Of a stretch of DNA of 64,000 bases, positions 1-64,000 are shown one piece after another. The notes below the pieces were generated by a model, which made no database searches, had not been told where the DNA came from, and worked only from the letters and a program-made list of their open reading frames with translations. The position numbers were made by a program, and so were the translations under genes. Where the stretch lies: assembly GCA_037445955.1 (NCBI GenBank), contig JBBIJM010000004.1, positions 5,542 through 69,541 on the forward strand. The letters are read 5' to 3'. This stretch comes from Syntrophobacterales bacterium. Lineage in GTDB: Bacteria; Desulfobacterota; Syntrophia; Syntrophales; CAMTWB01. Position 1 is the first letter of the stretch. Each line of letters starts with the position of its first letter.

Positions 1-2663
1 AAGACAAGTGGTACCAATACTGGTTGAAACATGATCTCTTCCATGCCGCAGACGAGGCGCGCAACAAACCCTTCTCCATCGTCATCCCCCCGCCCAATGT
101 AACCGGTATGCTCCACATGGGGCATGCCTTAAACAACGTCCTGCAGGATATCGTGGTGAGAACCAGGAGGATGCAGGGCTTAAACACCCTCTGGATGCCC
201 GGGATGGACCATGCGGGCATCGCCACCCAGAACGTCGTCGAGCAGGAGCTGGCCAGGGGCAATCTCACCAGGCACGATCTGGGGCGGGAGGAATTCATCG
301 CCCGCATCTGGCAGTGGAAGGAGAAGTACGGCGGGGTGATCATCAACCAGTTGAAACGCTTAGGTTGCTCCTGCGACTGGGAGAGGGAGCGGTTCACCAT
401 GGACGAGGGCCTGTCGAAGGCGGTCCGGGAGGTCTTCGTCAGGCTTTATCGAGACGGGCTCGTCTACCGGGGGGACTATGTGATCAACTGGTGCCCCCGC
501 TGCCATACCGCCATCTCGGATCTCGAGGTCGAACACAGGGAAGCGGCCGGTTTTATCTGGCATATCCGCTACCCCCTGGCCGAAGGCGAAGGCGAGGTGG
601 TCGTCGCCACCACCCGGCCGGAGACCATGCTCGGGGATACGGCGGTGGCGGTAAACCCGGCAGACGAACGCTTCCGGGGGCTGGTGGGAAAAAAGGTGGT
701 CCTGCCCCTGGTGAAGCGGGTCATTCCCATCATCGCCGACGGCTACGTGGCCATGGATTTCGGCTCCGGGGCGGTAAAGATCACCCCGGCCCACGACCCG
801 AACGATTTCGCCGTGGCCGAGCGCCACGGCCTGGAAATCATCTCGGTGATCGATGGAAGCGGCCGGATCAACGAAAACGGGGGCGGCTATCAGGGCCAGG
901 ATCGTTACGAATGCCGGGAAAACATCCTCCGGGACCTGGCCGAAAACGGCTACCTGGCGGGCCGGGAGCCTTACCTCCACAACATCGGCCAGTGCTACCG
1001 CTGCAAGACCGACATCGAGCCCGCCGTCTCCAAACAGTGGTTCGTCCGCACCAAACCACTGGCCCAGGAGGCCGCCCGGGCGGTGGCCCAAGGCAGGACC
1101 CGGATCATCCCCTCCTTATGGGAGGGAACCTATTTCGAATGGCTCGGCAATATCCGGGACTGGTGCATCTCCCGGCAGATCTGGTGGGGACACCGGATTC
1201 CGGTCTGGTACTGCCCCTGCGGCGAGATCATCGTCTCGGCCTCCGATCCGGACCGTTGCCCGGACTGCGGCAGCGGGGAGATCAAACAGGACGAAGACGT
1301 CCTGGACACCTGGTTCAGCTCCGCCCTCTGGCCCTTCTCCACCCTGGGCTGGCCCGAGGCAACCAAGGCCTTAAAGACCTTCTATCCGACTTCCCTGCTT
1401 GTTACGGGGTTCGATATCCTTTTCTTCTGGGTCGCCCGGATGATGATGATGGGGATCTATGTCATGGGGGAGGTGCCCTTCCGGGACGTTTACCTCCATG
1501 CCCTGGTCCGGGATGAAAATGGGGAAAAGATGAGCAAGTCCCGGGGTAATATCATCGATCCCCTGGAGATGATAGACAAATACGGAACCGACGCCTTCCG
1601 GTTCACCCTGGCCGCCTATACCGCCCAGGGGCGGGACGTCCGGATGTCCGAGGAGCGCATCGAGGGCCATAAGCATTTCGTCAACAAGATCTGGAACGCC
1701 GCCCGCTTCGCCCTTGCCAACCTGGCGGACTATGAAGGCGCCGCAAGTGCGAGGCCCGGTGAGGAGACCCTTCCCAACCGCTGGATCCGGCATCGGCTGA
1801 ATCTGACCATAAGAGAGATCTCAAGACATCTCGAGGAGTACCGGTTCAACGAGGCGGCCCAGGCGATCTACCAGTTCACCTGGCGTGAGATGTGCGACTG
1901 GTATCTGGAGTTGATCAAACCGGCGCTCTACGGCAAGGGGACCCAGGATGAGAGGATAGCGACCCAGAAAACCCTCCTGGAGGTGATCTCTCAGACCCTC
2001 CTGCTGCTTCATCCCTTCATGCCTTTTGTTACCGAAGAGATCTGGCAGGCACTCCCGGGCGGGGACACCACCTCCATCATGATCAGCCCCTATCCCCAAT
2101 TCGACGAAACCCGGGAGGATTACGAAGGGGCGGAAAAGATGGCCGCCTGTATGGAGATCATCGGCGCCATCAGAAATATCCGGGGGGAAATGGAAATCGG
2201 CCCCGCCGCCCGGCTCAAGGTGATCATGTCCTCGCCGGATGAAGGGCGGCGGGCCTCCCTCTGTCTGACGGCGTCCCATGTGATCCATCTGGCAAACCTC
2301 GAATCCTTCGTCATTACGTGCGATCCGGAGGAACCCAAGGGGTCCGTAACCGGGGTCGTCACCGGCGGCCGGGTCTTTGTGCTCATGGAAGACACCCTGG
2401 ATCTCGACCGGAAACGGGCTAAGACGGAAAAGGAGCTGGCCCGGGCGGAAAAGGAGCTGATCCAGGTCGAAAGGAAACTCGCCAACCGCGACTTCTTGAG
2501 CAAGGCCGCCCCGGCGGTAATCGAGAAGGAACGGGGAAAGGCGGCGGAGCTTAAGCATAAGCATCTGATTCTCGAAGGAACCCTAAAAAAAATCAAAGGG
2601 TTGCAGATAGCCCCCCCAACCGGCAGCATCAGTGATCCGGCAAAGGCCGTCCATGCTCAATAG
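1..2663 (+). CDS. valS: valyl-tRNA synthetase, 5' end cut by window edge
   Basis: The frame is open from nt 3 (DKWYQYW precedes the track's TTG at 24), so the true start lies upstream of the window. It has the class I HIGH-type motif HMGH, a KMSKS motif, and a C-terminal coiled coil typical of ValRS. Confidence 0.95.
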
Positions 2664-3492
2664 AGAGGCCGTAAGAAGGATTCTTAAATCAGCCCTCCGG
2701 GAAGATCTGGGTCCCGGGGACATAACCACCGAGTCGATCCTCACCGGGGAAGAGTTGGGCCGGGCCCAAGCGGTAGCCAAAGGGGAGATGATCGTGGCGG
2801 GCCTGCCGGTCTTCGGCGAGGCCTTTGGCCTCCTGGATGAAAAGATATCTATCGCGGAATTCTGCAAAGACGGCGACCGTCTCCGGCCTCAATATATCCT
2901 GGCCGAGTGCCGGGGCAGGCTTGGAGCGATCCTTTCCGCCGAGCGGGTCGCCCTCAATCTCCTTCAGCGGTTAAGCGGGATCGCCACCCTGACCGGGCGC
3001 TTCGTCGAGGCGACAGCGGGCACCGGGGCCAGGATCCTCGATACGAGAAAGACGATCCCCGGCCTGAGAATTCTGGACAAGTATGCCGTCCGGGTGGGCG
3101 GCGGGTTCAATCACCGCTTCGGCCTCGCCGACGGGATCCTGATCAAGGAGAATCATATCGCCGCGGCCGGAGGAATCGCTCAGGCAATCACCCGGGTAAG
3201 ACGCTCGGCCCATCATCTCCTTAAGATCGAGATCGAAACCGCAAACTTAACCGAGGTAAAGGAGGCCCTGGCCGCCGGGGCCGACGTGATCATGCTCGAC
3301 AATATGTCCCTGGCGGAGATGAAGGAGGCGGTGGCTCTTGTCGCCGGGCGGGTTCCCCTGGAGGCCTCGGGCAACGTCACCCTGGCCAATGTGCGCCGGA
3401 TCGCCGAGGCCGGGGTGGACATGATCTCCGTGGGCGCCCTGACCCATTCGGCCCCGGCGGCGGATATTTCTTTGCTTGTCACAACCGGTTGA
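2653..3492 (+). CDS. nadC: nicotinate-nucleotide (quinolinate) phosphoribosyltransferase
   Basis: Length and overall sequence are typical of NadC (LREDLGPGDITT near the N-terminus, TIM-barrel C-terminal half). I prefer the ATG at 2653 over the GTG at 2632, which overlaps valS. Confidence 0.85.
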   Translation: MLNREAVRRILKSALREDLGPGDITTESILTGEELGRAQAVAKGEMIVAGLPVFGEAFGLLDEKISIAEFCKDGDRLRPQYILAECRGRLGAILSAERVALNLLQRLSGIATLTGRFVEATAGTGARILDTRKTIPGLRILDKYAVRVGGGFNHRFGLADGILIKENHIAAAGGIAQAITRVRRSAHHLLKIEIETANLTEVKEALAAGADVIMLDNMSLAEMKEAVALVAGRVPLEASGNVTLANVRRIAEAGVDMISVGALTHSAPAADISLLVTTG

Positions 3493-3501
3493 GAGGGAAA
3501 G

Positions 3502-4266
3502 ATGCTCCTGGTCATCGATGTGGGCAACACCAATACGGTAATCGGCCTCTACCGGGACGAGAAGCTGATCCGGGACTGGCGGATCAGGACGGTCACCGAA
3601 TACACCGTCGATGAGTACGGGATGCTCATCTACAACCTCTACAAGTCAAGCGGCATCAGCGGGAAAGAGATCGACGGCATAATAATATCCTGCGTGGTGC
3701 CGCCGGTTCTCAACATCCTCGAACCCCTTTGCGAAAAGTACTTTCATTTAAAGCCCCTCATCGTGGGCCCGGGGATCAGGACGGGAATGCCCATCTTCTA
3801 CGACAACCCCCGGGAGGTGGGCGCCGACCGGATCGTAAACGCCGTGGCGGGCTTCGAGAAGTACCGCCGGGATTTGATCATCGTGGATTTCGGCACCGCC
3901 ACGACCTTCGATTGCGTTTCCGCGAAAGGTGAGTACCTGGGGGGCTGTATCGCCCCGGGGATCATGATCTCGACGGAGGCCCTCTTCCGGCGGGCGGCGA
4001 AGCTCCCCCTGGTGGAGCTGTCCAAACCGAAATCCATCGTAGCCAAAGACACCGTAAGCAGTATGCAGGCGGGGATCATGTACGGCTACGCCGGGCTGGT
4101 GGACGGCATTGTGGCCAGGATCAAAGACGAGCTTAAGGGCGATCCCCTGGTCTTGGCGACCGGCGGCCTGGCCCGGGTCATCGCCCCGGAGACGAAGAGC
4201 ATCGCCCTGGTAGACGAGATGCTCACCCTGGAGGGTCTGAGGATCATCTATCTTAGAAACCGCTGA
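3502..4266 (+). CDS. coaX: type III pantothenate kinase
   Basis: 254 aa with the N-terminal [14 protein letters not shown]-fold phosphate motif and GADR and ATGG motifs typical of CoaX. Confidence 0.85.
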
Positions 4267-4399
4267 CGGCGGATGCCTGTTTTATTCCGGGAGAGTTGAA
4301 CATACCCCGGTCATTTCGACCGCAGGGAGAAATCGTAAACCCGCTTATCTTATTCAAATCTCTTTAACCATACCTGACAACTTAAGCGAGGCAGATCAT

Positions 4400-5521
4400 A
4401 TGGAAGGATTGGAGAGGCTCCGCAAGGTCGCAGAGGATCCCCTGGCCTACGGGCGGACGCTTAAGGAAAGGCAAAAGACCCTCCTGGGATATCTCTGCTC
4501 TTACGTGCCCGGGGAACTCATTGCCGCCGCGGGCCTGCATCCGTTTCGGCTCTACGGAACCAGGAGAAACATCCGGCTTGCCGACGCCCATCTCCAGGGT
4601 TATTGCTGCTCCCTGGCCCGGGGGGTTCTGGAGGAGGCCCTGGCGGGCGACTTCTCGTTCCTCTCCGGAGTCGTCTTTGCCCATACCTGCGATACGATGC
4701 AGCGGCTCTCGGACATCTGGCGGATCGGGGGCCTGAGTGCCTTTCACACCGATCTCATGGTGCCGGTAAGACTCGACGGGGCAAGCTCAAGAAAATACCT
4801 GATCGAGGTACTGTCCCGGTTCAAAGGGGAGCTGGAGAAATGGCAGGGCCGGTCAATCGGCGACGGCGAATTGCGGGCGGCCATCGGTCTCGAAAACGAC
4901 ATCCGGAGGCGGCTTGGGGAAATCTATGACCTCAAGAGCCGCTTCCCCGGGATCATAAGCGGCGGCGACCTTTTCTCCCTCTCCAAGGCGGCCCAGTTAT
5001 TAGCGAGAAACGAGTTGTCATCACTTCTGGCCCGACTCGCGGCGGAGCTTAAGGAGAAAACGAAAGGCGCCCTCCCGGACGGGAAATCAAAGAGGCTCGT
5101 TCTTGCCGGCGGGTTCTGTGATCAGCCCGAGATCTGGGATGCCATAGCCGAGGCCGGCGGAGAGGTCGTGGGAGATGATCTCTGCACCGGCTGCCGGGGC
5201 GTAAGCACCCTGGTTGATGAGCAGGGTGATCCCCTGGAGGCCTTGGCCGACCGGTATCTTGGCCGTCCCATCTGTCCGGCAAAACACCGAGGTCTGACGG
5301 GCCGGGGGGAGGATCTCCTGACCCTGGTGCGGGAGAAGGAGGCCTCCGGGGTGATCTTCTTGCAGCTCAAGTTCTGCGATCCCCACGGCTTCGATTATCC
5401 CTGCCTGCTTGATTGCCTGAAAAAGGCGGGGATTCCCTCGCTGCTCCTTGAGCTCGATTGTCAATCTCAGGCGGAAGGGCAGATAAAGACGCGGATCGAG
5501 GCCTTTTTGGAGATGATCTAG
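4400..5521 (+). CDS. 2-hydroxyacyl-CoA dehydratase / benzoyl-CoA reductase D-component family subunit (HgdB/BcrB-like)
   Basis: 373 aa with conserved Cys segments AHTCDTMQR and LKFCDPHGFD recalled from the HgdB/BadE family. It is paired with the next gene. Confidence 0.6.
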   Translation: MEGLERLRKVAEDPLAYGRTLKERQKTLLGYLCSYVPGELIAAAGLHPFRLYGTRRNIRLADAHLQGYCCSLARGVLEEALAGDFSFLSGVVFAHTCDTMQRLSDIWRIGGLSAFHTDLMVPVRLDGASSRKYLIEVLSRFKGELEKWQGRSIGDGELRAAIGLENDIRRRLGEIYDLKSRFPGIISGGDLFSLSKAAQLLARNELSSLLARLAAELKEKTKGALPDGKSKRLVLAGGFCDQPEIWDAIAEAGGEVVGDDLCTGCRGVSTLVDEQGDPLEALADRYLGRPICPAKHRGLTGRGEDLLTLVREKEASGVIFLQLKFCDPHGFDYPCLLDCLKKAGIPSLLLELDCQSQAEGQIKTRIEAFLEMI

Positions 5522-5550
5522 CCCCGCCGGAGCAGCAAGAGGAGGAGACA

Positions 5551-6771
5551 ATGGAGATACCGAAGTTCAAGGCGTCAGGCAAGATGAAGGAGATCATGAC
5601 CACCTATTACATCGAGGCGAAGACCGCCCGGGAGGCGGGGAAAAAGGTGGCCTGGATCACCAGCGGCGGCCCGGTTGAGCCGCTTATCGCTATGGACGTA
5701 ATCCCGGTTTATCCGGAAAATCACGGGGCCATGATCGGCGCCGCCAAAATGGGGGTCGATCTCTGCGAGAAGGCTGAGGCGATGGGTTATGCCCCGGATC
5801 TCTGTTCCTACGCCCGGGCGGATATCGCCTGCGCCCCGACGAGCGGCGGCCCGATCGGCGGGCTCCCCGCGCCGGATATGCTCATCTGCTGCAACAACAT
5901 CTGCGGAACCGTCCTCAAATGGTACGAAATCCAGGCCCGTTATTTTCAGGTGCCCCTCTTTATCCTGGACACCCCGTTTACCCACAAAACCTATACCCCG
6001 GAGGCCAAAAGTTACGTCCTGGCCCAGTTTGCCGAGCTGATCGAGTTTCTCGAGAGCCATACTAAAAAGAAGTTCGATTACGACCGGATAGGAGAGGTGG
6101 GACGGTATTCCCTCGAGGCCCAGCGGCTCTGGCAGGAGGTCCTGGACGCCTCGGCCAACCGGCCGGCGCCTATGTCGGCCTTTGACGCCTTTTTCCATCT
6201 GGCCTTGATCGTCACCCTGAGGGGAACGGCGAAGGCGGTGGAATACTACCGCATCCTCCTGGATGAGGTCAAAGACAGGGTGGCCCGGGGGATCGGCGCG
6301 ATTCCCAGCGAGCGCTACCGTCTCCTCTGGGATAATCTGCCCGTCTGGTACAAGACCAGGTGGCTCTCGGATAAATTCGCCTCCCTGGGGGCCTGTCTGG
6401 TCGCCGATACCTACACCTCCGCCTGGTGCGGTTCGCTGGCTTACATCCGGGAGGACAATTTCCTCGAATCCCTGGCGGAAGGCTACACGAGAATCTATCT
6501 CAATATCGGAATCGACCAGATGGCCCGGGAGGTGATCAAAATGGCGGACAAATACGCAATCGACGGCCTCGTCATCCACTCGAACCGGAGCTGCAAACCG
6601 TACTCCTTCGGCCAGTACGACCTCAAGCGGATTCTTGGGGAAGAGCGGGGGATCCCGTCGCTTATCATCGAGGCGGACATGGTCGACGAGCGCCAGTTCT
6701 CCCAGGCCCAGATAGAAACCAGGATCGAGGCCTTCATCGAGATGCTCGCCGCCGCGAGACAGACGGGCTGA
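5551..6771 (+). CDS. 2-hydroxyacyl-CoA dehydratase / benzoyl-CoA reductase family subunit (HgdA/BcrC-like)
   Basis: The ATG at 5551 is preceded by GAGGAGGAG. Segments DLCSYARAD, CNNICGT and HSNRSCKPYS resemble the HgdA/BcrC family. The track's longer 5458 start overlaps the upstream gene. Confidence 0.6.
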   Translation: MEIPKFKASGKMKEIMTTYYIEAKTAREAGKKVAWITSGGPVEPLIAMDVIPVYPENHGAMIGAAKMGVDLCEKAEAMGYAPDLCSYARADIACAPTSGGPIGGLPAPDMLICCNNICGTVLKWYEIQARYFQVPLFILDTPFTHKTYTPEAKSYVLAQFAELIEFLESHTKKKFDYDRIGEVGRYSLEAQRLWQEVLDASANRPAPMSAFDAFFHLALIVTLRGTAKAVEYYRILLDEVKDRVARGIGAIPSERYRLLWDNLPVWYKTRWLSDKFASLGACLVADTYTSAWCGSLAYIREDNFLESLAEGYTRIYLNIGIDQMAREVIKMADKYAIDGLVIHSNRSCKPYSFGQYDLKRILGEERGIPSLIIEADMVDERQFSQAQIETRIEAFIEMLAAARQTG

Positions 6772-6782
6772 TCGGGGAGAAC

Positions 6783-6812
6783 CGTTGCCCTGTCCGTTTT
6801 TCCAGGGCAACG
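6783..6812 (+). terminator. stem-loop after the dehydratase-like pair
   Basis: CGTTGCCCTG (6783-6792) pairs perfectly with CAGGGCAACG (6803-6812) across a 10-nt loop. No clean U-run follows, only AT-rich sequence. Confidence 0.35.
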
Positions 6813-6846
6813 GGCAAATATTTTATAATAATTTACCGCTCCCTCC

Positions 6847-6874
6847 TTGACAGACGGGAATTGATGTTTATCTT
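6847..6874 (+). promoter_or_regulatory. candidate sigma-70-type promoter for groES-groEL
   Basis: TTGACA (6847-6852), a 16-nt spacer, then TATCTT (6869-6874). A CTTGAA at 6879-6884 and TACAAT at 6905-6910 offer an alternative promoter. No CIRCE sequence is present. Confidence 0.3.
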
Positions 6875-6940
6875 ACCGCTTGAAGTCGTAGGCAATTTTT
6901 ACCTTACAATATAAAACACTGAAAGGAGAAGATGTTGAGT

Positions 6941-7234
6941 ATGAAGATCAGGCCATTGCAAGACCGGGTTATTGTCCGGCGGCTCGAGGAAGAGCAGAAG
7001 ACCAAGGGCGGGATTTACATTCCCGACACCGCCAAAGAGAAGCCGATGGAAGGCGAGGTGGTAGCGGTAGGCAAGGGGAAGGTAGCGGATGACGGGAAGC
7101 TCGTCAAACCCGAGGTGAAGGCGGGCGACCGGGTCCTCTTCAGCAAGTACTCGGGCACCGAAGTGAAAATCGACGGCGTGGAACACCTCATTATGCGCGA
7201 AGACGATATTTTAGGCATTATTGAAAAAAAATAA
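6941..7234 (+). CDS. groES: co-chaperonin GroES
   Basis: [12 protein letters not shown] is the canonical GroES N-terminus. AGGAGA sits 11 nt upstream of the ATG at 6941. The track start at 6932 adds 3 residues. Confidence 0.95.
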
Positions 7235-7250
7235 CAAGGAGGACAGGTGA

Positions 7251-8897
<1,647 letters not shown>

Positions 8898-8920
8898 TCT
8901 GTAATCTCTTTAGCTTTTCC

Positions 8921-8956
8921 AAAAAGGCCTCCGGCTTTAAGCCGGGGGCCTTTTTT
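8921..8956 (+). terminator. rho-independent terminator after groEL (possibly bidirectional)
   Basis: AAAAA, then GGCCTCCGGC (8926-8935), loop TTTAA, GCCGGGGGCC (8941-8950), then TTTTTT. This gives a 10-bp stem with one G-U pair. It sits between the convergent groEL and glpC genes. Confidence 0.75.
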
Positions 8957-8968
8957 CGCTTATGAGAA

Positions 8969-10183
8969 CTAGGGCCTTGATCCGAGGGCATCCCGGAGAA
9001 CCTCGACGGGATGTCTCACCTCAAGACCGGTTAACGAACGGATCTGCATCCGGCAGCCTTCGCATTCCGAAACAATAATATCCGGTTTGATCCTCTCTGC
9101 GGCCCTGGTCAGATCCCGGCCGATGGCCTGGGAGATGTCGTATTTCTCCTTCTTGAAGCCGAACGCCCCGGCCAGGCCGCAGCAGTCCGCCTCAAGCAGA
9201 TCGAGCTTAAGCCCGGGAATCAACGAGAGAAGTTCGAAGGCGGGCAGCCCGATATTCAGAGCCTTAAGATGACAGGGGACGAAATAGGCCGCCTTCTTAT
9301 CAAGCGGGGAAAGGCCCCGGGAGAGTGCCGCCCGGCAGTCCTCGTTTAAGCTCAGGTATTCGAAAATGTCGAAGATATGACCTGCCGCCTCCCGGGCCCC
9401 GGGCAGGGCGAGGATCCGGTCGTATTCGTGGCGGATCATGAGCCCGCAGCTTGGCGAGGCAAAGACAATATCCCGGCCCCGGGAGATAAGCTCCCCGAAA
9501 GACCGGAGATTGTAATTCCCCAGCCGCGCCGCCCCGGCCAGATCGCCGTGGCCGAGAAGCGGGATGCCGCAGCAGTCCTGCGGGGGCAGGATCACCTTTC
9601 TGCCGCAGGCCTCAAGGACCTCTACCGTCGCCCTTCCGACATCCACCTCGTGGACGTTGATGTAGCAGCCGTAGAAATAGCCGACGGTTATTTCTCCGGA
9701 AGAATTCCCGGGTCGGGAGCGGAACCACCGCCGAAACGACTGGGACTCATAAGGGGGCAGGTTCATTCTTCCGTCTATCCGCAAGAAACGATCGAGAAAC
9801 CATTTAACCGGGCGGCTCGTAAGCAGGGGATTCACCAGGGGGGCGAGAAGCGAGCCCAGGCCGTTTAGCCGATGGCTATGGGTCAGAAGCCAGTCCCGAA
9901 ACGGCCTGCCCTGCTCGTCGAGATATTTGGCCCGGGCCAGCAGGTTGAGCTCGGAGACCGGCACCCCGGAGGAGCAGACGGTTTCGCAGAGACGGCAGCC
10001 GAGGCACAGCTCGATCCAGTTGTCAACGGACGATTCTCCCGGATTCCGGAACCGCTCCGCCCCCGGCCCAGCCTGTTTCGGACCGGGGAACCGTCCCGTC
10101 ACCCGGGAGACCGGGCAGATGGACATACAGGTTGCGCAGCGGACACAAACATCGCAGGCCGGTTTTATCTCTTTGATGCTCAT
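8969..10183 (-). CDS. glpC: anaerobic glycerol-3-phosphate dehydrogenase subunit C (Fe-S)
   Basis: Two ferredoxin-type clusters (CVRCATCMSICP, CLGCRLCETVCS) followed by Cys-rich CCG-type repeats. It is the last gene of a glpA-B-C order, with a 4-nt overlap with glpB. Confidence 0.8.
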   Translation of the reverse strand: MSIKEIKPACDVCVRCATCMSICPVSRVTGRFPGPKQAGPGAERFRNPGESSVDNWIELCLGCRLCETVCSSGVPVSELNLLARAKYLDEQGRPFRDWLLTHSHRLNGLGSLLAPLVNPLLTSRPVKWFLDRFLRIDGRMNLPPYESQSFRRWFRSRPGNSSGEITVGYFYGCYINVHEVDVGRATVEVLEACGRKVILPPQDCCGIPLLGHGDLAGAARLGNYNLRSFGELISRGRDIVFASPSCGLMIRHEYDRILALPGAREAAGHIFDIFEYLSLNEDCRAALSRGLSPLDKKAAYFVPCHLKALNIGLPAFELLSLIPGLKLDLLEADCCGLAGAFGFKKEKYDISQAIGRDLTRAAERIKPDIIVSECEGCRMQIRSLTGLEVRHPVEVLRDALGSRP

Positions 10184-11400
10184 AATTCGCAGGCCCGTCT
10201 GGCGGCGGCATAGCCGGAGGCGATTTCGATGCCCTCCCGGGAGGTCTCCTCGATGGAGCTGTGGCAGGCCAAGATGGTCCCCGCCGCCCGGAGGTTCTCG
10301 AATACCGGTTTCCCTTCCCCGTCCACCGGCTGAAATTTCTCGTTTACCATCACCCCGGCAAAGTGGAGAGGATGAACGGAAGTCGAAAAGAAGCGTTTGT
10401 TAAACCAACCCCCCCGGGAGGAAGGCTTCTTCAGGGGGAGATCGAAGACAGGTTCCCTGATCCCCTCTTCATCCGCCAGGAGCCCGCCCCCCAGGAAACG
10501 GCCCGTAGCCAGGATGCAGGCCTCACAGGTAAAGGTCCTGCTGAGCGGGGCATGATATACGGTAACCCCCTTTATCCTTCTTCCTTCCCTGAGAACGGAC
10601 ACCACCGCCTGACCCTGGAGAAGCCTTACCCCCCGGGCCAGGAGGTGCCCTTTGAACCTGTTGAAAACCCTCATCCCCGGAATCGAGGGGGGAAGGATGG
10701 GGATTTCGAAGACCTTGAGCTTCGTTTCCGATTCGAGTTCCCTTAGAACCTGGGCGGGGGATCTCACCCCTAGGAGGGCGGGAAGCCCTACCGCCTCCTC
10801 CCCTGCCCAGCGCTTTTTGATTCCGTAGGCAAGCTCCCCTGTAAAACCGGGCTCCTCCATAAGCCGGGCAATGGCCGTGGCGGTGATCCCGCCCTGGTCC
10901 GCCCGGGGCAGGGGGATGGTGATTCCCCGGGCCTTTAAATGGTGGGCGACATACTCGGCAAAAAAATCCTTGAATCCCTCAAAACCTACGATCAAGGTCT
11001 TCCCCCAGTCGGCATCTATACCTCCCAACATGGTCGCCGGGACAAGGTAGGCGGGGTGCCTGGTCCCGGCACCGGTGGGGATGAGGCTGTTTCTTCCCCC
11101 GGGAGCGGAAAAATCGTAAGGGGGAGGGAAAAGGGAAACGAAGGATCTTAAGGCCTCTTCGATCCCCTGCCAGCCGGCCAGCGCGTAGGGGTGGCGGGGG
11201 TTGTCCCCGATCCAGGCCAGGACGTCTTCCTTGAGGCTGTCCCGGGATGCCCTGCCCAAAATATCGACGGTGTTGGAGAGGATCCCCAGGGAACCGATCC
11301 CTTTCCCTACAATCAACACCCGCCGGCCCGCCTCGGAGGCGGTTTTGGCCGCCATGAGGCCGGAGAGGCCGAGGCCGATCACAATAACGTCAAAGCGCAT
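10180..11400 (-). CDS. glpB: anaerobic glycerol-3-phosphate dehydrogenase subunit B
   Basis: The N-terminus MRFDVIVIGLGLSGL resembles E. coli GlpB (MRFDTVIMGGGLAGL). The gene lies between glpA and glpC. Confidence 0.8.
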   Translation of the reverse strand: MRFDVIVIGLGLSGLMAAKTASEAGRRVLIVGKGIGSLGILSNTVDILGRASRDSLKEDVLAWIGDNPRHPYALAGWQGIEEALRSFVSLFPPPYDFSAPGGRNSLIPTGAGTRHPAYLVPATMLGGIDADWGKTLIVGFEGFKDFFAEYVAHHLKARGITIPLPRADQGGITATAIARLMEEPGFTGELAYGIKKRWAGEEAVGLPALLGVRSPAQVLRELESETKLKVFEIPILPPSIPGMRVFNRFKGHLLARGVRLLQGQAVVSVLREGRRIKGVTVYHAPLSRTFTCEACILATGRFLGGGLLADEEGIREPVFDLPLKKPSSRGGWFNKRFFSTSVHPLHFAGVMVNEKFQPVDGEGKPVFENLRAAGTILACHSSIEETSREGIEIASGYAAARRACEL

Positions 11401-11407
11401 AAGATCC

Positions 11408-12949
11408 CTACACCCTGCCTTCCCCGGACAGTTGAAAGAGCCCCTTGTAAATCGATTCGATCAGTTCCCCCTCCCTTAAGGCCGCCCCCCAGAGCACCGG
11501 CCAGGTCCCCTTCCAGCGCTCCTCCAGAAACCCTTTCAATATCTCGTTCGAATCATCCGGGGCCAGGTTCAGACGATGCAGGACCCCGAGCAGCCGGTAG
11601 ACGCAGAACCCCCCCTGACAGGTCCCCTTGGCCAGCCTAGTCCGGTGGAGGATATCCTGGATGTCCGGAAGTCTCTCTCCCTTAAGTACCCCCTCGATCT
11701 CCTCCCTGGTCACCAGCTCGCATTCACAGAGGATCTCCCCGGCGGCGCCGGCGGCCGCGGCCAGGCCCTTCAACCTCTCTTTCAGGCCGTGCCTGCCTTG
11801 CGCCCCGGGCAGGGGGATCAAATGGGTCGTGGCGGACCCCGCGAGGCCTAACTTCTCCGAGATATGATCGACCACCTTCTCCGCCATGAGCCGGTAGGTG
11901 ATCAGTTTTCCGCCGACGATGGAGACGAGGTTTTCCAGACGATCCCTCTGGCCATGATCGATAAGGGCAAAACCCCGGCTTAAGGACCGGTCTCCGTGAT
12001 CGGCGCCGGTCTGGAGAAGCGGCCTGATCCCCGCATAGGCCCGGGTTATCCTCGTCTCCTTAATCACCGGCAGGAGCCGGGCCAACTCCCGGATCAGAAA
12101 CGAAACCTCCCGGGTGGTGGCCTCGGAATGGTCCGGGTCCTCCGAGCGGATCGAGGTGGTTCCCAGGATAGACACGGTGTCGTTCGGGACGACAATGTCC
12201 CCGTCCCCGGGCGGTCGGAGCCGGTTGATGATCCGGTGGCTGATCCGGCGGTTGGTGATGAGCATCGATCCCTTGGACATGGCCATGGGGATGGAAAGAC
12301 CCGCCGGGCCAAGCAGCCGGTTTGCCCAGGCCCCGGTGGCATTGACCACAAACGAGGCGGAAATCGTATAATCCTCTTTGTCTATCAGGCCCCTGGCCCT
12401 GGCCCCCTTGACCCAGCCGTCTTTCGTCAGGAGTTCGCAGGCCTCGGTATGGGAGAGGCATTTGGCCCCCCGGGCGCAGGCGTCGCGGATATTTTCCATC
12501 ACCAGGGCAAAGGGATCGACGGCCCCGTCGGGAACCGCCACCGCCCCCAGGAGAGAGGGGTTGAGCTCCGGCTCGATCTCCCGGGCCTCGGCCGCGGACA
12601 GGTTCCGGGCCGGGATCCCGGCGGCCAGACATCCCTCCAGGAATCTCTTGTGAAATTCGAGACCGTCTTCCGGCAGGGAAACGAAGAGGCCACCGGTTTC
12701 TTCGAGGCAGTGGGGGGCGATCCGGCGGAGGATGGCGTTTTCCCGGATACATTCCCGGGCGGATTCGGGATCGTTAACCACATAGCGGCCGCCGCTGTGG
12801 AGCAGGCCCTGGTTTCTCCCGGAGGCCCCGGAGGCATAATCCCCCTTCTCGACAAGCACCACCGGGATCCCCCTCAAGGCCAGGTCCCGGGCAATGCCGG
12901 CCCCCGTCGCCCCGCCGCCTATCACAAGCACCTCGGTCTGCAGTTTCAT
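11408..12949 (-). CDS. glpA: anaerobic glycerol-3-phosphate dehydrogenase subunit A (FAD)
   Basis: The N-terminal dinucleotide fold is VLVIGGGATGAG. The C-terminal BFD-like 2Fe-2S segment (CECELVT ... CQGGFC) is typical of anaerobic GlpA. Confidence 0.85.
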   Translation of the reverse strand: MKLQTEVLVIGGGATGAGIARDLALRGIPVVLVEKGDYASGASGRNQGLLHSGGRYVVNDPESARECIRENAILRRIAPHCLEETGGLFVSLPEDGLEFHKRFLEGCLAAGIPARNLSAAEAREIEPELNPSLLGAVAVPDGAVDPFALVMENIRDACARGAKCLSHTEACELLTKDGWVKGARARGLIDKEDYTISASFVVNATGAWANRLLGPAGLSIPMAMSKGSMLITNRRISHRIINRLRPPGDGDIVVPNDTVSILGTTSIRSEDPDHSEATTREVSFLIRELARLLPVIKETRITRAYAGIRPLLQTGADHGDRSLSRGFALIDHGQRDRLENLVSIVGGKLITYRLMAEKVVDHISEKLGLAGSATTHLIPLPGAQGRHGLKERLKGLAAAAGAAGEILCECELVTREEIEGVLKGERLPDIQDILHRTRLAKGTCQGGFCVYRLLGVLHRLNLAPDDSNEILKGFLEERWKGTWPVLWGAALREGELIESIYKGLFQLSGEGRV

Positions 12950-13007
12950 CTGGTCCTTTCTCCTGCCCCGGCCAAGCCCTGATAAATCACGTCCCTGCCC
13001 AGTTGAT

Positions 13008-14246
13008 CTACTCGACGAGGATCATCTTCATAAGTTCGATAGGGGTGGTCTTATAGCGGTCCGCCATTTCCTTGAGGGTTTCTCCTTCCTTCTGGGAGAG
13101 ACCTTTCTCGGCCATTCTCCTTGTAAGGTAATTCAGGTCGAGGTTGTGCTCCCGGGCCAGATCGGCGAGGGTCCTGGCGCCTATACCCTTCCCTTCGAAC
13201 CGGGCCCGCACCGTTTCCTCGGTATAGGCGGGCTTGCTCCCGCCGGCAGCGGCGGGCGTCTCCGGCTTCGCCGCCTGGGGAGAGGGACGGTCGACGGGAG
13301 GGATTCCCTTCGCCCCGGGCCCGGTCTGCATCTCTTTCCGCTTCTCCTCGTAACCAGAGGGCTTTTCGACCAGGCTCATCTGCATAATCTGAATCGGCGT
13401 CGTCTTTACCGGCTGCCGGTCGGCCAGCTGCCGGATCGTCTCATTGTCCCTGGGGACAACGCCCCGGGCAACCAGCCTCTTTGTCATCCCCTCGAGATCG
13501 AGATTGTTCTCCCGGGCTACCTGGGCCAGGGTCTTGGCCCCGATTCCCCTCCCTTCAAACCTCTCCACCACCAGGTCTTCCGTAAAAACCGTCGCCTTCG
13601 GGAGGGCTTTCTCGAACCTCTTGATCTTCATATAGATTTCCATCGGGGAGAGGGAGTTGCGAGCGCCGATGAGCGCCAGGGTATTGTTTGCGTCCTCCAC
13701 GACAACCTGCTCCTTCTTGAGCTCCGCCAGCGCCTCGTCCAGATTCATGCCCAGCCGGGCGGCGAATTTTGCCAGGGAAAGGTCTTCGGCGTGGGCAATG
13801 GGCGGTTCGAATTCCGGAGACGTCACCCAGGAGGCCTTGACCCATCTGTTGAAGGCCATAAATTGGTCGAAGGGGAAGATATTCAGATAGGCGCCGCCTG
13901 TAAAAAACGCAACGACGACAACGGAGATGATCAGCTCCCGGGGGTAATGGAGCCCCCCTTTTACCCTGGCCACGAGATAACCGGTAAAGGCCCGCCAGTT
14001 TAGAATAAGATGGTAAATGCCGATCACCAGAAACAGGAGGCTGAGCACGATATGGATGCTGCCCCATTCCTCCTTCAGGAGGCCGAGGAACCGCCACTCG
14101 GTCCAGGAGGCGATCCTCCCCGGCGGAACGATAAACAGCATGATTCCCGAAAAGGCCACGAGCGCAAAACTAAAGGTCGTGATGAAGGATGTCAGGCTAC
14201 GCTTATGTAACCCTCTGTTTTTTTTATCTTCCGCCTTATCCGTCAT
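13008..14246 (-). CDS. membrane protein: DUF4405-like three-TM N-terminus plus three ~60-aa soluble repeats
   Basis: Hydrophobic helices lie at about aa 20-42, 62-85 (with His65 and His79) and 103-125. Repeats lie at aa 153-212, 227-294 and 347-412, separated by a Pro/Ala-rich linker. The gene ends 58 bp upstream of glpA on the same strand. Confidence 0.6.
   Translation of the reverse strand: MTDKAEDKKNRGLHKRSLTSFITTFSFALVAFSGIMLFIVPPGRIASWTEWRFLGLLKEEWGSIHIVLSLLFLVIGIYHLILNWRAFTGYLVARVKGGLHYPRELIISVVVVAFFTGGAYLNIFPFDQFMAFNRWVKASWVTSPEFEPPIAHAEDLSLAKFAARLGMNLDEALAELKKEQVVVEDANNTLALIGARNSLSPMEIYMKIKRFEKALPKATVFTEDLVVERFEGRGIGAKTLAQVARENNLDLEGMTKRLVARGVVPRDNETIRQLADRQPVKTTPIQIMQMSLVEKPSGYEEKRKEMQTGPGAKGIPPVDRPSPQAAKPETPAAAGGSKPAYTEETVRARFEGKGIGARTLADLAREHNLDLNYLTRRMAEKGLSQKEGETLKEMADRYKTTPIELMKMILVE
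13011..13208 (-). repeat. intragenic repeat copy 3 (RFEGKGIGARTLADLAREHNLDL...TTPIELMKMILVE)
   Basis: Aligns residue by residue with copy 2 and is recognisable at the DNA level. Confidence 0.8.
13365..13568 (-). repeat. intragenic repeat copy 2 (RFEGRGIGAKTLAQVARENNLDL...TTPIQIMQMSLVE)
   Basis: Paralogous to copy 3. A more divergent copy 1 lies at about 13611-13790. Confidence 0.8.
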
Positions 14247-14416
14247 GATGCCCCTCCTTTAACTGCCCATTGATTGCCGGGAGTTCCCCGGATCAATCCC
14301 CGCTTCCCTCCCGCCTTACAGACCGGCTATATAGCACACCGGCTTACGGGAATACAATATCTCTTGACCGGCAGTATCCCCCGCCGTATAGTTCCCTGAA
14401 GCAAAGGAAGACGCCA

Positions 14417-16351
14417 ATGATAAAGGCCGGATACGACCCGAAATTGAAGGTCGGGGTTATCGTCTCAAGCGAGGATCTGATCGGCAAGATAAACCGCCTG
14501 GCAAAATCACGGTGGGACCAGGTGCACACGAGGCTTATCTGCGGTCTCGATGAGGCCGTCCCGGTGGGCCGGGAGATGGAGGCCTCCGGCTGCGACGTCG
14601 TGATCAGCCGGCGGGGAACGGCGGAGATCCTGCGGGAAAAACTTACGATCCCCGTTTTGGCCCTCATGGCCAATCCCCTGGATATCCTCATCAGCATAAG
14701 AAAGGCGGTCATTTTCGGCAAACGGATCCTCATCACCAGTTTCAGAAAGCAAATGACCGGCATGGATATCCTGGAGGAGATATACCAGGTTAGGATCTTC
14801 CAGGGCATATATCATGACAGCCCCAGCTTGAATCAGGTCATCGGCAAGGCCCGGGAAAAGGGGGTGGAAGTGATCATCGGCGGCGGTGTTTCCATGAAAT
14901 TCGCCGACACTTACGGGCTTAAAGGGGTCGAGCTCTACATTTCCGAAGAGGCCGTGGCCTTTGCCGTCGAAGACGCCTTGGCCTTGGCGAGACTGAGGCG
15001 CCAGGAGCAGGAGAAGTCGCGGCGATACCAATGCATCATTGATTCCTCATCCGACGCGATCCTCTCGGTCAATCGGGAAGGCGTCCTCACCACAATGAAC
15101 AGGGCCGCTCGGGATCTCTTGCGGATCCGTGATTGTCAGGAGGAATCTCACCGCCTGATCGATTACCTGCCGGAATCCGATTTCCGGCGGATTTTCCAGA
15201 CAAAACAACCCCTCTTGAACAAATTGGAAAAGGTATCAAACCTTCTCTATCTGGCAAACCATTTCCCGATCAACGTCAATGAAGAGGTGGCCGGGGTGGT
15301 TTCGATCATGAAAAATACCGCAAACGTCATCAAAGACGAAAACGAGGTCCGGAGAAACTTCGCCAAGGGCCTCGTGGCGAGGTTCACCATCGATGACCTG
15401 ATCCATAAAAGCACCGGGATGGCCGAAGCGGTGAGGAAGGCGAAAAGATACGCCCTGTCCGATTCCACCGTCCTGATAACCGGGGAGACGGGCACGGGCA
15501 AGGAGGTCCTGGCCCAGGGCATCCATAACCTAAGCGACCGGTCCAGAGGGCCTTTCGTCTCTCTCAACTGCGCCGCCCTGCCGGAGCAACTTTTGGAAAA
15601 CGAGTTGTTCGGTCATGAAGAGGGGGCCTTCACCGGCTCCCGGAAGGGGGGCAAGATCGGCCTTTTTGAGCTGGCCCATACCGGAACGATCTTTCTTGAC
15701 GAGATCGCCTCAACCCCTCCGGGCGTCCAGGCGACCCTCCTGCGGGTCCTTGAGGAAAAAAAGGTGATGAGGATCGGCAGCGACCGGCTCATTCCCATCG
15801 ACGTCCGGGTGCTGGCCGCCTCCAACAGAGACCTCGCCGCCGAGGTCCGGGCGGGACGATTCCGGGATGATCTCTTCTTCCGGCTGAACGTGCTTTCGAT
15901 CCGGCTTGCCCCCCTGCGGGAGAGGATGGAAGAACTGCCCGTCATCGTCGCCCATTGTGTGAATAAGATAGCCGCCAGGTACAGGATCCCGCCCTTGTCC
16001 CTCCCGGAGGACTGCCTAAGGCGGCTTATGTCCTACGTTTGGCCGGGCAACGTCCGGCAGGTCGAAAACTTCCTGGAAAGACTGATCCTCGCCGCCGACT
16101 CTTTCACCCCCGGGGTCTTCGACGAGCTTTTTGAGGAGATTTGCCAGGTCACCCTGCCTGAGCCGGCCCGGGAGACGTCGGGGAAAAAACATCAGCTCGA
16201 GAGACAGGCCCCGCCCGAGGGCACGAACCTCGAGGAGATCCTGCTTGAGGCCCGGTTCTGCAAAACCAAAGCGGCCGCTTTGCTTGGCATCAGCAGGACC
16301 ACCTTATGGCGCAAACTGAAAAAACACGGGCAGAACCGACCGGACCGATAA
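14417..16351 (+). CDS. sigma-54-dependent transcriptional activator, PrpR-N-type sensor + PAS + AAA+ + Fis HTH
   Basis: ATG at 14417 follows AAGGAAG. The AAA+ core has GETGTGKE (Walker A), ENELFGHEEGAFTGS (GAFTGA-type loop) and FLDEI (Walker B). The C-terminal HTH is LLGISRTTLWRKLKKHG. The N-terminal ~200 aa resemble the propionate-catabolism activator (PrpR_N) domain. Confidence 0.85.
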   Translation: MIKAGYDPKLKVGVIVSSEDLIGKINRLAKSRWDQVHTRLICGLDEAVPVGREMEASGCDVVISRRGTAEILREKLTIPVLALMANPLDILISIRKAVIFGKRILITSFRKQMTGMDILEEIYQVRIFQGIYHDSPSLNQVIGKAREKGVEVIIGGGVSMKFADTYGLKGVELYISEEAVAFAVEDALALARLRRQEQEKSRRYQCIIDSSSDAILSVNREGVLTTMNRAARDLLRIRDCQEESHRLIDYLPESDFRRIFQTKQPLLNKLEKVSNLLYLANHFPINVNEEVAGVVSIMKNTANVIKDENEVRRNFAKGLVARFTIDDLIHKSTGMAEAVRKAKRYALSDSTVLITGETGTGKEVLAQGIHNLSDRSRGPFVSLNCAALPEQLLENELFGHEEGAFTGSRKGGKIGLFELAHTGTIFLDEIASTPPGVQATLLRVLEEKKVMRIGSDRLIPIDVRVLAASNRDLAAEVRAGRFRDDLFFRLNVLSIRLAPLRERMEELPVIVAHCVNKIAARYRIPPLSLPEDCLRRLMSYVWPGNVRQVENFLERLILAADSFTPGVFDELFEEICQVTLPEPARETSGKKHQLERQAPPEGTNLEEILLEARFCKTKAAALLGISRTTLWRKLKKHGQNRPDR

Positions 16352-16363
16352 TGGTGTCAGATA

Positions 16364-16489
16364 ATGGTGTCAGGTCTACACTCTTGACAAGAGTTAAAAA
16401 AAGGGCGGAGGGCGGTGTTTCTTTTTCCTGACTCGACCGCTGATAAATATCAAGAAAATATCGAGTGAATAGTGTAGACCTGACACCAT
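16364..16489. repeat. perfect 19-bp inverted repeat separated by 88 bp
   Basis: ATGGTGTCAGGTCTACACT (16364-16382) is the exact reverse complement of 16471-16489. The left arm is preceded by a tandem 13-bp repeat, ATAATGGTGTCAG x2 (16348-16373), which overlaps the regulator stop codon. Confidence 0.9.
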
Positions 16490-16495
16490 GCTAGG

Positions 16496-16551
16496 TGAAA
16501 CTTATTGTTTCATCTATGAAACTTAATGTTACTCTGAAACTGACTGTTTCA
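16496..16551. promoter_or_regulatory. three tandem 17-bp dyads TGAAAC-N5-GTTTCA (candidate enhancer/UAS for the sigma-54 activator)
   Basis: Site 1 at 16496-16512 is perfect, site 2 at 16517-16533 is TGAAAC-N5-GTTACT, and site 3 at 16535-16551 is perfect. They lie 57-112 bp upstream of the -24/-12 element. Confidence 0.6.
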
Positions 16552-16607
16552 TCGTCGTCTAAAGGTTAATTAGCCGATTTCTCTGGACATTCCTTCCGAC
16601 CGCCTGC

Positions 16608-16623
16608 TGGCACAAAGATCGCA
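16608..16623 (+). promoter_or_regulatory. sigma-54 (-24/-12) promoter
   Basis: TGGCACAAAGATCGCA matches TGGCAC-N5-TTGCW with correctly spaced GG and GC. It sits 54 bp upstream of the first operon ATG and next to a sigma-54 activator gene. Confidence 0.75.
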
Positions 16624-16676
16624 TGGATGACTCAGTTGTCGTCTTCGGCAATTAAACCTTCGCATCAGGTATCGTC

Positions 16677-17810
16677 ATGGCCGGGTACCCGAAAATATTG
16701 CACACCGAAGAGGCGATGCGGGATGGTTTGCAGATCGAAGATAAAGATATTCCCGCCGCCGACAAGATCCTTCTCTTGGACGCCCTGTCCGAAACCGGCC
16801 TCAAGGAAATCGCCGTGGGCTCCTTTGTCTCTCCCCGGTGGACGCCGCAGATGGCCTCGATCGAGGAGGTGGTGAGGGGATTCACCCCCCGGCCCGGGGT
16901 CCGATACACCTATCTGGCTCTAAACGATAAGGGCCGGGAACGGGCCCGGGCCTTCATCCCCCCTTTGTCGCCCCCGGTTGCCGACTATTCGACCAGGGTG
17001 GATATGTGCGATGTCTTCGCCCAGAGAAACAACAACCGGACCCAGCTCAAGCAGATCGAGAGCTGGTCCGGGGTGGTCACTCGGGCGAAGGCCGCAGGCC
17101 TTACCGAAGGCGGCATGGCGCTCAGCAACCCCTGGGGCTCCAACTGGACCGGGGATGTCACCCAGGATGAGCGCCTGGGGATGCTCGAGAGGATGCATCG
17201 GCTCTGGACCGAGGCGGGATTTACCGTAACCAGGATCGGTTTTTTCGACGCCATGAGCTGGAATATGCCCGGCCAGGTGGCCGCACAACTGGCGGTGATC
17301 AAAGAGCGCTGGCCTTCCATCACCGATTTTCAGCTCCACCTTCACAACGGCCGGGGAACGGCCCTCACCTCGGTCTGGGCCGCCCTCGGGGTTCTGGACA
17401 GCGGAGACACCCTGCGGCTCCAGAGCGCAATCGGCGGCATGGGCGGCTGCCCCTATTGCGGAAACGGCCGGGCGGCGATGATGATCCCCACGGAGGATCT
17501 GATGCATCTTCTTGAGGAAACGGGTATTTACACCGGCGTCGATCTTTACCGGCTGGTAGAGGCGGTCTGGCTTGCCGAAAAAATAGTCGGCCATCCCCTC
17601 TCCGGCCATGTCTCCAAGGCCGGGCCGAGGCCGAGGGGAAGGCGCCTCTACCCCCTTGACCTGCCCTGTATCGAGACCCTGGATCAGGCAAAACACTTTA
17701 TCCTAGGCCCCGGGGCCTATGAAGGAGCCCCTTCCCCCTGGCCGGAGCCGATCAGAAGCCACCAGCGGCCGGATTCACAGTTGAAAAAGGAGACAATATG
17801 CAGCGATTAA
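16677..17810 (+). CDS. HMG-CoA-lyase-like (HMGL/DRE-TIM family) lyase with C-terminal extension
   Basis: Motifs MRDGLQIE, HLHNGRGTAL and GGMGGCPYCG correspond to the RDGLQ, HxH and GGCPY motifs of the HMGL family. At 377 aa it is about 70 aa longer than typical members. Confidence 0.7.
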   Translation: MAGYPKILHTEEAMRDGLQIEDKDIPAADKILLLDALSETGLKEIAVGSFVSPRWTPQMASIEEVVRGFTPRPGVRYTYLALNDKGRERARAFIPPLSPPVADYSTRVDMCDVFAQRNNNRTQLKQIESWSGVVTRAKAAGLTEGGMALSNPWGSNWTGDVTQDERLGMLERMHRLWTEAGFTVTRIGFFDAMSWNMPGQVAAQLAVIKERWPSITDFQLHLHNGRGTALTSVWAALGVLDSGDTLRLQSAIGGMGGCPYCGNGRAAMMIPTEDLMHLLEETGIYTGVDLYRLVEAVWLAEKIVGHPLSGHVSKAGPRPRGRRLYPLDLPCIETLDQAKHFILGPGAYEGAPSPWPEPIRSHQRPDSQLKKETICSD

Positions 17811-19591
17811 ACGGCGGACAGATCATCGTCGATTATCTGATCCAGGAGAAGGTTCCCTACCTGTTCGGGCTGTGCGGCCACGGCAACATCAGCTTCCTCG
17901 ATGCCCTCTATGAGAGATCCCGGGAAATCAAGACCGTCTCGGTCCATCATGAATCGGTCTCCGGGTTTATGGCCGACGTGTTCTACCGGGTGTCCGGGAG
18001 GCCGACTGCGACCTTTACCTCCTGCGGGCCGGGCTCGGCAAACCTGCCGATCTGCCTGGCAAACTCCTTCTTCGATTCGGTGCCCTTTCTCGCCGTCACC
18101 GCCAATGTTCCGACGAGCCAGTTCAATCGGGGGGCCTTTCAGGAAACCTACCGCCATTATCAGGCCGACTTCCCCTCGACGGTTAAGGCCTACTGCAAGA
18201 AAGTCTTCCAGCCGACCCGGGCGGACATGGTTCCCCTGGCCATCCGGCAGGCTTGGAAAACCATGGTGACCGGACGCCCCGGCCCGGTAGTCCTCGATGT
18301 TCCCTTCGACATCTTCAAGGAGGAAACGGACCTGGAAATGCCCCAGGCCGCCCTGTGGAACGGCAATATCAGCTGCCGCGCCGGCGCCGACCCGGAAGGG
18401 GTCGTCAAGGCGGTAGATATGCTGCTTCAGGCGGAAAAACCCGTTATCCTGGTAGGCCAGGGGGTAAAGTACGCCCAGGCAACCGGAGAGCTCCTCGCCC
18501 TGGCGGAGCGGCTGAAGATCCCCGTCGCCTCTTCCGCAAGCGGCATGGGGGCTCTCGACGCAAGGCATCCGCTCGCCCTGGGCCTGGTGGCCAGAAACGG
18601 AACCTATCAGGCCAACCACGCCGCCCGTCAGGCGGACGTGCTGCTGGCTTTGGGGGTAAGATTTGACGACCGGACCTCAAGCAGTTGGATTCCCGGCTAC
18701 TCTTTTTCCATACCTCCCACCCGGCTTATCCACGTGGACATAGACCCCGAGGAGATCGCAAGAAACTACCCTGTTGCCCTGGGGCTGATGGCCGACGTCA
18801 AGACCTTTCTCAGACAGTTACTGGCGGAGCTCGACCGGCGGAAACTCGCGGCGGAGATTCCGCCGGGCCGGGCTGACTGGCTTGCGGCGATAGACGGCTA
18901 CCGGAGAGAGTGGGAGGCCTTTATCGCCCCGGGGTTCCGGACGGACACAACCCCGATCCACCCCCAGCGGGCGGCCTGGGAGATCGACCGGGTCCTCCCG
19001 GAAGAGGCGATCCTGGTTAGCGACATCGGCGTCCACCACAACTGGCTGATCCAGTTCTGCCGGCCGAGACGCCAGGACTCCCTAATAGGCTCCATGGGGT
19101 TCGGCCCGATGGGCTTCGGGGTAGCCGGGGTGCTTGGGGCGAAACTCGCCGCCCCGGACCGCCCCTGCGTCTCGGTATGCGGAGACGGGGCCTTCTTCAT
19201 GCACGCAAGCGTCCTGGGCACGGCCTTCGAGTACGACATCCCGGTGGTGTGGGTGGTGTGGAACAACTACGCCTACGCCTCTATCCGGGGTCTCCAGCGG
19301 GGCTATTTAGAGGGCCGGGAACTTGCCACCGACTTCCGCCATCCGGCGACCGGCGAGCCCTACAATCCGGATTTCGCCGCGATGGCCCGCTGTGCCGGTA
19401 TCGACGGGGTAAGGGTGGATACGGCCAAAGACTTAGGCGAGGCGATCGAGCAGGCCGTCAAAGCGGGCAGGCCCTGTCTGATCGACGCCGACATCGCAGG
19501 CGAGATGAATCCGGCGGGCGCGGGGGTCTGGGAGTTGCCCGGCCTCGGCCATGGCCGGCCGGCGATTGGCGTCCGTTACGACGGCAGGTAA
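17798..19591 (+). CDS. thiamine-diphosphate-dependent enzyme (acetolactate synthase / IolD-like family)
   Basis: 597 aa with the three-domain ThDP layout. The N-terminal PYR domain carries HESVSGFMADVFYR, and the C-terminal ThDP motif is GDGAFFM...NN. A good RBS (AAAGGAG) precedes the ATG at 17798. Confidence 0.75.
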   Translation: MQRLNGGQIIVDYLIQEKVPYLFGLCGHGNISFLDALYERSREIKTVSVHHESVSGFMADVFYRVSGRPTATFTSCGPGSANLPICLANSFFDSVPFLAVTANVPTSQFNRGAFQETYRHYQADFPSTVKAYCKKVFQPTRADMVPLAIRQAWKTMVTGRPGPVVLDVPFDIFKEETDLEMPQAALWNGNISCRAGADPEGVVKAVDMLLQAEKPVILVGQGVKYAQATGELLALAERLKIPVASSASGMGALDARHPLALGLVARNGTYQANHAARQADVLLALGVRFDDRTSSSWIPGYSFSIPPTRLIHVDIDPEEIARNYPVALGLMADVKTFLRQLLAELDRRKLAAEIPPGRADWLAAIDGYRREWEAFIAPGFRTDTTPIHPQRAAWEIDRVLPEEAILVSDIGVHHNWLIQFCRPRRQDSLIGSMGFGPMGFGVAGVLGAKLAAPDRPCVSVCGDGAFFMHASVLGTAFEYDIPVVWVVWNNYAYASIRGLQRGYLEGRELATDFRHPATGEPYNPDFAAMARCAGIDGVRVDTAKDLGEAIEQAVKAGRPCLIDADIAGEMNPAGAGVWELPGLGHGRPAIGVRYDGR

Positions 19592-19616
19592 TTTCGAAGG
19601 GAAACAGGAGGATCAA

Positions 19617-21032
19617 ATGTCAAGGACCCTAACGGAGGCAGAGAGAAGCCTGGCCCGGGAGCTGCTTGCGCGGGCCAGAGAGGCCATGGCGGCCATCGAG
19701 CATTACGACCAGAAACAGGTGGACCGGCTCTGCCAGGCCATGGCCTGGCAGCTTTACAACGAACAAAATGCCGTCAGGCTGGTGAACATGGCGGTCGATG
19801 AAAGCGACCTGGGGGATCGGGTTCCGGCCAAAAGGTTCAAGGTCCTGGGGGTGCTCCGGGATGCCCTGAGGCTAAAGAGCATCGGGATCATCGAGGAGAT
19901 CCCCGAAAAGGGAATCGTAAAATACGCCAAACCGGCGGGGGTCATCTGCGCCTTGAGCCCTACGACCAATCCCCTGGTGACCCCGATGAGCGTGGGAATC
20001 TACGGGATCAAATGCAAAGACGCGGTCATTTTCAGCCCCCATCCCGCAAGCAGGAAGACCTCGACGGAAATCGTCCGCCTGATGCGGCTTGCCCTCGAGA
20101 AGGCCGGGGCGCCGGCGGACCTGCTCCAGTCGGTGGAGAAGCCGAGCATCCCCCTGGCCCAGGAGTTGATGACCCTCTGCGACCTCACCGTCGCCACCGG
20201 CGGCTCGGCGATGGTGAAATCCGCTTACAGCTCCGGAAAGCCGGCCTACGGCGTCGGGCCGGGGAACTCGACGATGGTGATCGACGAAACCGCCGACATC
20301 GAGGAGGCCGCCCGCAACACCCGGCTCAGCAAAACCAACGACAACGGCGCCGGCTGCTCCGCCGACGGGAACCTTGTCGTTCACGCCTCGATCTACGACC
20401 GGTTTCTTATCCAGTTGCAGAAGGAAGGCGGCTACCTCTGCACCGAAGGGGAAAAGGAGCTGGTCCGCCGGGTCTGGTGGGACGAGGAAGGCCACCGGAT
20501 CGTCAAGACCGTCGCCCGGCCGGCCTGGAAGGTGGCGGAGCTGGCGGGCTTCAAGCTCCCCGAAGGCAAGACCTTCCTCATCGTCAAGGAGGACAAGATC
20601 GGCCGGGAGCACCTCTTCTCCAGCGAAAAACTGGGCACGATGCTCGCGATTTTCAAGTACCAAGGCGAGTTCGAGGCCGCCTTGGATATGGTGCGGCGGC
20701 TCTACGAGGTGGGGGGCAAGGGTCATTCCTGCGGGATATATTCGTTCAACGACGATCATATCCACCGGCTCGCCCTGATGGCGCCGGTCAGCCGGATCAT
20801 GGTGAGACAGCCCCAATCGAAGGCCAATGCGGGCTCCTTCACTAACGGCATGCCGATGACGGCCAGTCTGGGCTGCGGCTACTGGGGAGGAAATATCACC
20901 AATGAAAACATCCACCTGAAGCATTATATGAACGTTACCTGGGTCAGCCGGCCGATCCCGGAGGACCGGCCGACGGAAGAGGAGCTGTTCGGCGAATTTT
21001 ACGGAAGCGAGATTTTCGAAGCGGGAGAATGA
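19617..21032 (+). CDS. CoA-acylating-type aldehyde dehydrogenase (EutE/PduP/SucD-like)
   Basis: ATG at 19617 follows CAGGAGG. It is ~470 aa with the ALDH fold and a candidate catalytic Cys in NDNGAGCSAD, resembling acylating ALDHs. Confidence 0.65.
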   Translation: MSRTLTEAERSLARELLARAREAMAAIEHYDQKQVDRLCQAMAWQLYNEQNAVRLVNMAVDESDLGDRVPAKRFKVLGVLRDALRLKSIGIIEEIPEKGIVKYAKPAGVICALSPTTNPLVTPMSVGIYGIKCKDAVIFSPHPASRKTSTEIVRLMRLALEKAGAPADLLQSVEKPSIPLAQELMTLCDLTVATGGSAMVKSAYSSGKPAYGVGPGNSTMVIDETADIEEAARNTRLSKTNDNGAGCSADGNLVVHASIYDRFLIQLQKEGGYLCTEGEKELVRRVWWDEEGHRIVKTVARPAWKVAELAGFKLPEGKTFLIVKEDKIGREHLFSSEKLGTMLAIFKYQGEFEAALDMVRRLYEVGGKGHSCGIYSFNDDHIHRLALMAPVSRIMVRQPQSKANAGSFTNGMPMTASLGCGYWGGNITNENIHLKHYMNVTWVSRPIPEDRPTEEELFGEFYGSEIFEAGE

Positions 21033-21093
21033 GGTCGTTTTATCTCCCTTTTTAGGTTCTAAAAGCGATTTACCCCACCAGGAGGGCTTGGCC

Positions 21094-23058
21094 ATGCTTA
21101 AATCTCGGGCAGATCGGGCGGTATTCATCGAGGAAGGGGCCGGCAAGAGGGTCCTCAGCGGGTTCTGGGATCTCCTGGTCAAGACGATCGCCCTGGCCAC
21201 CGCGATCTTCTACCTCTATACCGCCCTGGTCGGCCAGCTCGGGCCGGAATACCACCGGGGGATATTTGTTCTGGCCATCGTGGTGATGATCTTTCTGCTC
21301 TATCCGGCCACCTCCCGTTCCCCGAAAGACCGCCCCAGCCTTTTTGACATCCTTATGGTATTGCTAACCATCCTCTCGGTCGGCTACTGGATCTGGGAGT
21401 ACACCGACCTGGTCTATCGGGTGGGGGCCTACCTCCCCCGGGACTTCTGGTTCGGGGTGATCGGGCTTATCGTCTGCCTGGAGGCGGGGCGCCGGGTGAC
21501 GGGCTGGCTGATTCCCATCCTGGGGGGTCTCGCCCTGCTCTACGGCCTCTACGGCAATTATATCCCCGGGGTTTTCGGCCATCGCGGCTTTACCATCAAA
21601 CGTCTCGTCGAGTATATATACCTTACCTCGGAGGGCCTCTTCGGGGTGATGGCCAGCGTTTTACCTTCCTATGTCCTGCTGTTCCTCCTTTTGGGGGCGT
21701 TCCTCAAGGTCTCCGGGGTGGGGCAGTTCTTTATCGATGTCCCCATGTCCTTAGCCGGCCGTTCGACGGGAGGACCGGCGAAGGTGGCGGTGGTGGCCTC
21801 CGGTCTGTTCGGCTCGATCAACGGGAGCGTGCTGGCCAATACGGTAAGCACTGGATCGATCACGATCCCCCTGATGAAAAAGGTGGGCTACCGGCCCCAC
21901 GTGGCCGCCGCAGTGGAAACGGCCGCCTCGACCGGCGGGATGATCATGCCGCCGATCATGGGGGCCGGGGCCTTTCTCATGGTGGAGCTCACCGGCGTTC
22001 CCTACACCCAAATCGTCAAGGTTTCGTTCATCCCGGGGATCCTCTTCTTCCTGTCGATCTTTTTCATTGTCCATTTCGAGGCGAAACGCAGCAGGATCCC
22101 CGGCATCCCGAAGGCGGAAATCCCCGTATTTAAAGAGGTGATCCGCCGGGGCTGGTATCTCATCGCCCCCTTTGTGATCCTCGTGGTCCTGCTCTTTTCC
22201 GGTTTCTCCCCCAACTACTCCGCTTTCTGGACCATCGTCTCGGTGATTGTGGTGAGCTGGTTTCGCCCCGAGACCCGGATGGGCCTGCGGCAGGTGGCAA
22301 ACTCCCTCATCGACGGGATGATGTCCGCCCTCACCGTAGGCAGCCTGATGGGGGCCATCGGCATCTTTATCGGCATCGTGGTGATCACCGCGGCGGGCCT
22401 GAAATTCTCCAACGCTCTGATCGGCCTGTCCGGCGGCAACCTGTTTCTGGCGCTTGCACTGGTGGGACTTGCGGCTCTGGTACTGGGCATGGGAATGCCC
22501 ATCACCCCGGCCTACCTGCTGCTCGCCGTGCTCGCCGCCCCGGCCCTAAAAACGATGGGCGCCGATCTGCTGGCGGCCCACCTGGCCATCTTCTGGCTCA
22601 GCGCTACTTCCAATATAACCCCGCCGGTCTGTCTCGGGGCCTATTGCGCGGCAGGCATCGCCAACGCCAGCCCCTGGAAGACGGCGTTTACCGCCTTCAG
22701 GTTCGGGCTGATCCTCCTGCTCATGCCGTTTCTCTTCATCTTCGAAGACCACTTCCTCCTAACCGGCCTCTGGTACCAGAATCTCTGGGCGGTCGTCTTC
22801 ACCACCCTGGGGGTCATCGGCTACTCCGCCTGGACGATGCGTTACGCCTTCACCGAGACGACGATTCCCGAATTTTGCCTGCTTTTCGCCGTCTGGATCG
22901 CCCTGCTCTGGCCTATGTGGCAGGTGGAAGCTATCGGCCTGGTTTTGGGGGCGCTTTTCATAATTTTGCATTGGCTCAGATACCGGAATCTCCGAAGGCC
23001 ACCCGAGTTCGAAAGCGGGCCTCGGGAAAAGCCCCTGGGACCTGGAAAGGGTGCCTAG
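21094..23058 (+). CDS. TRAP transporter fused permease (TAXI-type 4TM/12TM fusion)
   Basis: A ~650-aa polytopic membrane protein with many hydrophobic helices. It is followed by a TAXI receptor gene. ATG at 21094 lies 7 nt after CAGGAGGG. Confidence 0.75.
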   Translation: MLKSRADRAVFIEEGAGKRVLSGFWDLLVKTIALATAIFYLYTALVGQLGPEYHRGIFVLAIVVMIFLLYPATSRSPKDRPSLFDILMVLLTILSVGYWIWEYTDLVYRVGAYLPRDFWFGVIGLIVCLEAGRRVTGWLIPILGGLALLYGLYGNYIPGVFGHRGFTIKRLVEYIYLTSEGLFGVMASVLPSYVLLFLLLGAFLKVSGVGQFFIDVPMSLAGRSTGGPAKVAVVASGLFGSINGSVLANTVSTGSITIPLMKKVGYRPHVAAAVETAASTGGMIMPPIMGAGAFLMVELTGVPYTQIVKVSFIPGILFFLSIFFIVHFEAKRSRIPGIPKAEIPVFKEVIRRGWYLIAPFVILVVLLFSGFSPNYSAFWTIVSVIVVSWFRPETRMGLRQVANSLIDGMMSALTVGSLMGAIGIFIGIVVITAAGLKFSNALIGLSGGNLFLALALVGLAALVLGMGMPITPAYLLLAVLAAPALKTMGADLLAAHLAIFWLSATSNITPPVCLGAYCAAGIANASPWKTAFTAFRFGLILLLMPFLFIFEDHFLLTGLWYQNLWAVVFTTLGVIGYSAWTMRYAFTETTIPEFCLLFAVWIALLWPMWQVEAIGLVLGALFIILHWLRYRNLRRPPEFESGPREKPLGPGKGA

Positions 23059-23117
23059 AAGATCGCCGGATCTGGAAATGACAACCTAAACCTTATAAGG
23101 AAAGGGAGGTTCTGACG

Positions 23118-24140
23118 ATGAAAGCAAAAGGGATAAGCAAAGACGCAAAAATGAACGCACTTGCCCGGGGAATAGGACTTTTTACCGCAATCCTCTTTAT
23201 CGGCGTCGCCTCTTACGGCCACGCCCAGACAGATCCCGCGAGAAAGGCCCTTTCTTTCTCCGGAGGCTCGCCCGGGGGCAATTACAATCTGGTGACCACG
23301 GCCCTGTCGCCCCTGCTTGCGGCAGGCCCCTCAAAAATCCGGGTCTTCCCCGAGGGGAGCACGGGGTCGCCGGAAAACATCCGCCGGATCCACTCGGGGG
23401 AGGCGGATCTGGGGCTGGCCTTCGCCTCGGACCTTACCGAGGCCTGGATGGGCGAGGGTCGGTTTAAGACCCCCCTCAAGAATCTCCGGGCCCTGGCCTT
23501 TGTCGATGCCAACATCGCCCATCTGGTCGTCCTGGCAAAAAGCGGAATCACCCGGATCGAGGATATCTACGACAAGAAGGTCGCCCTGGGGCCGCAGGGC
23601 TCCGGATCGTCGATGAACATTGAGCGGCTCCTCCGCCACCTGGGTGCCTGGGAGCAGGTGCGGCGAAACGCCGTGTACACCGGGGCGATGGACGCCTCCC
23701 AGGGCTTGAAGGACGGGCATATCGCCGCTTACAACTGGCACGTGAACATCGGGAACGCCACCTACCACGATACCGCCTCTTCCCACGACATCCGGATCAT
23801 CGATCTCGATGCGCCCGCCCGGGCCTCGGGATTCTACAAAAAATATCCCTTCTACACCCCCTTCACGATCCCCGGCGGGATCTACCGGAGCGTTGATCAG
23901 CCCGTCAGAACCTGGGCGACCCCGACCTTCTGGATCGTCAGGGATACGTTTCCCGAGGATTTGGCTTACGAACTTGTGAAGGTCGCCTTTTCCGACGACT
24001 CGATCCGCAAGATGCACGAGGCGGTGGGCCTGACGGCCAGACTGAACTACGGCCGGGATAAGGCCCTGCAGGGCATTCCGATTCCTCTTCACCCGGGCGC
24101 CGTCCGGTACTGGAAGGAGATGGGATATCCGGTGCCGTAA
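23118..24140 (+). CDS. TAXI-family TRAP solute-binding protein
   Basis: It has a signal peptide (LFTAILFIGVASYGHA) and the GGSPGGNY motif typical of the TAXI/immunogenic-protein family. Length is 340 aa. Confidence 0.75.
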   Translation: MKAKGISKDAKMNALARGIGLFTAILFIGVASYGHAQTDPARKALSFSGGSPGGNYNLVTTALSPLLAAGPSKIRVFPEGSTGSPENIRRIHSGEADLGLAFASDLTEAWMGEGRFKTPLKNLRALAFVDANIAHLVVLAKSGITRIEDIYDKKVALGPQGSGSSMNIERLLRHLGAWEQVRRNAVYTGAMDASQGLKDGHIAAYNWHVNIGNATYHDTASSHDIRIIDLDAPARASGFYKKYPFYTPFTIPGGIYRSVDQPVRTWATPTFWIVRDTFPEDLAYELVKVAFSDDSIRKMHEAVGLTARLNYGRDKALQGIPIPLHPGAVRYWKEMGYPVP

Positions 24141-24217
24141 GGTCTGCCCTTCGGGACACCGGGTTCAGGAGCCCCCCCGGGGAGGGACAGGGGGTTGCCA
24201 GTCGAAAGGAACAGTCG

Positions 24218-25366
24218 ATGAGGCTGCTTGAATATCAGGGGAAGGAACTCTTCCGGCGCTACGGCATCGCCATCCCGAGAGGCAGGCTTATCGAGGAGAA
24301 AAGGGAGATCGGCCGGATCTTCAGGGACTTGGACCAAGGCAGAGGGGTCGTCCTCAAAAGTCAGGTTCTCACCGGAAAAAGGGGACAAAATGGAGGGATC
24401 CTGTTTGCCGAAACCCCAGGCCGGTGCGCATTTCTTTACGACGAACTGATCAACCTGACAATTTCCGGCCAGCCCGTAAGGAAGATCCTGATGGAGGAGC
24501 GGATCGAGGGCGACCGGGAATTCTATCTCGGCATCACCGTGGATGCTGAAGCACGCGGGCCTCTGGTTATGATCTCCCCCTGCGGGGGCGGCAGGCTGGA
24601 GGATCAAGCCCGATTGAGGCCGGATTCGCTAGTCCGAATCCCCATCGACATAAATTACGGCCTGCTTGACTATCAGGCCCGGGAGGCCCTGTTTCGCCTG
24701 GCCCTGCCGCAAGAACTTATCCCCTCCCTTACCGAACGGATGAGGCAACTCTATCGTCTCTTTAGGGAAACAGACGCCGTGACCGCCGAGATCAACCCGC
24801 TTATCTACGCCTCCGGAAGGGGATTCGTCGCTTTAGATGCCCGGGTGGAAATCGACGACTCGGCCCTGTACCGGCAGACGGATATCCTGGAGATGAAATC
24901 CTGCCACGAACCCCAGATTGAAAACGTCCTGCGAGACGATTACCGGCTGGAATACGTCGAGCTCGACGGGAACATCGGGGTGATCAGCGGCGGGGCCGGT
25001 TTGACCATGGCCGCGATGGACTGCCTTGCCCTGGCCGGGGGGAGGCCGGCCTGTTTCCTCGATTGCAGCGCCAATGTAAGCGCCACGGGCTACGAAATGG
25101 CCTTGAGAACCCTCAATACGAGAAAGGCCGTCGATTGCATTCTGGTGAATTTTTTCGGGGGCATAACCAGAATGGACCGGGTCGGCCAATTTATTCTCGA
25201 GGCCCTGGAAAGGATCGGAGGTCTCGACAAGCCGCTTATCATCAGGCTCGAGGGCACCGACGCGCCAAAGGGACGGGCGATCATCGGCGAGGCCGGCCTT
25301 GCGCAATGCGATACCTTCGAGGAGGCGATTGAAACAGTCCTGGCCCTGGCAGGGAAAGACCGATGA
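24218..25366 (+). CDS. SucC-like ATP-grasp beta subunit of an ADP-forming acyl-CoA synthetase
   Basis: MRLLEYQGKELFRRYGI resembles SucC MNLHEYQAKQLFARYGL, and there are INPL and GNIGVISGGAGL segments. It is clearly more divergent from E. coli SucC than its partner is from SucD. Confidence 0.75.
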   Translation: MRLLEYQGKELFRRYGIAIPRGRLIEEKREIGRIFRDLDQGRGVVLKSQVLTGKRGQNGGILFAETPGRCAFLYDELINLTISGQPVRKILMEERIEGDREFYLGITVDAEARGPLVMISPCGGGRLEDQARLRPDSLVRIPIDINYGLLDYQAREALFRLALPQELIPSLTERMRQLYRLFRETDAVTAEINPLIYASGRGFVALDARVEIDDSALYRQTDILEMKSCHEPQIENVLRDDYRLEYVELDGNIGVISGGAGLTMAAMDCLALAGGRPACFLDCSANVSATGYEMALRTLNTRKAVDCILVNFFGGITRMDRVGQFILEALERIGGLDKPLIIRLEGTDAPKGRAIIGEAGLAQCDTFEEAIETVLALAGKDR

Positions 25367-26244
25367 GCATCCTGATCGACAGCTTAAGCCGGGTGCTCGT
25401 CCAGGGAATTACCGGCCGGACCGGAAGTTTTTTTTCCCGGGATATGCTGGGCTACGGGACAAGGATCATAGCCGGCGTGACCCCGGGCAAGGGGGGCGCA
25501 AGGATAGAGAACGTACCTGTCTTCAATTCGGTGAGCGAGGCCCTGGCGGAGGCGGAGGCCGACGTGTCGGCGCTGTTCGTCCCCGGGGCGGCCGCCAGAG
25601 ACTCCATATTCGAGGCCATCGCCTGCGGGATCAAGCTGATCGTCTATCCGGGCGAGAATATGCCTATCCACGACATGATGGATGTAACGCGTAAACTGAA
25701 GGAGAGCTCTTGCCGGATGATCGGCCCCAACACCCCGGGGATCATCTCTCCCGGCGAGGCAAAGATCGGCTTTATGCCCTCTTGCTGTTATCGCAAGGGG
25801 AATGTCGGGGTCGTTTCCCGCAGCGGTTCCCTCTCCTACGAGATTACCTCCGGCCTCACCCGGGCCGGAATCGGCCAGTCGACGGCTGTGGGTATAGGGG
25901 GAGATCCGGTAAAGGGAATGGGCTTCGTCGAGGTGTTGGCGCTTTTCGAAGAGGATCGGGGGACTCAGGCGGTCGTCCTGATAGGGGAGATCGGGGGAGG
26001 CGAGGAGGAGGAGGCGGCGGCGTTCATCGCCCGGGGAATGAAAAAGCCGGTCATTGCCTTTATAGCGGGGCGGTATTCGCCGGCAAACAAGAAGATGGGC
26101 CATGCGGGAGCGATCATAAGCGACGGCCGAGGCACCTACGAAGCCAAGATTGAGGCCCTGAAAGGGGCGGGGGTAAGGATCGCCCAGCGGCCCTTCGAAA
26201 TCCCCGCTCTAGTGAAGGAGGCGCTGGCCCTGCCCTCAAGGTAA
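25363..26244 (+). CDS. SucD-like CoA-binding alpha subunit of an ADP-forming acyl-CoA synthetase
   Basis: MSILID...[18 protein letters not shown] and the phosphohistidine context MGHAGAIIS closely resemble SucD. It shares an ATGA overlap with the beta gene. Confidence 0.85.
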
Positions 26245-26304
26245 GCCAAGGGGAAACGCAAGGGGAAATTATCGGGAAGAAAGAAGATGACCAAAGGAGA
26301 GGGA

Positions 26305-27108
26305 ATGGAAAAAGTCTTGGTAAACGGCGTCGAGCTGGCCTACCGCCTCGACGGTCAACCGGCGGGAAGGGTGGTCATGCTGAGCAACAGTCTGATGACC
26401 GATCACACCATGTGGGACATTAATCTGCCCGCCCTCACCGACCGCTATCGGGTGCTCCGTTACGACACCCGGGGTCACGGCCGGTCGGGTCTGACCCCCG
26501 GGCCCTATACCCTGGAACTTCTGGCGGAGGATGCCATCGGCCTGCTCGATTCTCTGGGCATTGCCAAGGTCCATTTTGTCGGGTTATCGGTGGGCGGGAT
26601 GATCGGCCAGCAGATCGGCGCCCGGTTTCCCCAGCGGGTGCATTCCCTGGCCCTCTGCGATACGGCAAGCGAATGGCGGGTACGGACCGTCTGGGACGAG
26701 CGCTTCGCCATCGTGGCGGCCAAAGGGATAGCGGGCCTGGTGGATTCGACCATCACCCGCTGGTTTACCGCGGAGTTTATCGCCGCGAACCCGGAAACGA
26801 TAGACAGGATCAGACGGATGATCGCCCGGACCAGTCAAGATGGTTATCTGGCCTGCGGCGCCGCCATCCGGGAACTGGCCCAGACCACGATGCTCCTTCA
26901 GATCAAGGCCCCCACCCTGGTACTGGCAGGGCAGCAGGATCCCGCCTGCACCGTCGAAAACGCCACGGTGATCCATCGGCTGATTGCGGGCTCCAAGCTC
27001 GTGATCATCGAAGACGCGGCCCACCTCTCCAATGTCGAGCAGCCCCGGGCCTTTAACGCCGCTCTGCGCAATTTCTTAGACGAGGCAGATAAGGACGTGG
27101 GGGGATAA
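26305..27108 (+). CDS. alpha/beta-fold hydrolase (3-oxoadipate enol-lactonase-like)
   Basis: The nucleophile elbow is GLSVGG and the layout resembles the PcaD family. ATG at 26305 follows AAAGGAGAGGG; an alternative ATG lies at 26287. Confidence 0.65.
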   Translation: MEKVLVNGVELAYRLDGQPAGRVVMLSNSLMTDHTMWDINLPALTDRYRVLRYDTRGHGRSGLTPGPYTLELLAEDAIGLLDSLGIAKVHFVGLSVGGMIGQQIGARFPQRVHSLALCDTASEWRVRTVWDERFAIVAAKGIAGLVDSTITRWFTAEFIAANPETIDRIRRMIARTSQDGYLACGAAIRELAQTTMLLQIKAPTLVLAGQQDPACTVENATVIHRLIAGSKLVIIEDAAHLSNVEQPRAFNAALRNFLDEADKDVGG

Positions 27109-27149
27109 CAATCTGAGGGCTTTGAAGAAGTATCCGAAGGAGGCAGACG

Positions 27150-27659
27150 ATGGCAGGCATACCGGCCTGGCAGATGAAGATGACGGCACCCCTTGAGGTG
27201 GGAATCTCGACGGAAAACATCGAGGTCATGCTCGATTTTTACATAGAAACCGTCGGTTTGAGGCCCGTTGCCGACAATATCGTTCCGCCGGAGATGAGCC
27301 GGCTCACCGGGGCGACAGACGACGGGTACCGCATCGTCCGCCTCCAGACCCCCTACGGCGAGCGGATCAAACTCGTCCAGACCGGCCGTCCCCCGAAAAG
27401 GGCCAAAAGGATGCCCGGGGTATTTAACCGGCACGGCCTGGCTTACCTGACCTTCATGATCGCCGATTTGGACGGGATGATCGGGCGGCTCTCAGACCGG
27501 GGGATAGAGATCCTCGGAAACGGCAGAAAGATCGAGGTCAGGCCGGGACTGTTTGCCGTATTCACCCGGGACCCGGAAGGCAACGTGGTTGAGTTTGTCG
27601 AGTATCCGGATATCGCCTCGTACCGCCCCGACCTCTACCGGTGGCGGCAATTCTTCTAG
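27150..27659 (+). CDS. VOC (glyoxalase/bleomycin-resistance/dioxygenase) family protein
   Basis: 169 aa with the paired beta-alpha-beta-beta-beta pattern (FYIETVGL ... DPEGNVVEFVE). A strong RBS (AAGGAGG) is present. Confidence 0.55.
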   Translation: MAGIPAWQMKMTAPLEVGISTENIEVMLDFYIETVGLRPVADNIVPPEMSRLTGATDDGYRIVRLQTPYGERIKLVQTGRPPKRAKRMPGVFNRHGLAYLTFMIADLDGMIGRLSDRGIEILGNGRKIEVRPGLFAVFTRDPEGNVVEFVEYPDIASYRPDLYRWRQFF

Positions 27660-27739
27660 AGAGGCAAGGGTCAGCCCCTTGACCTGAGGCCTGCTTGTCG
27701 CCCGGGCCGGGGGCGGCAGACTCGAGGGAGAAATCCCGG

Positions 27740-28537
27740 TCAAGGGCCTGCCAGGCCCCGCGTCCGCCCCATAAGGGCCCGGAGGCGGTCGGGGTGATTG
27801 GTGATGATTCCGGAGACGCCCCGGGCGAGAAACCAGCTCATCTCGGCCTCGTCGTTGACCGTCCAGACGTTCAAGATGAACCCCCGCCGTCCTGCCTCCT
27901 CAATGGTCTCGGCGGACAGGGTGCCTCTCCCGCAGTTCAAAACCGGGTAGAGGCCGGAGAGAGCCTCCTCCGATTCAGGCCAGGGACTGTTCAGAAGGAG
28001 GGCCACCTCCGCCCGGCCGTTCTCCTGCTTGATCCGCTTGAGGGCCGGGGGATAGAAGGAAGAGAAGAGCACACCGTTTAACATGCCCGCCTCTTGAACC
28101 TTGGCCAGGGTCCGGCAGGCGAGATCGTCCATGGTATAGGAGCCAAGATAACCGAGCTTGATTTCGATGTTGACAAGGATCTTTCCCTTGCAGAAGGCCA
28201 GGACCTCCTCCAGGGCGGGGATCTTCTCGCCGGCAAACTCCCTGCCGAACCAGCCGCCGGCGTCAAAGCCGCGGAGAGCCGCCAGAGGGTAGTCCGCAAC
28301 GAGGCCGGAGCCGCTGGTGGTGCGCTCCAGGGTATCGTCATGGATAACCGCCACCTCCCCGTCGGCGCTCAAGTGAACGTCAAGCTCGATCATATCCGCC
28401 CCGCAGGCAACCGCTCCGGCAAAGGCGGCCAGGGTATTTTCCGGGGCGGCGCCGGAGAAACCACGATGGGCAATGACCAGCGTCGGTAATCCCCCGGGAT
28501 CCCTGCCGGCCCGACTTAATATCTGCAGTACGGACAT
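27740..28537 (-). CDS. ugpQ: glycerophosphodiester phosphodiesterase
   Basis: VIAHRGFSGAAPENTLAAF and ELDVHLSADGEVAVIHD are canonical GDPD motifs. The gene follows ugpC as in E. coli ugpBAECQ. Confidence 0.8.
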   Translation of the reverse strand: MSVLQILSRAGRDPGGLPTLVIAHRGFSGAAPENTLAAFAGAVACGADMIELDVHLSADGEVAVIHDDTLERTTSGSGLVADYPLAALRGFDAGGWFGREFAGEKIPALEEVLAFCKGKILVNIEIKLGYLGSYTMDDLACRTLAKVQEAGMLNGVLFSSFYPPALKRIKQENGRAEVALLLNSPWPESEEALSGLYPVLNCGRGTLSAETIEEAGRRGFILNVWTVNDEAEMSWFLARGVSGIITNHPDRLRALMGRTRGLAGP

Positions 28538-28541
28538 TGCC

Positions 28542-29618
28542 TCAATTCATCCTCTTGCCTGTCGCCTCATCAAAGAGATGGACCTGATTTTCCTTGATGT
28601 TCAGGGCAAGCCGCTCCCCCGGGGTTATTTTCAGCCCCCCGGCCAGCCTCACGGTAAAGGGAACCCCCGGGGCCAGCGTTCCGTGGACGAGGGTATCGGC
28701 CCCGAGGACCTCGACCATCTCAACGGCCAGTGACAAATCCCCCCGGCCCTGGGCGAGGCTTGCATGTTCCGGGCGCACCCCCGCCATCATCTCCCGACCC
28801 GCCGCCGCAGGCACCGGGGCGGCCAGCGGGTACCAGGACCCCCCGGGCAGGGCCACCGCATCTCCCGCGGGAGACACCGTCGACTTAAGGATATTCATCG
28901 CCGGGGAACCGATAAAACCGGCGACAAACTGGGTGGCGGGACGGTTATAGACCTCAAGAGGCGTCGCCACCTGATCGAAACGACCGGCGTTCATCACGAC
29001 GAGCCGGTCCGCCAGGGTCATCGCCTCGACCTGGTCATGGGTGACATAGATGCTGGTGGTTCTTACAGACTGATGGAGCTTCTTGATCTCCAGGCGCATC
29101 TGCACCCGGAGCTTCGCATCAAGGTTCGATAAGGGCTCGTCAAAGAGGAACGCCGCCGGCTCCCGGACGATCGCCCTTCCCATGGCCACCCGCTGTCTCT
29201 GGCCCCCGGAGAGCTGCTGGGGTTTCCGGTGCATGAGTCCGTTTAGCCCCAGGATGTCCGCCGCCTTCTTGACCTGGACGGCAATCTCCTCCTTCGGTAC
29301 CCCCCGCACCTTGAGACCGTAGGCCATATTCTCCCAGACCGTCATATGGGGATAGAGGGCGTAATTCTGAAAGACCATGGCGATGTTCCGATCCTTCGGC
29401 TCTATCTGATTGACCAGCTTCCCGCCGATGAAGATCTGCCCCTCGGTAGCCGTTTCGAGCCCGGCGATGATCCTAAGCAGGGTGGATTTTCCGCAGCCTG
29501 AAGGCCCCAAAATCACGATGAACTCCCCTTCCAATATCTCGCAGCTCACCCCTTCTATAACCCGGACCTTGCCGAAATTTTTCCTGATTTCCGCAAGACG
29601 CAGCGCAACATTTCCCAT
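28542..29618 (-). CDS. ugpC: sn-glycerol-3-phosphate ABC transporter ATP-binding protein
   Basis: Walker [10 protein letters not shown], signature LSGGQRQRV, Walker B FLFDEP and a MalK-type C-terminal domain. ATG at 29618 follows AAGGAG. Confidence 0.85.
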
Positions 29619-29631
29619 TAATTGTGCTCCT

Positions 29632-30483
29632 TTACTTTTCCGTATCCACCAGGCCCTTGACAAACCAGCGTTGCATGAAGATCACCACCATAACCGGCGG
29701 CAGCATGGCGAATACCGTCGCCGCCATGATGATCTGCCAGTCGGTCTGGGCGTCGCCGGACCCGATCATCTTCACGATTCCGATGACGATGGTTCCCATC
29801 TCCTTGCTGGTGGTGATGAGCAGGGGCCAGAGGTACTGGTTCCAGCCGTAGATGAACATGATGACAAACAAGGCGGCGATGTTGGTCCGGGAGAGGGGCA
29901 GCACCGTATCCCAGAAGAATCGCAGCGGGCCCGCCCCGTCTATCCGCGCCGCCTCGACGAGCTCGTCGGGGATGGTTAGAAAAAACTGGCGGAAAAGCAG
30001 CGTTGCCGTCGCCGAGGCGATAAGGGGAATGGTCAGACCCAGATACGAATTGATCAGGCCCAGATCCGCCACCACCTTGTAGGTGGGGATGATCCTCACC
30101 TCGACCGGGAGCATCAGGGTGATAAAGATCATCCAGAAAAAAAACATCCTCCCGGGGAAACGGAAAAAGACCACCGCATAGGAAGAGATGATGGAAATGG
30201 CGATCTTTCCCACGCTGATCGCCAGGGCCATGACGAAGCTGTTGAACATCATCGTCGCCACCGGCACTCCCCAAACCCGCTGCCCGGATCCCTTGCCCCA
30301 GGCCTGGAGGTAGTTGTCCAGGGTATGGGGACCGGGGATGAGGGGCAGGTCGCCCCGGGCAATGGTGGCCGCATCCCAGGTGGAGCCGATGAAGGCCACA
30401 TACACCGGAAAGGCCAGCACCGCCACCCCGATTACAAGGAAAAAATGGGACTGCCAGTTTCTGGTAACTACGGTCCCTTTCAT
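29632..30483 (-). CDS. ugpE: sugar/glycerol-3-phosphate ABC transporter permease
   Basis: A six-TM MalG/UgpE-type permease with the EAA loop (EAARIDGAG). Its start overlaps the ugpA stop by 1 nt. Confidence 0.75.
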
Positions 30484-31364
30484 CAGTAATGCACCTTCCT
30501 TTCGACGTAGCGAAACTGGATCGCCGTAAGGGCAATCACGATGATCATGAGGATCACCGACTGCGCCGAAGAGCCTCCCAGATCTAGATTGATGATGCCG
30601 TCGGTATAGACCTTATAGATGAGGGTTTCGGTGGCCTTGCCCGGGCCTCCCCCGGTTAAGGCGTGGATAACCCCGAAGGTATCGAAAAAGGAATAGACCA
30701 TGTTTACCATAAGGAGAAAGAAGCTCGTCGGGGAGATGAGGGGAAAGACAATGGTCCAGAACCGCCGCCGGGAGTTCGCCCCGTCAATTGAGGCGGCCTC
30801 CAGAACGGACCGGGGGATCGACTGTAGACCCGCCAGAAAGAAGAGGAAATTATAACTTATCTGCTTCCAGGAAGCGGCGAGTATGACAAGCAAAAGGGCC
30901 TGGTCGCCGTTGAGTTTGTAATCCCAGTGGATTCCCATCTCCCGGAAGGCCCGTCCCAAAAGACCGATGGAAGGATGGAAGATAAAAAGCCACAGGACCG
31001 CCGCCACCGCCGGGGCGACGGCATAGGGCCAGATGAGGAGGGTCTTGTAGGCCCCCGCCCCCCGGATGTGTTTGTCCGCCATCACCGCCAGCCAAAGGGC
31101 GCTCGACATGGCGATGGCGGTCACGGCAAAGGCGAAGATGAAGGTGACCCGGACCGAATCCAGGTACAGAGGATTGGTAAGGACGGTTTTGAAATTCTCA
31201 AACCAGACGAATTGGGTCCTGAGTCCGAAGGGATCCTGGATGAGCATCGACTGGAACACCGCCTGGAAGGCGGGCCAGAAGAAAAAAACGACGGTAATCA
31301 AGATCTGCGGCGCCAGGAGCAGGTAAGGCAAAAGCTTGTTGTTGAATATTACCCGACGTTGCAT
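30483..31364 (-). CDS. ugpA: sugar/glycerol-3-phosphate ABC transporter permease
   Basis: A MalF/UgpA-type permease with the EAA loop (EAASIDGAN). ATG at 31364 sits directly after GGAGGAG. The track's TTG at 31376 lies inside that RBS. Confidence 0.75.
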
Positions 31365-31439
31365 TCTCTCCTCCAAAAAGGTGGGCCCCCTCGCCGGGGA
31401 CCCACCACAGGAATCACAGGTTAGCTGGCATCCGACCGC

Positions 31440-32774
31440 TCAGGGGCGGTTGGCCCGCTCGAAGGTGCGCAGGACGACGTTGCCCCGCCGCACCGCGTTT
31501 TCCATCGCCTCGGCTGCGGTCTGCAGACCCTGGAGCGCCCTTTCCAGCTCTTCCTGAATGATGTTTCTGATCTCGGGCATGCTGCCCAGCCGGAGCCCCC
31601 GGGAATTCTCCGAAGGCTCGCTCCGGGTGAGCTGGCGGAAAGGGATGTCCGCCCCGGGGTTTGTCCGGTAATAGCCCGAGGCGTTCACCCGGTCAAACCC
31701 ACCGAAGGTGATGGGCAAAAAGCCCGTTTCCGTATGCCATCTCGCCACGATATCCGGCTGGCTGATGAACCGGAAGAACTCGGAGACCGCCTTGTATTCC
31801 TCCGCCGTCCGTTTCGGGGCCGTCATGGTCCAGAAGCTCGCCCCGCCGATGATCGAGTTTTTCGGGGCGCCCTTTACGTCGTCGTAGAAGGGAAGCATCG
31901 CCACGCCCCAGTCGAATTTGGCCTCCCGGATGATCCGCGCCCGGATCCCGGAGGAGGCGTGAATCATCGCCGCCTCCCCCGCAGGGAAGAGGGCGTCGCC
32001 CGCCGTATCCCGTCCGGCGTACCGGAAGGTGCCTTCCTTCTGCATGTCGATTAAGGTCTGGACATGGCGGATGTGCAGGGGGCTGTTGATCATCAGCACC
32101 GCGTCCATCCCCTCCATGCCATTTCCCCGGCTGGCCAGGGGAACATCATGAATCGCGCTGAACTGCTCGAACTGGGTCCAGGTAGGCCAGGCGGTGGTAA
32201 AGCCGACGTTTGCCGCCTTGGTGTCCCTGATCTTCTGGGCGTAAGCCCGGAGCTCCCCCCAGGTCCTGGGCGGCTTTTCCGGATCCAAACCGGCCCTCCG
32301 GAAGGCGTCTTTGTTGTAGAACATAACCGAAGTCGAGCTGTTAAACGGCATCGACATCATCCGGCCGTCGGGAAGGCTGTAATAACCCCGCACCGCCGGC
32401 AGGTAGGCCCGGGTATCGAAGGGGATGCCCGATTCTCTCATCAGTTCGTGGAGAGGTTTGATCGCCTCCCGGGCGGCCATCATCGTCGCCGTTCCCACCT
32501 CGAACATCTGGACGATATGGGGGGCGTTGCCGGCCCGGTAGGCGGCGATGGCCGCCACCATCGTATCGGGGTAAGAGCCCTTGAAGCTTGCGTTTACCTG
32601 GTAGAGATTCTGGGAGGCGTTGAAATCCGTAACAATTTTCTCCAGAATCCCCCCTAAGGGCTGGGCCAGACCGTGCCAGAACTGGACCTCCACCTTCTGG
32701 GCCGCGGCGGGGGGGGCAAAAACCAGCAGGGATAAAAATGCAAGCAAAAGCAGAATCCTCGGTTTTTTTGTCAT
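31440..32774 (-). CDS. ugpB: sn-glycerol-3-phosphate-type ABC transporter periplasmic binding protein
   Basis: It has a signal peptide and is a 444-aa family-1 extracellular solute-binding protein at the head of a ugpBAECQ-ordered cluster. Confidence 0.75.
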   Translation of the reverse strand: MTKKPRILLLLAFLSLLVFAPPAAAQKVEVQFWHGLAQPLGGILEKIVTDFNASQNLYQVNASFKGSYPDTMVAAIAAYRAGNAPHIVQMFEVGTATMMAAREAIKPLHELMRESGIPFDTRAYLPAVRGYYSLPDGRMMSMPFNSSTSVMFYNKDAFRRAGLDPEKPPRTWGELRAYAQKIRDTKAANVGFTTAWPTWTQFEQFSAIHDVPLASRGNGMEGMDAVLMINSPLHIRHVQTLIDMQKEGTFRYAGRDTAGDALFPAGEAAMIHASSGIRARIIREAKFDWGVAMLPFYDDVKGAPKNSIIGGASFWTMTAPKRTAEEYKAVSEFFRFISQPDIVARWHTETGFLPITFGGFDRVNASGYYRTNPGADIPFRQLTRSEPSENSRGLRLGSMPEIRNIIQEELERALQGLQTAAEAMENAVRRGNVVLRTFERANRP

Positions 32775-32882
32775 ACCTTTCTCCTCCTTATTATGTTTAT
32801 GTTGTGCCCTGATCTGACAATCACGACGTGTTGATCATGTTTTGAGATTATTTGCAAGCCCCTCGTTCGCAAGACTCCGGTT

Positions 32883-33584
32883 TCAACCGTCGTACTCGGT
32901 TTCGTTTTCCGCATCTCCCGGCTCCTCATGCCTCACGTTCTCGCCGGTGATCATGTAGACGACCATGTCGGCGATGCCCTTGGCGTGGTCCGAGATCCGC
33001 TCGATGAGTTTCGAAACCTGCATGATAAGCAGGGAGGCATGGATCGTCTTGGCATCTTCCATCATGAAGGTGAGAAGCTCCCGGAAGATCTGTTCGTTCA
33101 AGTTGTCGATCAGCTCGTCGTCTTTCCTGACCTTGTGGGCGAGATTGATGTCCTCGTGGATCAGGGCATCGAGGCTTTCCCGAACCATTGTCCCGGCCAG
33201 GGTGGACATCCTGGGCAAATCTATATAGGGCTTTAACTGAGGCTCTCGGTTTAAGATAACCGTTCGCTTGGCGATATTGACCGCCATATCGCCGATCCGT
33301 TCGAGATGGCCGTTGATCTTGATCACCGTGGTGATGAATCTCAGGTCGCTTGCCGCGGGCTGACGGAGGGCCAGGATCCGGATGCAGCGCTCCTCGATTT
33401 CCACATCCAGTTGATCGATCCTTTCATCCTCCGCTATCACCCGGCTCGCCAGGGCCGTATCCCTGGACAAAAGGGCCTTCATGGTCTGCTCGATGGCCCT
33501 CTCGGTGAGGGATCCCATGTGGATCACCCTGTTTTTTATCTCTCCCAGTTCCCGCTCGTAACTGGTGCTGGTGTGCTTCCTCAT
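32883..33584 (-). CDS. phoU: phosphate signalling/transport regulator PhoU
   Basis: Two PhoU repeats with E(R)IGD/ERISD motifs. ATG at 33584 follows AAGGAGAGGAAGG. The track's GTG at 33617 is probably too long. Confidence 0.9.
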   Translation of the reverse strand: MRKHTSTSYERELGEIKNRVIHMGSLTERAIEQTMKALLSRDTALASRVIAEDERIDQLDVEIEERCIRILALRQPAASDLRFITTVIKINGHLERIGDMAVNIAKRTVILNREPQLKPYIDLPRMSTLAGTMVRESLDALIHEDINLAHKVRKDDELIDNLNEQIFRELLTFMMEDAKTIHASLLIMQVSKLIERISDHAKGIADMVVYMITGENVRHEEPGDAENETEYDG

Positions 33585-33634
33585 GATCGCCTTCCTCTCC
33601 TTGTTGTTATCCTCCACCGCCGGGGTCCTGCCGG

Positions 33635-34408
33635 TTAACCAAAACGCCCGGTGATATAGTCTTCGGTCAGCTTTTCCTGCGGGGTGGTAAAGATCCTGTC
33701 GGTCTTTCCCACCTCGATCAGTTCTCCCAGCATCATGAAGCCGGTCCAGTCGGAGATCCGGGCGGCCTGCTGCATGTTGTGGGTCACGATAATAATGGTT
33801 ACCTCCTCCTTGAGAGACGCCATGAGGTCTTCGATCTTAGCCGTGGAAATAGGATCCAACGCCGAGGTCGGCTCGTCGAACAGGATGATCTCCGGCTCGG
33901 TGGCCAGGGCCCGGGCGATGCAAAGCCGCTGTTGCTGGCCGCCGGAGAGGTTGAACGCCGAGGAGTGGAGGCGATCCTTGGCCTCCTCCCAGAGGGCGGC
34001 GCTCCTTAGGGCCTTTTCCACCTTTTCATCGAGGATCCCCCGTTGCTTCACCCCCCGCACCACCAGACCATAGGCGACGTTCTCATAAATCGTCTTGGGA
34101 AAGGGATTGGGTTTTTGAAAGACCATACTGACCCGCATCCTGATCTCGATCGGGTCCACCTCTTCCCCTACCATGTTCATCCCCTCGGGGAAGAGGAGAA
34201 TCTCCCCCTCGTAACGGTTGTTGGGATAGAGATCGTGCATCCGGTTGAAACATCTAAGCAGGGTCGTCTTCCCGCAGCCTGACGGTCCGATCAGGGCGGT
34301 GACCCGCTTTTCCCGGATGAGGAGATTGACATCTTTCAGGGCCTGGTAGTCGCCGTAGTAGAAACCGAGCCGCTTTATTTCCGCTTTGATCCTGTCGCTG
34401 CTTGACAT
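33635..34408 (-). CDS. pstB: phosphate ABC transporter ATP-binding protein
   Basis: Walker [10 protein letters not shown], signature LSGGQQQRL, Walker B ILFDEP, with typical PstB length and sequence. Confidence 0.95.
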
Positions 34409-34425
34409 TTTAAAAAACCTCTAAA

Positions 34426-35343
34426 TCACCACTTGATCTTCTTTCGGAACGTATAGCGGATGTAGATCGCCACCGCATTCATAACCAGGGTCATAAGCAG
34501 GAGAACTACCCCGGCGGCGGCGGCGTTGACATGGAATTCCGCCTGGGGCCTGGATACCCAGCTGAACATCTGGATAGGCATTACGGTAAAGGCGTCAAAC
34601 AGCCACTGAAAAGAGATGAAGGGATATTCCAGACTCAAGGGCGGGGTCGGCAGGAAGGCGACAAAGGTGAGGGCCCCTACGGTGATGATCGGCGCCGTCT
34701 CCCCGATGGCCCGGGAAAGGCCGATGATGATGCCGGTTAAGATCCCTCCCAGGGAGTAGGGGAAGACATGATGTTTCACCGTCTGCCACCTGGTGGCCCC
34801 CAGGGCGTAGGAGGCCTCCCTGATCGAGTTGGGGATGGCCCGGATCGACTCCCTGGTCGCCATGATAACGATCGGCAGGATCAGGAGGGCCAGGGCCAAA
34901 CCGCCGGTCAGGATGCTCTCGCCGAAATCGAAAAGATAGACGAAAAGCCCCAGGGCCAGAAGTCCGTAGATGATCGATGGCACTCCGGCGAGGTTGCTGA
35001 TGTTGATCTCGATGAGACCGGCAAGCCAGCCTTTTTTCGCATACTCCTCGAGATAGATCCCCGCGGCGATCCCCAGGGGAACAGCCGAGGCGGCGGTGAC
35101 CAGGATCACCAGGTAGGTTCCCACCCAGGCGGGGAGGATCCCCGCCTCCTTCGGGAACCTCGACGGGTAGGAGGTCAGGAATTTGTACGTCAGCCGCGGC
35201 GCCCCGTCAATGAACAGATCTACAAACAAAACGAAAAGAACCACCAGTCCCGTAAAAGTGGCAAGCAACCCCAGGACCATAAAGAGGAAGTTCATAGCCT
35301 TTTTACGGGCGATCATCCGGACAAGTTCGGCCTTGTTATCCAA
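34426..35343 (-). CDS. pstA: phosphate ABC transporter permease PstA
   Basis: A polytopic permease with the REASYALGATRWQT loop. It lies between pstC and pstB. Confidence 0.9.
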   Translation of the reverse strand: MDNKAELVRMIARKKAMNFLFMVLGLLATFTGLVVLFVLFVDLFIDGAPRLTYKFLTSYPSRFPKEAGILPAWVGTYLVILVTAASAVPLGIAAGIYLEEYAKKGWLAGLIEINISNLAGVPSIIYGLLALGLFVYLFDFGESILTGGLALALLILPIVIMATRESIRAIPNSIREASYALGATRWQTVKHHVFPYSLGGILTGIIIGLSRAIGETAPIITVGALTFVAFLPTPPLSLEYPFISFQWLFDAFTVMPIQMFSWVSRPQAEFHVNAAAAGVVLLLMTLVMNAVAIYIRYTFRKKIKW

Positions 35344-35352
35344 GCTGGCCTC

Positions 35353-36249
35353 CTAGTAGATTTCCCGGATTCTTTTTCTTAAAAAGAAGCCGATGATGTT
35401 AAAGGCTAACGTCATGAGAAAAAGGGTCAGCCCGGCGGCAAAAATGGTTTTGTAAGCCAGGGTGCCGTGGGCGACATCGCCCAGACTCACCTGAACGATA
35501 TAAGAGGTAAGGGTCTGGACCGGCTCCCGGGGATCCCAGGTGAAGTTCGGCATCATGCCGGCGGCGATGGCCACCACCATAGTTTCCCCTATCGCCCGGG
35601 AGATGCCCATGATAAAGGCGGCGGCAATTCCGGAAAAGGCCGACGGGATCACCACCATGAAGGCCGTCTGCAATCTGGTTGCCCCCATGGCGTAAGACCC
35701 CTCCCGGATATGCATGGGAACTGCGGCCATAGCGTCTTCACTTACCGAGCTCACGTAAGGGATGATCATGACCCCCATGATGATCCCGGCGGAAAGCCCG
35801 TTGAACCCGGAGAGGTCCGGGATGATCTTCTGAAGCAGAGGGGTGAGAAACAGGAGGGCGAAATACCCGTAAACGACCGTCGGCACCGCGGCCAGCAGCT
35901 CAAGTACCGGCTTCATCGTTTCCCGGAGCCGGTAGGGGGCGTATTCCCGGAGATAAACGGCGATGATGAGCCCCAGGGGCAAAGATACCGCCAGGGCCAC
36001 CGCGGTGATCAGGAGCGTCCCGGCAACCAGGGGGAGGATCCCGAACGAAGGATCGGCAAAGAGGGGAGACCACTGGGTTCCCGTCAGAAACTCAACGACA
36101 GACACCTCTTTGAAAAAACCGTAAGAATCGTAAGCCAGTACCACCACAATGGCCGTGGTAATCAGAACCGAAAAGAGGGCGCAGGACAAAAGGACGCCCT
36201 CGATTAGTCCCTCCTTGATCCTTCTGATCGTCTTTTGCTCCACCGGCAA
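35353..36249 (-). CDS. pstC: phosphate ABC transporter permease PstC
   Basis: A polytopic permease with the REGSYAMGATRLQT loop. It follows pstS. Confidence 0.9.
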   Translation of the reverse strand: MPVEQKTIRRIKEGLIEGVLLSCALFSVLITTAIVVVLAYDSYGFFKEVSVVEFLTGTQWSPLFADPSFGILPLVAGTLLITAVALAVSLPLGLIIAVYLREYAPYRLRETMKPVLELLAAVPTVVYGYFALLFLTPLLQKIIPDLSGFNGLSAGIIMGVMIIPYVSSVSEDAMAAVPMHIREGSYAMGATRLQTAFMVVIPSAFSGIAAAFIMGISRAIGETMVVAIAAGMMPNFTWDPREPVQTLTSYIVQVSLGDVAHGTLAYKTIFAAGLTLFLMTLAFNIIGFFLRKRIREIY

Positions 36250-36268
36250 TCCCTTCTCCGCAGGTTCA

Positions 36269-36317
36269 GGCCGTAAGGCAACCGGTCCCCTCCGGCCTGG
36301 CCCGTCGCCTCACGGCC
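36269..36317 (-). other. pstS-pstC intercistronic stem-loop
   Basis: On the minus-strand transcript GGCCGUGAGGCGAC pairs with GUUGCCUUACGGCC. This gives a 14-bp stem (two G-U pairs) around a 21-nt GC-rich loop. Confidence 0.6.
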
Positions 36318-36359
36318 TGTTTTCCCCGTTTTTCCAAAATCAATCGCTAAGCGAAATGA

Positions 36360-37373
36360 TTATTTTTTGCGCTCTTCCAGCCTCAGCAGTTCTTCAATGG
36401 TAACACCGATCCTGCCCTCCCCCCCGAAAACGCTTCCCACAACCCCCCGGGCCAGGCGTTCCTGTCCCAGTCTATAAGCCCGTTCGGGCAGGGGGATATA
36501 TTTGACCTGCCGGACCAGCTCCGGAGCCTTTTTAAGATAAAACTCGACAAACTCCCGCACCTCGGGCCGGGCGGCGGCCCTGGCTGCCACATAGATAAAG
36601 ATCGGCCGGGAGAGGGGCTGATACGTTCCGTTCATCACGGTTCTCTCCGCGGGCAAAACCGGGCCCTTCCCCCCGTCGACGGCAACGAGTTTTAGCTTGT
36701 CCTTGTTTTCCTGGTAGTAGGCGTAGCCGAAATAGCCCAGGGCGTTTCTGTCCGAGGTGATCCCCTGAACGAGAATGTTGTCGTCTTCGCTCGAGGTGAA
36801 ATCGCTGCGGCTGGCCCGGGCCTTGCCGACCACGGCCTCGGTGAAGTAGTCGAAGGTCCCCGAGTCCACCCCCGGCCCGTAGAGTTTGAGGGGGGCATCG
36901 GGCCAGGCGGGATTGACCTGATTCCACCTGGTTATCTTGTGGGCGGCGGCGGGCTCCCAGATCTTCCTGAGCTCAAAAACGGTCAGGGAGATAAGCCAGG
37001 TGTTCCTGGGACTCACCATCACCGCCAAACCGTCGTAGGCGATGGGCAATTCGATGAAATCGACGCCCGCCGCCTTAGCGTCGGCCATTTCCTTTACCGT
37101 TATCGGCCGGGAGGCGTTGGCGATGTCTATTTCGCCGCGGACGAACTTTCTGAAGCCGCCGCCGGTGCCCGAGACCCCTACGGTAACCTTGACCGCCCCT
37201 TTTTTCAGCTTCTGAAACTCCTCGGCCACGGCCTCGGTAATCGGGTAAACCGTGCTCGACCCGTCAATCCTGACGATCTGTCCGAAACCCAAAGAGGGCA
37301 CCAGGATAAGAAATAGAAGGGCAACAACAAGGCATAGCCCCTTGTCTCCGAAAATCCTTGCCTGTTTTTTCAT
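36360..37373 (-). CDS. pstS: phosphate ABC transporter substrate-binding protein PstS
   Basis: A signal peptide, then [11 protein letters not shown] and SGTGGG motifs typical of the PstS family. It is the first gene of pstSCAB-phoU. Confidence 0.9.
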
Positions 37374-37444
37374 CGTCCTTTCCTTGGTAATGGTATTGGT
37401 CTGGAAATCAGCACCCTTATACAGGAGATTTGTTTCCCCGGGTA

Positions 37445-37471
37445 TTTAAAGATTGTTAAATTCCGCTTAAA
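37445..37471 (-). promoter_or_regulatory. Pho-box-like direct repeats upstream of pstS
   Basis: On the minus strand TTTAA occurs three times with 11- and 10-bp phasing (TTTAAGCGGAA TTTAACAATC TTTAAATACC), 72-98 bp upstream of the pstS ATG. Confidence 0.3.
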
Positions 37472-37493
37472 TATGCCCTCATCCGCTCCGGCT

Positions 37494-38390
37494 CTAGAGG
37501 GCCCGGAGCCACTCCGGCTTCAGGCCCACCTCCCCCCGCAGGGCCCGATCGAGTTCGGCCAGCGCCCTTTCCCTGCCGCCGGGATACTTGACCTTGAGGG
37601 GAAGATAATTGGAGGCATGGTTCGCAAAGAAGTACCCCCGGGAGAGGTTCGTATGGGCGATCATTTCCCTGAGTTCCCGGATCATACCCAGCTCGTCGGG
37701 GAGCGCGAACCTTCCTTTTCGGCAATCCTCGTAAAGAGGGGTGCCGGGGATGAGCATCAGGGTAAGGGCCCCGACATAGTCCGGATCCATCGCGCTCAAA
37801 AGCTCTCCCGTTGCCCGGGCATGGGCAAGGGACCCTTCCCTTCCGCCGATGCCCAAAAGGACGGTAACCGAAAGGAGGATCCCCGCCTCCCTCACCCGCC
37901 ATCCCATTTCAATACACCCGGCGGCGGTTGAGCCCTTTGAGATCCGCTGCCTGATCCCGTCGTCGCCGGTTTCCACCCCGTAATAGAGTATCCCCAATTT
38001 GTTCTCTTTGAGTTCCCGCAAATCGGCAGGAGATTTTTTCCCGATGGACTTGGCGTTGGCATAGGCCCCCACCCTCGTCACCCGGGGCAGATGGACTCTA
38101 ATCTCCTGTAAAATTTTAACGAGCTTAGCCTGGGGGATGATGAGGGCGTCGCCGTCCATCAGGAAAAGCCGGTCATGATCCGGAAAGTGTCTGGCGGCGT
38201 ATTTTATGTCCTTAGAAACGATCCCTTCATCCTTGATCCTGAATTTCTTGTCCCCGTAAGTGCCGCAGAAGGTGCACCGGTCGTGGGAACAGCCCAGGGT
38301 GACCTGCAAGAGGATGCTGTCCGCCTCGCTCGGGGGCCTGATACAGTACCCTTCGTAATTCATTCCCTCCTCATCCCAATTGTGCGCCAT
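37494..38390 (-). CDS. radical SAM domain protein (unknown substrate)
   Basis: The Cys triad lies in LGCSHDRCTFCGTY, followed by a TIM-barrel-like region (GILYYGVETG). Its stop is 120 bp upstream of pstS on the same strand. Confidence 0.65.
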   Translation of the reverse strand: MAHNWDEEGMNYEGYCIRPPSEADSILLQVTLGCSHDRCTFCGTYGDKKFRIKDEGIVSKDIKYAARHFPDHDRLFLMDGDALIIPQAKLVKILQEIRVHLPRVTRVGAYANAKSIGKKSPADLRELKENKLGILYYGVETGDDGIRQRISKGSTAAGCIEMGWRVREAGILLSVTVLLGIGGREGSLAHARATGELLSAMDPDYVGALTLMLIPGTPLYEDCRKGRFALPDELGMIRELREMIAHTNLSRGYFFANHASNYLPLKVKYPGGRERALAELDRALRGEVGLKPEWLRAL

Positions 38391-38577
38391 AAACTTCCTT
38401 ATCCTAAATAGTAAAGCTAAACGGCCTGCTTGAGACCTGTGATCCAGGCGGCTATTTTTTTGCTATCCATATCATAACGCAACACTTAAGGGTAGGCTAA
38501 ACGGTAGGCTTTGTCAGATTGAGCTGTTCCCCTGTCGGCGGAGATGTGCTACATTGCCCGCCAAGGTATCCTTGACC

Positions 38578-39267
38578 ATGAATTGCGTTTACTATCGGCC
38601 GGGCAGGGTGGCTTATGAGGAAGCCCTCGCCCTTCAGGAAAGGTTCTGGCGGGAAAAGATCGCGGGAAAGAAGGACGACTTCCTTCTTCTTTTGTCCCAT
38701 CCACCTACCTTTACCCTCGGCAAGACAGGCAGTTTGACCAATCTGCTGATCGGAACGGAGGGGCTAAGCCGCCTGGGGCTTCCCCTTTATCCCGCCGACC
38801 GGGGAGGAGACATTACCTATCTCGGGCCGGGCCAGCTGGTGGCCTATCCCGTAATGGACCTAAAAAGGCGAAACCAAGACATCCCGCAATTCGTCCACAA
38901 TCTGGAAGAGGCGGTCATCGGCACCTTGGGCGATTTTTCCCTTCGCGGCTCCCGAATCAAGGATCATCCGGGGGTCTGGATAGAAGGGGAAAAGATCTGC
39001 GCCGTTGGCCTGAGCATCCGCCGCTGGATTTCCCGCCACGGCCTCGCCCTGAATGTCACGACGGACTTGAGCTGCTTCTCCCTGATCAACCCCTGCGGCA
39101 TTGCCGGGGGCAAGGTTACCTCCCTGAAGGCCATCTTGAGAAGGGATATACCCCTGGCAGAGGTAGAGGAGAGCTTCCTCAGCCATTTTGCCCGGGTGTT
39201 CTCCCTGACCCTGATCCCGGGGGTCTTAAAGAGGGCGGAAGATCTCCCCGAGAGAGACGATCCTTAA
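38578..39267 (+). CDS. lipB: octanoyltransferase (lipoate-protein ligase B)
   Basis: DRGGDITYLGPGQLVAYP and KICAVGLSIRRWISRHG match the LipB catalytic motifs. I prefer the ATG at 38578 over the TTG at 38554. Confidence 0.85.
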   Translation: MNCVYYRPGRVAYEEALALQERFWREKIAGKKDDFLLLLSHPPTFTLGKTGSLTNLLIGTEGLSRLGLPLYPADRGGDITYLGPGQLVAYPVMDLKRRNQDIPQFVHNLEEAVIGTLGDFSLRGSRIKDHPGVWIEGEKICAVGLSIRRWISRHGLALNVTTDLSCFSLINPCGIAGGKVTSLKAILRRDIPLAEVEESFLSHFARVFSLTLIPGVLKRAEDLPERDDP

Positions 39268-40711
39268 GCTCCGGGAACCGATCCTTGCCCGAGGCGAAAA
39301 GCAGGGTCAGGGGCATCGCCTCCCTGGCCAGATCGAGCATCCCCTGGACTGTTTCTCTGATCTCCCATTGGGCATGGCGGTCGCAGCGCAGGCGGGCCAT
39401 ATGGTACAGTTCCCGGGCATTGACCTTGATCATGACCCGCCGCCTATGGGCATTGGTCAGGATATAGGGAGCCGCCGCCGGCTCTACCCCGGCGATCCTC
39501 TTATACAACCCCTCGGTTTGCGCCATGACCTCGCCGAACCTTTCCGCCAGACCAACCTCAGAAACCGCCTGCGGGACGGTATAACCCAGGCCCGGATCGT
39601 AGCCCTGGGCGGTGATCGTGGCCATCCGGTGCCTCTTTAACTGGGCGAAACAAGAGGCGCTTAGGATCAGCTCATAGGCAAGCTCCCCGTATTCGAATTC
39701 CCTCAAAACGGCGTCGTAGGACTCAAGCCAGCGGCAGGCGGTCTTAACGAGGGCCATTTTGCTTGGTTCGTCGAAATTCTTCACCTGCTCCAGGCACACT
39801 GAAAACGGGCGTCGGCTTGCGGAATGGGCCAGGGCCGCCAGGATCTTCAGATCCGCCTCCGGGGTGCTCCAGAGGAGCTCGACCTGCCTGGGAGGCCTCC
39901 CTTCCGGGGCCGGAGGCTCACTGATGACTAAGCGGTCTTGAAAAAAGTCTTCCAGCCCGGGCCTGGTCCGGGTATCGTAGTCGGTGGCCCGGATATAACG
40001 GATCAGGGAGGGGGCGAGGGAATGGGTCGCCTCGCTGAGTCTTTTGGCATATTCACGCGCCTCGGCCAGGGGGTGCGCAGCGAGCCTTCTTAACATCAGC
40101 TCCAGGTTGCGGGCATTGACCGTCAGGCCAAGCTGGGTCTGAGCGGCCAGGGAGACTGTGTACCGGGCGTCCTCCTTCGCCCACCCTTCCACCAGGGATA
40201 CCCCGCCCGGCCTTGCCAGCTCTTCCGGATATTTCGCCAATAGACAACCCCGCAGACGTTCGTATAACTCCCGGTAGAGTCGGTTTTGCCGGCGGATCAG
40301 GGCGATAAAATCCTCCGCCCAACCCGCCTTGGCGATCTCCTGGGGAACCACCAAGTCATCGGACAGCAGAACGTAACGCTGAGACTTCTCCGTATAAGAC
40401 GCGAGGCGGAATTTCTCTATCTCTTCGGCCAGCAGCCGGGAAACGCCCATTATATCGAGGTTGAAGACGGCATGCTCGGCAATCGAGCTGTGACCCATGT
40501 CAAAGACGATGGCCTTATTTGAACGCCTCGCCTTTTCCAGCTCCTCCCCGGCTTCACGGCGGAGCTCGGCAACCGGGCGGGGATCCCGGCTGATTCTTGC
40601 GTAAGCCGCGGAGATGGTCTCCGGGGTCCAGGCGTCCTGCCTCCCCAGGTCTGTCCTTGCCCTTTCAATAAGCTCCTTATCCACGTTAAAGCCTGCGACG
40701 ACTATCTTCAA
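39179..40711 (-). CDS. thyX: tandem-domain FAD-dependent thymidylate synthase ThyX-like protein
   Basis: 510 aa, about twice the ThyX length. The first half has HSSIAEHAVF and a partial signature KFRLASYTEKSQRY. The second half has KRHRMATITAQ and ARELYHMARLR. Confidence 0.65.
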   Translation of the reverse strand: MKIVVAGFNVDKELIERARTDLGRQDAWTPETISAAYARISRDPRPVAELRREAGEELEKARRSNKAIVFDMGHSSIAEHAVFNLDIMGVSRLLAEEIEKFRLASYTEKSQRYVLLSDDLVVPQEIAKAGWAEDFIALIRRQNRLYRELYERLRGCLLAKYPEELARPGGVSLVEGWAKEDARYTVSLAAQTQLGLTVNARNLELMLRRLAAHPLAEAREYAKRLSEATHSLAPSLIRYIRATDYDTRTRPGLEDFFQDRLVISEPPAPEGRPPRQVELLWSTPEADLKILAALAHSASRRPFSVCLEQVKNFDEPSKMALVKTACRWLESYDAVLREFEYGELAYELILSASCFAQLKRHRMATITAQGYDPGLGYTVPQAVSEVGLAERFGEVMAQTEGLYKRIAGVEPAAAPYILTNAHRRRVMIKVNARELYHMARLRCDRHAQWEIRETVQGMLDLAREAMPLTLLFASGKDRFPELKDRLSRGDLPPSLRPPGSGSGRTPGQNG

Positions 40712-40753
40712 GATTGATCATCCCTTTCTTTAAGCAATACTTCAAAGCTCTCA

Positions 40754-41620
40754 TTACAATTCCACCAATTCGACCTGAGCAAGGCCGACCCCGAGGATGG
40801 CCTCGCCCTGGGTGCGAAAGAGTTCCGGTGCCTCGGTGCAATAACAAGTCGTCTTCCCCGGTCGTTCATCGTTGCGCAGGATCTCGAGTTGTGCGAGTTT
40901 CTGCCTGGTGTTTTGGGCTACCGCCGCCGCCGAATCGACCAGGGCAACCCCGGGGCCAAGAACCTCCCTCAAAAGCGGCTTAAGGAGCGGATAATGGGTG
41001 CATCCCAAAACCAACGCATCGATGCCCCAGGCCAGAAGGGGTCTCAGATATTCCTCCGCCGTGAGCCGGGCCGCGGGGTGGTTTAACCAGCCCTCCTCCA
41101 CGAGAGGGACGAAAAGGGGACAGGCCCGGCTTATCACCTGCACCTGATCGTCGCATCTCCTGATGGCCCTGAGGTAGGAGCCCGAGTTGATAGTTGCCTG
41201 AGTGCCGATAACCCCGATCCGTTTTTTTTGCGACAGGCCGCAGGCGAGCCTCGCCCCGGCCTCGATAACATCCAGGACAGGGATGTTCGCCCTTCCCGAG
41301 ATGGTTTCCCGGGCCACCGCGGACATGGTGTTGCAGGCGACGATCAGGAGCTTAACCTCTCTGGCCAGGAGGAATCCGGTTATCTCTCCCGCGTAGCGGT
41401 TAATCGTCTCGGGGGATTTGGTCCCGTAGGGGACTCGCGCATTGTCTCCGAAATAGATCAGGTCTTCCCCGGGCAGGGCTTCCCTGACCGCTTTCATTAC
41501 CGTTAGACCGCCGATCCCCGAGTCGAAAAGACCGATGGATTTACCGCTCTGCCCCGTCGCCGGATCTCTTTGTTTTTCTCCCGGCACCTCAATTACCCTA
41601 TTCCCAGAATGTCCTGGCAA
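40754..41620 (-). CDS. murI: glutamate racemase
   Basis: IGLFDSGIGGLTV, VACNTMSA and LGCTHYPLL contain the two catalytic-Cys motifs of MurI. The start is uncertain because the first ~25 aa are not conserved-looking. Confidence 0.88.
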   Translation of the reverse strand: MPGHSGNRVIEVPGEKQRDPATGQSGKSIGLFDSGIGGLTVMKAVREALPGEDLIYFGDNARVPYGTKSPETINRYAGEITGFLLAREVKLLIVACNTMSAVARETISGRANIPVLDVIEAGARLACGLSQKKRIGVIGTQATINSGSYLRAIRRCDDQVQVISRACPLFVPLVEEGWLNHPAARLTAEEYLRPLLAWGIDALVLGCTHYPLLKPLLREVLGPGVALVDSAAAVAQNTRQKLAQLEILRNDERPGKTTCYCTEAPELFRTQGEAILGVGLAQVELVEL

Positions 41621-43085
41621 AGATAGCGAACGCCTTCTCCCTTTTTTTCAGGAGTTGCTCGTTCCATGGCTTATTCTTTTTCGTATCTTCCTTAAGCGCC
41701 CACAATGGGCTTGCCTGAGCCAGGGCCTCCTCGAATTGCCAGCGGTGGGTAAAGACCCGGCCTGAGAGTTTTTTCAGCGCCTCCTGCTCCGACGGGCTAA
41801 AGTGTCTGGCAGCCGCCAGGGACTGGAGGCGTTCGTTGGTTATCTGAATCAAATCGATCTTGGCATAGAGGAAGATCTGAAACAGTTCCCGTTCCTTCCA
41901 GGGGTGAACCGCCAGCAATTGTTGGCGGAAATCCTCCGAGCCGTGATACCTCTGGCCGGAAAGCCCTTCCAGATGCCCTGCCGGCAGTTGTGCCACCTGC
42001 ATCCTTGCCAGCACCGCGGGATTCAGTTCATATCTCTCCTGCTGTGCCACGTTATGCTCAAAGACGTTCTGAACGATAAACAGACTGACCAGACTGAAGA
42101 CCAGGGCGATCGCCGGGGTCGCCACCCAGCCCAGGGCGATCTTCCCCAGGACCCGGAGGTTAATCCCTCTCCCGCCGACCTTAGCCAGGCTGATGCCGAT
42201 AATCCCGCCGACGATGACCTGGGAACTCGAAACAGGCACCAGGGGAATGGACGGCAGACCCAGAGAAATCAGCTGATATTCTACCCACTGGGAGGAAAAA
42301 AGAAATAATACCAGGGAGTGGGAAAACACGACGATCAAGGCGGTAATCGGGGTCAGCTTGTATATCTCGCTGCCGACCGTTGAGATCACCCGGTGGGCAT
42401 AGGTGAAAACCCCCGCACTGATGGCCAGCCCCCCCAGAAAGAAGAGCTTCTGGGTTCCGGTAATGGTCAGAAAGCCAAAATACGTCGAATCAGAAAAGAA
42501 TTGAACCGGGATGAACACCCCCATGACGTTGCCGATGTTGTTCGCCCCGAGGCTGTAAGCCCCGAAGGCCCCGACGGCAATCAGAAGTATCCGATTATAA
42601 TGATCAATTCTTAAGATATGAACCTTCGCCCGGTCGAGAAAGAACTTGCTGATTTTAAAAATGACGAGGGAAAAAAAGGCGGCCAGGAGCACGGAAAATA
42701 CCCAGCTCGATACAATCACACTTAAAATATTAGTATCTGTGGGAGAGCCGGTAAAGATATTCCATCCGATAATCGCCCCGACAATGGCCTGGGAGGTCGA
42801 AACGGGCAGCCCCAGTCTGGTCATCCAGGTTATGATCACCGCCGCGGAGAAGGCCACGGTAAAGGCCCCGGCCAGGGCATTAACCGAGCCCAGGACCCCC
42901 AGGGTTTCCGCCGCCCCGGCGCCGCCCAATACGCCGCCTAGAATAACAAAGACCGAGGCAATCGTGGCAGCGACAGAGAAGCGCACCATTCTCGTCGCCA
43001 CGGCGGTGCCGAAGATATTGGCCGTATCGTTGGCCCCGAGGGACCAACCGAGAAAAAGGCCGCTGGACAGGAAAAGAGGGGTCAC
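41598..43085 (-). CDS. PiT-family inorganic phosphate transporter with ~150-aa soluble C-terminal tail
   Basis: Two PHO4 signatures are present (GANDTANIFGTAV and GANNIGNVMGV). After the last hydrophobic segment (about aa 340) a charged helical tail runs to aa 495. Confidence 0.8.
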   Translation of the reverse strand: MTPLFLSSGLFLGWSLGANDTANIFGTAVATRMVRFSVAATIASVFVILGGVLGGAGAAETLGVLGSVNALAGAFTVAFSAAVIITWMTRLGLPVSTSQAIVGAIIGWNIFTGSPTDTNILSVIVSSWVFSVLLAAFFSLVIFKISKFFLDRAKVHILRIDHYNRILLIAVGAFGAYSLGANNIGNVMGVFIPVQFFSDSTYFGFLTITGTQKLFFLGGLAISAGVFTYAHRVISTVGSEIYKLTPITALIVVFSHSLVLFLFSSQWVEYQLISLGLPSIPLVPVSSSQVIVGGIIGISLAKVGGRGINLRVLGKIALGWVATPAIALVFSLVSLFIVQNVFEHNVAQQERYELNPAVLARMQVAQLPAGHLEGLSGQRYHGSEDFRQQLLAVHPWKERELFQIFLYAKIDLIQITNERLQSLAAARHFSPSEQEALKKLSGRVFTHRWQFEEALAQASPLWALKEDTKKNKPWNEQLLKKREKAFAIFARTFWE

Positions 43086-43096
43086 CGGCGTTCCCT

Positions 43097-43741
43097 CTAC
43101 AGATATCGTTTGATTGTGGCGATGGCCAGACGGTCACAGACGTTTTCGGCCTCGTCGGATATACATTCGATATGTACGGCAAAGTTACGCATATGGATCT
43201 TTTCGCAGAGCTTGAGGGAGGAACAGAAAATCAGCCGCTTGACCTTGTCGGCCAGCCGGTCCGCCTCTTTCTCATAAAAGATAACCTTGTTGATATTGTC
43301 CCTGACCCCGGTTAAGTCACGGAAATAGGATCTGCCCGCCTGGACCATGCAGGCCACCGCCGAGGAGGTAATATTGCCTAAATCGGTGTACAGGGGATGC
43401 AATTCCCCGCTTATTTCAGGTCTTTCCACGGAGAACTTCTGCAAGGTCTCCTCCATGAGATTCATGACATGATCGGTGCTTTCGATAATCCCCAGAACGT
43501 CACCCCGGGATTCGGGAATCAGGGTCTCGGTATAAAGATCCGTCTCTATCCCTCGCCTGAGATCGTCCGCCTTACCTTCGAGCAGAGAGATTGCCGCAAG
43601 ACAGAGATCGAGTTTCTCGACCCCCTCGGCAAAGTAGCAGGAGATCCCGTTTTTAAAGATGTCGGCCCCCTTCTCTACAGTGTCCAGATATTCGTCGATC
43701 TTGTCCTCGAGCCTTTTCTTCCTTTTCAAAAATTCTACCAT
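43097..43741 (-). CDS. DUF47/PhoU-like phosphate-transport regulator (YkaA-type), copy 1
   Basis: A 214-aa helical protein adjacent to the PiT gene, which is the usual arrangement. Its C-terminus CDRLAIATIKRY is identical to that of copy 2. Confidence 0.7.
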   Translation of the reverse strand: MVEFLKRKKRLEDKIDEYLDTVEKGADIFKNGISCYFAEGVEKLDLCLAAISLLEGKADDLRRGIETDLYTETLIPESRGDVLGIIESTDHVMNLMEETLQKFSVERPEISGELHPLYTDLGNITSSAVACMVQAGRSYFRDLTGVRDNINKVIFYEKEADRLADKVKRLIFCSSLKLCEKIHMRNFAVHIECISDEAENVCDRLAIATIKRYL

Positions 43742-43796
43742 CTCTTCTCTCGTCCGCTTTTTGAAATATTGCCCCGCCGTTTTGGAGTCGGCTTGA

Positions 43797-44453
43797 TCAG
43801 GATGAATATCTCTTTATCGTCGCGATGGCCAGTCTATCGCAGACATTCTCGGCCATTTCAGCGATCTCTTCAATCTTGTGGGCAAAGTAACCTAAGTGAA
43901 ATTTGTGGTCAAGCTCTATATCAAAACCGAAAATCCGTCGTTTCAGCCGCTCCGCCGCCTTTAGCGTCGAGCCTTTGAGGAGCATGACCTGCTCGATATG
44001 CCGCCGGACCATCTTATGGTTCCGGAAATAGGCCCTGAGGGCGGCCACCATCAATTCCACCGCCCGACTGGAAAGGTCACCCAGTTCCTTGAATGCGTCG
44101 TGCAAAACCGGCGGGATGGCGGGATTTTCGGCGGAAAACTCCTTTAAGGTTTTCTGCATCCCGTTGATGACATCGTCGGTGTTCTCGATGAGCCCCAGGA
44201 TATCCCCCCGCCACTCCCTCTCCTCCCGGTTATAGAAGAGGAGTCCCTCCAGGCTCTTGAGCTGGACATCGGCCTTGTTCTCCAGTTTGGCCAGGATCTC
44301 CAGCCTCTGACCAAACTCGTCCCCCCGGCCCTCAAGATAGAATTTAATCCCCTGAGAAAAGAGCAGGCCGCCCCGGACAATCATATCCAGATAGGCTTCC
44401 ACCTCTTCCGCCAGATTTCCGCCTCGGCCATAGCCGCCTGTCATCGGCTTCAT
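43797..44453 (-). CDS. DUF47/PhoU-like phosphate-transport regulator, copy 2
   Basis: A 218-aa paralogue of the preceding gene, sharing GDILGLIE(N/S)TD and ENVCDRLAIATIKRY. Confidence 0.7.
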   Translation of the reverse strand: MKPMTGGYGRGGNLAEEVEAYLDMIVRGGLLFSQGIKFYLEGRGDEFGQRLEILAKLENKADVQLKSLEGLLFYNREEREWRGDILGLIENTDDVINGMQKTLKEFSAENPAIPPVLHDAFKELGDLSSRAVELMVAALRAYFRNHKMVRRHIEQVMLLKGSTLKAAERLKRRIFGFDIELDHKFHLGYFAHKIEEIAEMAENVCDRLAIATIKRYSS

Positions 44454-44641
44454 TTACCTTCGCACCTTCTGTTCAATTTAATGACGGGGTTCACCCTTGC
44501 CCTTCTCCTTGGAAGCGACGCTCTTGCGCAATTTGTTTCTTCCCCTGACAACCCCGGCCAGCCGGGGTCGTCTGCCGGAGATGATCTGCCTCAAAGCCCT
44601 CCCCCGATTCGCCCAGGCATCCTTCCCTTTGCCTGATCAGC

Positions 44642-45301
44642 TTACCTGATCAGCATAAGGCGCCGCTCGACCAGCCGGGCCTTTTCCATCTCCCGGCGGC
44701 TCTCATAGAAGGTTTTAAGCGCGGAAAGATAAACCAGCAGGGGCCTTTTCCAGCCCTGACGGGAGGAGGTCTCAACGGCCGTCAATAAAATGTTCTCGTT
44801 GGCGTTCAGATGTCTTACGGCAAGGCCCAGGGCGACCAGCCTCGACAGGGGATCGGCGATTCCGCCCAGGATACCATCGAGCTGGCCTTCGCTTATGCCC
44901 CGGGCCGAAGTCAGGAATTCCTGATACTGGACAGGCAAAAGCGACTTATCAACCCGGGAGAAGTCACCCTTTAAGAGCAGGAGATAGTTGGCATTGGCCG
45001 GCATGGGCCAGGCGGCCTCGACGCCGCGGTAGTCGTCCTCCGGCGGCTGTTCCAGAACGGCGACCGCCAGGGCGCTTCTGGTTAAATGGGCCCGGGCAAG
45101 GACCTCAAGGTCGCCGCCCTTTTTGATTTCCTCCAGGGCCTTTTGGAAATAGACTTGGGCAAGCTCCGTCCTCCCCTCAAGGAAGCTCTTCTTGTAGCTT
45201 TCCAGGTGGTTGAAGCTGGCAAGCCTCCAGGCGGGGATATCCCGGACGGCGCAGCCGGAGATGAAAATCAGGATCGAAAGGATGAACAGGGGCTTTTTCA
45301 T
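44642..45301 (-). CDS. lipoprotein of unknown function (last gene of MCE-type operon)
   Basis: It has a signal peptide with the lipobox LIFISGC and a helical-repeat-like body. Its start shares an ATGA overlap with the MCE gene stop. Confidence 0.6.
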   Translation of the reverse strand: MKKPLFILSILIFISGCAVRDIPAWRLASFNHLESYKKSFLEGRTELAQVYFQKALEEIKKGGDLEVLARAHLTRSALAVAVLEQPPEDDYRGVEAAWPMPANANYLLLLKGDFSRVDKSLLPVQYQEFLTSARGISEGQLDGILGGIADPLSRLVALGLAVRHLNANENILLTAVETSSRQGWKRPLLVYLSALKTFYESRREMEKARLVERRLMLIR

Positions 45302-46251
45302 GGCAGCCGGATCTCCGGGGTCTTGCGGAAGGGTATTTTCCGCCCCAGCTCGCCTGCCAGATCGCTCACCGTGTTGATCGTGCTATCGACGTCCTGGCGC
45401 AGGGATTTGATGTTGGTCGTAGAGTCCGAGATGTCCGCGGTTATCTTGTTTAGATGTTCAAGGGAAACGGCCACCTTCTGGAGCTTCGTCAAGGTATCTT
45501 TGAGAATCTTGTTTACAAGCACCAGGGTGCCGTCCTTGCCGAAAACCCCCTCGTCGGCCCTGGCCATCATCTGGTCCGCCTTTTTCAGGATGGCGTCAAC
45601 CTGGCCGGTCAGCTCCCTGGTCCGCCTAAGAGAATCATGCAGAGCCCGGACGGCCTCCGGATCGCTTACCGCCATCTCCAGCAGGGAGTCTTTGCTCGCG
45701 AATTTTTCCGTCATCTTCTTGGTGCTGCTCAGAATCTGGCTCATGTCCCCCTGAGGCTCGGCGATCCGGGCGGTGGTTTGTTCCACGTTGTCCGCTATCT
45801 CATTTAGCTTATCCATGACCGGCGTTATCTTCTTCATGATCTCGGTTACGTTGTTGACGGTCATCACCTCGGGGACCTGCCCGGCGCGCAAGGGGGGGCC
45901 GTGGCGGTCCGGGGTGAACACCATCAGGCGGGCGGCTCCGATCAGAGGCTTATCGACGATAAAGGTGCTGCCTTCCCTTATCCAGCCCACGTGGCGGTCC
46001 GGAACCTTGATCTTGATCACCACTTGGCCCTCTTGATTCAGTTCCAGAACCTGGACCTTGCCTATTTTGAAGCCGGAAAAAACGACGGGCATCCCCTCGC
46101 TCAAATCGTCGCCGGTTTTCGAGAAAAGAACGATCGTATGGACCTTGGCGAAGACATCCTTCTTGTAGGCGAAAAATCCCAAGGCAAGGACGGACACAAG
46201 GACCGCCACGATAACAAACAACCCCACCTTAAATTCAATGTTTTTGGCCAT
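45298..46251 (-). CDS. MCE/MlaD-family substrate-binding protein with long helical C-terminal region
   Basis: An N-terminal TM (VGLFVIVAVLVSVLALGFF), then an MCE beta-barrel-like region (GMPVVFSGFKIGKV), then ~170 aa of predicted helix. Confidence 0.75.
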   Translation of the reverse strand: MAKNIEFKVGLFVIVAVLVSVLALGFFAYKKDVFAKVHTIVLFSKTGDDLSEGMPVVFSGFKIGKVQVLELNQEGQVVIKIKVPDRHVGWIREGSTFIVDKPLIGAARLMVFTPDRHGPPLRAGQVPEVMTVNNVTEIMKKITPVMDKLNEIADNVEQTTARIAEPQGDMSQILSSTKKMTEKFASKDSLLEMAVSDPEAVRALHDSLRRTRELTGQVDAILKKADQMMARADEGVFGKDGTLVLVNKILKDTLTKLQKVAVSLEHLNKITADISDSTTNIKSLRQDVDSTINTVSDLAGELGRKIPFRKTPEIRLP

Positions 46252-46696
46252 TATTCAACCCGTACCGGTCTCTTTGCTCAGCCAGATCGTATATATGACA
46301 ATCATGATAAAGATCCTTTATCCTGTCTAGGACGTCTAACAACAGGAGCGCATCCTTATCTTCCGTAAGGATCCGGAAGGGCCTCTCGATCACCACCGAG
46401 GCCTCCCGGACCACGACTGCCCGAAGCAGCATGACCAGAAACCTCTCTCTTGCCGCAAGGGACGCTGGACGCAACCTGGCCAGTCCCTCCAGCCTCAGCC
46501 GGCCCAATAATTCCAGGACCCGGCCGTAGGCAAGGTCCCGGGGAAGGTCCTCATGATACTGGAGGATAAGGGCAATGTTCTGTTGGACCTCCAGGTTGGA
46601 AATGAGTGGAATATCCGCGGACACCATTCCCAAACGGTTCTGGTTAGCCCTCACGATAATCGCCAGGGCCCGGCCCAACTCTTCCCCGGAATTCAA
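46235..46696 (-). CDS. truncated, motif-degenerate ABC nucleotide-binding-domain homologue (MlaF-like remnant lacking P-loop)
   Basis: The 153 aa align by eye to the C-terminal two thirds of MlaF. There is no Walker A region and no room for one, because mlaE ends 5 nt upstream. The signature is LAARE instead of LSGGQ, Walker B is VVIERP instead of hhhDEP, and the H-loop is replaced (CHIYD). Confidence 0.55.
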   Translation of the reverse strand: MNSGEELGRALAIIVRANQNRLGMVSADIPLISNLEVQQNIALILQYHEDLPRDLAYGRVLELLGRLRLEGLARLRPASLAARERFLVMLLRAVVVREASVVIERPFRILTEDKDALLLLDVLDRIKDLYHDCHIYDLAEQRDRYGLNNGQKH

Positions 46697-46701
46697 GAAA
46701 T

Positions 46702-47532
46702 TTAGATGAATCTTGGAATTAATGTCAGCACCTCTATTATCACGATGGCAATGAAAACCTTCACCATGCCGTTTAAAACGGCGACGGGAATGCTGGTCAA
46801 TTCTACAGTGGCCTTAAGGCCCGAACTGATCGGGATGACGGTGATGAAGAATCCTAAGGCGATCCCCTTAACAAGCAGGATAACGATGTCCGCAAACTCC
46901 GTGGCATTGAGCAGGAGATTCACGTTGAATTTCAGGGATGTGCCAAAAACGACACCGGAAAAAACAAGCCCGCTTAGCAAAACGGCCAGGGCAAAGAGGC
47001 TGCTGAGTATGACAACCGAGATCATTCCGGTTAAGATCCGGGGAACAAAGAGGTAGTTCAGCGGGGAAATCCGGTACGCCTCCAGGGCCGCCAGCTCCCT
47101 GTTTACCTTCATAACGGCGATCTCGGTGTTCATCGCCGCGCTCGACCTCAGGGCGATCAGGATAACGGTGGTCAGAGGGGATACCTCCGCTATGATGAAG
47201 GCCATCAGGATCCTGAGGAGGATATCGGAAAAACCCAGACCCTTGATGAATTCCAGGCCGATGCCGATCAGCACGATACCGCTGATCACGGCAATCCCCA
47301 AAAGGAGGGCGAGGACCTCAACGGAGGTAAAATAGATCTGGTTGATGAGAATCGTCAAGCTGGCGCTATTATACGTGCTTCTCCGGAATATGCGGGTAAT
47401 CGCCCGGAGGGAGAAGGAAGCGGTATCAGCCAGAGATGCGGCATACGGCATGGTCATTCTTCCGATATATTCGACAAGGTTGCCCATACTTTTCAAGCAC
47501 TCATAAGGAAACGGAAACTCAGGCGGCCACAA
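46702..47532 (-). CDS. MlaE-family ABC transporter permease
   Basis: The characteristic segment is AMNTEIAVMKVNRELAALEAYRISPLNYLFVPRILTG. The start is uncertain: TTG at 47532 or ATG at 47487. Confidence 0.75.
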   Translation of the reverse strand: MWPPEFPFPYECLKSMGNLVEYIGRMTMPYAASLADTASFSLRAITRIFRRSTYNSASLTILINQIYFTSVEVLALLLGIAVISGIVLIGIGLEFIKGLGFSDILLRILMAFIIAEVSPLTTVILIALRSSAAMNTEIAVMKVNRELAALEAYRISPLNYLFVPRILTGMISVVILSSLFALAVLLSGLVFSGVVFGTSLKFNVNLLLNATEFADIVILLVKGIALGFFITVIPISSGLKATVELTSIPVAVLNGMVKVFIAIVIIEVLTLIPRFI

Positions 47533-47629
47533 ACCCCATAATAACGTTTCCTTCCTAGCAAATCTCGCCTGTTTATGCTATAGAAGAATGAGAAATATAT
47601 CGATCTTTCTTTGCCGAAGGAGGTTTGAG

Positions 47630-48442
47630 ATGAAACTGGTGCGTTTCCTTTCCCAGAGAAACGAGGAGCTCTACGGGATTTACACAGAAGACGCCCTGGC
47701 CGAGATCATCGCCGGGGATTTGTTCGCCGGCTTCACCCCGACGGGGAAATACGCGACTATTAAAAGGTTGTTGCCTCCCCTTCTTCCGGTTAACATTTTC
47801 GCCCTGGGGCTCAATTACCGGGATCACGCCGATGAAGTGGGCATGACCTATCCCGAGCTGCCCGTTGTCTTTATCAAGGCATCAACCAGCGTCATCGGCC
47901 CGGGGGAGACAATCCTCCTGCCTCGGGCCGGCGCCAACCGGGTGGATTATGAGGCGGAACTTGCCGTAATCATTGGTAAAAAGGCAAAAAACGTTTCTCC
48001 CGCCGAGGCGCCCGATTATATATTCGGCTATACCTGCGCCAACGACGTAAGCGCCCGGGATTGGCAGACGGAAAGGCAAAAGGGCCAGTGGGCCCGGGGG
48101 AAGAGCTTCGACACCTTCTGCCCCCTGGGACCATGGATTGTGACGAGGGAGGAAATCCCCGATCCGGACAACCTCTCTATCCGCACGATCTTAAACAACG
48201 AGGTGATGCAGGATTCCAATACCGGCCGGATGATCTTCCCTCTGGCCACAATTATAAGCGACCTCAGCCGCTCCCTGACCCTATCCCCCGGAACGGTCAT
48301 CCTCACCGGAACCCCCAAAGGGGTCGGTTTTTCCAGGAAACCGCCGGTTTACCTCAAGGAAGGCGACGAAGTGGCAATTGAAATCGAAATGATCGGACGG
48401 CTCGAGAACCGAGTAGCGAGGGAGGACGGGCAAGTTGCCTGA
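47630..48442 (+). CDS. fumarylacetoacetate hydrolase (FAH) family protein
   Basis: The FAH C-terminal domain pattern is present (NYRDHADE, VDYEAELAVIIGK, GTPKGVG). ATG at 47630 follows AGGAGG. Confidence 0.8.
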   Translation: MKLVRFLSQRNEELYGIYTEDALAEIIAGDLFAGFTPTGKYATIKRLLPPLLPVNIFALGLNYRDHADEVGMTYPELPVVFIKASTSVIGPGETILLPRAGANRVDYEAELAVIIGKKAKNVSPAEAPDYIFGYTCANDVSARDWQTERQKGQWARGKSFDTFCPLGPWIVTREEIPDPDNLSIRTILNNEVMQDSNTGRMIFPLATIISDLSRSLTLSPGTVILTGTPKGVGFSRKPPVYLKEGDEVAIEIEMIGRLENRVAREDGQVA

Positions 48443-48532
48443 AATGTTGAGGATTGGTTATTGACAAGCCAAAAGGCGGATATATATTATCCGCAAAAGA
48501 TCTAATTTAAGCCAAGGAGTATAAATATAAAC

Positions 48533-50032
48533 ATGGAAGAGCAAAGCGCGACCAAAAAAGCAAAAAGCCGCAACACCTTTGTGACGTTTCTTTTGGCCTT
48601 CCTCATCGCCTTCTTTATCGTTTCCCTGACCGAGGTTATTCGTTCCACCTTCGCCCCGTCCCTGCCCGATGTCCAGACGGTATCCGCCGTCTCCAATGTA
48701 ACCCCGCAAAGCGTCGATATCCGGCCCCCCGGCGCCCCAACCTCTTTCGCCGATCTGGTGGACCGCCTGAAGCCGGCGGTGGTAAACATCAGCACCACCC
48801 GGGTAGTTAGATCCGATGGGACGAGGCGTCCCTCTTTAGACCGGTTCTTCTTCGGCGATGAGTTTTTCGAACGTTTCTTCGGCGACACCCCCCGCCATCA
48901 GCGGGAATACCGGCAGAGGAGCCTGGGTTCAGGTTTTATCATCAGCGCCGACGGGTACATCTTCACCAACTATCATGTGGTGGAAAAGGTTGAAAAGATA
49001 GTCGTAAAACTCTCCGACGCCAAGGAATACGACGCCAAACTGATCGGCCACGACGCTAAAACCGACATCGCCTTGATCAAGATCAAGGCCAACGGCGCCC
49101 TGCCTTTTGTGGAGCTGGGGGATTCCGATCGTCTCCGGGTGGGGGAATGGGTTTTGGCCATCGGCAATCCCTTCGGCCTGGAGCATACGGTAACCGCGGG
49201 GATCGTGAGCGCCAAGGGGAGGGTGATCGGCGCCGGTCCCTACGATAATTTCATCCAGACCGATGCCTCGATCAATCCGGGCAACAGCGGCGGCCCTCTG
49301 TTCGATATGAACGGCAACGTAATTGGGATCAATACCGCCATCGTAGCCCAGGGGCAGGGAATAGGTTTTGCCATCCCCATCAAGATGGCCAGGGATATGC
49401 TCCCGGATCTGAGAACGAAGGGGAAGGTAACCAGAGGCTGGATCGGGGTGGTGGTGGATGACCTAACCGAAGAGACCGCAAAGAAGCTGAACCTGAAGGA
49501 GCCCCGGGGGGCCCTGGTGGTCGATGTCTTCAAAGGAAATCCCGCGGAAAAGGCGGGCATCAAACCGGAAGATGTAATCATCGAGATCAACGGCCAGAAG
49601 ATCAGGGATCGTCAGGAGCTCCTGATAATCGTCGCGGCATTTCGGGTAGGCGAAAAGGTCGAGATGAAGGTCATCCGCGAGGGCAAGGAAAGAACCTTCC
49701 AGTTGATTGTCGCCGAAAGAAAGGATGCGCCGGAGGTGGCCGAGACAGGCAGTGCCGATTACGGGATGGTGGTCAAGGAAATCAGCCCGGAGATCGCCCA
49801 GCATTTCGGGATCTCGCCTAAGTCAGGGGTCATTGTCGCCGAGGTGGTTGAGGGTTCCCCGGCCAATAACGCCGGTATTGTGCCCCAGGATATTATCGTC
49901 CAGGTCGAGAGGGTCAGGATCCAGTCCCTCCAGGATTATTTGACCGAAATGGCCAAGAATGCCAACAAGAAAAGCGTAAGCCTCCATCTCCGACGGGGCA
50001 AGACCAGCTTTTTCGTGGTCTTGCGCCGCTGA
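48533..50032 (+). CDS. htrA: periplasmic serine endoprotease DegP/HtrA family with two PDZ domains
   Basis: The catalytic triad contexts are TNYHVV, TDIALIK and GNSGGPL. There is an N-terminal membrane or signal segment and two PDZ-like regions. Confidence 0.9.
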   Translation: MEEQSATKKAKSRNTFVTFLLAFLIAFFIVSLTEVIRSTFAPSLPDVQTVSAVSNVTPQSVDIRPPGAPTSFADLVDRLKPAVVNISTTRVVRSDGTRRPSLDRFFFGDEFFERFFGDTPRHQREYRQRSLGSGFIISADGYIFTNYHVVEKVEKIVVKLSDAKEYDAKLIGHDAKTDIALIKIKANGALPFVELGDSDRLRVGEWVLAIGNPFGLEHTVTAGIVSAKGRVIGAGPYDNFIQTDASINPGNSGGPLFDMNGNVIGINTAIVAQGQGIGFAIPIKMARDMLPDLRTKGKVTRGWIGVVVDDLTEETAKKLNLKEPRGALVVDVFKGNPAEKAGIKPEDVIIEINGQKIRDRQELLIIVAAFRVGEKVEMKVIREGKERTFQLIVAERKDAPEVAETGSADYGMVVKEISPEIAQHFGISPKSGVIVAEVVEGSPANNAGIVPQDIIVQVERVRIQSLQDYLTEMAKNANKKSVSLHLRRGKTSFFVVLRR

Positions 50033-50034
50033 GT

Positions 50035-50706
50035 ATGGAAGGTGGCGCTTCCGAATCGCAGCTCGAAGGGGCGCTGCTTGCCATCTATGCGTCCTTAAAC
50101 GGCCATTTCGGCGATCTCGCCTGGTGGCCCGCCGAGACGCCCCTGGAGGTGATTGTCGGGGCCATCCTGACCCAGAACACCGCCTGGACCAACGTGGAGA
50201 AGGCCATCGCCCGGCTCAAGGAGCGAGGTCTGATAACGCCGTTTGCCTTGATGGAGATTCCCGTCGATGAACTGGCCCGGATCATCCGGCCGGCGGGATA
50301 TTACCGGCTTAAGGCGCGGAGGATCAAATCGTTCCTCGACTTTCTGGCGGGCTACCAGGGCCGGCTCGAGGCAATGTTTAGCGAAGACACTCGGCATCTC
50401 AGGCTGAAGCTGCTTCAGGTAAACGGCATCGGCGAGGAAACCGCCGATTCTATCCTCCTTTATGCCGGCGGCAAGACGATTTTCGTAGTCGATGCCTATA
50501 CCAGGCGGATCGGCGCCAGACACGGTCTCCTCCCGCCTGAGGCGTCCTACGGAACGATCCAGAGACTCTTTATGGAAAATCTCCCGGAAGACCTCTACCT
50601 CTACCGCCAATTCCACGCCTTATTGGTCAATACGGGGAAATATTTCTGCCGGAAAACCCCCCTTTGCCAGGCCTGCCCCCTGGCCGCATTGAGGTGTTTC
50701 ACGTGA
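50035..50706 (+). CDS. endonuclease III-related HhH-GPD domain protein
   Basis: A helix-hairpin-helix (LLQVNGIGEETAD), a catalytic Asp region (VVDAYTRR) and a C-terminal Cys cluster (CRKTPLCQACPL). Confidence 0.75.
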   Translation: MEGGASESQLEGALLAIYASLNGHFGDLAWWPAETPLEVIVGAILTQNTAWTNVEKAIARLKERGLITPFALMEIPVDELARIIRPAGYYRLKARRIKSFLDFLAGYQGRLEAMFSEDTRHLRLKLLQVNGIGEETADSILLYAGGKTIFVVDAYTRRIGARHGLLPPEASYGTIQRLFMENLPEDLYLYRQFHALLVNTGKYFCRKTPLCQACPLAALRCFT

Positions 50707-50710
50707 AACA
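50695..50710. other. parS centromere-like site (perfect consensus)
   Basis: TGTTTCACGTGAAACA is an exact 16/16 palindromic match to the ParB-binding consensus. It overlaps the stop codon at 50704-50706. Confidence 0.85.
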
Positions 50711-50739
50711 TCCGGTAAAAGCGGCGCATACTAAGTGAT

Positions 50740-51435
50740 ATGTTTAAGAAATTATCCGAGCTTTTGATAAAATACGGCTTGATTCCCTTTGTTTATTATT
50801 TGATCCGTCTCTACTTTCTCACCCTCCGCATCAAGATCGTGGGGGAAGAGGGACTCTTGAGGGATCTCGAAGGCGGCGGCAGGGCAATTGCCGCGATCTG
50901 GCATCAACGTCTCTTCCTGATCGCCCGCTACGCCCCCCGGCTTAAGGATTATCGGGCGGCGGCGATCATCAGCCAGAGCCGGGACGGAGAATTGATCGCC
51001 CAGTTCCTTAAGCTCCTGAATATCCGCCCGATTCGCGGTTCAAGTTCCAGGGGCGGGATCACGGCCCTCAAGGCCATTTTAAAAGATCTCAACCGCCATC
51101 CCCTGGCTGGCCATGCCATCGACGGCCCCCGCGGTCCCAGATGGATCATCAAGCCCGGGCTCATTTTCATGGCCAAGCTTTCTCAAGGGGCGATCTATCC
51201 CCTGTACGCCTCGGTTGACCGGGCCTGGGAGCTCAATAGCTGGGACCGGTTCCTCATCCCGAAACCCTTTAGCAGATTGCTCATTTACTGGGACGAGCCT
51301 CTTTATGTCCCCAGAGAAATCAGTCAGGAGGAACTGGATAAAATCCGCCTCCAGACGGAAGGCTTGATGCGGAAGAGACAGGAAGACCTGGATGAAAAAT
51401 GGCGAACCTGCCAAGGAGGAGAGATTGCCCCATGA
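50740..51435 (+). CDS. DUF374 / lysophospholipid-acyltransferase-like protein
   Basis: 231 aa with the SQSRDGELIA and RGSSSRGG segments recalled from the DUF374 (COG2121) family. Confidence 0.55.
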   Translation: MFKKLSELLIKYGLIPFVYYLIRLYFLTLRIKIVGEEGLLRDLEGGGRAIAAIWHQRLFLIARYAPRLKDYRAAAIISQSRDGELIAQFLKLLNIRPIRGSSSRGGITALKAILKDLNRHPLAGHAIDGPRGPRWIIKPGLIFMAKLSQGAIYPLYASVDRAWELNSWDRFLIPKPFSRLLIYWDEPLYVPREISQEELDKIRLQTEGLMRKRQEDLDEKWRTCQGGEIAP

Positions 51436-52892
51436 TGAAAGCAGGCGAATATCTGGAAAGCTTGAGGCGTTTAAAACCCCGCCGGATTTATTGGGGAGGG
51501 GAGCTCATAACCGAGCCCGTAGGCCACCCGCTAATCCGCCCGTCTCTCAATTCCGTCGCCCTTACCTACCGGCTGGCGGAAGAGGAGGAATACCGGGATC
51601 TCCTGACCGCCGAATCTTCTCTTAGCGGCAAAAGGATAAACCGGTTTACCTCTCTTCATCAGGGAACCCCTGATTTGCTCAAAAAGGTGCAGATGCAACG
51701 TCTGCTGGGCAACCTGACCGGCTCCTGCTTCCAGCGCTGCGTCGGGTGGGATGCCTTAAACGCCCTTTATTCTACCACCTGCGAAGTCGATGAAAGGCAT
51801 AAGACCGACTACCACGGGCGGTTTATCAATTATCTGCACGCTTGGGAAGAGAAGGATTGGACCGTCGCGGGAAGCATGACCGACCCCAAGGGAAACCGCT
51901 CCCTTCCACCTTCCGCTCAGGCGGATCGGGATATCTATCTCAGAGTCGTCGAAAGGGGATCCGCCGGCATCGTCGTCCGCGGGGCAAAGCTGCATCAGAC
52001 CGGGGTGATCAACTCCCACGAAATTCTGGTGATGCCCACCCTGGCCCTTCGTCCCGACGACCGGGACTATGCGGTTTCCTTCGCCGTCCCCAGCGATACC
52101 GAAGGGCTGATCTATGTTTACGGACGGCAATCGTGCGACACCAGGAAGCTCGAGACGACCAAGACCGATCTGGGCATTATCAACTACGGCGGCCAGGAGG
52201 CTTTCGTTATCTTCGACAACGTCTTTGTCCCCTGGGAAAGGGTGTTCCTCCTGGGGGAGACGGATTTTGCCGGAATGCTCGTGGAGCGTTTCTCCGGATA
52301 TCACCGCCAGTCTTACGGAGGCTGCAAGTCCGGGATGGGGGATGTCTTGATCGGCGCCGCCTCCGCCCTTGCCCGCCGAACAGGTGTTCACAACGCCTCC
52401 CATATCCGGGACAAACTGGTAGAGATGACCCACTTAAACGAGACCCTCTTTGCCTGCGGCATCGCCTGTTCCGCCCTGGGCAGGGCCACGGCTGCCGGGA
52501 ACTACCTGATCGATCTGCTTTTAGCGAATGTCTGCAAGCTCAACGTGACCCGCTTCCCTTATGAAATCGCCCGGCTGGCCCAGGATATCGCCGGCGGGCT
52601 GCTGGCGACCCTGCCTGCCGATGGGGATTTCAATTCGCCCGAAATTGGCGGTCTGTGCGCGAAATACATCGCCGGCGACGCCGCCTATCCGAGCGGCGAG
52701 CGGCAAAGGTTGCTTCGGCTTATCGAGGCGATGACCATGGGAACGGCGGCGGCGGGGTATCTGACCGAATCTCTCCATGGGGCCGGCTCCCCCCAGGCCC
52801 AGAAGGTCATGATCCAGCGACTGGCCGGCCTTGCCGGCAAAGAGGCCCTCTCCCGCCGTCTCTGCGGTCTTGACCCCGATGATTACCTCTAG
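51432..52892 (+). CDS. 4-hydroxybutyryl-CoA dehydratase / vinylacetyl-CoA isomerase-like (HpaB/AbfD family)
   Basis: The N-terminus (AGEYLESLRRLKPRRIY) and the Cys pair CFQRC resemble AbfD. It shares an ATGA overlap with the upstream gene. Confidence 0.65.
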   Translation: MMKAGEYLESLRRLKPRRIYWGGELITEPVGHPLIRPSLNSVALTYRLAEEEEYRDLLTAESSLSGKRINRFTSLHQGTPDLLKKVQMQRLLGNLTGSCFQRCVGWDALNALYSTTCEVDERHKTDYHGRFINYLHAWEEKDWTVAGSMTDPKGNRSLPPSAQADRDIYLRVVERGSAGIVVRGAKLHQTGVINSHEILVMPTLALRPDDRDYAVSFAVPSDTEGLIYVYGRQSCDTRKLETTKTDLGIINYGGQEAFVIFDNVFVPWERVFLLGETDFAGMLVERFSGYHRQSYGGCKSGMGDVLIGAASALARRTGVHNASHIRDKLVEMTHLNETLFACGIACSALGRATAAGNYLIDLLLANVCKLNVTRFPYEIARLAQDIAGGLLATLPADGDFNSPEIGGLCAKYIAGDAAYPSGERQRLLRLIEAMTMGTAAAGYLTESLHGAGSPQAQKVMIQRLAGLAGKEALSRRLCGLDPDDYL

Positions 52893-52895
52893 CCG

Positions 52896-53663
52896 CTAGG
52901 CCAGCATTCCACCGTCGACGACGAGGCAGGCGCCGGTGGTGTAGGAGGCCGCAGGCGATACCAGGAAAAGAACCGCCCCGGCCATTTCGCTGGGCTGGGC
53001 CGCCCGGCCCATCGGGATCATCGGCTTGATAAGAGCGAATATCTCCGGATTCCGGGTCAGGGCGGCGGCGAATTTCGTATCGGTGAGTCCAGGCAGCAGG
53101 GCATTCACCCGGATGCCGTAAGGGGCCAGTTCTTTGGCGAAGACCCTGGTCATCGAGACTACCCCGGCCTTGGTTATCGAGTAAACCCCCTGCCAGGGCG
53201 CCGGCCGGATCCCGTTTACCGAGGCTACATTCACGATCGCCCCGCCCCCCTGCCCCTTCATCAGGAGGGCCGCCTTCTGGCTAAGGAAGAAATAACCCTT
53301 CATATTCACCTCGACAGTCTTGTTCCAGATCTGTTCATCGACCGTCAAGACCTCGCCGAAATGGGGATTGGTGCCGGCATTGTTGATCAGGATATCAAGG
53401 CGCCCCTCGGTTTCCATAACCATCTTCATCAAGCCGTCGAGCTGATCCATATTTCCGGTATTACAGGCAAACGAAGAGGCCGCGCCCCCTTCTCCTACAA
53501 TCTCCTCCTCGACGGACTTCAAGGTCTCCACCTTACGGCCAACCAGGATTATTTTCGCCCCCTGCCCTGCCAAAAGCAGGGCAATCTCGCGGCCTATTCC
53601 CCGACTGGCCCCGGTGACGAGGGCGCACTTACCCGAAAGATCAAACAGGTCTCTTGCCATCAT
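52896..53663 (-). CDS. short-chain dehydrogenase/reductase
   Basis: A TGASRGIG cofactor motif, NNAG, and the catalytic YSITK (YxxxK). Confidence 0.85.
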   Translation of the reverse strand: MMARDLFDLSGKCALVTGASRGIGREIALLLAGQGAKIILVGRKVETLKSVEEEIVGEGGAASSFACNTGNMDQLDGLMKMVMETEGRLDILINNAGTNPHFGEVLTVDEQIWNKTVEVNMKGYFFLSQKAALLMKGQGGGAIVNVASVNGIRPAPWQGVYSITKAGVVSMTRVFAKELAPYGIRVNALLPGLTDTKFAAALTRNPEIFALIKPMIPMGRAAQPSEMAGAVLFLVSPAASYTTGACLVVDGGMLA

Positions 53664-53688
53664 TTTCTCCTTGAGTGATTATTTTGAA

Positions 53689-54579
53689 TTACCTGTAATC
53701 AGGATACTGCGCCTCTTCCAGGGCGGCGATCCGGTCTGCCAGGTCCGGATGGGTGGCAAAGAGGGCGGCTATTCCCCTCCTTTTTGCCCCGGAGATGCCG
53801 AAGGCGGCTATCTTGTCCGGGAGGCCCTCCGCCGCCGCCGATCTCAGGGCCTTGAGCGCCCCGATCATCGGTCTTTTCCCCACCAGTTGCGCGGCCCCGG
53901 CATCGGCCCGGTACTCCCTTCTCCGGGAGAAATAAAAGACGATTATCGACGCCAGGACGGCGAGGATCAGCTCGGCTACAATCGTTGTGATCCAGAAGGC
54001 CGGCCCATGACCCCGCTCATTGCGGAACACCACCCGGTCCACAATATGGCCCACCACCCGGGAAAGGAACAGAACGAAGGTATTCACCACCCCCTGGATC
54101 AGGGCCAGGGTCACCATGTCCCCGTTTGCCACATGGGATATTTCGTGGGCCAGAACCGCCTTCACCTTCTCCCGGTCCATCCGGCGCAACATCCCGGCGG
54201 ATACCGCAACCAGGGCCTTGTTCCTTCTCATCCCGGTGGCAAAGGCGTTGAGATCGTCCGCAGGATAGATGGCCACCTCCGGGATGGAGATACTCGCCTG
54301 GGCGGCAAGCCCCCCCACGGTTCTTATCAACCAGATCTCTCCTTCCGTCGCAGGCGAGGTGATCACCCTGGCGCCGGTCATTCTCTTGGCGGTCCACTTG
54401 GACAGGGACAGACTGATAAATGCCCCGCCCATACCGAACACGAAGGCAAAGACAAGCAGCGCCTGATAATTCAGGCCCTGCGCCGCAAGATAGGGCTCGA
54501 CCCCTAGAATATTTAACGTCAGACTCAGTACCAGCAGGATTGCCAGATTGGTGATGAGGAAATAAAATACCCGCTTCAT
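53689..54579 (-). CDS. htpX: zinc metalloprotease HtpX
   Basis: N-terminal TM helices, the HEISHVANGD (HExxH) motif and the C-terminal THPDLADRI typical of HtpX. Confidence 0.9.
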   Translation of the reverse strand: MKRVFYFLITNLAILLVLSLTLNILGVEPYLAAQGLNYQALLVFAFVFGMGGAFISLSLSKWTAKRMTGARVITSPATEGEIWLIRTVGGLAAQASISIPEVAIYPADDLNAFATGMRRNKALVAVSAGMLRRMDREKVKAVLAHEISHVANGDMVTLALIQGVVNTFVLFLSRVVGHIVDRVVFRNERGHGPAFWITTIVAELILAVLASIIVFYFSRRREYRADAGAAQLVGKRPMIGALKALRSAAAEGLPDKIAAFGISGAKRRGIAALFATHPDLADRIAALEEAQYPDYR

Positions 54580-54723
54580 CCTATCCTCCTTTCCCCTACC
54601 GATCGAAACGACATTACTTCAATCTGAGAGGCTTGAAGTATTGACATTATTCAAAGCCTTCCATCTCCAAAAGATGGCCCTCTTTACCATAATAATCTCG
54701 AAGGTGTAAAGCCTATCTTAGAT

Positions 54724-54752
54724 TTGACAATGAGACCCGGGGATAGTATATT
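54724..54752 (+). promoter_or_regulatory. sigma-70-type promoter for the thioredoxin gene
   Basis: TTGACA (54724-54729), a 17-nt spacer, then TATATT (54747-54752), 21 nt before the ATG at 54773. Confidence 0.5.
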
Positions 54753-54772
54753 CCTCCCTGGGGATCGGGAAT

Positions 54773-55330
54773 ATGGAACATATAGTAATCAGATGCCTTT
54801 CGTGCGGAACAAAAAACCGCATCCCCCAGGGTCGTCTCCAGCAGCGGCCTCTGTGCGGCAAATGCCAGAAACCGCTTGACGATATCATTATCCACTGTCT
54901 TGCCTGCGGCAAGAAAAATCGCATCCCGGAGGTGAAGATAGAGCGCAAGGCCCTCTGCGGACATTGCGGTTTCCTCTTGGTCGCCCAGGCTCACCAAGAG
55001 CAGATCACTGTACTGTCCGACGATTCCTTCTATCGGGAGGTGGTGGCCGCCGCCGGGGAAACAATCATTGTCGAGTGTTTTGCCCCCTGGTGTGCCCCCT
55101 GTCGGACCCTGGAGCCTATTTTGGAGGAATTGGCCGCCCAGTATTCAGGAGGGGCAAAATTCGCCAAGCTGAACATAGACGAAAACCCCCTTACTGCGTC
55201 AAAATACTCGATCCGCTCTGTACCGGCCATCCTCTTCTTCAAGAATGGAGACCTCATCGACAGGATGGTAGGCCTGCGCCCCAAGAAAGATATAGAACAA
55301 CTTCTCCTGACAATTTTGAGACGAAACTGA
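54773..55330 (+). CDS. thioredoxin with two N-terminal zinc-ribbon modules (Trx2-like)
   Basis: Two repeats of C-x2-C ... C-x2-C (CLSCG...CGKC; CLACG...CGHC), then a thioredoxin fold with the WCAPC active site. Confidence 0.85.
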   Translation: MEHIVIRCLSCGTKNRIPQGRLQQRPLCGKCQKPLDDIIIHCLACGKKNRIPEVKIERKALCGHCGFLLVAQAHQEQITVLSDDSFYREVVAAAGETIIVECFAPWCAPCRTLEPILEELAAQYSGGAKFAKLNIDENPLTASKYSIRSVPAILFFKNGDLIDRMVGLRPKKDIEQLLLTILRRN

Positions 55331-55447
55331 GCCCCCCAGACCTCTTATCCGTCTGGCCCTCATCCTTCCCCGGCAAAAATTAACCTCTTGGAAATAAATC
55401 CAGTTTTGTGATAGAAGGAAGTCGGTTTTTCCGCGTTTAGAGCAGGG

Positions 55448-56236
55448 ATGGCAATTTGTGTAATTATGCGTAAAATCATAAGTATAGCTAACCAAAAAGG
55501 GGGGGTTGGCAAGACCACCACCGCCATTAACCTGGCCGCCTCCCTTTCCCTGGCGGAGAAGAAAACCCTGCTGATAGATGCGGATCCTCAGGCCAATGCC
55601 TCAAGCGGCCTGGGGATAGACCAGGCCCTGGGCGAAAAAAAAAATCTCTATCGGGTCCTTTCCGGTGAATTATCCCTCGAAGAGGCGATTACAACTACGA
55701 AACTGCCTCTCCTTAAGATCATTCCCGCCAATCGTGATCTGATCGGGGTCGAGGTCGAATTTATCAACCGGACAGACCGGGAGAAGATCTTACGTAATCT
55801 TTTGAGATCTTACGGCGATCAATATGATTTCATTATCATCGACTGTCCCCCCTCCCTCGGTTTTCTTACGGTCAACGCCCTGGTTGCCTCAGACAGCATC
55901 ATCGTTCCGGTACAATGCGAATATTTCGCCATGGAGGGGTTGGGCAATCTGATCAACACCATCAGGCTCGTGAGAAGTTCCTTCAGTCCCACCTTGTCCC
56001 TGGGAGGCATCCTTCTCACCATGTTCGACCCTCGCAACCTTCTGTCTCACCGGGTGAGCGAGGACGTAAGGAATCACTTCGGCGGCGCGGTATTCAAGAC
56101 CGTAATCCCCCGTAACGTCCGGCTTTCGGAAAGCGTGAGCCACGGTTTGCCGGTTATCCTTTACGATATAAAATCCAGAGGGGCCGCCTCCTACCTGGAG
56201 CTGGCCCATGAAATCATCCAAGCGGGAAGGAATTAA
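55448..56236 (+). CDS. parA: chromosome partitioning ATPase ParA/Soj
   Basis: The deviant Walker A is NQKGGVGKTTT and the sequence is typical of Soj. An alternative ATG lies at 55466. Confidence 0.92.
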   Translation: MAICVIMRKIISIANQKGGVGKTTTAINLAASLSLAEKKTLLIDADPQANASSGLGIDQALGEKKNLYRVLSGELSLEEAITTTKLPLLKIIPANRDLIGVEVEFINRTDREKILRNLLRSYGDQYDFIIIDCPPSLGFLTVNALVASDSIIVPVQCEYFAMEGLGNLINTIRLVRSSFSPTLSLGGILLTMFDPRNLLSHRVSEDVRNHFGGAVFKTVIPRNVRLSESVSHGLPVILYDIKSRGAASYLELAHEIIQAGRN

Positions 56237-57076
56237 ATGTCACCTAAAAGCTCTCTCGGCCGGGGATTGGGGGCGATTCTGCCTGATATCCTCAAGGATA
56301 TCGAAACAAACGTACCGTACTCCCTCATCGGTATCGAGGAGTTGACCCCCAACCGATTTCAATCACGAGAGGTATTTCACGAGGATCAGCACCGGGAACT
56401 TGTCGAATCCATTAAAAATAACGGGATTCTACAGCCTATTGTCGCCAGGAAAACAGCCCGGGGCTACGAAATCATAGCCGGGGAGAGGCGGTGGCGGGCC
56501 GCTCAGGCGGCCGGGCTGAAAACCGTTCCCGTCATCATCAGAGACGCCGATGATGTTGAAACGGCCAAGCTTTCTCTCATCGAAAATCTGCTTAGAGAGT
56601 CATTGAATCCCCTGGAAGAGGCCAAGGCCTACCGAACCTTAATTGAGGCCTTCGGTCTTACCCAGGATGAGGTATCCCGTCAGGTAGGGAAGGATAGATC
56701 GACCATAGCCAATACCTTAAGACTTCTAAAACTGGCTGATCATTCCAAAAAGGCCTTAAGCGAGGGAAAGATCACCCCCGGTCACGCCCGGGCAATCCTG
56801 GCCCTTGATTCCGGGCAATCCCAGCGGGAGGTACTGGAAAAGATCCTCAAAAATGAACTCAATGTCCGGGATACGGAACTGCTGATTGCCAGGAAGAAAA
56901 AACCTAAAGGGAAACCGGATCACGATCCTTACCTTAGAGATTTGGAAGGGGAACTCTCCAAGATATTTATGACTTCCGTCCGGATCAGCCAGGGCAATAA
57001 ATCGGGGCGGATTGAATTTAAATATTCAAACGGCGCTGAACTCGAAAGGATAATCTCTCTTTTTTTAAAGGGATAA
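56237..57076 (+). CDS. parB: chromosome partitioning protein ParB/Spo0J
   Basis: The ParB box is IIAGERRWRAA and the HTH region is QDEVSRQVGKDRSTIANTLRLL. It directly follows parA. Confidence 0.92.
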   Translation: MSPKSSLGRGLGAILPDILKDIETNVPYSLIGIEELTPNRFQSREVFHEDQHRELVESIKNNGILQPIVARKTARGYEIIAGERRWRAAQAAGLKTVPVIIRDADDVETAKLSLIENLLRESLNPLEEAKAYRTLIEAFGLTQDEVSRQVGKDRSTIANTLRLLKLADHSKKALSEGKITPGHARAILALDSGQSQREVLEKILKNELNVRDTELLIARKKKPKGKPDHDPYLRDLEGELSKIFMTSVRISQGNKSGRIEFKYSNGAELERIISLFLKG

Positions 57077-57135
57077 AATGATTCATCTCACCGTTTTCAA
57101 CACTTATTGATAAACTGTTTACAGGATGATTATAA

Positions 57136-58479
57136 TTGGATAGAGTCTGGGATAAAGCCTCTGATATTATTAAAGAAAAAATAAGCCGGCAGAATTTTGA
57201 AACCTGGTTTAGACCGGTCAAATTAATGACCGGAGAGGCTCATCATCTGGTATTAGGGGTTCCCAACAAGTTCTTTAAGGAATGGCTGATAGACAACTAC
57301 TATCAGACCATCAGAGACTCCCTCAAAGATGCCTCCGGTACGGAGATGTCTTTTGAATTCATTATCAGCAAATCCAAAGAAGAGCCGCCTCCTCAGACAG
57401 GAGACGACAGGAGAGATCCCGAAAGGTCAAAGCCGGTAAATAAAAGGATTAACAATTCTCTAAACCCAAATTACAGCTTTGAAAGATTTGTCGTCGGGTC
57501 TTCCAACCAGTTTGCCCATGCCGCCTCTATCTCCGTTGCGGAACGACCGGCCCAAAACTACAATCCCCTCTTCATCTACGGTGGTGTAGGTCTGGGAAAG
57601 ACCCACCTGATAAACGCCATCGGTCTTAGGGCCTTGAATATCTATTCTAATTTAAATGTCATCTATATTTCCGCCGAAGAGTTTATGAACGAACTCATCA
57701 ACTGTATCCGTTTCGACAAGATGCAGAAATTTAGAGAGAAGTACCGCAACATAGGCTGCCTTCTTATTGACGATATCCAGTTTATTGCGGGGAAAGAGCG
57801 GACCCAGGAGGAATTCTTCCATACTTTTAACACCCTCCATGACTCCGGCCGGCAGATCGTAGTGACAAGCGACAAATTCCCCCGGGATATTCCCAATTTG
57901 GAAGGGCGTTTACGCTCCAGGTTCGAATGGGGACTGATCACCGACATCCAACCACCGGACATTGAGACCAAAATCGCCATCCTGGTCAAGAAGGCCCAGG
58001 AAAATCAGATCGCCCTTCCTCACCAGATTGCCTTTTATATAGCCTCTCAGGCAGAATCAAACATCCGGGAACTAGAAGGTTATCTTACCAGAATCTCAGC
58101 CTTTGCCTCGGTAACCGACCGGGAGATTGATTTGCATCTGGTTAAGGAAGCGCTCAAAAAGGTGATAAAAAACCAAAAATATAATGAATTTTCCGTTGAA
58201 GAGATAGTGAAGACCGTAGGCAACAAGCTCAACGTCAAACTGGTTGATCTCAAATCGGAGCACAAGAACAAAAACCTCGTCCTGGCAAGACAGATTGCCA
58301 TGTACCTAGCCCGAAAGCTTACCTCCGCTTCCTTTCCGGACATAGGCGAAAAGATCGGCGGCCGGGATCATTCGACGGTCATCTACGCGGTAAACAAGAT
58401 AGCCAAGGCCATAACCACCGACGAGAAGCTCAAACACCTTGTGAATGATCTAGAGGAGGTAATAAACGCCAAAAGATAA
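57136..58479 (+). CDS. dnaA: chromosomal replication initiator DnaA
   Basis: TTG start. The AAA+ Walker A is GGVGLGKTHL, Walker B is LLIDDIQF, and the domain IV signature is GGRDHSTVIYA. Confidence 0.95.
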   Translation: MDRVWDKASDIIKEKISRQNFETWFRPVKLMTGEAHHLVLGVPNKFFKEWLIDNYYQTIRDSLKDASGTEMSFEFIISKSKEEPPPQTGDDRRDPERSKPVNKRINNSLNPNYSFERFVVGSSNQFAHAASISVAERPAQNYNPLFIYGGVGLGKTHLINAIGLRALNIYSNLNVIYISAEEFMNELINCIRFDKMQKFREKYRNIGCLLIDDIQFIAGKERTQEEFFHTFNTLHDSGRQIVVTSDKFPRDIPNLEGRLRSRFEWGLITDIQPPDIETKIAILVKKAQENQIALPHQIAFYIASQAESNIRELEGYLTRISAFASVTDREIDLHLVKEALKKVIKNQKYNEFSVEEIVKTVGNKLNVKLVDLKSEHKNKNLVLARQIAMYLARKLTSASFPDIGEKIGGRDHSTVIYAVNKIAKAITTDEKLKHLVNDLEEVINAKR

Positions 58480-58692
58480 TATTAGATGCCGGGCTGCGGA
58501 AGATTGTTTCTCAAAAGAGATCATCAACCTGTCATCAACAGGAAATACAGATATTATTTTAATGACGATAAGTACTTAAAAAGTATTTAATGGTAATTAA
58601 CAATACCTGTTATTATCTACTAATTAAATTTAATATAAACGGTCAATAGATTGAGGATCTGTTAGTTAATATTTTCTGAAAGGAAAAGGCTT
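58480..58692. other. candidate oriC / DNA-unwinding region in the dnaA-dnaN spacer
   Basis: My hand count gives 31 G+C in the 140 nt from 58541 to 58680 (about 22%), in an otherwise GC-rich window. Degenerate DnaA-box-like 9-mers are TCATCAACC (58521), TCATCAACA (58532, 7/9) and TTATCTACT (58613, 7/9). Confidence 0.5.
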
Positions 58693-59814
58693 ATGGATTT
58701 TGTAATCAAAAGGGAACTGTTCTTGGAAGGTATTCAGAAAACACTGGGCATTTCAGAGAAGAAAACAACTATGGCCGTGTTGAACAATATCCTCATTTCC
58801 GCTGATTCAGAAGGGGTGAAGATCCTGGCTACCGATCAGGAACTTACCTTATGGGCAAGATACGAGGCCCAGGTTAAAAGTCAGGGAGAGGTAGCGGTTT
58901 TGGCAAGAAAGCTCTATGAATTGATCAGGGAATGTCAAGGCGAAGAGATAAGTTTTGTAAGCAGCGAAAAATATCTGGTGACTGTTACTTGTGATAAAGC
59001 GGTATTTAAGATATACGGTCTTGCCCCGGACAGCTATCCGGCGGTTTCGCGGTACGATGGGCCGTGGACGGAATTTGATAGCGACATTCTGAAAGGCCTG
59101 ATTGCCAAGACCAGCTTTGCCGTTTCCAGCGATGAAAAACGTAGGAACCTAACCGGGGTCCTTCTCAAGACCGATTGGGAAGACGGAAAGAACATGCTGG
59201 TTATGGTGGCGACAGACGGCAACAGAATGGCATACGTGCAGCATGTTTTACCGGAGGGATTCTCCCTGGATCTGGACCGGGGGATAATTATTCCCAAGCG
59301 CAGCTTGGGCGAGATCCGCAAGATCCTCGACAAAGGACACAAGGTCGATCTTGGCCTTGACAGGCTGGGGTTGATCATAAAGATGTCTGAAACAATTTTG
59401 AGGGTAAGCGTTATCGATGAACAGTATCCGAACTATAAACGGGTTATACCTACCGAATTTGATAGGTTTGTCATATTCAGCCGGGAGACGGTTTTTCCTG
59501 CCCTCCGCCGGATGAGCGTTCTGGCCGATGATATATACAATGCGGTTATCATTAAGCTAAGTAACAACGTGATGAGTCTGCATTCCGTTCATCAATCGCT
59601 GGGAGAGGCTGATGATATTATTGATGTCAAGTATGAAGGCGAAGATTTTGAGCTGGGTTTCAACGTAGTTTATCTAATAGACGCCATCGGCGCCCTGGAT
59701 GACCAAGAGGACATTGTTTTTTATCTCGGCAGTGGAGCGAGGAAACAATGCCTGCTTCGTTCGGTAACAAGCGATGATTGTAAGTTCATTGTAATGCCCC
59801 TTAAGACGGAATGA
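58693..59814 (+). CDS. dnaN: DNA polymerase III beta sliding clamp
   Basis: 373 aa of three-domain clamp-like sequence (ATDGNRMA, QYPNYKRVIP) in the position after dnaA. Confidence 0.92.
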   Translation: MDFVIKRELFLEGIQKTLGISEKKTTMAVLNNILISADSEGVKILATDQELTLWARYEAQVKSQGEVAVLARKLYELIRECQGEEISFVSSEKYLVTVTCDKAVFKIYGLAPDSYPAVSRYDGPWTEFDSDILKGLIAKTSFAVSSDEKRRNLTGVLLKTDWEDGKNMLVMVATDGNRMAYVQHVLPEGFSLDLDRGIIIPKRSLGEIRKILDKGHKVDLGLDRLGLIIKMSETILRVSVIDEQYPNYKRVIPTEFDRFVIFSRETVFPALRRMSVLADDIYNAVIIKLSNNVMSLHSVHQSLGEADDIIDVKYEGEDFELGFNVVYLIDAIGALDDQEDIVFYLGSGARKQCLLRSVTSDDCKFIVMPLKTE

Positions 59815-59866
59815 ATTGGAATAACGGAACCTTGGAATAATGTTACTTCGACTGATAATCACTTGA

Positions 59867-62290
<2,424 letters not shown>

Positions 62291-62391
62291 ACTGATTGGA
62301 TGTAAGACCGGAGGCGCCTCGCCGGTGTCTTTCTCAAGGATAAGCTAATAAGATCAATTTCGGGAATGAATTGGGGTAATAACTATCTCTC

Positions 62392-64000
62392 ATGGATCAG
62401 ACGTTATTTCAGAAGCACATTCACGTAAACATCGAAGATGAATTAAAAAAGTCGTATCTTGACTATGCCATGAGCGTCATTATCGGCCGGGCCATCCCGG
62501 ACGTCCGGGACGGGCTGAAACCGGTGCACCGGCGGGTGCTGTATGCGATGCACGAGATGGGCAACCGCTGGAACAGGCCTTACAAGAAATCCGCCCGGAT
62601 CGTCGGGGATATTATCGGCAAATATCATCCCCACGGAGATGTGGCCGCCTATGATACCATTGTCAGAATGGCCCAGGATTTCTCCCTCCGTTACCCGCTC
62701 GTCGACGGGCAGGGGAATTTCGGTTCCGTCGACGGCGACCCGCCGGCGGCGATGCGCTACACCGAAATCCGGCTGGAGAAGATCGCCGAGGAGCTCCTGG
62801 GCGATCTTGATAAGGATACCGTCGATTTCGCCCCTAACTATGACGAGTCCCTGACCGAACCTACGCTGCTGCCGGCAAACCTGCCCCTGCTGCTGCTCAA
62901 CGGGGCCTCCGGTATCGCCGTCGGGATGGCGACCAATATCCCGCCCCATAACTTAGGCGAGGTGATTGATGGTCTTATCGCCTTGATTATGGACCCGGAT
63001 CTGACGGTTGAGGGGCTCATGAGGTATATTCCGGGGCCGGATTTCCCGACCTCAGGCTTCATCAACGGCCGGGAGGGGATAATCTCCGCCTATAAGACCG
63101 GCCGGGGGATAATCAAGGTGCGCGCCCGGACCGTCGTCGAGAGGCACACCCGCGGCGACCGGCAGAGCATCGTCATAACCGAACTTCCCTATCAGGTAAA
63201 CAAGGCGGACCTGGTGGCCAAGATCTCCGAACTAGTCAGGGAGAAGAAGATTGCCGGGATAGCAGATTTGCGAGACGAGTCCGACCGGGACGGAATCAGG
63301 GTGGTAATCGATCTGAAAAGGGAGGAAGAGTCGGGGATCGTCCTCAATCAGCTCTACAAGCACACCGCGATGGAATCGAGCTTCGGGATCATCATGCTCG
63401 CCATCGAGAAGGGCCAGCCCAGGGTCTTTACCTTAAGGGAAATACTCCTTAGTTTTTACGAATTCCGCCGCCAGGTGGTTCGCCGCAGGACGACCTTTGA
63501 GCTTAGCCGGGCCAGGGAAAGGATTCACCTTCTGGAAGGGCTGAAGATAGCCCTGGGGTCCATCGATCAGGTCGTGGGCTTAATCAAGGCGGCCAAAAAC
63601 CCCGGCGAGGCGGCCCGGTCTCTGACGGCTGCCTTCGGCCTCAGCGACATCCAGGCGAAGGCCATCCTCGAGATGCGTCTCCAGCGGCTGACCGGTCTGG
63701 AAAGGGAAAAGATCGAAGAAGAATATCAGGGGCTGAAGATAACCATTGCCCATCTTCAGGGACTCCTGGAGGATCCCCTTAAGATGCGGGATCTCATTGT
63801 TTCCGAACTGGCCGAGGTCAAGGCCCGTTTCGGCGACGAGAGGCGGACCGAAATCGTCTCCTCCCTTGAGGATATCAATATCGAGGATCTCATCGTCGAG
63901 GAGGATATGGTGGTGACCATCTCCCACCAGGGCTACATCAAGAGGAATCCGGTGAGCCTCTATAAAAGCCAGCGTCGAGGCGGCAAGGGCAAGGTGGGGA
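62392..64000 (+). CDS. gyrA: DNA gyrase subunit A, 3' end cut by window edge
   Basis: This gene is not in the ORF track because it has no stop in the window. My translation from ATG 62392 gives [53 protein letters not shown] and later AAMRYTE (catalytic Tyr context). Confidence 0.93.

Follow-up and report, generated by a model that had tools for sequence, protein, structure and literature searches.

A gene for a three-helix membrane protein that carries a triple soluble repeat stands directly upstream of glpABC in the stretch of DNA analysed here, a window of 64,000 nucleotides (Table 1). Its position raises the question of whether the protein serves GlpABC or belongs to a family whose function lies elsewhere.

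The gene and its link to glpABC

The gene has a Shine-Dalgarno sequence (AAGGAGG) 7 nt 5′ of its start, and GlpA, GlpB and GlpC each exceed the curated cutoff of at least one NCBIfam equivalog model. A sequence-only reading of the locus had placed the gene 58 bp before glpA on the same strand and divergent from a sigma-54 regulator; the gap is exactly of that length, and Pfam identifies the divergent neighbour as a PrpR_N/PAS/sigma-54 activator. That reading had also held that a terminator or a separate promoter between the gene and glpA would speak against a connection, and neither a terminator-like nor a promoter-like site was found in the spacer (RNA fold z=+0.47). The gap is thus compatible with an operon, and the gene is probably co-transcribed with glpABC, the likely end of the transcription unit being the hairpin immediately 3′ of glpC. 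The regulator most likely starts at ATG 14417 rather than TTG 14270, and a sigma-70-like site at 14364-14392(+) serves it. Since the divergent neighbour is a sigma-54 activator, a sigma-54 promoter would be expected upstream of the DUF4405 gene, but no -24/-12 site for the minus-strand gene with two or fewer mismatches was found in the upstream region. The best sigma-54 site, at 16608-16622(+), is instead on the regulator's other side, 5′ of HMGL-like, TPP and aldehyde-dehydrogenase genes. Strain variants that lack the adjacent 11.3 kb, sigma-54 regulator included, still keep the DUF4405-glpABC block whole.

Table 1. Coordinates of the features discussed, numbered from the first position of the window
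Feature	Position	Strand	Basis or remark
DUF4405 + three-repeat gene	13008..14246	-	ORF list; 412 aa, ATG start
DUF4405 match (TM1, periplasmic PPGRIAxW loop, TM2)	13995..14192	-	Pfam; aa 19-84; loop placement predicted
TM1, after Lys/Arg-rich N-terminus	14127..14198	-	hydropathy
TM2 with His65 (14052-14054) and His79 (14010-14012)	14001..14063	-	aa 62-82; hydropathy; alignment
TM3	13881..13937	-	aa 104-122; hydropathy; AF2 model
Amphipathic helix (aa 126-141), then EPPxxHxE motif with His152 (13791-13793) and Glu154	13791..13871	-	AF2 helix; alignment
Repeat 1 (R1), divergent copy	13608..13793	-	aa 152-213; HMM, hhalign, AF2
Repeat 2 (R2), with N-terminal helix and GxGxG loop	13362..13592	-	aa 219-295
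Pro/Ala-rich disordered linker	13230..13361	-	aa 296-339; pLDDT <50 for aa 296-338
Repeat 3 (R3), clade-specific copy	13011..13229	-	aa 340-412
58-bp spacer to glpA	12950..13007	-	GGAGAAAGGA precedes glpA ATG
glpA	11408-12949	-	NCBIfam equivalog TIGR03377, 628 bits
glpB	10180-11400	-	NCBIfam equivalog TIGR03378
glpC	8969-10183	-	NCBIfam equivalog PRK11168
Terminator-like hairpin with T-run	8931..8945	-	immediately 3′ of glpC
Divergent intergenic region	14247..14416	.	between DUF4405 gene and regulator

The conservation of this arrangement bears directly on the suggestion, made from the sequence alone, that the protein may anchor GlpABC to the membrane or couple it to quinone. The 412-aa DUF4405-glpABC locus recurs in 99%-identical contigs (L004, L097 and L098), and the protein P0001 is 98% identical to the one in the window. 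A tblastn search of 84 family loci with GlpA, GlpB and GlpC gave matches in L004 alone, a contig whose DNA is 99.4% identical to that of the window, and none of the roughly 80 independent family loci contained glpABC. Nor does glpA lie downstream of any of the three closer three-repeat orthologues (55-60% identical; L003, L091 and L092) with readable downstream DNA. From the other side, none of five further glpABC loci has the three-repeat DUF4405 gene, and in the nearest glpABC operons, whose GlpA is 70-71% identical, the upstream place is taken by a ugp-like ABC transporter and a GDPD gene; these closer GlpA relatives came from a protein search, and a metagenome scan with GlpA gave only relatives of 40-47% identity. 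The idea of a GlpABC anchor is therefore not supported. Since the adjacency occurs in only one lineage, the cytochrome is probably not a general GlpABC subunit, and the best reading of the locus is that the gene was placed at the head of glpABC recently.

The membrane module, its histidines and the repeat array

The membrane part of the protein is better defined by its family than by its neighbours. The match to Pfam DUF4405 (PF14358) scores 62.1 bits (cutoff 26.7, E=7.2e-17) and extends over aa 19-84 and profile positions 2-66 of 66, which confirms the DUF4405-type, cytochrome-b-like assignment first proposed from the sequence. Hydropathy and alignment likewise bear out the three hydrophobic helices (about aa 17-40, 59-82 and 103-122), the second of which contains the stretch SIHIVLSLLFLVIGIYH with His65 and His79 spaced 14 residues apart. 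Both histidines are present in all 77 aligned family members, which come from many phyla, and they are putative bis-His haem ligands. Beyond the membrane, His152 is found in 78 of 80 relatives and Glu154 in 76, W140 is conserved throughout the family, and the PPGRIAxW loop motif is nearly invariant. The conservation of the three histidines, Glu154 and the loop motif spans Bacteroidota, Acidobacteriota, Planctomycetota, Syntrophales, Arcobacteraceae and Verrucomicrobiota. His152 could also be an axial ligand, in which case the haem count would differ. The AF2 monomer is of moderate confidence in the membrane part (pLDDT 50-77).

The link between DUF4405 and di-haem cytochromes b, which the sequence-only reading had put forward, is supported by weak matches among the relatives and by published work. 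Ni_hydr_CYTB (PF01292) is matched by 50 of 79 relatives over profile positions ~102-168, all below the 30.1-bit cutoff (best E 2.2e-6), and Ferric_reduct is weakly matched by 13 of the 79. Hydrogenase and formate-dehydrogenase cytochromes b also match DUF4405 (PMC12727194), and haem b binding by a DUF4405 protein has been established experimentally (PMC11334425). Pfam searches of the window protein itself returned no Ni_hydr_CYTB match at E≤0.1, no match of NarI/HdrE type and no HMA domain.

The C-terminal half consists of three homologous units. Copies 2 and 3 (aa 216-296 and 340-412) are 53% identical over 74 aa (E=6e-28), with a Smith-Waterman z of 37 and a score reached by none of 1000 shuffles, whereas copy 1 is marginal in pairwise comparison (E=0.027, 31 of 1000 shuffles), so that the early description of two similar copies and a divergent one stands. 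At the level of profiles the divergent unit is a true repeat copy: an HMM built from the R2 and R3 units of the relatives alone matches 75 of 75 R1 units, that of the window at E=5e-8, and in hhalign the profiles of R1 and of R2/R3 align with a probability of 99.3% and E=1.3e-20 over 57 columns. The AF2 model has the same four-helix pattern in all three. A unit length of about 60 aa, as originally given, applies to the shared core of ~55-60 aa but not to R2 and R3 as a whole, which add an N-terminal helix and a GxGxG loop and so reach ~75 aa. The Pro/Ala-rich linker reported between copies 2 and 3 is indeed there and is predicted to be disordered, and its length and sequence differ between orthologues. 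R3 modelled alone is compact and helical (pLDDT 90, pTM 0.73). It shares 63% identity with the unit at the C-terminus of P0012, which is in turn 94.8% identical to that of P0004, and NapH-like polyferredoxins also have the R3 module as their C-terminal part. The repeats have no Cys, His or Met that is conserved in the family.

The closest recognisable domain is IF2_N (PF04760), matched by 54 of 79 relatives at E≤0.05 over profile positions 3-38. Its gathering score of 25.3 bits is exceeded in several of them (L007, 40.6; L033, 33.8; L012, 32.9; L039, 29.9; L023, 29.2), while the repeats of the window protein have no IF2_N match in Pfam at E≤0.1. As judged from these profile matches, the repeat is a domain that resembles IF2_N and is not modelled as such in current Pfam. 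Searches of structures gave no significant match for the repeat. PDB searches with the repeat-unit profile (A2) and the whole-family profile (A4) found nothing beyond de novo designed proteins and weak LysM matches, with no IF2 chain at E≤10 and E≤5, respectively. Foldseek with the full-length model found nothing in the PDB below E=0.5, its top matches being sigma factors, the typical noise of multi-HTH proteins. The single-repeat model (pLDDT 90) likewise gave nothing below E=0.5 in the PDB and BFVD (TM-score ≤0.43); small helical domains are hard for Foldseek, and this structural negative is therefore weak. An identity with LysM (PF01476) was rejected at 15 bits against a cutoff of 20.9, with only profile positions 4-25 of 43 covered; LysM proteins in the PDB match the repeat profile only at E 0.02-0.3. 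Readings of the GxGIGxKT loop as a helix-hairpin-helix, a Walker-A or a flavinylation site were also discarded because the spacing is wrong and conservation is lacking at the key residues. The flavinylation motif is [S/T]GA[S/T], and the loop of the repeat is GxGxG[KR]x[TP]L, in which Ala is not conserved. Neither FMN_bind nor ApbE occurs in the Pfam matches of the window protein or among the 25 most frequent families of the neighbours.

The repeats had been assigned to the periplasm by the positive-inside rule, and family-wide statistics fit that orientation. Net charge is +3.1 for the N-terminus and +4.8 for loop 2, against +1.5 for loop 1 and -1.0 for the stretch after TM3; the Lys/Arg-rich N-terminus of the window protein would thus be cytoplasmic. 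In the NapH-like polyferredoxins a fifth TM helix lies between the Fe-S domain and the repeat. Together the charge statistics and this fusion architecture favour an N-terminus inside and C-terminal repeats outside.

A scan of 1.84 billion cluster representatives with the repeat profile gave 1,280 proteins; at 50% identity the proteins with the repeat form no fewer than 1,280 clusters, which come from many phyla. Nearly all of the best 150 of these 1,280 are three-helix proteins with the repeat, fragments thereof, or NapH-like fusions; within that sample the repeat seems all but confined to proteins in which it follows a half-size DUF4405 module or a NapH-like polyferredoxin. The neighbour census found no universal partner gene at positions ±1, ±2 or ±3 of the relatives. 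FeoB is an immediate neighbour in four cases and lies within six genes at seven loci, NifU/NifS occurs in four flanks and DUF2202 in three. A conserved small downstream ORF, hinted at by L001 and L003, was rejected, as such ORFs are neither homologous nor recurrent.

A proposed transmembrane electron conduit and competing readings

We propose, with about even confidence, that the protein is a FezC-like homodimeric haem-b conduit for electrons across the membrane with periplasmic docking domains. Each chain would be a half-size DUF4405 b-type cytochrome of three TM helices with a cytoplasmic N-terminus, in which His65 and His79 of TM2 lie one close to each membrane face. Two chains would pair, as proposed for FezC, to recreate the six-helix, four-His core of full-length DUF4405 proteins, so that two bis-His haems b could lie stacked in the dimer and span the membrane as an electron wire. 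On the periplasmic side the chain would continue through the amphipathic helix and the His152/Glu154 motif into three cofactor-less beta-alpha-alpha domains related to IF2_N, with the Pro/Ala linker as a flexible tether for the last of them. In IF2 the flexibly linked N1 domain serves to dock proteins (PMC12297416), and by analogy the repeats may act as docking or recognition modules that keep a periplasmic partner or substrate close to the outer haem. The use of the same repeat on both types of membrane module suggests a common periplasmic target. At the level of the family this function would be independent of GlpABC. In this lineage, that of a bacterium related to Thermodesulfobacteriota, glpABC follows the gene and probably shares its transcript, and the inner haem could therefore receive electrons from GlpC, a coupling that is not conserved and that we regard as possible, if rather unlikely.

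A stronger form of this coupling would make the protein a dedicated fourth subunit that anchors GlpABC and relays electrons from GlpC, with menaquinone or an acceptor in the periplasm as their destination, in the way that HdrE serves HdrD and DsrM serves DsrK. The close spacing on one strand, the clear spacer and the hairpin after glpC are what such a subunit would lead one to expect, the DUF4405-glpABC block stays together in two genome arrangements of the species, and by Pfam GlpC is a CCG-domain protein, a class often paired with a membrane cytochrome b. We nevertheless consider a dedicated subunit improbable given the missing linkage across independent family loci and closer orthologues, the other glpABC loci that do without the gene, and the lack of a NarI/HdrE-type Pfam match. 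Moreover, the invariant features of the family (the loop motif, His152/Glu154 and the repeats) are predicted to be periplasmic, which suggests that its business lies across the membrane from GlpC. A variant confined to this lineage, though we hold it to be doubtful as well, is that a haem-b membrane subunit was acquired by GlpABC in recent times and took the place of the ugp/GDPD genes found before glpA in the nearest relatives, with electrons passing from GlpC through the di-haem wire to a periplasmic acceptor docked by the repeats. If true, this would be a four-subunit glycerol-3-phosphate dehydrogenase resembling HdrDE and DsrMK, built with an unrelated cytochrome and seen early in the evolution of its operon.

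The protein could also be a stand-alone metal (ferric iron) reductase or iron-redox cytochrome facing the periplasm, in which the haems deliver electrons to an outer His152/Glu154 metal site and the adjacency to glpABC is incidental. FezC and DUF4405 proteins have links with ferrosome and iron clusters in which FeoA and DUF2202 also occur, iron-related genes of the kinds counted above flank some relatives, and the NapH-type P0013 has Zip, cation-efflux, DUF2202, MamS/MamX-like and DsbD/thioredoxin genes as neighbours; the weak Ferric_reduct matches and the near-invariant His/Glu pair just beyond the membrane fit as well. Iron-related genes nevertheless make up only ~10% of immediate flanks, and each type is confined to one clade, which implies few independent events. 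The iron theme is absent at positions ±2 and ±3 of the relatives, and Pfam finds no iron genes near the window gene, whose neighbours are glpABC, the sigma-54 regulator and GroEL. We therefore judge a metal reductase to be quite unlikely. Far less plausible still is a role either as a membrane-tethered regulator whose repeats bind nucleic acid or protein in the cytoplasm in the manner of IF2_N or HTH domains, or as a non-redox, LysM-like envelope tether in which the histidines are structural. The likeness to IF2_N, many weak matches to HTH families and LysM, and the HTH regulators that are Foldseek's weak best matches point that way, yet none of the HTH and LysM matches reaches its Pfam cutoff or spans the whole unit. 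The charge statistics would place the C-terminus outside, in the NapH-like fusions an extra TM helix separates the repeat from the cytoplasmic Fe-S domain, and the invariant TM histidines have haem-typical spacing in a family proven to bind haem.

For glycerol metabolism the outcome is mostly negative, the cytochrome probably being no general GlpABC subunit, and the unique operon of this lineage is a convenient natural setting in which to ask whether a cytochrome of this kind can work for a CCG-type dehydrogenase. For membrane electron transfer it brings to light a large subfamily, a half-size DUF4405 module with a tandem domain predicted to be periplasmic, for which we found no description in the literature searched; DUF4405 proteins themselves were recognised as haem-b cytochromes only in 2024, and a partner has been assigned to only a minority of them. 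The repeat domain has also been transferred to the NapH-like polyferredoxins, which form another class of module for electron transfer through the membrane.

Relation to known electron-transfer systems

The nearest precedents are the DUF4405 haem-b cytochromes represented by an Oscillospiraceae protein (PMC11334425), with which the window protein has in common the Pfam match and a pair of conserved histidines on one helix. For both, the predicted role is to carry electrons through the cytoplasmic membrane towards extracytosolic acceptors. The single chain of the Oscillospiraceae protein provides six TM helices with four central histidines, whereas that of the window protein has three TM helices with two histidines. 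The former is adjoined by apbE and flavinylation genes, and no such families are among those reported around the window protein and its relatives; the near-invariant His152/Glu154 and the C-terminal IF2_N-like array are in turn peculiar to the latter. FezC of the ferrosome (D. magneticus, Desulfurispirillum indicum) is closer in size, having a short DUF4405-like module whose haem sites were modelled by homodimerisation and for which haem b binding was shown (PMC11334425), and a similar pairing is suggested here. FezC, however, carries an HMA domain at its N-terminus, is predicted to cross the membrane with two TM helices and is encoded in a fezABC operon with a P1B-6 ATPase, while the window protein has no HMA domain, three TM helices, predicted periplasmic repeats and no fez context.

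Cytochromes b of the Ni_hydr_CYTB type (HyaC, FdnI/FdoI), HdrE and DsrM similarly present one helix with two histidines ~14 residues apart, one for each haem, and are membrane partners of soluble or peripheral oxidoreductases. They have at least four TM helices, all four ligands in one chain and conserved operon partners, none of which applies to the window protein. The NapH-like polyferredoxins (Fer4_5, PF12801; NosR/PceC type) share the linker and repeat at the C-terminus in P0012, P0013 and P0069 and, like the DUF4405 proteins, are membrane electron-transfer modules that pair with extracytosolic domains; their membrane module is Fe-S and that of DUF4405 is haem. The outer domain of NosR and PceC is a flavinylated FMN_bind, whereas the repeat described here has neither a flavinylation motif nor cofactor ligands. 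IF2_N (IF2 N1) and the repeat are both small domains on a flexible linker, the former of ~50 aa, but IF2_N is cytoplasmic and belongs to the translation machinery, while the repeat is predicted to be periplasmic, arranged in tandem and fused to redox membrane modules.

Membrane module and C-terminal repeats

The gene directly upstream of glpABC encodes a protein with three hydrophobic helices by hydropathy, the second carrying His65 and His79 at a spacing of 14 residues, and it matches Pfam DUF4405 at 62 bits (cutoff 26.7). In 81 aligned family proteins both histidines and the loop motif PPGRIAxW..W are invariant or nearly so, as are Asn83, Pro125, Trp140, His152 (78/80) and Glu154; His14 is not conserved in this alignment. 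P0023 (520 aa) and similar family representatives combine a three-helix module lacking both membrane histidines with five repeats, and may be non-haem derivatives.

Features of the window and of related loci
Feature	Location	Strand	Detail
Cytochrome gene	13008-14246	-	412 aa; ATG start, AAGGAGG 5' of it
Hydrophobic helices	aa ~17-40, ~59-82, ~103-122		
DUF4405 match	aa 19-84		
Disordered stretch	aa 296-338		AlphaFold model
Regulator			PrpR_N-PAS-sigma-54 activator; divergent, beside cytochrome gene
Sigma-54 match	16608-16622	+	-24/-12 type, one mismatch, TGGCACAAAGATCGC
HMGL-like gene	from 16677		55 bp downstream of sigma-54 match
Segment missing in relatives	14550-25897		11.3 kb
HGD-D genes	4400-6771	+	two adjacent genes, between coaX and groEL
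feoB examples	L054 5851-7893; L059 274-2310; also L049		beside family gene
Upstream gene of three-repeat orthologues	L091 49-690; L092 437-667		motif LDRAY..AL.LSNQPDKPAAAV

All three C-terminal repeats (R1 to R3) are real and homologous. R2 and R3 share 53% identity (E=6e-28, z=37), and R1 is only marginal in pairwise comparison. An HMM built from R2 and R3 units alone (~75 relatives) finds every R1 unit, that of the window protein at E=5e-8, and an hhalign comparison of the R1 and R2/R3 profiles reaches 99.3% probability (E=1.3e-20); together, this non-circular test and the profile alignment settle the homology of R1. AlphaFold models agree, with short beta bridges and four helices in the same pattern in every unit.

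Neither Pfam nor NCBIfam has a match above threshold in the repeat region of the window protein, and Foldseek with a single-unit model (pLDDT 90, pTM 0.73) returned nothing significant from PDB or BFVD, a weak negative for so tiny a helical domain. Scanned one by one, 54 of 79 family members match IF2_N (PF04760), several above the gathering score (L007, for instance, at 40.6 bits); these matches span profile positions 3-38 and are seen in R1 and R2 alike. LysM, ScdA_N and HTH recur as weak matches, all below cutoffs. We call the unit IF2_N-like because of the IF2_N matches, a membership proven for relatives and not for the window's more divergent copies. The IF2 N1 domain is a protein-docking module with a flexible linker (PMC12297416). 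The units have no conserved Cys, His or Met, which makes a redox cofactor within them unlikely.

Family distribution and gene neighbourhoods

A word-indexed search found only 13 relatives. Scanning GTDB species genomes gave 117 loci, 80 of which were retrieved for analysis, in Bacteroidota, Acidobacteriota, Planctomycetota, Syntrophales, Arcobacteraceae, Verrucomicrobiota and Spirochaetes, none of them more than 39% identical to the window protein. The repeat profile, run exhaustively with HMMER, gave 1,280 cluster representatives (E<=1e-3). Almost all of the best 150 of these by score are three-helix modules with two to five repeats, fragments thereof, or NapH-like polyferredoxins, in which an extra transmembrane helix is followed by a single R1-like unit, then a Pro/Ala linker and a single R3-like unit. 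The polyferredoxins P0012, P0013 and P0069 (~520 aa) run in the order four helices, two Fe-S motifs, fifth helix and then the repeat portion. Only the window's clade (P0001-P0005) has the form with three repeats. P0012 and the DUF4405-type protein P0004 have C-terminal units that are 94.8% identical, a sign that these two types of membrane module recently exchanged the linker-plus-repeat module. The main interest lies here, in a large uncharacterised DUF4405 subfamily and a repeat module common to it and NapH-like proteins.

With neighbouring genes called by a simple ORF finder, no neighbour is universal across the surveyed loci, and each recurrent one is limited to a single clade: NifU/NifS and MetX/MetY in Pirellulales, DUF2202 ferritin-like proteins in Phycisphaerae, an OMP-like protein in Acidobacteriota, and FeoB in Arcobacteraceae/Campylobacterales, directly upstream on the same strand in two cases. 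Same-strand gaps to feoB are ~65-100 bp; other pairs are convergent. In that clade, having feoB next door suggests a possible link to iron uptake. An iron-related function, kept as a rival explanation, is weakly hinted at by the P0013 locus, with metal-homeostasis and thiol-redox genes (Zip, cation-efflux, DUF2202, MamS/MamX-like, DsbD/thioredoxin, ars), together with the FezC and ferrosome connection.

Adjacency to glpABC and the divergent regulator

The three genes 3' of the cytochrome gene match NCBIfam equivalog models for GlpA (628.6 bits), GlpB and GlpC, each clearing the cutoff of one model or more. The spacer before glpA is exactly 58 bp, contains no terminator-like or promoter-like site and has an unremarkable RNA fold (z=+0.47), and a terminator-like hairpin follows glpC; these local features would fit an operon. 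The sequence-only reading had proposed a membrane anchor or quinone-coupling partner for GlpABC. In tblastn against 84 family loci, GlpA, GlpB and GlpC matched only in L004, a contig 99.4% identical to the window in DNA; glpA is absent after the three-repeat orthologues L003, L091 and L092 (55-60% identical), and five metagenome glpABC loci all lack the cytochrome gene. In the closest glpABC operons (GlpA 70-71% identical; L093, L094 and L096, from GCA_964457235.1, GCA_037441775.1 and a JGI contig), the place directly upstream of glpA is taken instead by a ugp-like ABC transporter and GDPD. Judged from these gene orders, the adjacency is a recent, lineage-specific arrangement, and anchoring GlpABC cannot be the conserved function of the family. 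The adjacency may still be functional: GlpC is a CCG protein, and proteins of this class often have a cytochrome b partner. In this one lineage, a relative of Thermodesulfobacteriota, the cytochrome gene is now probably transcribed together with glpABC.

The transporter of L093, L094 and L096 comprises SBP_bac_1, a pair of permeases and a MalK-type ATPase; GDPD is a glycerophosphodiester phosphodiesterase. In the window the cytochrome gene occupies their position and there is no transporter nearby. The uncharacterised upstream gene common to L091 and L092 has no Pfam match and is absent from the window. The HGD-D genes are of the 2-hydroxyacyl-CoA dehydratase or benzoyl-CoA reductase type, which suits an anaerobe related to Thermodesulfobacteriota.

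The divergent regulator is unlikely to control the DUF4405-glpABC block. The best sigma-54 match of the neighbourhood lies ahead of HMGL-like, TPP-enzyme and aldehyde-dehydrogenase genes rather than the cytochrome gene, and is likely the target promoter of the adjacent activator; over the whole window such matches are not above chance. GCA_037440285.1 (L097) and Logan contig L098, otherwise 97-99% identical to the window and with identical GlpA (100%), lack a segment holding most of the regulator and these three genes and ending inside a Ligase_CoA gene. Its junctions show no long direct repeat; both breakpoints truncate genes, so these strains look like deletion derivatives. DUF4405-glpABC-groEL is unchanged there beside the truncated regulator, which is thus not needed for maintenance of the block.

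Topology and comparison with haem b proteins

Mean net charges of +3.1 (N-terminus), +1.5 (loop 1), +4.8 (loop 2) and -1.0 (after TM3) indicate an N-in, C-out topology. The Fe-S domain of NapH is cytoplasmic. In the NapH-like fusions the repeat lies behind an additional helix C-terminal to the Fe-S domain, in agreement with C-out. What the sequence-only reading observed held up, as did the protein's nature and probable topology; the GlpABC role was wrong or at least unsupported. Its placement of DUF4405 with di-haem cytochromes b was borne out, since cytochromes b of hydrogenase and formate dehydrogenase co-match the DUF4405 model (PMC12727194) and 50 of 79 relatives weakly match Ni_hydr_CYTB.

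A six-helix, four-His DUF4405 protein binds haem b, as does the ferrosome protein FezC, whose DUF4405-like haem sites are modelled to arise by homodimerisation (PMC11334425). As the likeliest mechanism, the window protein would form a FezC-like homodimer that conducts electrons through two haems b and bears periplasmic IF2_N-like docking modules, with haem binding, dimerisation and topology all predicted. Its three helices and its pair of membrane histidines make it a half unit of the six-helix protein, and a homodimer would rebuild the six-helix, four-His, two-haem core.

Follow-up and report, generated by a model that had tools for sequence, protein, structure and literature searches.

Three TGAAAC-N5-GTTTCA dyads as the very probable enhancer of a PrpR-family activator at a near-consensus sigma-54 promoter

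The footprinted enhancer of Salmonella PrpR is tabulated as CGTTTCATGAAACG, with GTTTCA/TGAAAC as its half-site (Palacios & Escalante-Semerena 2004, as given in Table 1 of PMC4987338). The Salmonella prpR-prpB spacer holds four copies of this half-site, namely the exact CGTTTCATGAAACG plus GTTTCA-N12-TGAAAC, and the E. coli K-12 spacer holds five, arranged as GTTTCA-N12-TGAAAC-N4-TGAAAC-N6-TGAAAC-N6-TGAAAC with the last copy 81 bp 5' of TGGCACaccccTTGCT. Two annotated betaproteobacterial prpR-prpBC spacers carry related sites: TGAAAT-N5-GTTTCA-N4-TGAAAT at -91/-80/-70 from the T of the -24 element on the Ralstonia solanacearum OE1-1 megaplasmid, and CGAAAC-N5-ATTTCA-N4-TGAAAC at -92/-81/-71 on pBRH01 of Mycetohabitans rhizoxinica. 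Both were read from the DNA sequence alone, and no published footprint was found for either. Other activators of the class use different motifs. At norV, NorR has three GT-N7-AC dimer sites that have been proposed as a hexamer template, and NtrC dyads lie in several copies roughly 100-140 bp upstream of the promoter. NtrC enhancers read TGCACC-N5-GGTGCA, and the 6-N5-6 dyad is the form bound by Fis-type helix-turn-helix (HTH) dimers in the NtrC class (PMC4987338, Table 1); NorR is counted among the ligand-sensing activators (PMC4987338), and LvaR activates the Pseudomonas levulinate operon (PMC10164729). The Desulfovibrio vulgaris regulome paper contains none of the strings 'PrpR', 'GAAAC' and 'GTTTC', and the Clostridiales regulome paper contains neither 'TGAAAC' nor 'GTTTCA', the PrdR motif given there being TGT-N10-12-ACA.

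In the 64-kb stretch of DNA analysed here (the window), three 17-bp dyads with no assigned strand lie at 16496-16512 (dyad 1, TGAAACttattGTTTCA), 16517-16533 (dyad 2, TGAAACttaatGTTACT) and 16535-16551 (dyad 3, TGAAACtgactGTTTCA). Dyads 1 and 3 are perfect copies of TGAAAC-N5-GTTTCA, and the right arm of dyad 2 matches at 4/6 positions, that is, with two mismatches. Rechecking the coordinates confirmed the original prediction of two perfect dyads and one imperfect dyad starting at 16496, 16517 and 16535, with centres (16504, 16525 and 16543) 21 and 18 bp apart and the last centre 66 bp from the GG of the -24 element at 16609-16610. A repeat search likewise groups the three copies, 21 and 18 bp apart, into one 19-nt direct-repeat family. 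Taken as half-sites, the array consists of five perfect copies and one degenerate copy, spaced by 11, 10, 11, 7 and 11 bp; positions counted from the T of TGGCA are -112, -101, -91, -73 and -62, the left arms of dyads 2 and 3 lying 91 and 73 bp 5' of TGGCAC, respectively. At the base composition of the window, 0.0018 perfect dyads are expected by chance per 64 kb. TGAAAC/GTTTCA hexamers occur 27 times in the window (0.42 per kb), and 5 of these 27 fall inside one 60-bp span, for which the window-wide Poisson expectation is about 5e-6. Chance is excluded as the origin of the cluster. A mismatch search of the 64-kb window, allowing up to two mismatches, returned no other dyad site near a -24/-12 element.

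Downstream of the dyads, at 16608-16623 on the plus strand, lies TGGCACaaagaTCGCA (equivalent to TGGCACAAAGATCGCA), with GG at 16609-16610, GC at 16621-16622 and 10 bases between them, as in sigma-54 promoters. It deviates from TGGCAC-N5-TTGCW at a single position and ranks first among such sites in the window, which bears out its earlier description as a near-consensus sigma-54 promoter. With transcription set to begin about 12 nt after the GC, the predicted start falls near 16634, which would give a leader of about 43 nt up to the ATG at 16677 and places the dyad centres at about -130, -109 and -91. Between dyad 3 and the promoter there is a 56-bp spacer (16552-16607, no assigned strand), where the DNA is presumed to bend or loop. 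Positions 16560-16573 of this spacer are A/T-rich (TAAAGGTTAATTAG), and four orthologue loci have a GATTTCA block at the place where the spacer has GATTTCT (16576-16582). No convincing consensus for integration host factor (IHF) was found in the spacer, where the best IHF-like matches have 2 mismatches. No rpoN gene was found among the window open reading frames (ORFs) examined, and sigma-54 is assumed for this organism. A weak sigma-70-like match, CTGACA-17-TATTGT, at 16480-16508 overlaps dyad 1, and an Rfam scan of 16000-17000 yielded only sub-threshold chance matches.

The gene upstream of the dyads (14417-16351, plus strand) encodes an activator of about 644 residues with PrpR_N, PAS, Sigma54_activat, AAA_lid and HTH_8 domains. 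Its likely start is the ATG at 14417, behind an AGGAAG ribosome-binding site, and a sigma-70-like promoter for the gene lies at 14364-14392. The protein has every motif required for sigma-54 activation: Walker A (GETGTGK), the GAFTGS loop, in a variant also present in E. coli PrpR, and Walker B (FLDEI). Its AAA+ sigma-54 activator domain matches PF00158 with E = 2.7e-65, its C-terminal Fis-type HTH matches PF02954 (HTH_8) with E = 6.6e-10, and its N-terminal region exceeds the gathering score of PF06506 (PrpR_N; E = 1.3e-34), which places it in the PrpR family in the broad sense. Because its scores stay under the NCBIfam PrpR equivalog cut-offs (TIGR02329, 392.6 versus 499.2; NF011953, 372 versus 703), the activator is a PrpR-family paralogue, with PAS as an additional domain, and not PrpR itself. 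Its recognition helix is GISRTTLWRKLK, and the consensus GIS(R/K)TT(L/F)WR(R/K)L is common to the window protein, its orthologues, the PrpR proteins of E. coli and Salmonella, two betaproteobacterial PrpRs and an LvaR-like plasmid protein.

The locus resembles the enterobacterial PrpR system in its hexamer half-site, present in multiple copies upstream of a promoter of the TGGCA(C/T)-N5-TTGC type, and in an activator with PrpR_N, GAFTGS and a near-identical helix (GISRTTFWRRLK in PrpR, GISRTTLWRKLK in the window). It differs in how the half-sites are arranged. Whereas the window has TGAAAC-N5-GTTTCA dyads, Salmonella combines GTTTCA-N12-TGAAAC with an abutting GTTTCA|TGAAAC, and E. coli has direct repeats every 10-12 bp. 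Contiguous GTTTCATGAAAC is absent from the window, and so is the abutting palindrome CGTTTCATGAAACG, whose nearest equivalents in the window are GTTTCA-N4-TGAAAC (16507-16522) and GTTACT-N1-TGAAAC (16528-16540). The regulators differ as well: enterobacterial PrpR has about 528-541 residues, lacks PAS, is divergent from its target and controls the 2-methylcitrate cycle, whereas the window protein, at about 644 residues with PAS, is co-directional with a non-prp operon. Identity between the two amounts to 43% over AAA+/HTH and 24% over PrpR_N. The betaproteobacterial sites come closer in layout, since dyad 1 and the left arm of dyad 2 (16496-16522) form TGAAAC-N5-GTTTCA-N4-TGAAAC at -112/-101/-91, the same succession of half-site, N5, inverted half-site, N4 and half-site. 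The betaproteobacterial positions are approached most closely by the window half-sites at -91/-80/-73, which belong to dyad 2 and to the left arm of dyad 3 and have N1 in place of N4. The Ralstonia and Mycetohabitans activators are also of the long form (649-672 residues) and 32-33% identical to that of the window; their spacers, unlike the window, comprise one and a half dyads with degenerate half-sites (TGAAAT, CGAAAC, ATTTCA) in front of a divergent prpBC operon.

Among the annotated proteins compared, the best full-length match to the activator is an LvaR-like protein (37% identity over 609 residues), which shares the PrpR_N, PAS, AAA+ and HTH architecture, a length of 650 residues and the helix GISRTTLWRRL. 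The target operons differ, and the lvaR-lvaA spacer of the one plasmid copy examined showed no clear TGAAAC-N5-GTTTCA. With NtrC enhancers the window shares the presence, upstream of a -24/-12 promoter, of several 17-bp dyads whose 6-bp arms flank an N5 spacer, but not the half-site (TGAAAC/GTTTCA here, not TGCACC/GGTGCA), the recognition helix or the sensory domain, which is a phosphorylated receiver in NtrC and PrpR_N/PAS in the window protein. NorR is alike in having three dimer sites, but its motif is unrelated and its sensory domain is GAF. The statement in the original prediction that the motif was not recognized from characterized regulators does not hold, because the half-site occurs in the PrpR enhancers, as CGTTTCATGAAACG in Salmonella and in five copies in E. 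coli, and the Ralstonia and Mycetohabitans spacers share the layout. Both half-site and layout are traits of the PrpR family, and the three dyads are an ordinary fresh example of its enhancers with no new motif.

A protein search with the activator returned an orthologue group at 60-69% identity, followed by a drop to 55% and below. DNA was examined for eight related activator proteins and two paralogues, and the related loci compared (L045, L046, L128, L129/L130, L131, L132, L136 and L134) encode activators 53-69% identical to that of the window. The composite TGAAAC-N5-GTT-N3/4-TGAAAC, at no more than one mismatch, was found at nine promoters in eight further loci, one per locus and two in L128, and in all eight it lies inside the spacer adjoining the activator gene. 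The same search gave 0 matches on both strands of 909 kb from 123 control loci. These controls included 43 genome loci fetched via the HMGL-like gene and 80 unrelated sigma-54 activators; the latter came from a metagenome contig scan swamped by the generic peptide ENELFGHE, and they match at 35-51% identity, nearly all of them over AAA+/HTH only. None of the 43 genome loci, which carry homologues of this first operon gene, has the dyad, and the two closest (L002 and L003) have neither an activator nor a TPP gene alongside; the 43 loci are uninformative for the enhancer.

In L045, L046, L128, L129/L130, L131 and L132, the spacer directly 3' of the activator gene contains TGAAAC-N5-GTTnnn-N0/1-TGAAAC. 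A conserved promoter, TGGCAT-N5-T(G/C/T)GCT, follows the motif in L045, L046, L128 (twice), L129, L131, L132 and L136. In L136, whose activator is 55% identical, the motif reads TGAAAC-N5-GTTTAA-N1-TGAAAC and stands farther upstream of TGGCATgctttTAGCA. L128, the closest orthologue locus, has the whole module twice with identical promoters TGGCATGATTATCGCT (TGGCATgattaTCGCT twice), one copy 3' of the activator gene and the other, in divergent orientation, upstream of the neighbouring TPP gene. The locus of a 53% paralogue carries a perfect TGGAAC-N5-GTTCCA dyad, and no motif was found in the DNA examined for L047 (63%-identical orthologue) and L135 (49% paralogue). L045, L046, L129 and L131 are close relatives of one another, so these loci are not fully independent. 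The operons downstream vary from locus to locus and include a BCAA-type ABC transporter, TctABC, aconitase and acyl-CoA dehydrogenase, next to the HMGL/TPP operon of the window; across the loci compared, the constant partner of the motif is the activator gene, whatever operon follows.

Half-site positions relative to the T of TGGCA are -91 and -73 in L045, -90 and -72 in L046, L129 and L131, -88 and -71 at both promoters of L128, and -88 and -70 in L132. Because these positions agree with those of the window, dyads 2 and 3 are the positional equivalents of orthologue sites 1 (TGAAAC-N5-GTTnnn) and 2, and dyad 1 is an extra promoter-distal site that has no counterpart in most orthologous loci. 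In a 10-sequence alignment, invariant columns are confined to the two TGAAAC hexamers, GTT, TGGC and GC, with the single exception of a C standing alone 7 nt 5' of the first hexamer; in the equivalent of dyad 2, all sequences share the AAA of the hexamer and the G of GTT, and conservation reaches at least 90% at the C after the AAA and at the TT after the G. At orthologue site 2 the left half-site alone is conserved. The orthologues retain about one and a half dyads (TGAAAC, GTT, TGAAAC), and complete right arms are seen in the window alone.

The same positions bear on the distance between enhancer and promoter, which had been considered unusually short. At seven of the nine further promoters, all of them beside 60-69% orthologues, the proximal TGAAAC lies 70-73 bp 5' of the T of TGGCA, as it does in the window (73 bp), and the corresponding distance in Ralstonia and Mycetohabitans is 70-71 bp. 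Dyad centres at about -91, -109 and -130 are typical for sigma-54 enhancers, and such distances are ordinary at glnAp2 and pspA. A survey of Desulfovibrio vulgaris points the same way, with the nearest enhancer site no more than 100 nt away at the largest fraction of sigma-54 promoters (PMC4641369). The closeness of the window enhancer is thus not unusual.

Because the same half-sites recur beside orthologous activators whatever operon follows, and at a nearly equal distance from the promoter, the three dyads are very probably the enhancer (UAS) through which the PrpR-family activator encoded at 14417-16351 acts on the promoter at 16608-16623; we assign this reading a probability of roughly 0.85. 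The assignment to the adjacent PrpR-type activator had been proposed at the outset and is strengthened by the comparison. Points against it include the 18 bp between dyads 2 and 3, which correspond to a non-integral number of helical turns, the lack of a motif in the DNA examined for L047 and L135, and the conservation of about one and a half dyads in the orthologues.

The form of the recognized unit might be simpler than three symmetric dyads. It could be a direct array of TGAAAC half-sites, 17-21 bp apart and including the intervening GTT, in which dyads 1 and 3 owe their perfect right arms to a local idiosyncrasy, for example duplication of an 18-21-bp unit. The direct-repeat relationship of the window copies fits such an array, as do the four direct TGAAAC copies 10-12 bp apart in E. 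coli and the second site of the orthologues, where no right arm can be recognized (ATCTTT, CCTTTT, CCTTTC, AAATGT, CCATTT). However, it is very unlikely that 56 bp would hold two perfect 12/12 palindromes without selection for symmetry, and the N5 inverted pair is retained in the Ralstonia and Mycetohabitans prpR-prpBC spacers and, as the perfect TGGAAC-N5-GTTCCA, in the 53% paralogue locus; 6-N5-6 is moreover the dyad geometry used by Fis-type HTH dimers of the NtrC class (PMC4987338, Table 1). We regard the direct array as improbable, and as a refinement of the enhancer assignment rather than a true rival to it.

Much less likely still is that the dyads are operators of another factor, such as a LacI/Cra-like, CRP/FNR-like or other dimeric repressor, and lie upstream of the sigma-54 promoter by coincidence. 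TGAAAC/GTTTCA does resemble half-sites in some LacI-family operators, and the weak sigma-70-like match at 16480-16508 overlaps dyad 1. LacI-type operators, however, are contiguous 14-16-bp palindromes and not 6-N5-6 dyads, so the geometry is wrong for them; no gene for such a regulator adjoins the locus; the hexamer is already documented as the half-site of PrpR; and, with unrelated operons downstream, the motif accompanies the activator gene from locus to locus and keeps a fixed distance to a -24/-12 promoter. The least likely reading, which takes the palindromes for RNA hairpins in read-through from the activator gene or for a functionless by-product of the adjacent 126-bp inverted repeat (a strong repeat directly upstream, at 16364-16489), can point to the folding of 16488-16560 as RNA into two hairpins (-16.7 kcal/mol, z = -3.5), but such folding is expected of any DNA palindrome, neither hairpin is followed by a U-tract, and none of the orthologue loci, in which the TGAAAC sites are present, has the inverted-repeat element; the hairpins were rejected since the right arms are not conserved in the orthologues and the site lies 5' of the predicted transcription start.

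If the dyads are the enhancer of the activator, as we favour, activator dimers would bind the TGAAAC/GTTTCA half-sites via the C-terminal Fis-type HTH and its helix GISRTTLWRKLK. The six half-sites of the window could seat three dimers, matching the stoichiometry of an AAA+ hexamer. Sensing of a small-molecule effector by the PrpR_N/PAS region would release the AAA+ domain, and the hexamer would then contact sigma-54 RNA polymerase in the closed complex at TGGCAC-N5-TCGCA, probably via a bend in the 56-bp spacer. ATP hydrolysis and the GAFTGS loop would open the promoter for transcription of the catabolic and transport operon from 16677 on.

This operon, the presumed target of the activator, is taken to extend over 16677-27659 on the plus strand, as suggested by same-strand, closely spaced ORFs. 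It would comprise, all on the plus strand, genes for an HMGL-like lyase (16677-17810), an ALS-like TPP enzyme (17798-19591), a SauS-like CoA-acylating aldehyde dehydrogenase (about 19617-21032, the start taken from gene calls), a fused TRAP permease (21088-23058), a TAXI binding protein (23118-24140), the subunits of a SucCD-like CoA ligase (24218-26244) and a PcaD-like hydrolase (26287-27108), followed by a 169-residue ORF (27150-27659). No prp genes (prpBCDE, 2-methylcitrate cycle) lie beside the activator. Carboligase and ALS-type enzymes are the closest relatives of the TPP enzyme with solved structures, and they do not point to a particular substrate. The TPP enzyme is 84% identical to the product of the TPP gene adjoining the closest orthologue (L128), and the aldehyde dehydrogenase is 80% identical to that encoded 3' of the motif and promoter in L136; these matches support a coherent regulon and a probably conserved role. 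In other Deltaproteobacteria-like genomes, too, members of this activator clade are accompanied by the TPP and aldehyde dehydrogenase components. A relation of the operon to the acetone cluster of Desulfococcus biacutus was considered and dropped, as term searches of the paper on that cluster turned up no link to the window operon.

We can offer only tentatively, and with more doubt than belief, the view that the enhancer is an idealized and expanded PrpR-family site, with six half-sites and two of three dyads perfect as against about three half-sites in relatives, that provides a full hexamer template and switches on an uncharacterized anaerobic catabolic pathway for an organic acid or ketone, with the HMG-CoA-lyase-like, ALS-like TPP, CoA-acylating aldehyde dehydrogenase, TRAP-TAXI and SucCD-like components. 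The locus is mildly unusual only in this idealized triple-dyad form and in the uncharacterized operon controlled, and it reveals no new regulatory principle. What it contributes is a well-supported assignment of cis-element and regulator for an unstudied clade of PrpR-like activators in Deltaproteobacteria-like metagenome bacteria. The TGAAAC half-site and the GIS(R/K)TT(L/F)WR(R/K)L helix are shared across the Gamma-, Beta- and Deltaproteobacteria-like PrpR-family loci examined. Because both are common to every one of these loci, the composite TGAAAC-N5-GTT-N3/4-TGAAAC (TGAAACNNNNNGTTNNNNTGAAAC and its 11-nt-gap variant), together with a -24/-12 element, could help to identify the regulons of activators with PrpR_N. 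The locus also points to a conserved, uncharacterized regulon that contains an acylating aldehyde dehydrogenase together with a TPP enzyme.

The spacer that separates the activator gene from the three TGAAAC-N5-GTTTCA dyads of the window holds a 126-bp inverted-repeat element, whose 25-nt arms (16364-16388 and 16465-16489) are 92% complementary and match perfectly over 19 nt. Ahead of it, a tandem duplication (two copies of GATAATGGTGTCA, 16347-16372) overlaps the activator stop codon. The region 16347-16489 is predicted to fold as RNA with -52.9 kcal/mol (z = -4.2), and no U-tract was observed 3′ of the element. Further copies were detected neither in the window nor in any fetched locus. The element may represent a MITE-like insertion or, alternatively, a hairpin with an insulating role. 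Upstream of the activator gene lie groEL (7251-8897) and, on the minus strand, glpABC (8969-12949). The window also carries dnaA (57136-58479) and gyrB (59876-62290), and thus adjoins the chromosomal replication origin region. Around the start of the aldehyde dehydrogenase gene (19551-19632), the mechanical open reading frame opens at 19551, so that it overlaps the 3′ end of the gene for the ALS-like TPP enzyme (19591). The 471-residue gene call on an identical Logan contig places the start at about 19617.

Additional elements accompany the sigma-54 promoters. A GATTTC(A/T) motif resembling a degenerate GTTTCA half-site is located 32-34 bp ahead of the -24 element in the window (16576-16582) and at four orthologue loci (about 6066 in L045, and the equivalent place in L046, L129 and L131); it was not seen in L128 or L132. 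On the 3′ side, the promoters of L045, L046 and L131 are followed by leaders of about 185-300 nt (6116-6404, 3693-3988 and 5147-5331, respectively). An AAGC(G/C)C(A/T)GG(G)TTCTGCG block, kept across loci with differing downstream operons, is located some 65-75 nt past the -24 element, and L045 and L046 share a second conserved block, GGATCGGCCATCCTGATTATAAAGAATAATTCCAGAGG. Such features may act as leader RNA or as secondary regulatory elements.

Not every related locus follows the same pattern. L047 (region 5921-6307), which encodes a 63%-identical orthologue, is an exception to the placement of the TGAAAC composite enhancer beside the activator gene: the composite is absent from the 9.9 kb of DNA examined, and TGGAAAatcacTTGCA directly follows the activator stop codon. 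At L134, a perfect TGGAAC-N5-GTTCCA dyad (5150-5166) is positioned 3′ of a 53%-identical paralogous activator gene, and an aldehyde dehydrogenase gene in divergent orientation is faced by a TGGCATgatatTGGCT promoter. The L134 dyad has the geometry of the window dyads but differs in its half-sites, which suggests half-site drift inside the activator clade. A prpR-annotated gene on the P. aeruginosa plasmid pPA272 encodes the protein that, of the annotated ones compared, matches the window activator best over the full length (37% over 609 residues); since this gene is divergent from lvaA/lvaB-like genes, its product is an LvaR-type regulator. The intervening spacer (L139, 1288-1537) lacks a clear TGAAAC-N5-GTTTCA site.

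At L128, the locus of the closest orthologue, the whole enhancer-plus-promoter module occurs twice (558-681 on the minus strand, and 4963-5086); the two copies have the same TGGCATGATTATCGCT promoter, and in each the sites are located at -88/-71. The modules flank the TPP-activator gene pair and are directed outwards; therefore, this activator probably has at least two targets at that locus.

Follow-up and report, generated by a model that had tools for sequence, protein, structure and literature searches.

A sigma-54-controlled operon with a possible import and C-C cleavage route for an oxo or hydroxy acid

Several described systems resemble parts of the locus presented here. The prpBCDE genes with PrpR, and the lva genes with LvaR, are governed by an upstream activator that combines PrpR_N, AAA+ and HTH_8 domains and acts at a -24/-12 promoter. 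HMG-CoA lyase and (R)-citramalyl-CoA lyase are DRE-TIM metallolyases that act on CoA esters. In Hydrogenobacter, CcsAB and Ccl form a two-step ATP-citrate-lyase system, where an ADP-forming ligase of the SucCD family is followed by a separate lyase that converts a 3-hydroxy-3-carboxy-acyl-CoA into acetyl-CoA and a 2-oxo acid. The lower meta-cleavage pathway (hydrolase, hydratase, DmpG/BphI aldolase, DmpF/BphJ acylating dehydrogenase) handles 4-hydroxy-2-oxo acids and ends in acetyl-CoA. In the myo-inositol route (IolG-IolE-IolD), and with cyclohexane-1,2-dione hydrolase, a thiamine-diphosphate (ThDP) enzyme of the ALS superfamily turns a cyclic 1,2-dione, by ring opening, into an omega-oxo acid. 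Finally, the sulfoacetate pathway SauCD-SauS-Xsc of Bilophila and Cupriavidus joins a SucCD-like ligase, a CoA-acylating aldehyde dehydrogenase (ALDH) and an ALS-superfamily ThDP enzyme, usually with a binding-protein-dependent secondary transporter (PMC10413351).

The operon described here has counterparts of some of these components, and targeted full-text literature searches gave no published pathway that matches it, or synthetic-biology analogues at most. The statement in the initial annotation that its enzyme set fits no nameable pathway thus stands, as does the broader notion of a sigma-54/PrpR_N-controlled uptake and C-C cleavage route for a hydroxy/oxo acid or lactone. We tentatively favour a reading, itself slightly short of an even chance, in which the operon imports an anionic C5-C7 oxo/hydroxy di- or tricarboxylate, or an enol-lactone, and cuts it to acetyl-CoA through the ThDP enzyme, then the ALDH, then the lyase.

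Layout and control of the operon

The window, that is, the whole 64-kb stretch of DNA that was analysed, contains nine genes, all on the + strand and tightly packed 3′ of a sigma-54 (-24/-12) promoter, TGGCACAAAGATCGCA (16608..16623, +). The 64 kb contain no other sequence that fits TGGCAC-N5-TYGCW, a pattern for which chance alone would give 0.05 matches. By ORF coordinates, the intergenic gaps in gene order are 25, 61, 59, 77, 42 and 41 nt, with a maximum of 77 nt, and there are two overlaps, one of 13 nt between the lyase and ThDP genes (17798-17810) and one formed by an ATGA shared between the SucC- and SucD-like genes (25363-25366). The ORF calls confirmed the previously assigned gene coordinates and both overlaps. 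Ten genes had been placed after the promoter; nine do lie 3′ of it, and the tenth is the activator gene, 5′ of it. A GGAG-type ribosome-binding site precedes most starts, and is weak or absent for the lyase and SucC-like genes. No sigma-70-like site was found 3′ of the sigma-54 promoter within the cluster, where intragenic terminator-like matches have short stems and poor T-tails. Genes on the - strand flank the locus on both sides: glpABC with a DUF4405 gene (8969-14246) at the 5′ boundary, and ugpQCEAB (27740-32774) at the 3′ boundary. The nine genes, with their own sigma-54 activator, are a real operon.

The regulator gene (14270-16351, +), which may in fact begin at the ATG at 14414, encodes PrpR_N, PAS, AAA+ (Walker A GETGTGKE, GAFTGS loop) and Fis-type HTH domains. 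Its Pfam scores are 119.6 bits for PrpR_N, 219.6 for Sigma54_activat and 39 for HTH_8. The gene occupies the same upstream, divergent-free position as the prp and lva activators and, with the window's only -24/-12 promoter match, bears out the sigma-54/PrpR-type control proposed earlier. Unlike PrpR, the protein has an extra PAS domain and stays under the NCBIfam PrpR equivalog cut-off (392.6 against 499.2), and the genes under its control are unrelated to those of prp or lva. Putative upstream activator sites (16496..16553, +) follow the pattern TGAAAC-N5-GTTTCA: the palindrome is perfect at 16496-16512 and 16535-16551, and degenerate in a third copy at 16517-16535. By chance, 0.09 such palindromes would be expected, and two copies occurred in 0/100 shuffles. 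Between the regulator stop codon and these sites, a 25-nt inverted repeat (16364-16388 / 16465-16489) and a tandem 13-mer occupy 16344..16496, a region that may serve as terminator of the regulator gene or represent a REP-like element. The activator would sense the acid or a derivative of it, bind TGAAAC-N5-GTTTCA and open the sigma-54 promoter.

Enzymes and transporter

Every family named in the initial annotation was recovered with Pfam and NCBIfam, and none of the lyase, the ThDP enzyme, the ALDH or the SucC-like subunit reaches the cut-off of a characterised equivalog. The first gene (16677-17810, +) encodes a 377-aa acyl-CoA lyase of the HMGL family, scoring 46 bits with Pfam HMGL-like and 156 with NCBIfam HMG-CoA lyase (cut-off 246). 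Alignment to 2FTP and 2CW6 shows that RDGLQ, HLH and GGCPY(C) are kept. With HMG-CoA lyase and (R)-citramalyl-CoA lyase the protein has in common its fold, an RDGxQ motif, HxH metal ligands and a cysteine loop, GGCPY. Unlike the solved HMG-CoA lyases, it carries several insertions and a C-terminal extension of ~65 aa (earlier put at ~70 aa), which is subfamily-specific and conserved in homologues at 65-75% identity. Homologues at 69-73% identity adjoin aconitase-like hydratase subunits and/or a CaiB-type CoA-transferase, and the lyase substrate is therefore probably a hydroxy-carboxy-acyl-CoA.

The ALS-like ThDP enzyme (597 aa; 17798-19591, +) has GDG-X24-NN at residue 462 and its catalytic Glu in HHES. 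Its PDB matches include ALS and BbmA at 237-265 bits, HACL and oxalyl-CoA decarboxylase at 150-168, and Cdh at 159. The presence of HACL and oxalyl-CoA decarboxylase among these matches is consistent with a variant of alpha-oxidation, in which the SucCD-like ligase would make a 2-hydroxyacyl-CoA, the ThDP enzyme, acting like a 2-hydroxyacyl-CoA lyase (HACL) or oxalyl-CoA decarboxylase, would split it into formyl-CoA and an aldehyde, the ALDH would re-thioesterify that aldehyde, and the lyase would cut the shortened 3-hydroxyacyl-CoA. Such a scheme uses all four enzymes in one line, yet it is improbable: the ThDP enzyme is nearer to ALS and BbmA than to HACL or oxalyl-CoA decarboxylase, the operon has no gene for handling formyl-CoA or formate, and the related metagenome loci described below are without a CoA-activating enzyme. 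The ThDP enzyme has homologues at 78-85% identity across many phyla; these lie in unrelated neighbourhoods, with neither an ALDH nor a lyase beside them. Its homologues at 50-54% identity are accompanied by Gfo/Idh/MocA proteins and by TIM proteins resembling xylose isomerase, to which an Antarctobacter cluster adds a dehydroquinase. Unlike the inositol and dione routes, the operon encodes no dehydrogenase or dehydratase for making a dione.

The third gene encodes a CoA-acylating ALDH of the SucD(Ck)/SauS/EutE type (471 aa; 19617-21032, +); the start at 19617 is the public gene call, and a longer ORF begins at 19551. The protein matches PDB 8CEI at 306 bits, and its nearest structure is an acylating succinate-semialdehyde dehydrogenase. 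Cys247, Ser248 and Lys75 correspond to C242, S243 and K70 of CkSucD, where the Ser and Lys bind the distal carboxylate. Among 58 aligned sequences (57 relatives and the window ALDH), the catalytic Cys is kept in 58/58, the Ser in 58/58 and the Lys in 56/58.

In NCBIfam, the ALDH scores highest with SauS (453 bits). The SauCD-SauS(-Xsc) module has been characterised and is found on, for instance, plasmids of Azospirillum, and the host may belong to the Desulfobacterota. An organosulfonate route resembling that for sulfoacetate would use a SauCD-like ligase, a SauS-like reductase and an Xsc-like ThDP enzyme, families represented here as in the Sau pathway, and would deliver sulfite to a sulfite- or sulfate-reducing host. 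We consider it the least probable of the readings weighed here. The ALDH is under the SauS cut-off of 600 and 42% identical to Azospirillum SauS, the SucC-like subunit is 37% identical to the SauC-like protein of Azospirillum, and the ThDP enzyme scores 276-291 with NCBIfam Xsc models whose cut-offs are 620-676; none of the three proteins reaches its Sau or Xsc cut-off. The operon has no sulfite-handling genes (sulfite exporter or sulfite reductase) and no Pta gene, and unlike the Sau pathway it adds a CoA-ester lyase, an enol-lactonase and a VOC protein. Further, citryl-CoA/HMG-CoA-type lyases, not sulfonate genes, co-occur with relatives of the ALDH.

The binding-protein-dependent transporter here is a TAXI-TRAP system, which would take up the substrate. 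It consists of a fused TAXI-type permease (21094-23058, +; TIGR02123 649, over the cut-off of 320.65) and a TAXI solute-binding protein with an N-terminal signal-like segment (23118-24140, +; TIGR02122 222.7, over the cut-off of 84.35). The nearest structures of the receptor bind glutamate; their key amino-binding Gln is replaced here by Phe, which counts in favour of our preferred reading.

An ADP-forming acid-CoA ligase is represented by a divergent SucC-like beta subunit (24218-25366, +) and a SucD-like alpha subunit (25363-26244, +), the latter with the phosphohistidine motif MGHAGAI at residue 245, as previously reported. In NCBIfam, the SucC-like protein remains under the SucC cut-off (329.7 against 370), and the SucD-like protein exceeds its own (383.6 against 336). 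The SucC-like subunit falls in a small clade with identities of 47-62%, every other match, ordinary SucC included, being at most 42% identical, and its loop FLDCSANVS replaces the canonical glycine loop of the FLDVGGGAT type. Elsewhere the clade is found in Syntrophobacterales clusters with acyl-CoA dehydrogenase, a GcdA-like carboxyltransferase and methylmalonyl-CoA mutase, and the subunit could be a glutarate or succinate enzyme for a downstream ATP-yielding step.

The last two genes encode a PcaD-type alpha/beta-fold enol-lactone hydrolase and a VOC-fold protein of a rare subfamily. The hydrolase (26287-27108, +), with the nucleophile elbow GLSVG and its Ser at residue 101, scores 279.3 with TIGR02427 (over the cut-off of 255.85) and 193-198 bits with the PcaD structures 2XUA and 3OM8. 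The VOC protein (169 aa; 27150-27659, +) has no conserved His ligands, and instead shows invariant E16, Y31, G70, D141, N145 and E148 and a conserved Arg/Lys cluster. Its AlphaFold model has a pLDDT of 92.8, and the nearest solved structure, 1SS4, is uncharacterised.

Gene neighbourhoods of related enzymes

Relatives of the ALDH are encoded by 571/600 pattern matches in JGI metagenomes, the best 80 being 69-86% identical. We counted neighbours at the 22 well-flanked loci, those with at least 2.5 kb on each side. An ALS-like ThDP enzyme is present within 4 kb in 19/22 and an acyl-CoA lyase in 16/22. Thirteen of these 16 lyases are a 259-aa protein scoring 282.7 with the NCBIfam citryl-CoA lyase model (cut-off 212), and the other three are HMGL-like, at 284 (cut-off 246). 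Both partners occur together at 15 of the 22 loci, 14 of which have neither a CoA-transferase nor SucCD, and SucC was found at 0/80 ALDH-relative loci. Some loci also carry aroD, a shikimate dehydrogenase gene and a gene for a TIM-barrel protein. The ThDP-ALDH-lyase core is found again on hundreds of metagenome contigs, for the most part soil-derived; the enzyme set as a whole matches no named pathway, and it is less unusual than the initial annotation implied. That two non-homologous lyase types and two ThDP subfamilies surround one ALDH subfamily argues that these enzymes work as a unit, with the ALDH supplying the lyase.

Tight ALDH-lyase adjacency is seen at several loci. At L109, which holds the closest ALDH relative among the best 80 of the 571 (86% identity), an HMGL-like gene lies directly 3′, with a 65% VOC homologue near; L131 and a Shinella plasmid show such adjacency too. 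On this plasmid and one from Ponticoccus, an HMG-CoA lyase gene is adjacent and divergent to a gene for a 43% ALDH homologue, together with Fe-ADH, GntR and a TRAP system. A further locus, L097, encodes a PrpR_N fragment (69%), a ThDP fragment and a SucCD homologue (60%), with a VOC homologue (55%) beside it; this links the four families and speaks for our preferred reading.

Relatives of the ALDH, ThDP enzyme and lyase come from soil Proteobacteria and Acidobacteria-like contigs, those of SucCD from Syntrophobacterales, and no further contig with all nine genes was found, near-identical strains excepted. This pattern would fit a locus that encodes more than one pathway: a mosaic, with the lyase-ThDP-ALDH-transporter and SucCD-hydrolase-VOC blocks independently acquired under a shared promoter, or a SucCD that is the cell's housekeeping enzyme. 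This reading is very improbable given the short gaps, the single sigma-54 promoter, the lack of internal promoter or terminator signals, the non-canonical SucC-like subunit, and the VOC homologues at both SucCD (L097) and ALDH (L109) loci.

Candidate reaction order

We infer the favoured order, ThDP enzyme then ALDH then lyase, from the partners of the ALDH, which are a ThDP enzyme and a lyase, usually without a CoA ligase or transferase. The ThDP enzyme would generate an omega-oxo acid, a 'semialdehyde' that keeps its distal carboxylate, most simply by decarboxylating a 4-hydroxy-2-oxo acid, or alternatively by opening a cyclic alpha-dicarbonyl or acyloin. The ALDH would convert the semialdehyde into a 3-hydroxy-3-substituted dicarboxylyl-CoA of the malyl-, citramalyl-, citryl-, homocitryl- or HMG-CoA type, which the HMGL-type lyase would cleave to acetyl-CoA and a 2-oxo acid or other carbonyl compound. 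Upstream of these steps, we would guess that the PcaD-type hydrolase hydrolyses the substrate, in an enol-lactone or pyrone form, to the oxo acid, and that the His-less VOC protein isomerises, tautomerises or hydrates the product. As in meta-cleavage, a DRE-TIM lyase would work with a CoA-acylating aldehyde dehydrogenase. Unlike meta-cleavage, the order would be reversed, with decarboxylation and thioesterification before cleavage of the CoA ester; the ALDH belongs to the EutE/SucD and not the DmpF type, and the lyase is HMG-CoA-lyase-like, with no DmpG communication domain detected by Pfam.

Several observations count against this order. The window ThDP enzyme is 37-38% identical to those that usually flank the ALDH and belongs to a different subfamily, and its homologues at 78-85% identity lack an ALDH or lyase beside them. 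The operon encodes no hydratase, which an unsaturated oxo acid as substrate would need in order to gain its 4-hydroxyl, and its CoA ligase is superfluous to the proposed core and could, as noted, serve a downstream ATP-yielding step with glutarate or succinate instead. The lyase-ThDP-ALDH gene order and the translational coupling of lyase and ThDP enzyme fit equally well with a ThDP enzyme that consumes the lyase product.

The last point favours one of two schemes put forward in the initial annotation, in which an imported hydroxy-acid, perhaps after lactone hydrolysis, would pass from the SucCD-like ligase to the lyase, giving acetyl-CoA and a 2-oxo acid such as 2-oxoglutarate, which the ThDP enzyme and ALDH would convert through a semialdehyde to an acyl-CoA such as succinyl-CoA. 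The ligase it calls for is present, CoA-transferases partner the lyase homologues, so that conversion of the acid to its CoA ester before the lyase is normal in the subfamily, and the ALDH still has the Lys and Ser with which C. kluyveri SucD binds the succinyl/mesaconyl moiety. ALS-like 2-oxoglutarate decarboxylases are also known. We nevertheless regard this scheme as doubtful and not the best fit, since the ALDH loci are mostly ligase-free: 14/15 well-flanked loci with ALDH, ThDP enzyme and lyase lack a ligase or transferase for the lyase substrate. Further, central 2-oxo acids need no private decarboxylase, and the ALDH-lyase adjacency at L109, L131 and the Shinella plasmid would be left unexplained.

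The second earlier scheme, an energy-conserving bypass, is unlikely. Here the ThDP enzyme and ALDH would turn a 2-oxo-dicarboxylate into an acyl-CoA, and a genuine succinyl-/glutaryl-CoA synthetase of the Desulfobacterota type would run in reverse to yield the acid and ATP, with the lyase, hydrolase and VOC protein peripheral. The HgdAB-like, AbfD-like, ThyX and GlpABC genes, which make the host a probable anaerobe, would suit such a bypass, as would the nearest structure of the ALDH and the passing of the SCS alpha cut-off by the SucD-like subunit. Sulfonate fermentations likewise obtain ATP by pairing a SucCD-like ligase with an acylating ALDH (PMC10413351). Against it, the lyase would have no role despite being the first gene and translationally coupled, the SucC-like subunit is under its cut-off and lacks the universal GGG loop, and the ALDH relatives are linked to lyases and not to SucC.

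Returning to the order that we favour, the SucCD-like ligase may provide a second, ATP-dependent entry, by converting a free hydroxy-acid into the same CoA ester, in place of the CaiB-type CoA-transferases that accompany the lyase subfamily elsewhere. This would mirror citryl-CoA synthetase and lyase: the ligase and lyase resemble CcsAB and Ccl in the SucCD family of the ligase and in their succession, and the citryl-CoA-lyase family, to which Ccl belongs, is present at 13/22 well-flanked related loci. In contrast, the SucC-like subunit matches the citryl-CoA synthetase large subunit at only 109 bits, the lyase here has the HMGL fold, not the citrate-synthase fold, and unlike CcsAB/Ccl the context appears catabolic and sigma-54-inducible, with a transporter and an extra entry route through the ThDP enzyme and ALDH.

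Operon anatomy, control and uptake

The operon region of the window holds ten co-directional genes on the forward strand. These are an activator gene at 14270-16351, whose true start is possibly the ATG at 14414, and nine structural genes at 16677-27659. The structural genes are tightly packed: the lyase and thiamine-diphosphate (ThDP) enzyme genes overlap by 13 nt (17798-17810), the SucC-like and SucD-like genes have an ATGA in common (25363-25366), and the remaining intergenic gaps span 25-77 nt. Ribosome-binding sites of the GGAG type precede most starts, being weak or absent at the lyase and SucC genes. The sigma-54 promoter TGGCACAAAGATCGCA (16608-16623, +) is the sole match in the window to TGGCAC-N5-TYGCW, where 0.05 would be expected. 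Upstream of it, at a distance of 60-110 bp, TGAAAC-N5-GTTTCA occurs twice as a perfect palindrome and a third time in degenerate form; these are the likely activator-binding sites. No sigma-70-like site was found downstream of the promoter, terminator-like matches within genes consist of short stems with poor T-tails, and an Rfam scan of the window returned no match. The cluster is bounded by convergent ugpQCEAB and divergent glpABC/DUF4405. Together, these reading frames, overlaps, promoter, internal signals and flanks bear out the coordinates, overlaps and promoter of the initial annotation, which had placed ten genes after the promoter where there are nine.

A motif search of the related loci L089-L111 recovered neither the sigma-54 nor the upstream activator motifs. 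The stretch from the regulator stop codon to the activator-binding sites (16344-16496) contains a 25-nt inverted repeat, whose arms are 92% complementary and separated by 76 nt, and a tandem GATAATGGTGTCA 13-mer, possibly a REP/MITE-like element or a terminator. The gene for the DUF4405 protein (412 aa, 13008-14246, -) immediately precedes glpABC, back-to-back with that of the activator, and a 369-aa ORF without a family match overlaps it on the opposite strand.

The activator combines PrpR_N, PAS, sigma-54 AAA+ (GETGTGKE, GAFTGS) and HTH_8 domains. It shares the PrpR_N sensor, AAA+ and HTH_8 domains with PrpR, yet scores below the curated cut-off of the PrpR equivalog TIGR02329 (392.6 against 499.2), is not adjacent to prpBCDE, and controls genes unrelated to the prp genes. 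Uptake is represented by adjoining genes for a TAXI receptor (TIGR02122, 222.7 against 84.35) and a fused TAXI-type TRAP permease (TIGR02123, 649.2 against 320.65), both above threshold. The nearest solved relatives of the receptor bind glutamate, and their key amino-binding Gln is replaced here by Phe.

Enzymes encoded by the operon

The lyase is an HMGL-like TIM-barrel protein (PF00682, 46.1 bits against a Pfam gathering cut-off of 29) that keeps the RDGLQ, HLH and GGMGGCPY motifs, aligned to those of 2FTP and 2CW6. It scores 156.1 against the HMG-CoA lyase profile NF004283, below the cut-off of 246, and is therefore classed as a relative of that family, not as an HMG-CoA lyase (EC 4.1.3.4). 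A C-terminal extension of ~65 aa is strongly conserved within the subfamily. The AlphaFold model of the lyase (mean pLDDT 68, extension below 50-67) was left out of the analysis. Homologues with 65-75% identity are common in Burkholderiales-type metagenome contigs, where they neighbour large and small aconitase-like subunits and/or a CaiB-type CoA-transferase, with TctC-type receptors. From these neighbours we infer that the lyase probably acts on the CoA ester of a hydroxy-carboxylic acid.

The ThDP enzyme contains all three ThDP domains, the GDG-X24-NN motif and the catalytic Glu, and falls below every equivalog cut-off. This includes those for acetolactate synthase (ALS; TIGR00118, 387.6 against 538.35) and sulfoacetaldehyde acetyltransferase (Xsc; TIGR03457, 275.9 against 676.4; NF005713, 291.4 against 620). 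Among solved structures it is closest to BbmA (265 bits) and plant ALS (237 bits); nothing usable was found in the literature on BbmA/CsmA. No ALS small subunit or ilv genes lie beside it, its neighbours being the lyase and the CoA-acylating aldehyde dehydrogenase (ALDH), and no pta or sulfite-exporter genes occur among the cluster and flank genes. Homologues of the protein (17798-19591) with 78-85% identity occur in Alpha- and Betaproteobacteria, Acidobacteriota and Spirochaetales, in heterogeneous contexts that lack the ALDH and the lyase. Consequently, the substrate of the ThDP enzyme cannot be inferred from its neighbourhood.

This 78-85% family (contigs L098-L103) is annotated just as 'thiamine pyrophosphate-binding protein' and has no neighbourhood conserved throughout. 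In two cases the homologue is followed by an LVIVD-like protein of ~392 aa, and L098-L100 share one neighbourhood in which it lies near an OYE/2,4-dienoyl-CoA-reductase-like gene. More distant homologues (50-54%) on Aminobacter and Antarctobacter plasmids belong to cyclitol-like clusters that also encode Gfo/Idh/MocA and TIM-barrel proteins, joined in Antarctobacter by a dehydroquinase.

Family profiles place the ALDH among the EutE/SucD/SauS-type CoA-acylating enzymes. It is 42% identical to the SauS of a bona fide sau-xsc cluster and scores 453 against the SauS equivalog, whose cut-off is 600. A sulfonate route thus fails on family cut-offs and on context alike, and is hardly credible. The closest structure is the Clostridium kluyveri succinyl-CoA reductase (306 bits), in which Ser243 and Lys70 bind the distal carboxylate of the acyl group (PMC10249356). 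ALDH residues C247, S248 and K75 align with catalytic C242, S243 and K70 of this SucD, a CoA-acylating succinate-semialdehyde dehydrogenase; the two enzymes share the catalytic Cys and the carboxylate-binding Ser and Lys. The Lys and Ser are kept in 56-58 of 58 aligned sequences (57 relatives and the window protein).

The two ligase subunits differ in how well they fit their families. The SucD-like subunit passes NF004230 (383.6 against 336) and has the phosphohistidine motif MGHAGAI. The SucC-like subunit, resembling the beta subunit of ADP-forming ligases, fails NF001913 (329.7 against 370), and its clade reads FLDCSANVS at a loop that is FLD(V/I)GGGAT in E. coli and an archaeal SucC and FLEIGGEAY in a SauC-like protein. 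The clade is small, with members of 47-62% identity on Syntrophobacterales and Smithellaceae contigs and all other matches at or below 42%. In a contig scan with SucC, the universal EYQGKELF motif prevailed and every match was a housekeeping SucC at or below 42% identity, so the scan is uninformative on distribution. Neighbours of the clade in anaerobe clusters on Syntrophobacterales-type contigs (L089-L097) include TctABC, PrpF, a 540-aa ThDP enzyme and an RraA-like protein, as well as acyl-CoA dehydrogenase, GcdA-like carboxyltransferase, enoyl-CoA hydratase, VOC epimerase, methylmalonyl-CoA mutase and OAD-beta. The clade (24218-25366 in the window) may represent a glutarate-type or other dicarboxylate-CoA ligase. 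On one of these contigs, L097, a PrpR_N fragment (69% identity) and a ThDP fragment occur together with VOC and SucCD homologues of 55% and 60% identity, respectively.

The hydrolase passes the PcaD profile TIGR02427 (279.3 against 255.85), has the nucleophile elbow GLSVG and matches the PcaD structures 2XUA and 3OM8 at 193-198 bits. The beta-ketoadipate genes pcaC, pcaIJ, pcaF and catC are all missing from the operon and its flanks. The VOC protein matches PF00903, is modelled by AlphaFold with a pLDDT of 92.8, and finds VOC proteins in Foldseek; the nearest solved structure is uncharacterised, and NCBIfam scores assign it to no functional family. It belongs to a rare subfamily, with 504 representatives at E <= 1e-3 among 1.8 billion. 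The fold is that of the metal-dependent VOC enzymes (glyoxalase I, methylmalonyl-CoA epimerase, extradiol dioxygenases), but the His ligands are not: among 25 aligned family sequences no His is conserved, and His/His/Glu-type metal ligands are absent. Only E16 and E148, both invariant, occupy ligand-like positions; the subfamily also has a conserved Arg/Lys cluster. A route through itaconate, 2-hydroxyparaconate or itatartarate was considered on the precedent of the VOC lactonase PA0880 and dropped when nothing further spoke for it.

A recurrent trio around the aldehyde dehydrogenase

Scanning metagenomes with the ALDH gave 600 pattern matches, of which 571 were relatives, the best 80 at 69-86% identity. 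Twenty-two loci were well flanked, with at least 2.5 kb on either side, and neighbours were counted within ~4 kb. An ALS-like ThDP gene lay near the ALDH in 19 of the 22 and an acyl-CoA lyase of any kind in 16. In 13, the gene directly upstream of the ALDH encoded a 259-aa citrate-synthase-type protein that passes the NCBIfam citryl-CoA lyase threshold (282.7 against 212), and in three there was an HMGL-like lyase (284 against 246). ThDP enzyme and lyase occurred together at 15 loci, 14 of which had neither a CoA-transferase nor SucCD. The window carries the same trio, with its lyase, ThDP and ALDH genes in a row. That the operon is a mere mosaic of units seems highly improbable.

The ALDH loci frequently also encode an ACS-type MFS transporter, a PQQ dehydrogenase, a ThuA-like protein and a TonB-dependent receptor. 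In JGI contigs, mostly from soil metagenomes (L109-L188; e.g. L136:2742-17257, L187, L172 and L131:5638-13694), the module runs from citryl-CoA-lyase-like protein (259 aa) through SauS-like acylating ALDH and ALS-like ThDP enzyme to the MFS transporter, and is often divergent from the TonB receptor, PQQ dehydrogenase and ThuA-like genes. An HMG-CoA lyase takes the place of the citryl-CoA-lyase-like protein at some of these loci. No pathway in the literature searched matches this module. The closest ALDH relative (86%, L109) has an HMGL-like gene directly after it and a 65% VOC homologue on the opposite strand.

A minority of the loci carry type I dehydroquinase, shikimate/quinate dehydrogenase, xylose-isomerase-like TIM-barrel and Gfo/Idh/MocA genes. 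This subset (L154:3-8429, L167:7415-17852, L120:2894-10562 and L122:2761-8295) also encodes a PEP-mutase/ICL-family protein. Its gene content hints at a non-aromatic quinate/shikimate route. The L122 dehydroquinase adjoins an AroK-AroB fusion and may be biosynthetic. The lower pathway of protocatechuate 4,5-cleavage (CHA/OMA/PDC) was rejected: queries with LigB, a LigI/J-type amidohydrolase, RraA, PrpF and HpcH had no match in the 80 ALDH loci, and CHA/OMA/PDC are retained only as one candidate substrate class.

Searching plasmids by tblastn with the lyase, ThDP enzyme, ALDH and SucC found none with the whole set, and yielded comparators instead: sau-xsc in Azospirillum, and in Shinella and Ponticoccus an HMG-CoA lyase beside a 43% ALDH, Fe-alcohol dehydrogenase, GntR and DctPQM. 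This HMG-CoA lyase/ALDH/TRAP cluster is conserved between Ponticoccus alexandrii p-SCP4 and a Shinella sumterensis plasmid; oxidation of a hydroxy-acid alcohol (e.g. mevalonate-like) through an aldehyde to a cleavable CoA ester would fit its content. On Agrobacterium vitis pAvCG78a (69400-73028), CoA-transferase, citryl-CoA lyase, ICL/PEP-mutase-family and GntR genes beside a TTT transporter form another cassette predicted to activate and then cleave a citrate-like acid.

A proposed reaction order and its implications

Lyases of two unrelated types and ThDP enzymes of two or more subfamilies surround a single ALDH subfamily, as a rule with no CoA-activating enzyme nearby. This is most simply explained if the ALDH makes the thioester on which the lyase acts and the ThDP enzyme supplies the aldehyde. 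We put the core order ThDP enzyme, ALDH, lyase at slightly short of an even chance. The ThDP enzyme would decarboxylate a 4-hydroxy-2-oxo di- or tricarboxylate to a 3-hydroxy semialdehyde, which the ALDH would oxidise to a malyl-, citramalyl-, citryl-, homocitryl- or HMG-CoA-type ester, and the lyase would split this into acetyl-CoA and an oxo acid. In another possible first step, like that of IolD and Cdh, the ThDP enzyme would open a cyclic alpha-dicarbonyl and so arrive at a carboxy-semialdehyde of the same type. For example, a 3,4-dione derived from 3-dehydroquinate might, purely as a worked illustration, yield homocitrate semialdehyde, homocitryl-CoA, and finally acetyl-CoA and 2-oxoglutarate.

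The initial annotation offered two other orders. The first, in which ligase, lyase, ThDP enzyme and ALDH act in succession, matches the local gene order and is plausible, if unlikely. The second is an ATP-yielding bypass in which a 2-oxo acid passes through the ThDP enzyme and ALDH and the thiokinase runs in reverse; it ignores the lyase, and we regard it as distinctly unlikely. A variant of HACL-type alpha-oxidation is less likely still. Under the order that runs from ThDP enzyme to ALDH to lyase, the roles of the remaining proteins are much less certain than the core. The PcaD-type hydrolase might supply the oxo acid by opening an enol-lactone or pyrone, the VOC protein might isomerise or hydrate the product of that opening, and the SucCD-like ligase would convert free hydroxy-acid to the same CoA ester. 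The ligase would then do the job of the CaiB-type transferases that adjoin the lyase subfamily elsewhere, in analogy to the activation and cleavage performed by citryl-CoA synthetase and citryl-CoA lyase.

All proteins of the operon belong to known superfamilies, and it is therefore not categorically new. Rather, it is an orphan catabolic operon, unusual in its combination of genes, with a recurrent and apparently undescribed three-enzyme core. Full-text searches on citryl-CoA lyase with thiamine enzymes, ALDH and CHA, and on quinate/dehydroquinate ring cleavage by ThDP enzymes, gave no natural match, and one on malyl-/citramalyl-CoA reductase, homocitryl-CoA and 4-hydroxy-2-oxoglutarate decarboxylase gave only synthetic pathways. 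We speculate, tentatively, that the trio represents an undescribed and widespread catabolic strategy in which a carboxy-semialdehyde is made and thioesterified and the 3-hydroxy-acyl-CoA is cleaved. It might replace aldolase-type cleavage of 4-hydroxy-2-oxo acids, or lead from dehydroquinate/quinate-type rings or lignin-derived pyrones to acetyl-CoA and a central oxo acid by a non-aromatic path that needs no oxygen. The window would hold an anaerobe's version, extended by an enol-lactonase, a VOC isomerase/hydratase without metal ligands, and a non-canonical SucCD whose glycine loop is altered and whose acid specificity is new.

If this order is true, 4-hydroxy-2-oxo acids or ring-opened carbocyclic acids would be converted directly to acetyl-CoA, with no need for aldolase, pyruvate dehydrogenase or oxygen. 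Metagenomes, mostly those from soil, commonly carry the trio (more than 570 stretches), in some cases together with quinate/shikimate genes and PQQ dehydrogenases. Consequently, the trio may account for an unrecognised part of plant-acid or lignin-derived carbon turnover. Further, the window offers several orphan families: the ThDP enzyme conserved at 78-85% across phyla, the SucC clade with its rewritten glycine loop, the VOC subfamily lacking metal ligands, and the HMGL lyase subfamily with a conserved C-terminal domain.

Gene content in the window, including HgdAB-like 2-hydroxyacyl-CoA dehydratase components, an AbfD/HpaB-like protein, tandem ThyX, type III pantothenate kinase and GlpABC, points to an anaerobic or facultatively anaerobic host, plausibly one of the Desulfobacterota, and thereby makes an oxygen-dependent role for the VOC protein unlikely. 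Two adjoining HgdA/B-like genes (2-hydroxyglutaryl-CoA-dehydratase D-component) and an AbfD/HpaB-family gene (4-hydroxybutyryl-CoA dehydratase-like), at 4400-6771 and 51399-52892, are markers of anaerobic acyl-CoA radical chemistry, and could connect to 2-oxoglutarate- or succinate-semialdehyde-type products of the operon. A ThyX-type ORF of 510 aa (39179-40711) has two Thy1 stretches and is apparently a tandem-duplicated flavin-dependent thymidylate synthase. The chromosomal origin neighbourhood, with parA, parB, dnaA, dnaN and gyrB, lies at 55448-62290, and GC falls to 0.445-0.48 at 56-60 kb of the window.
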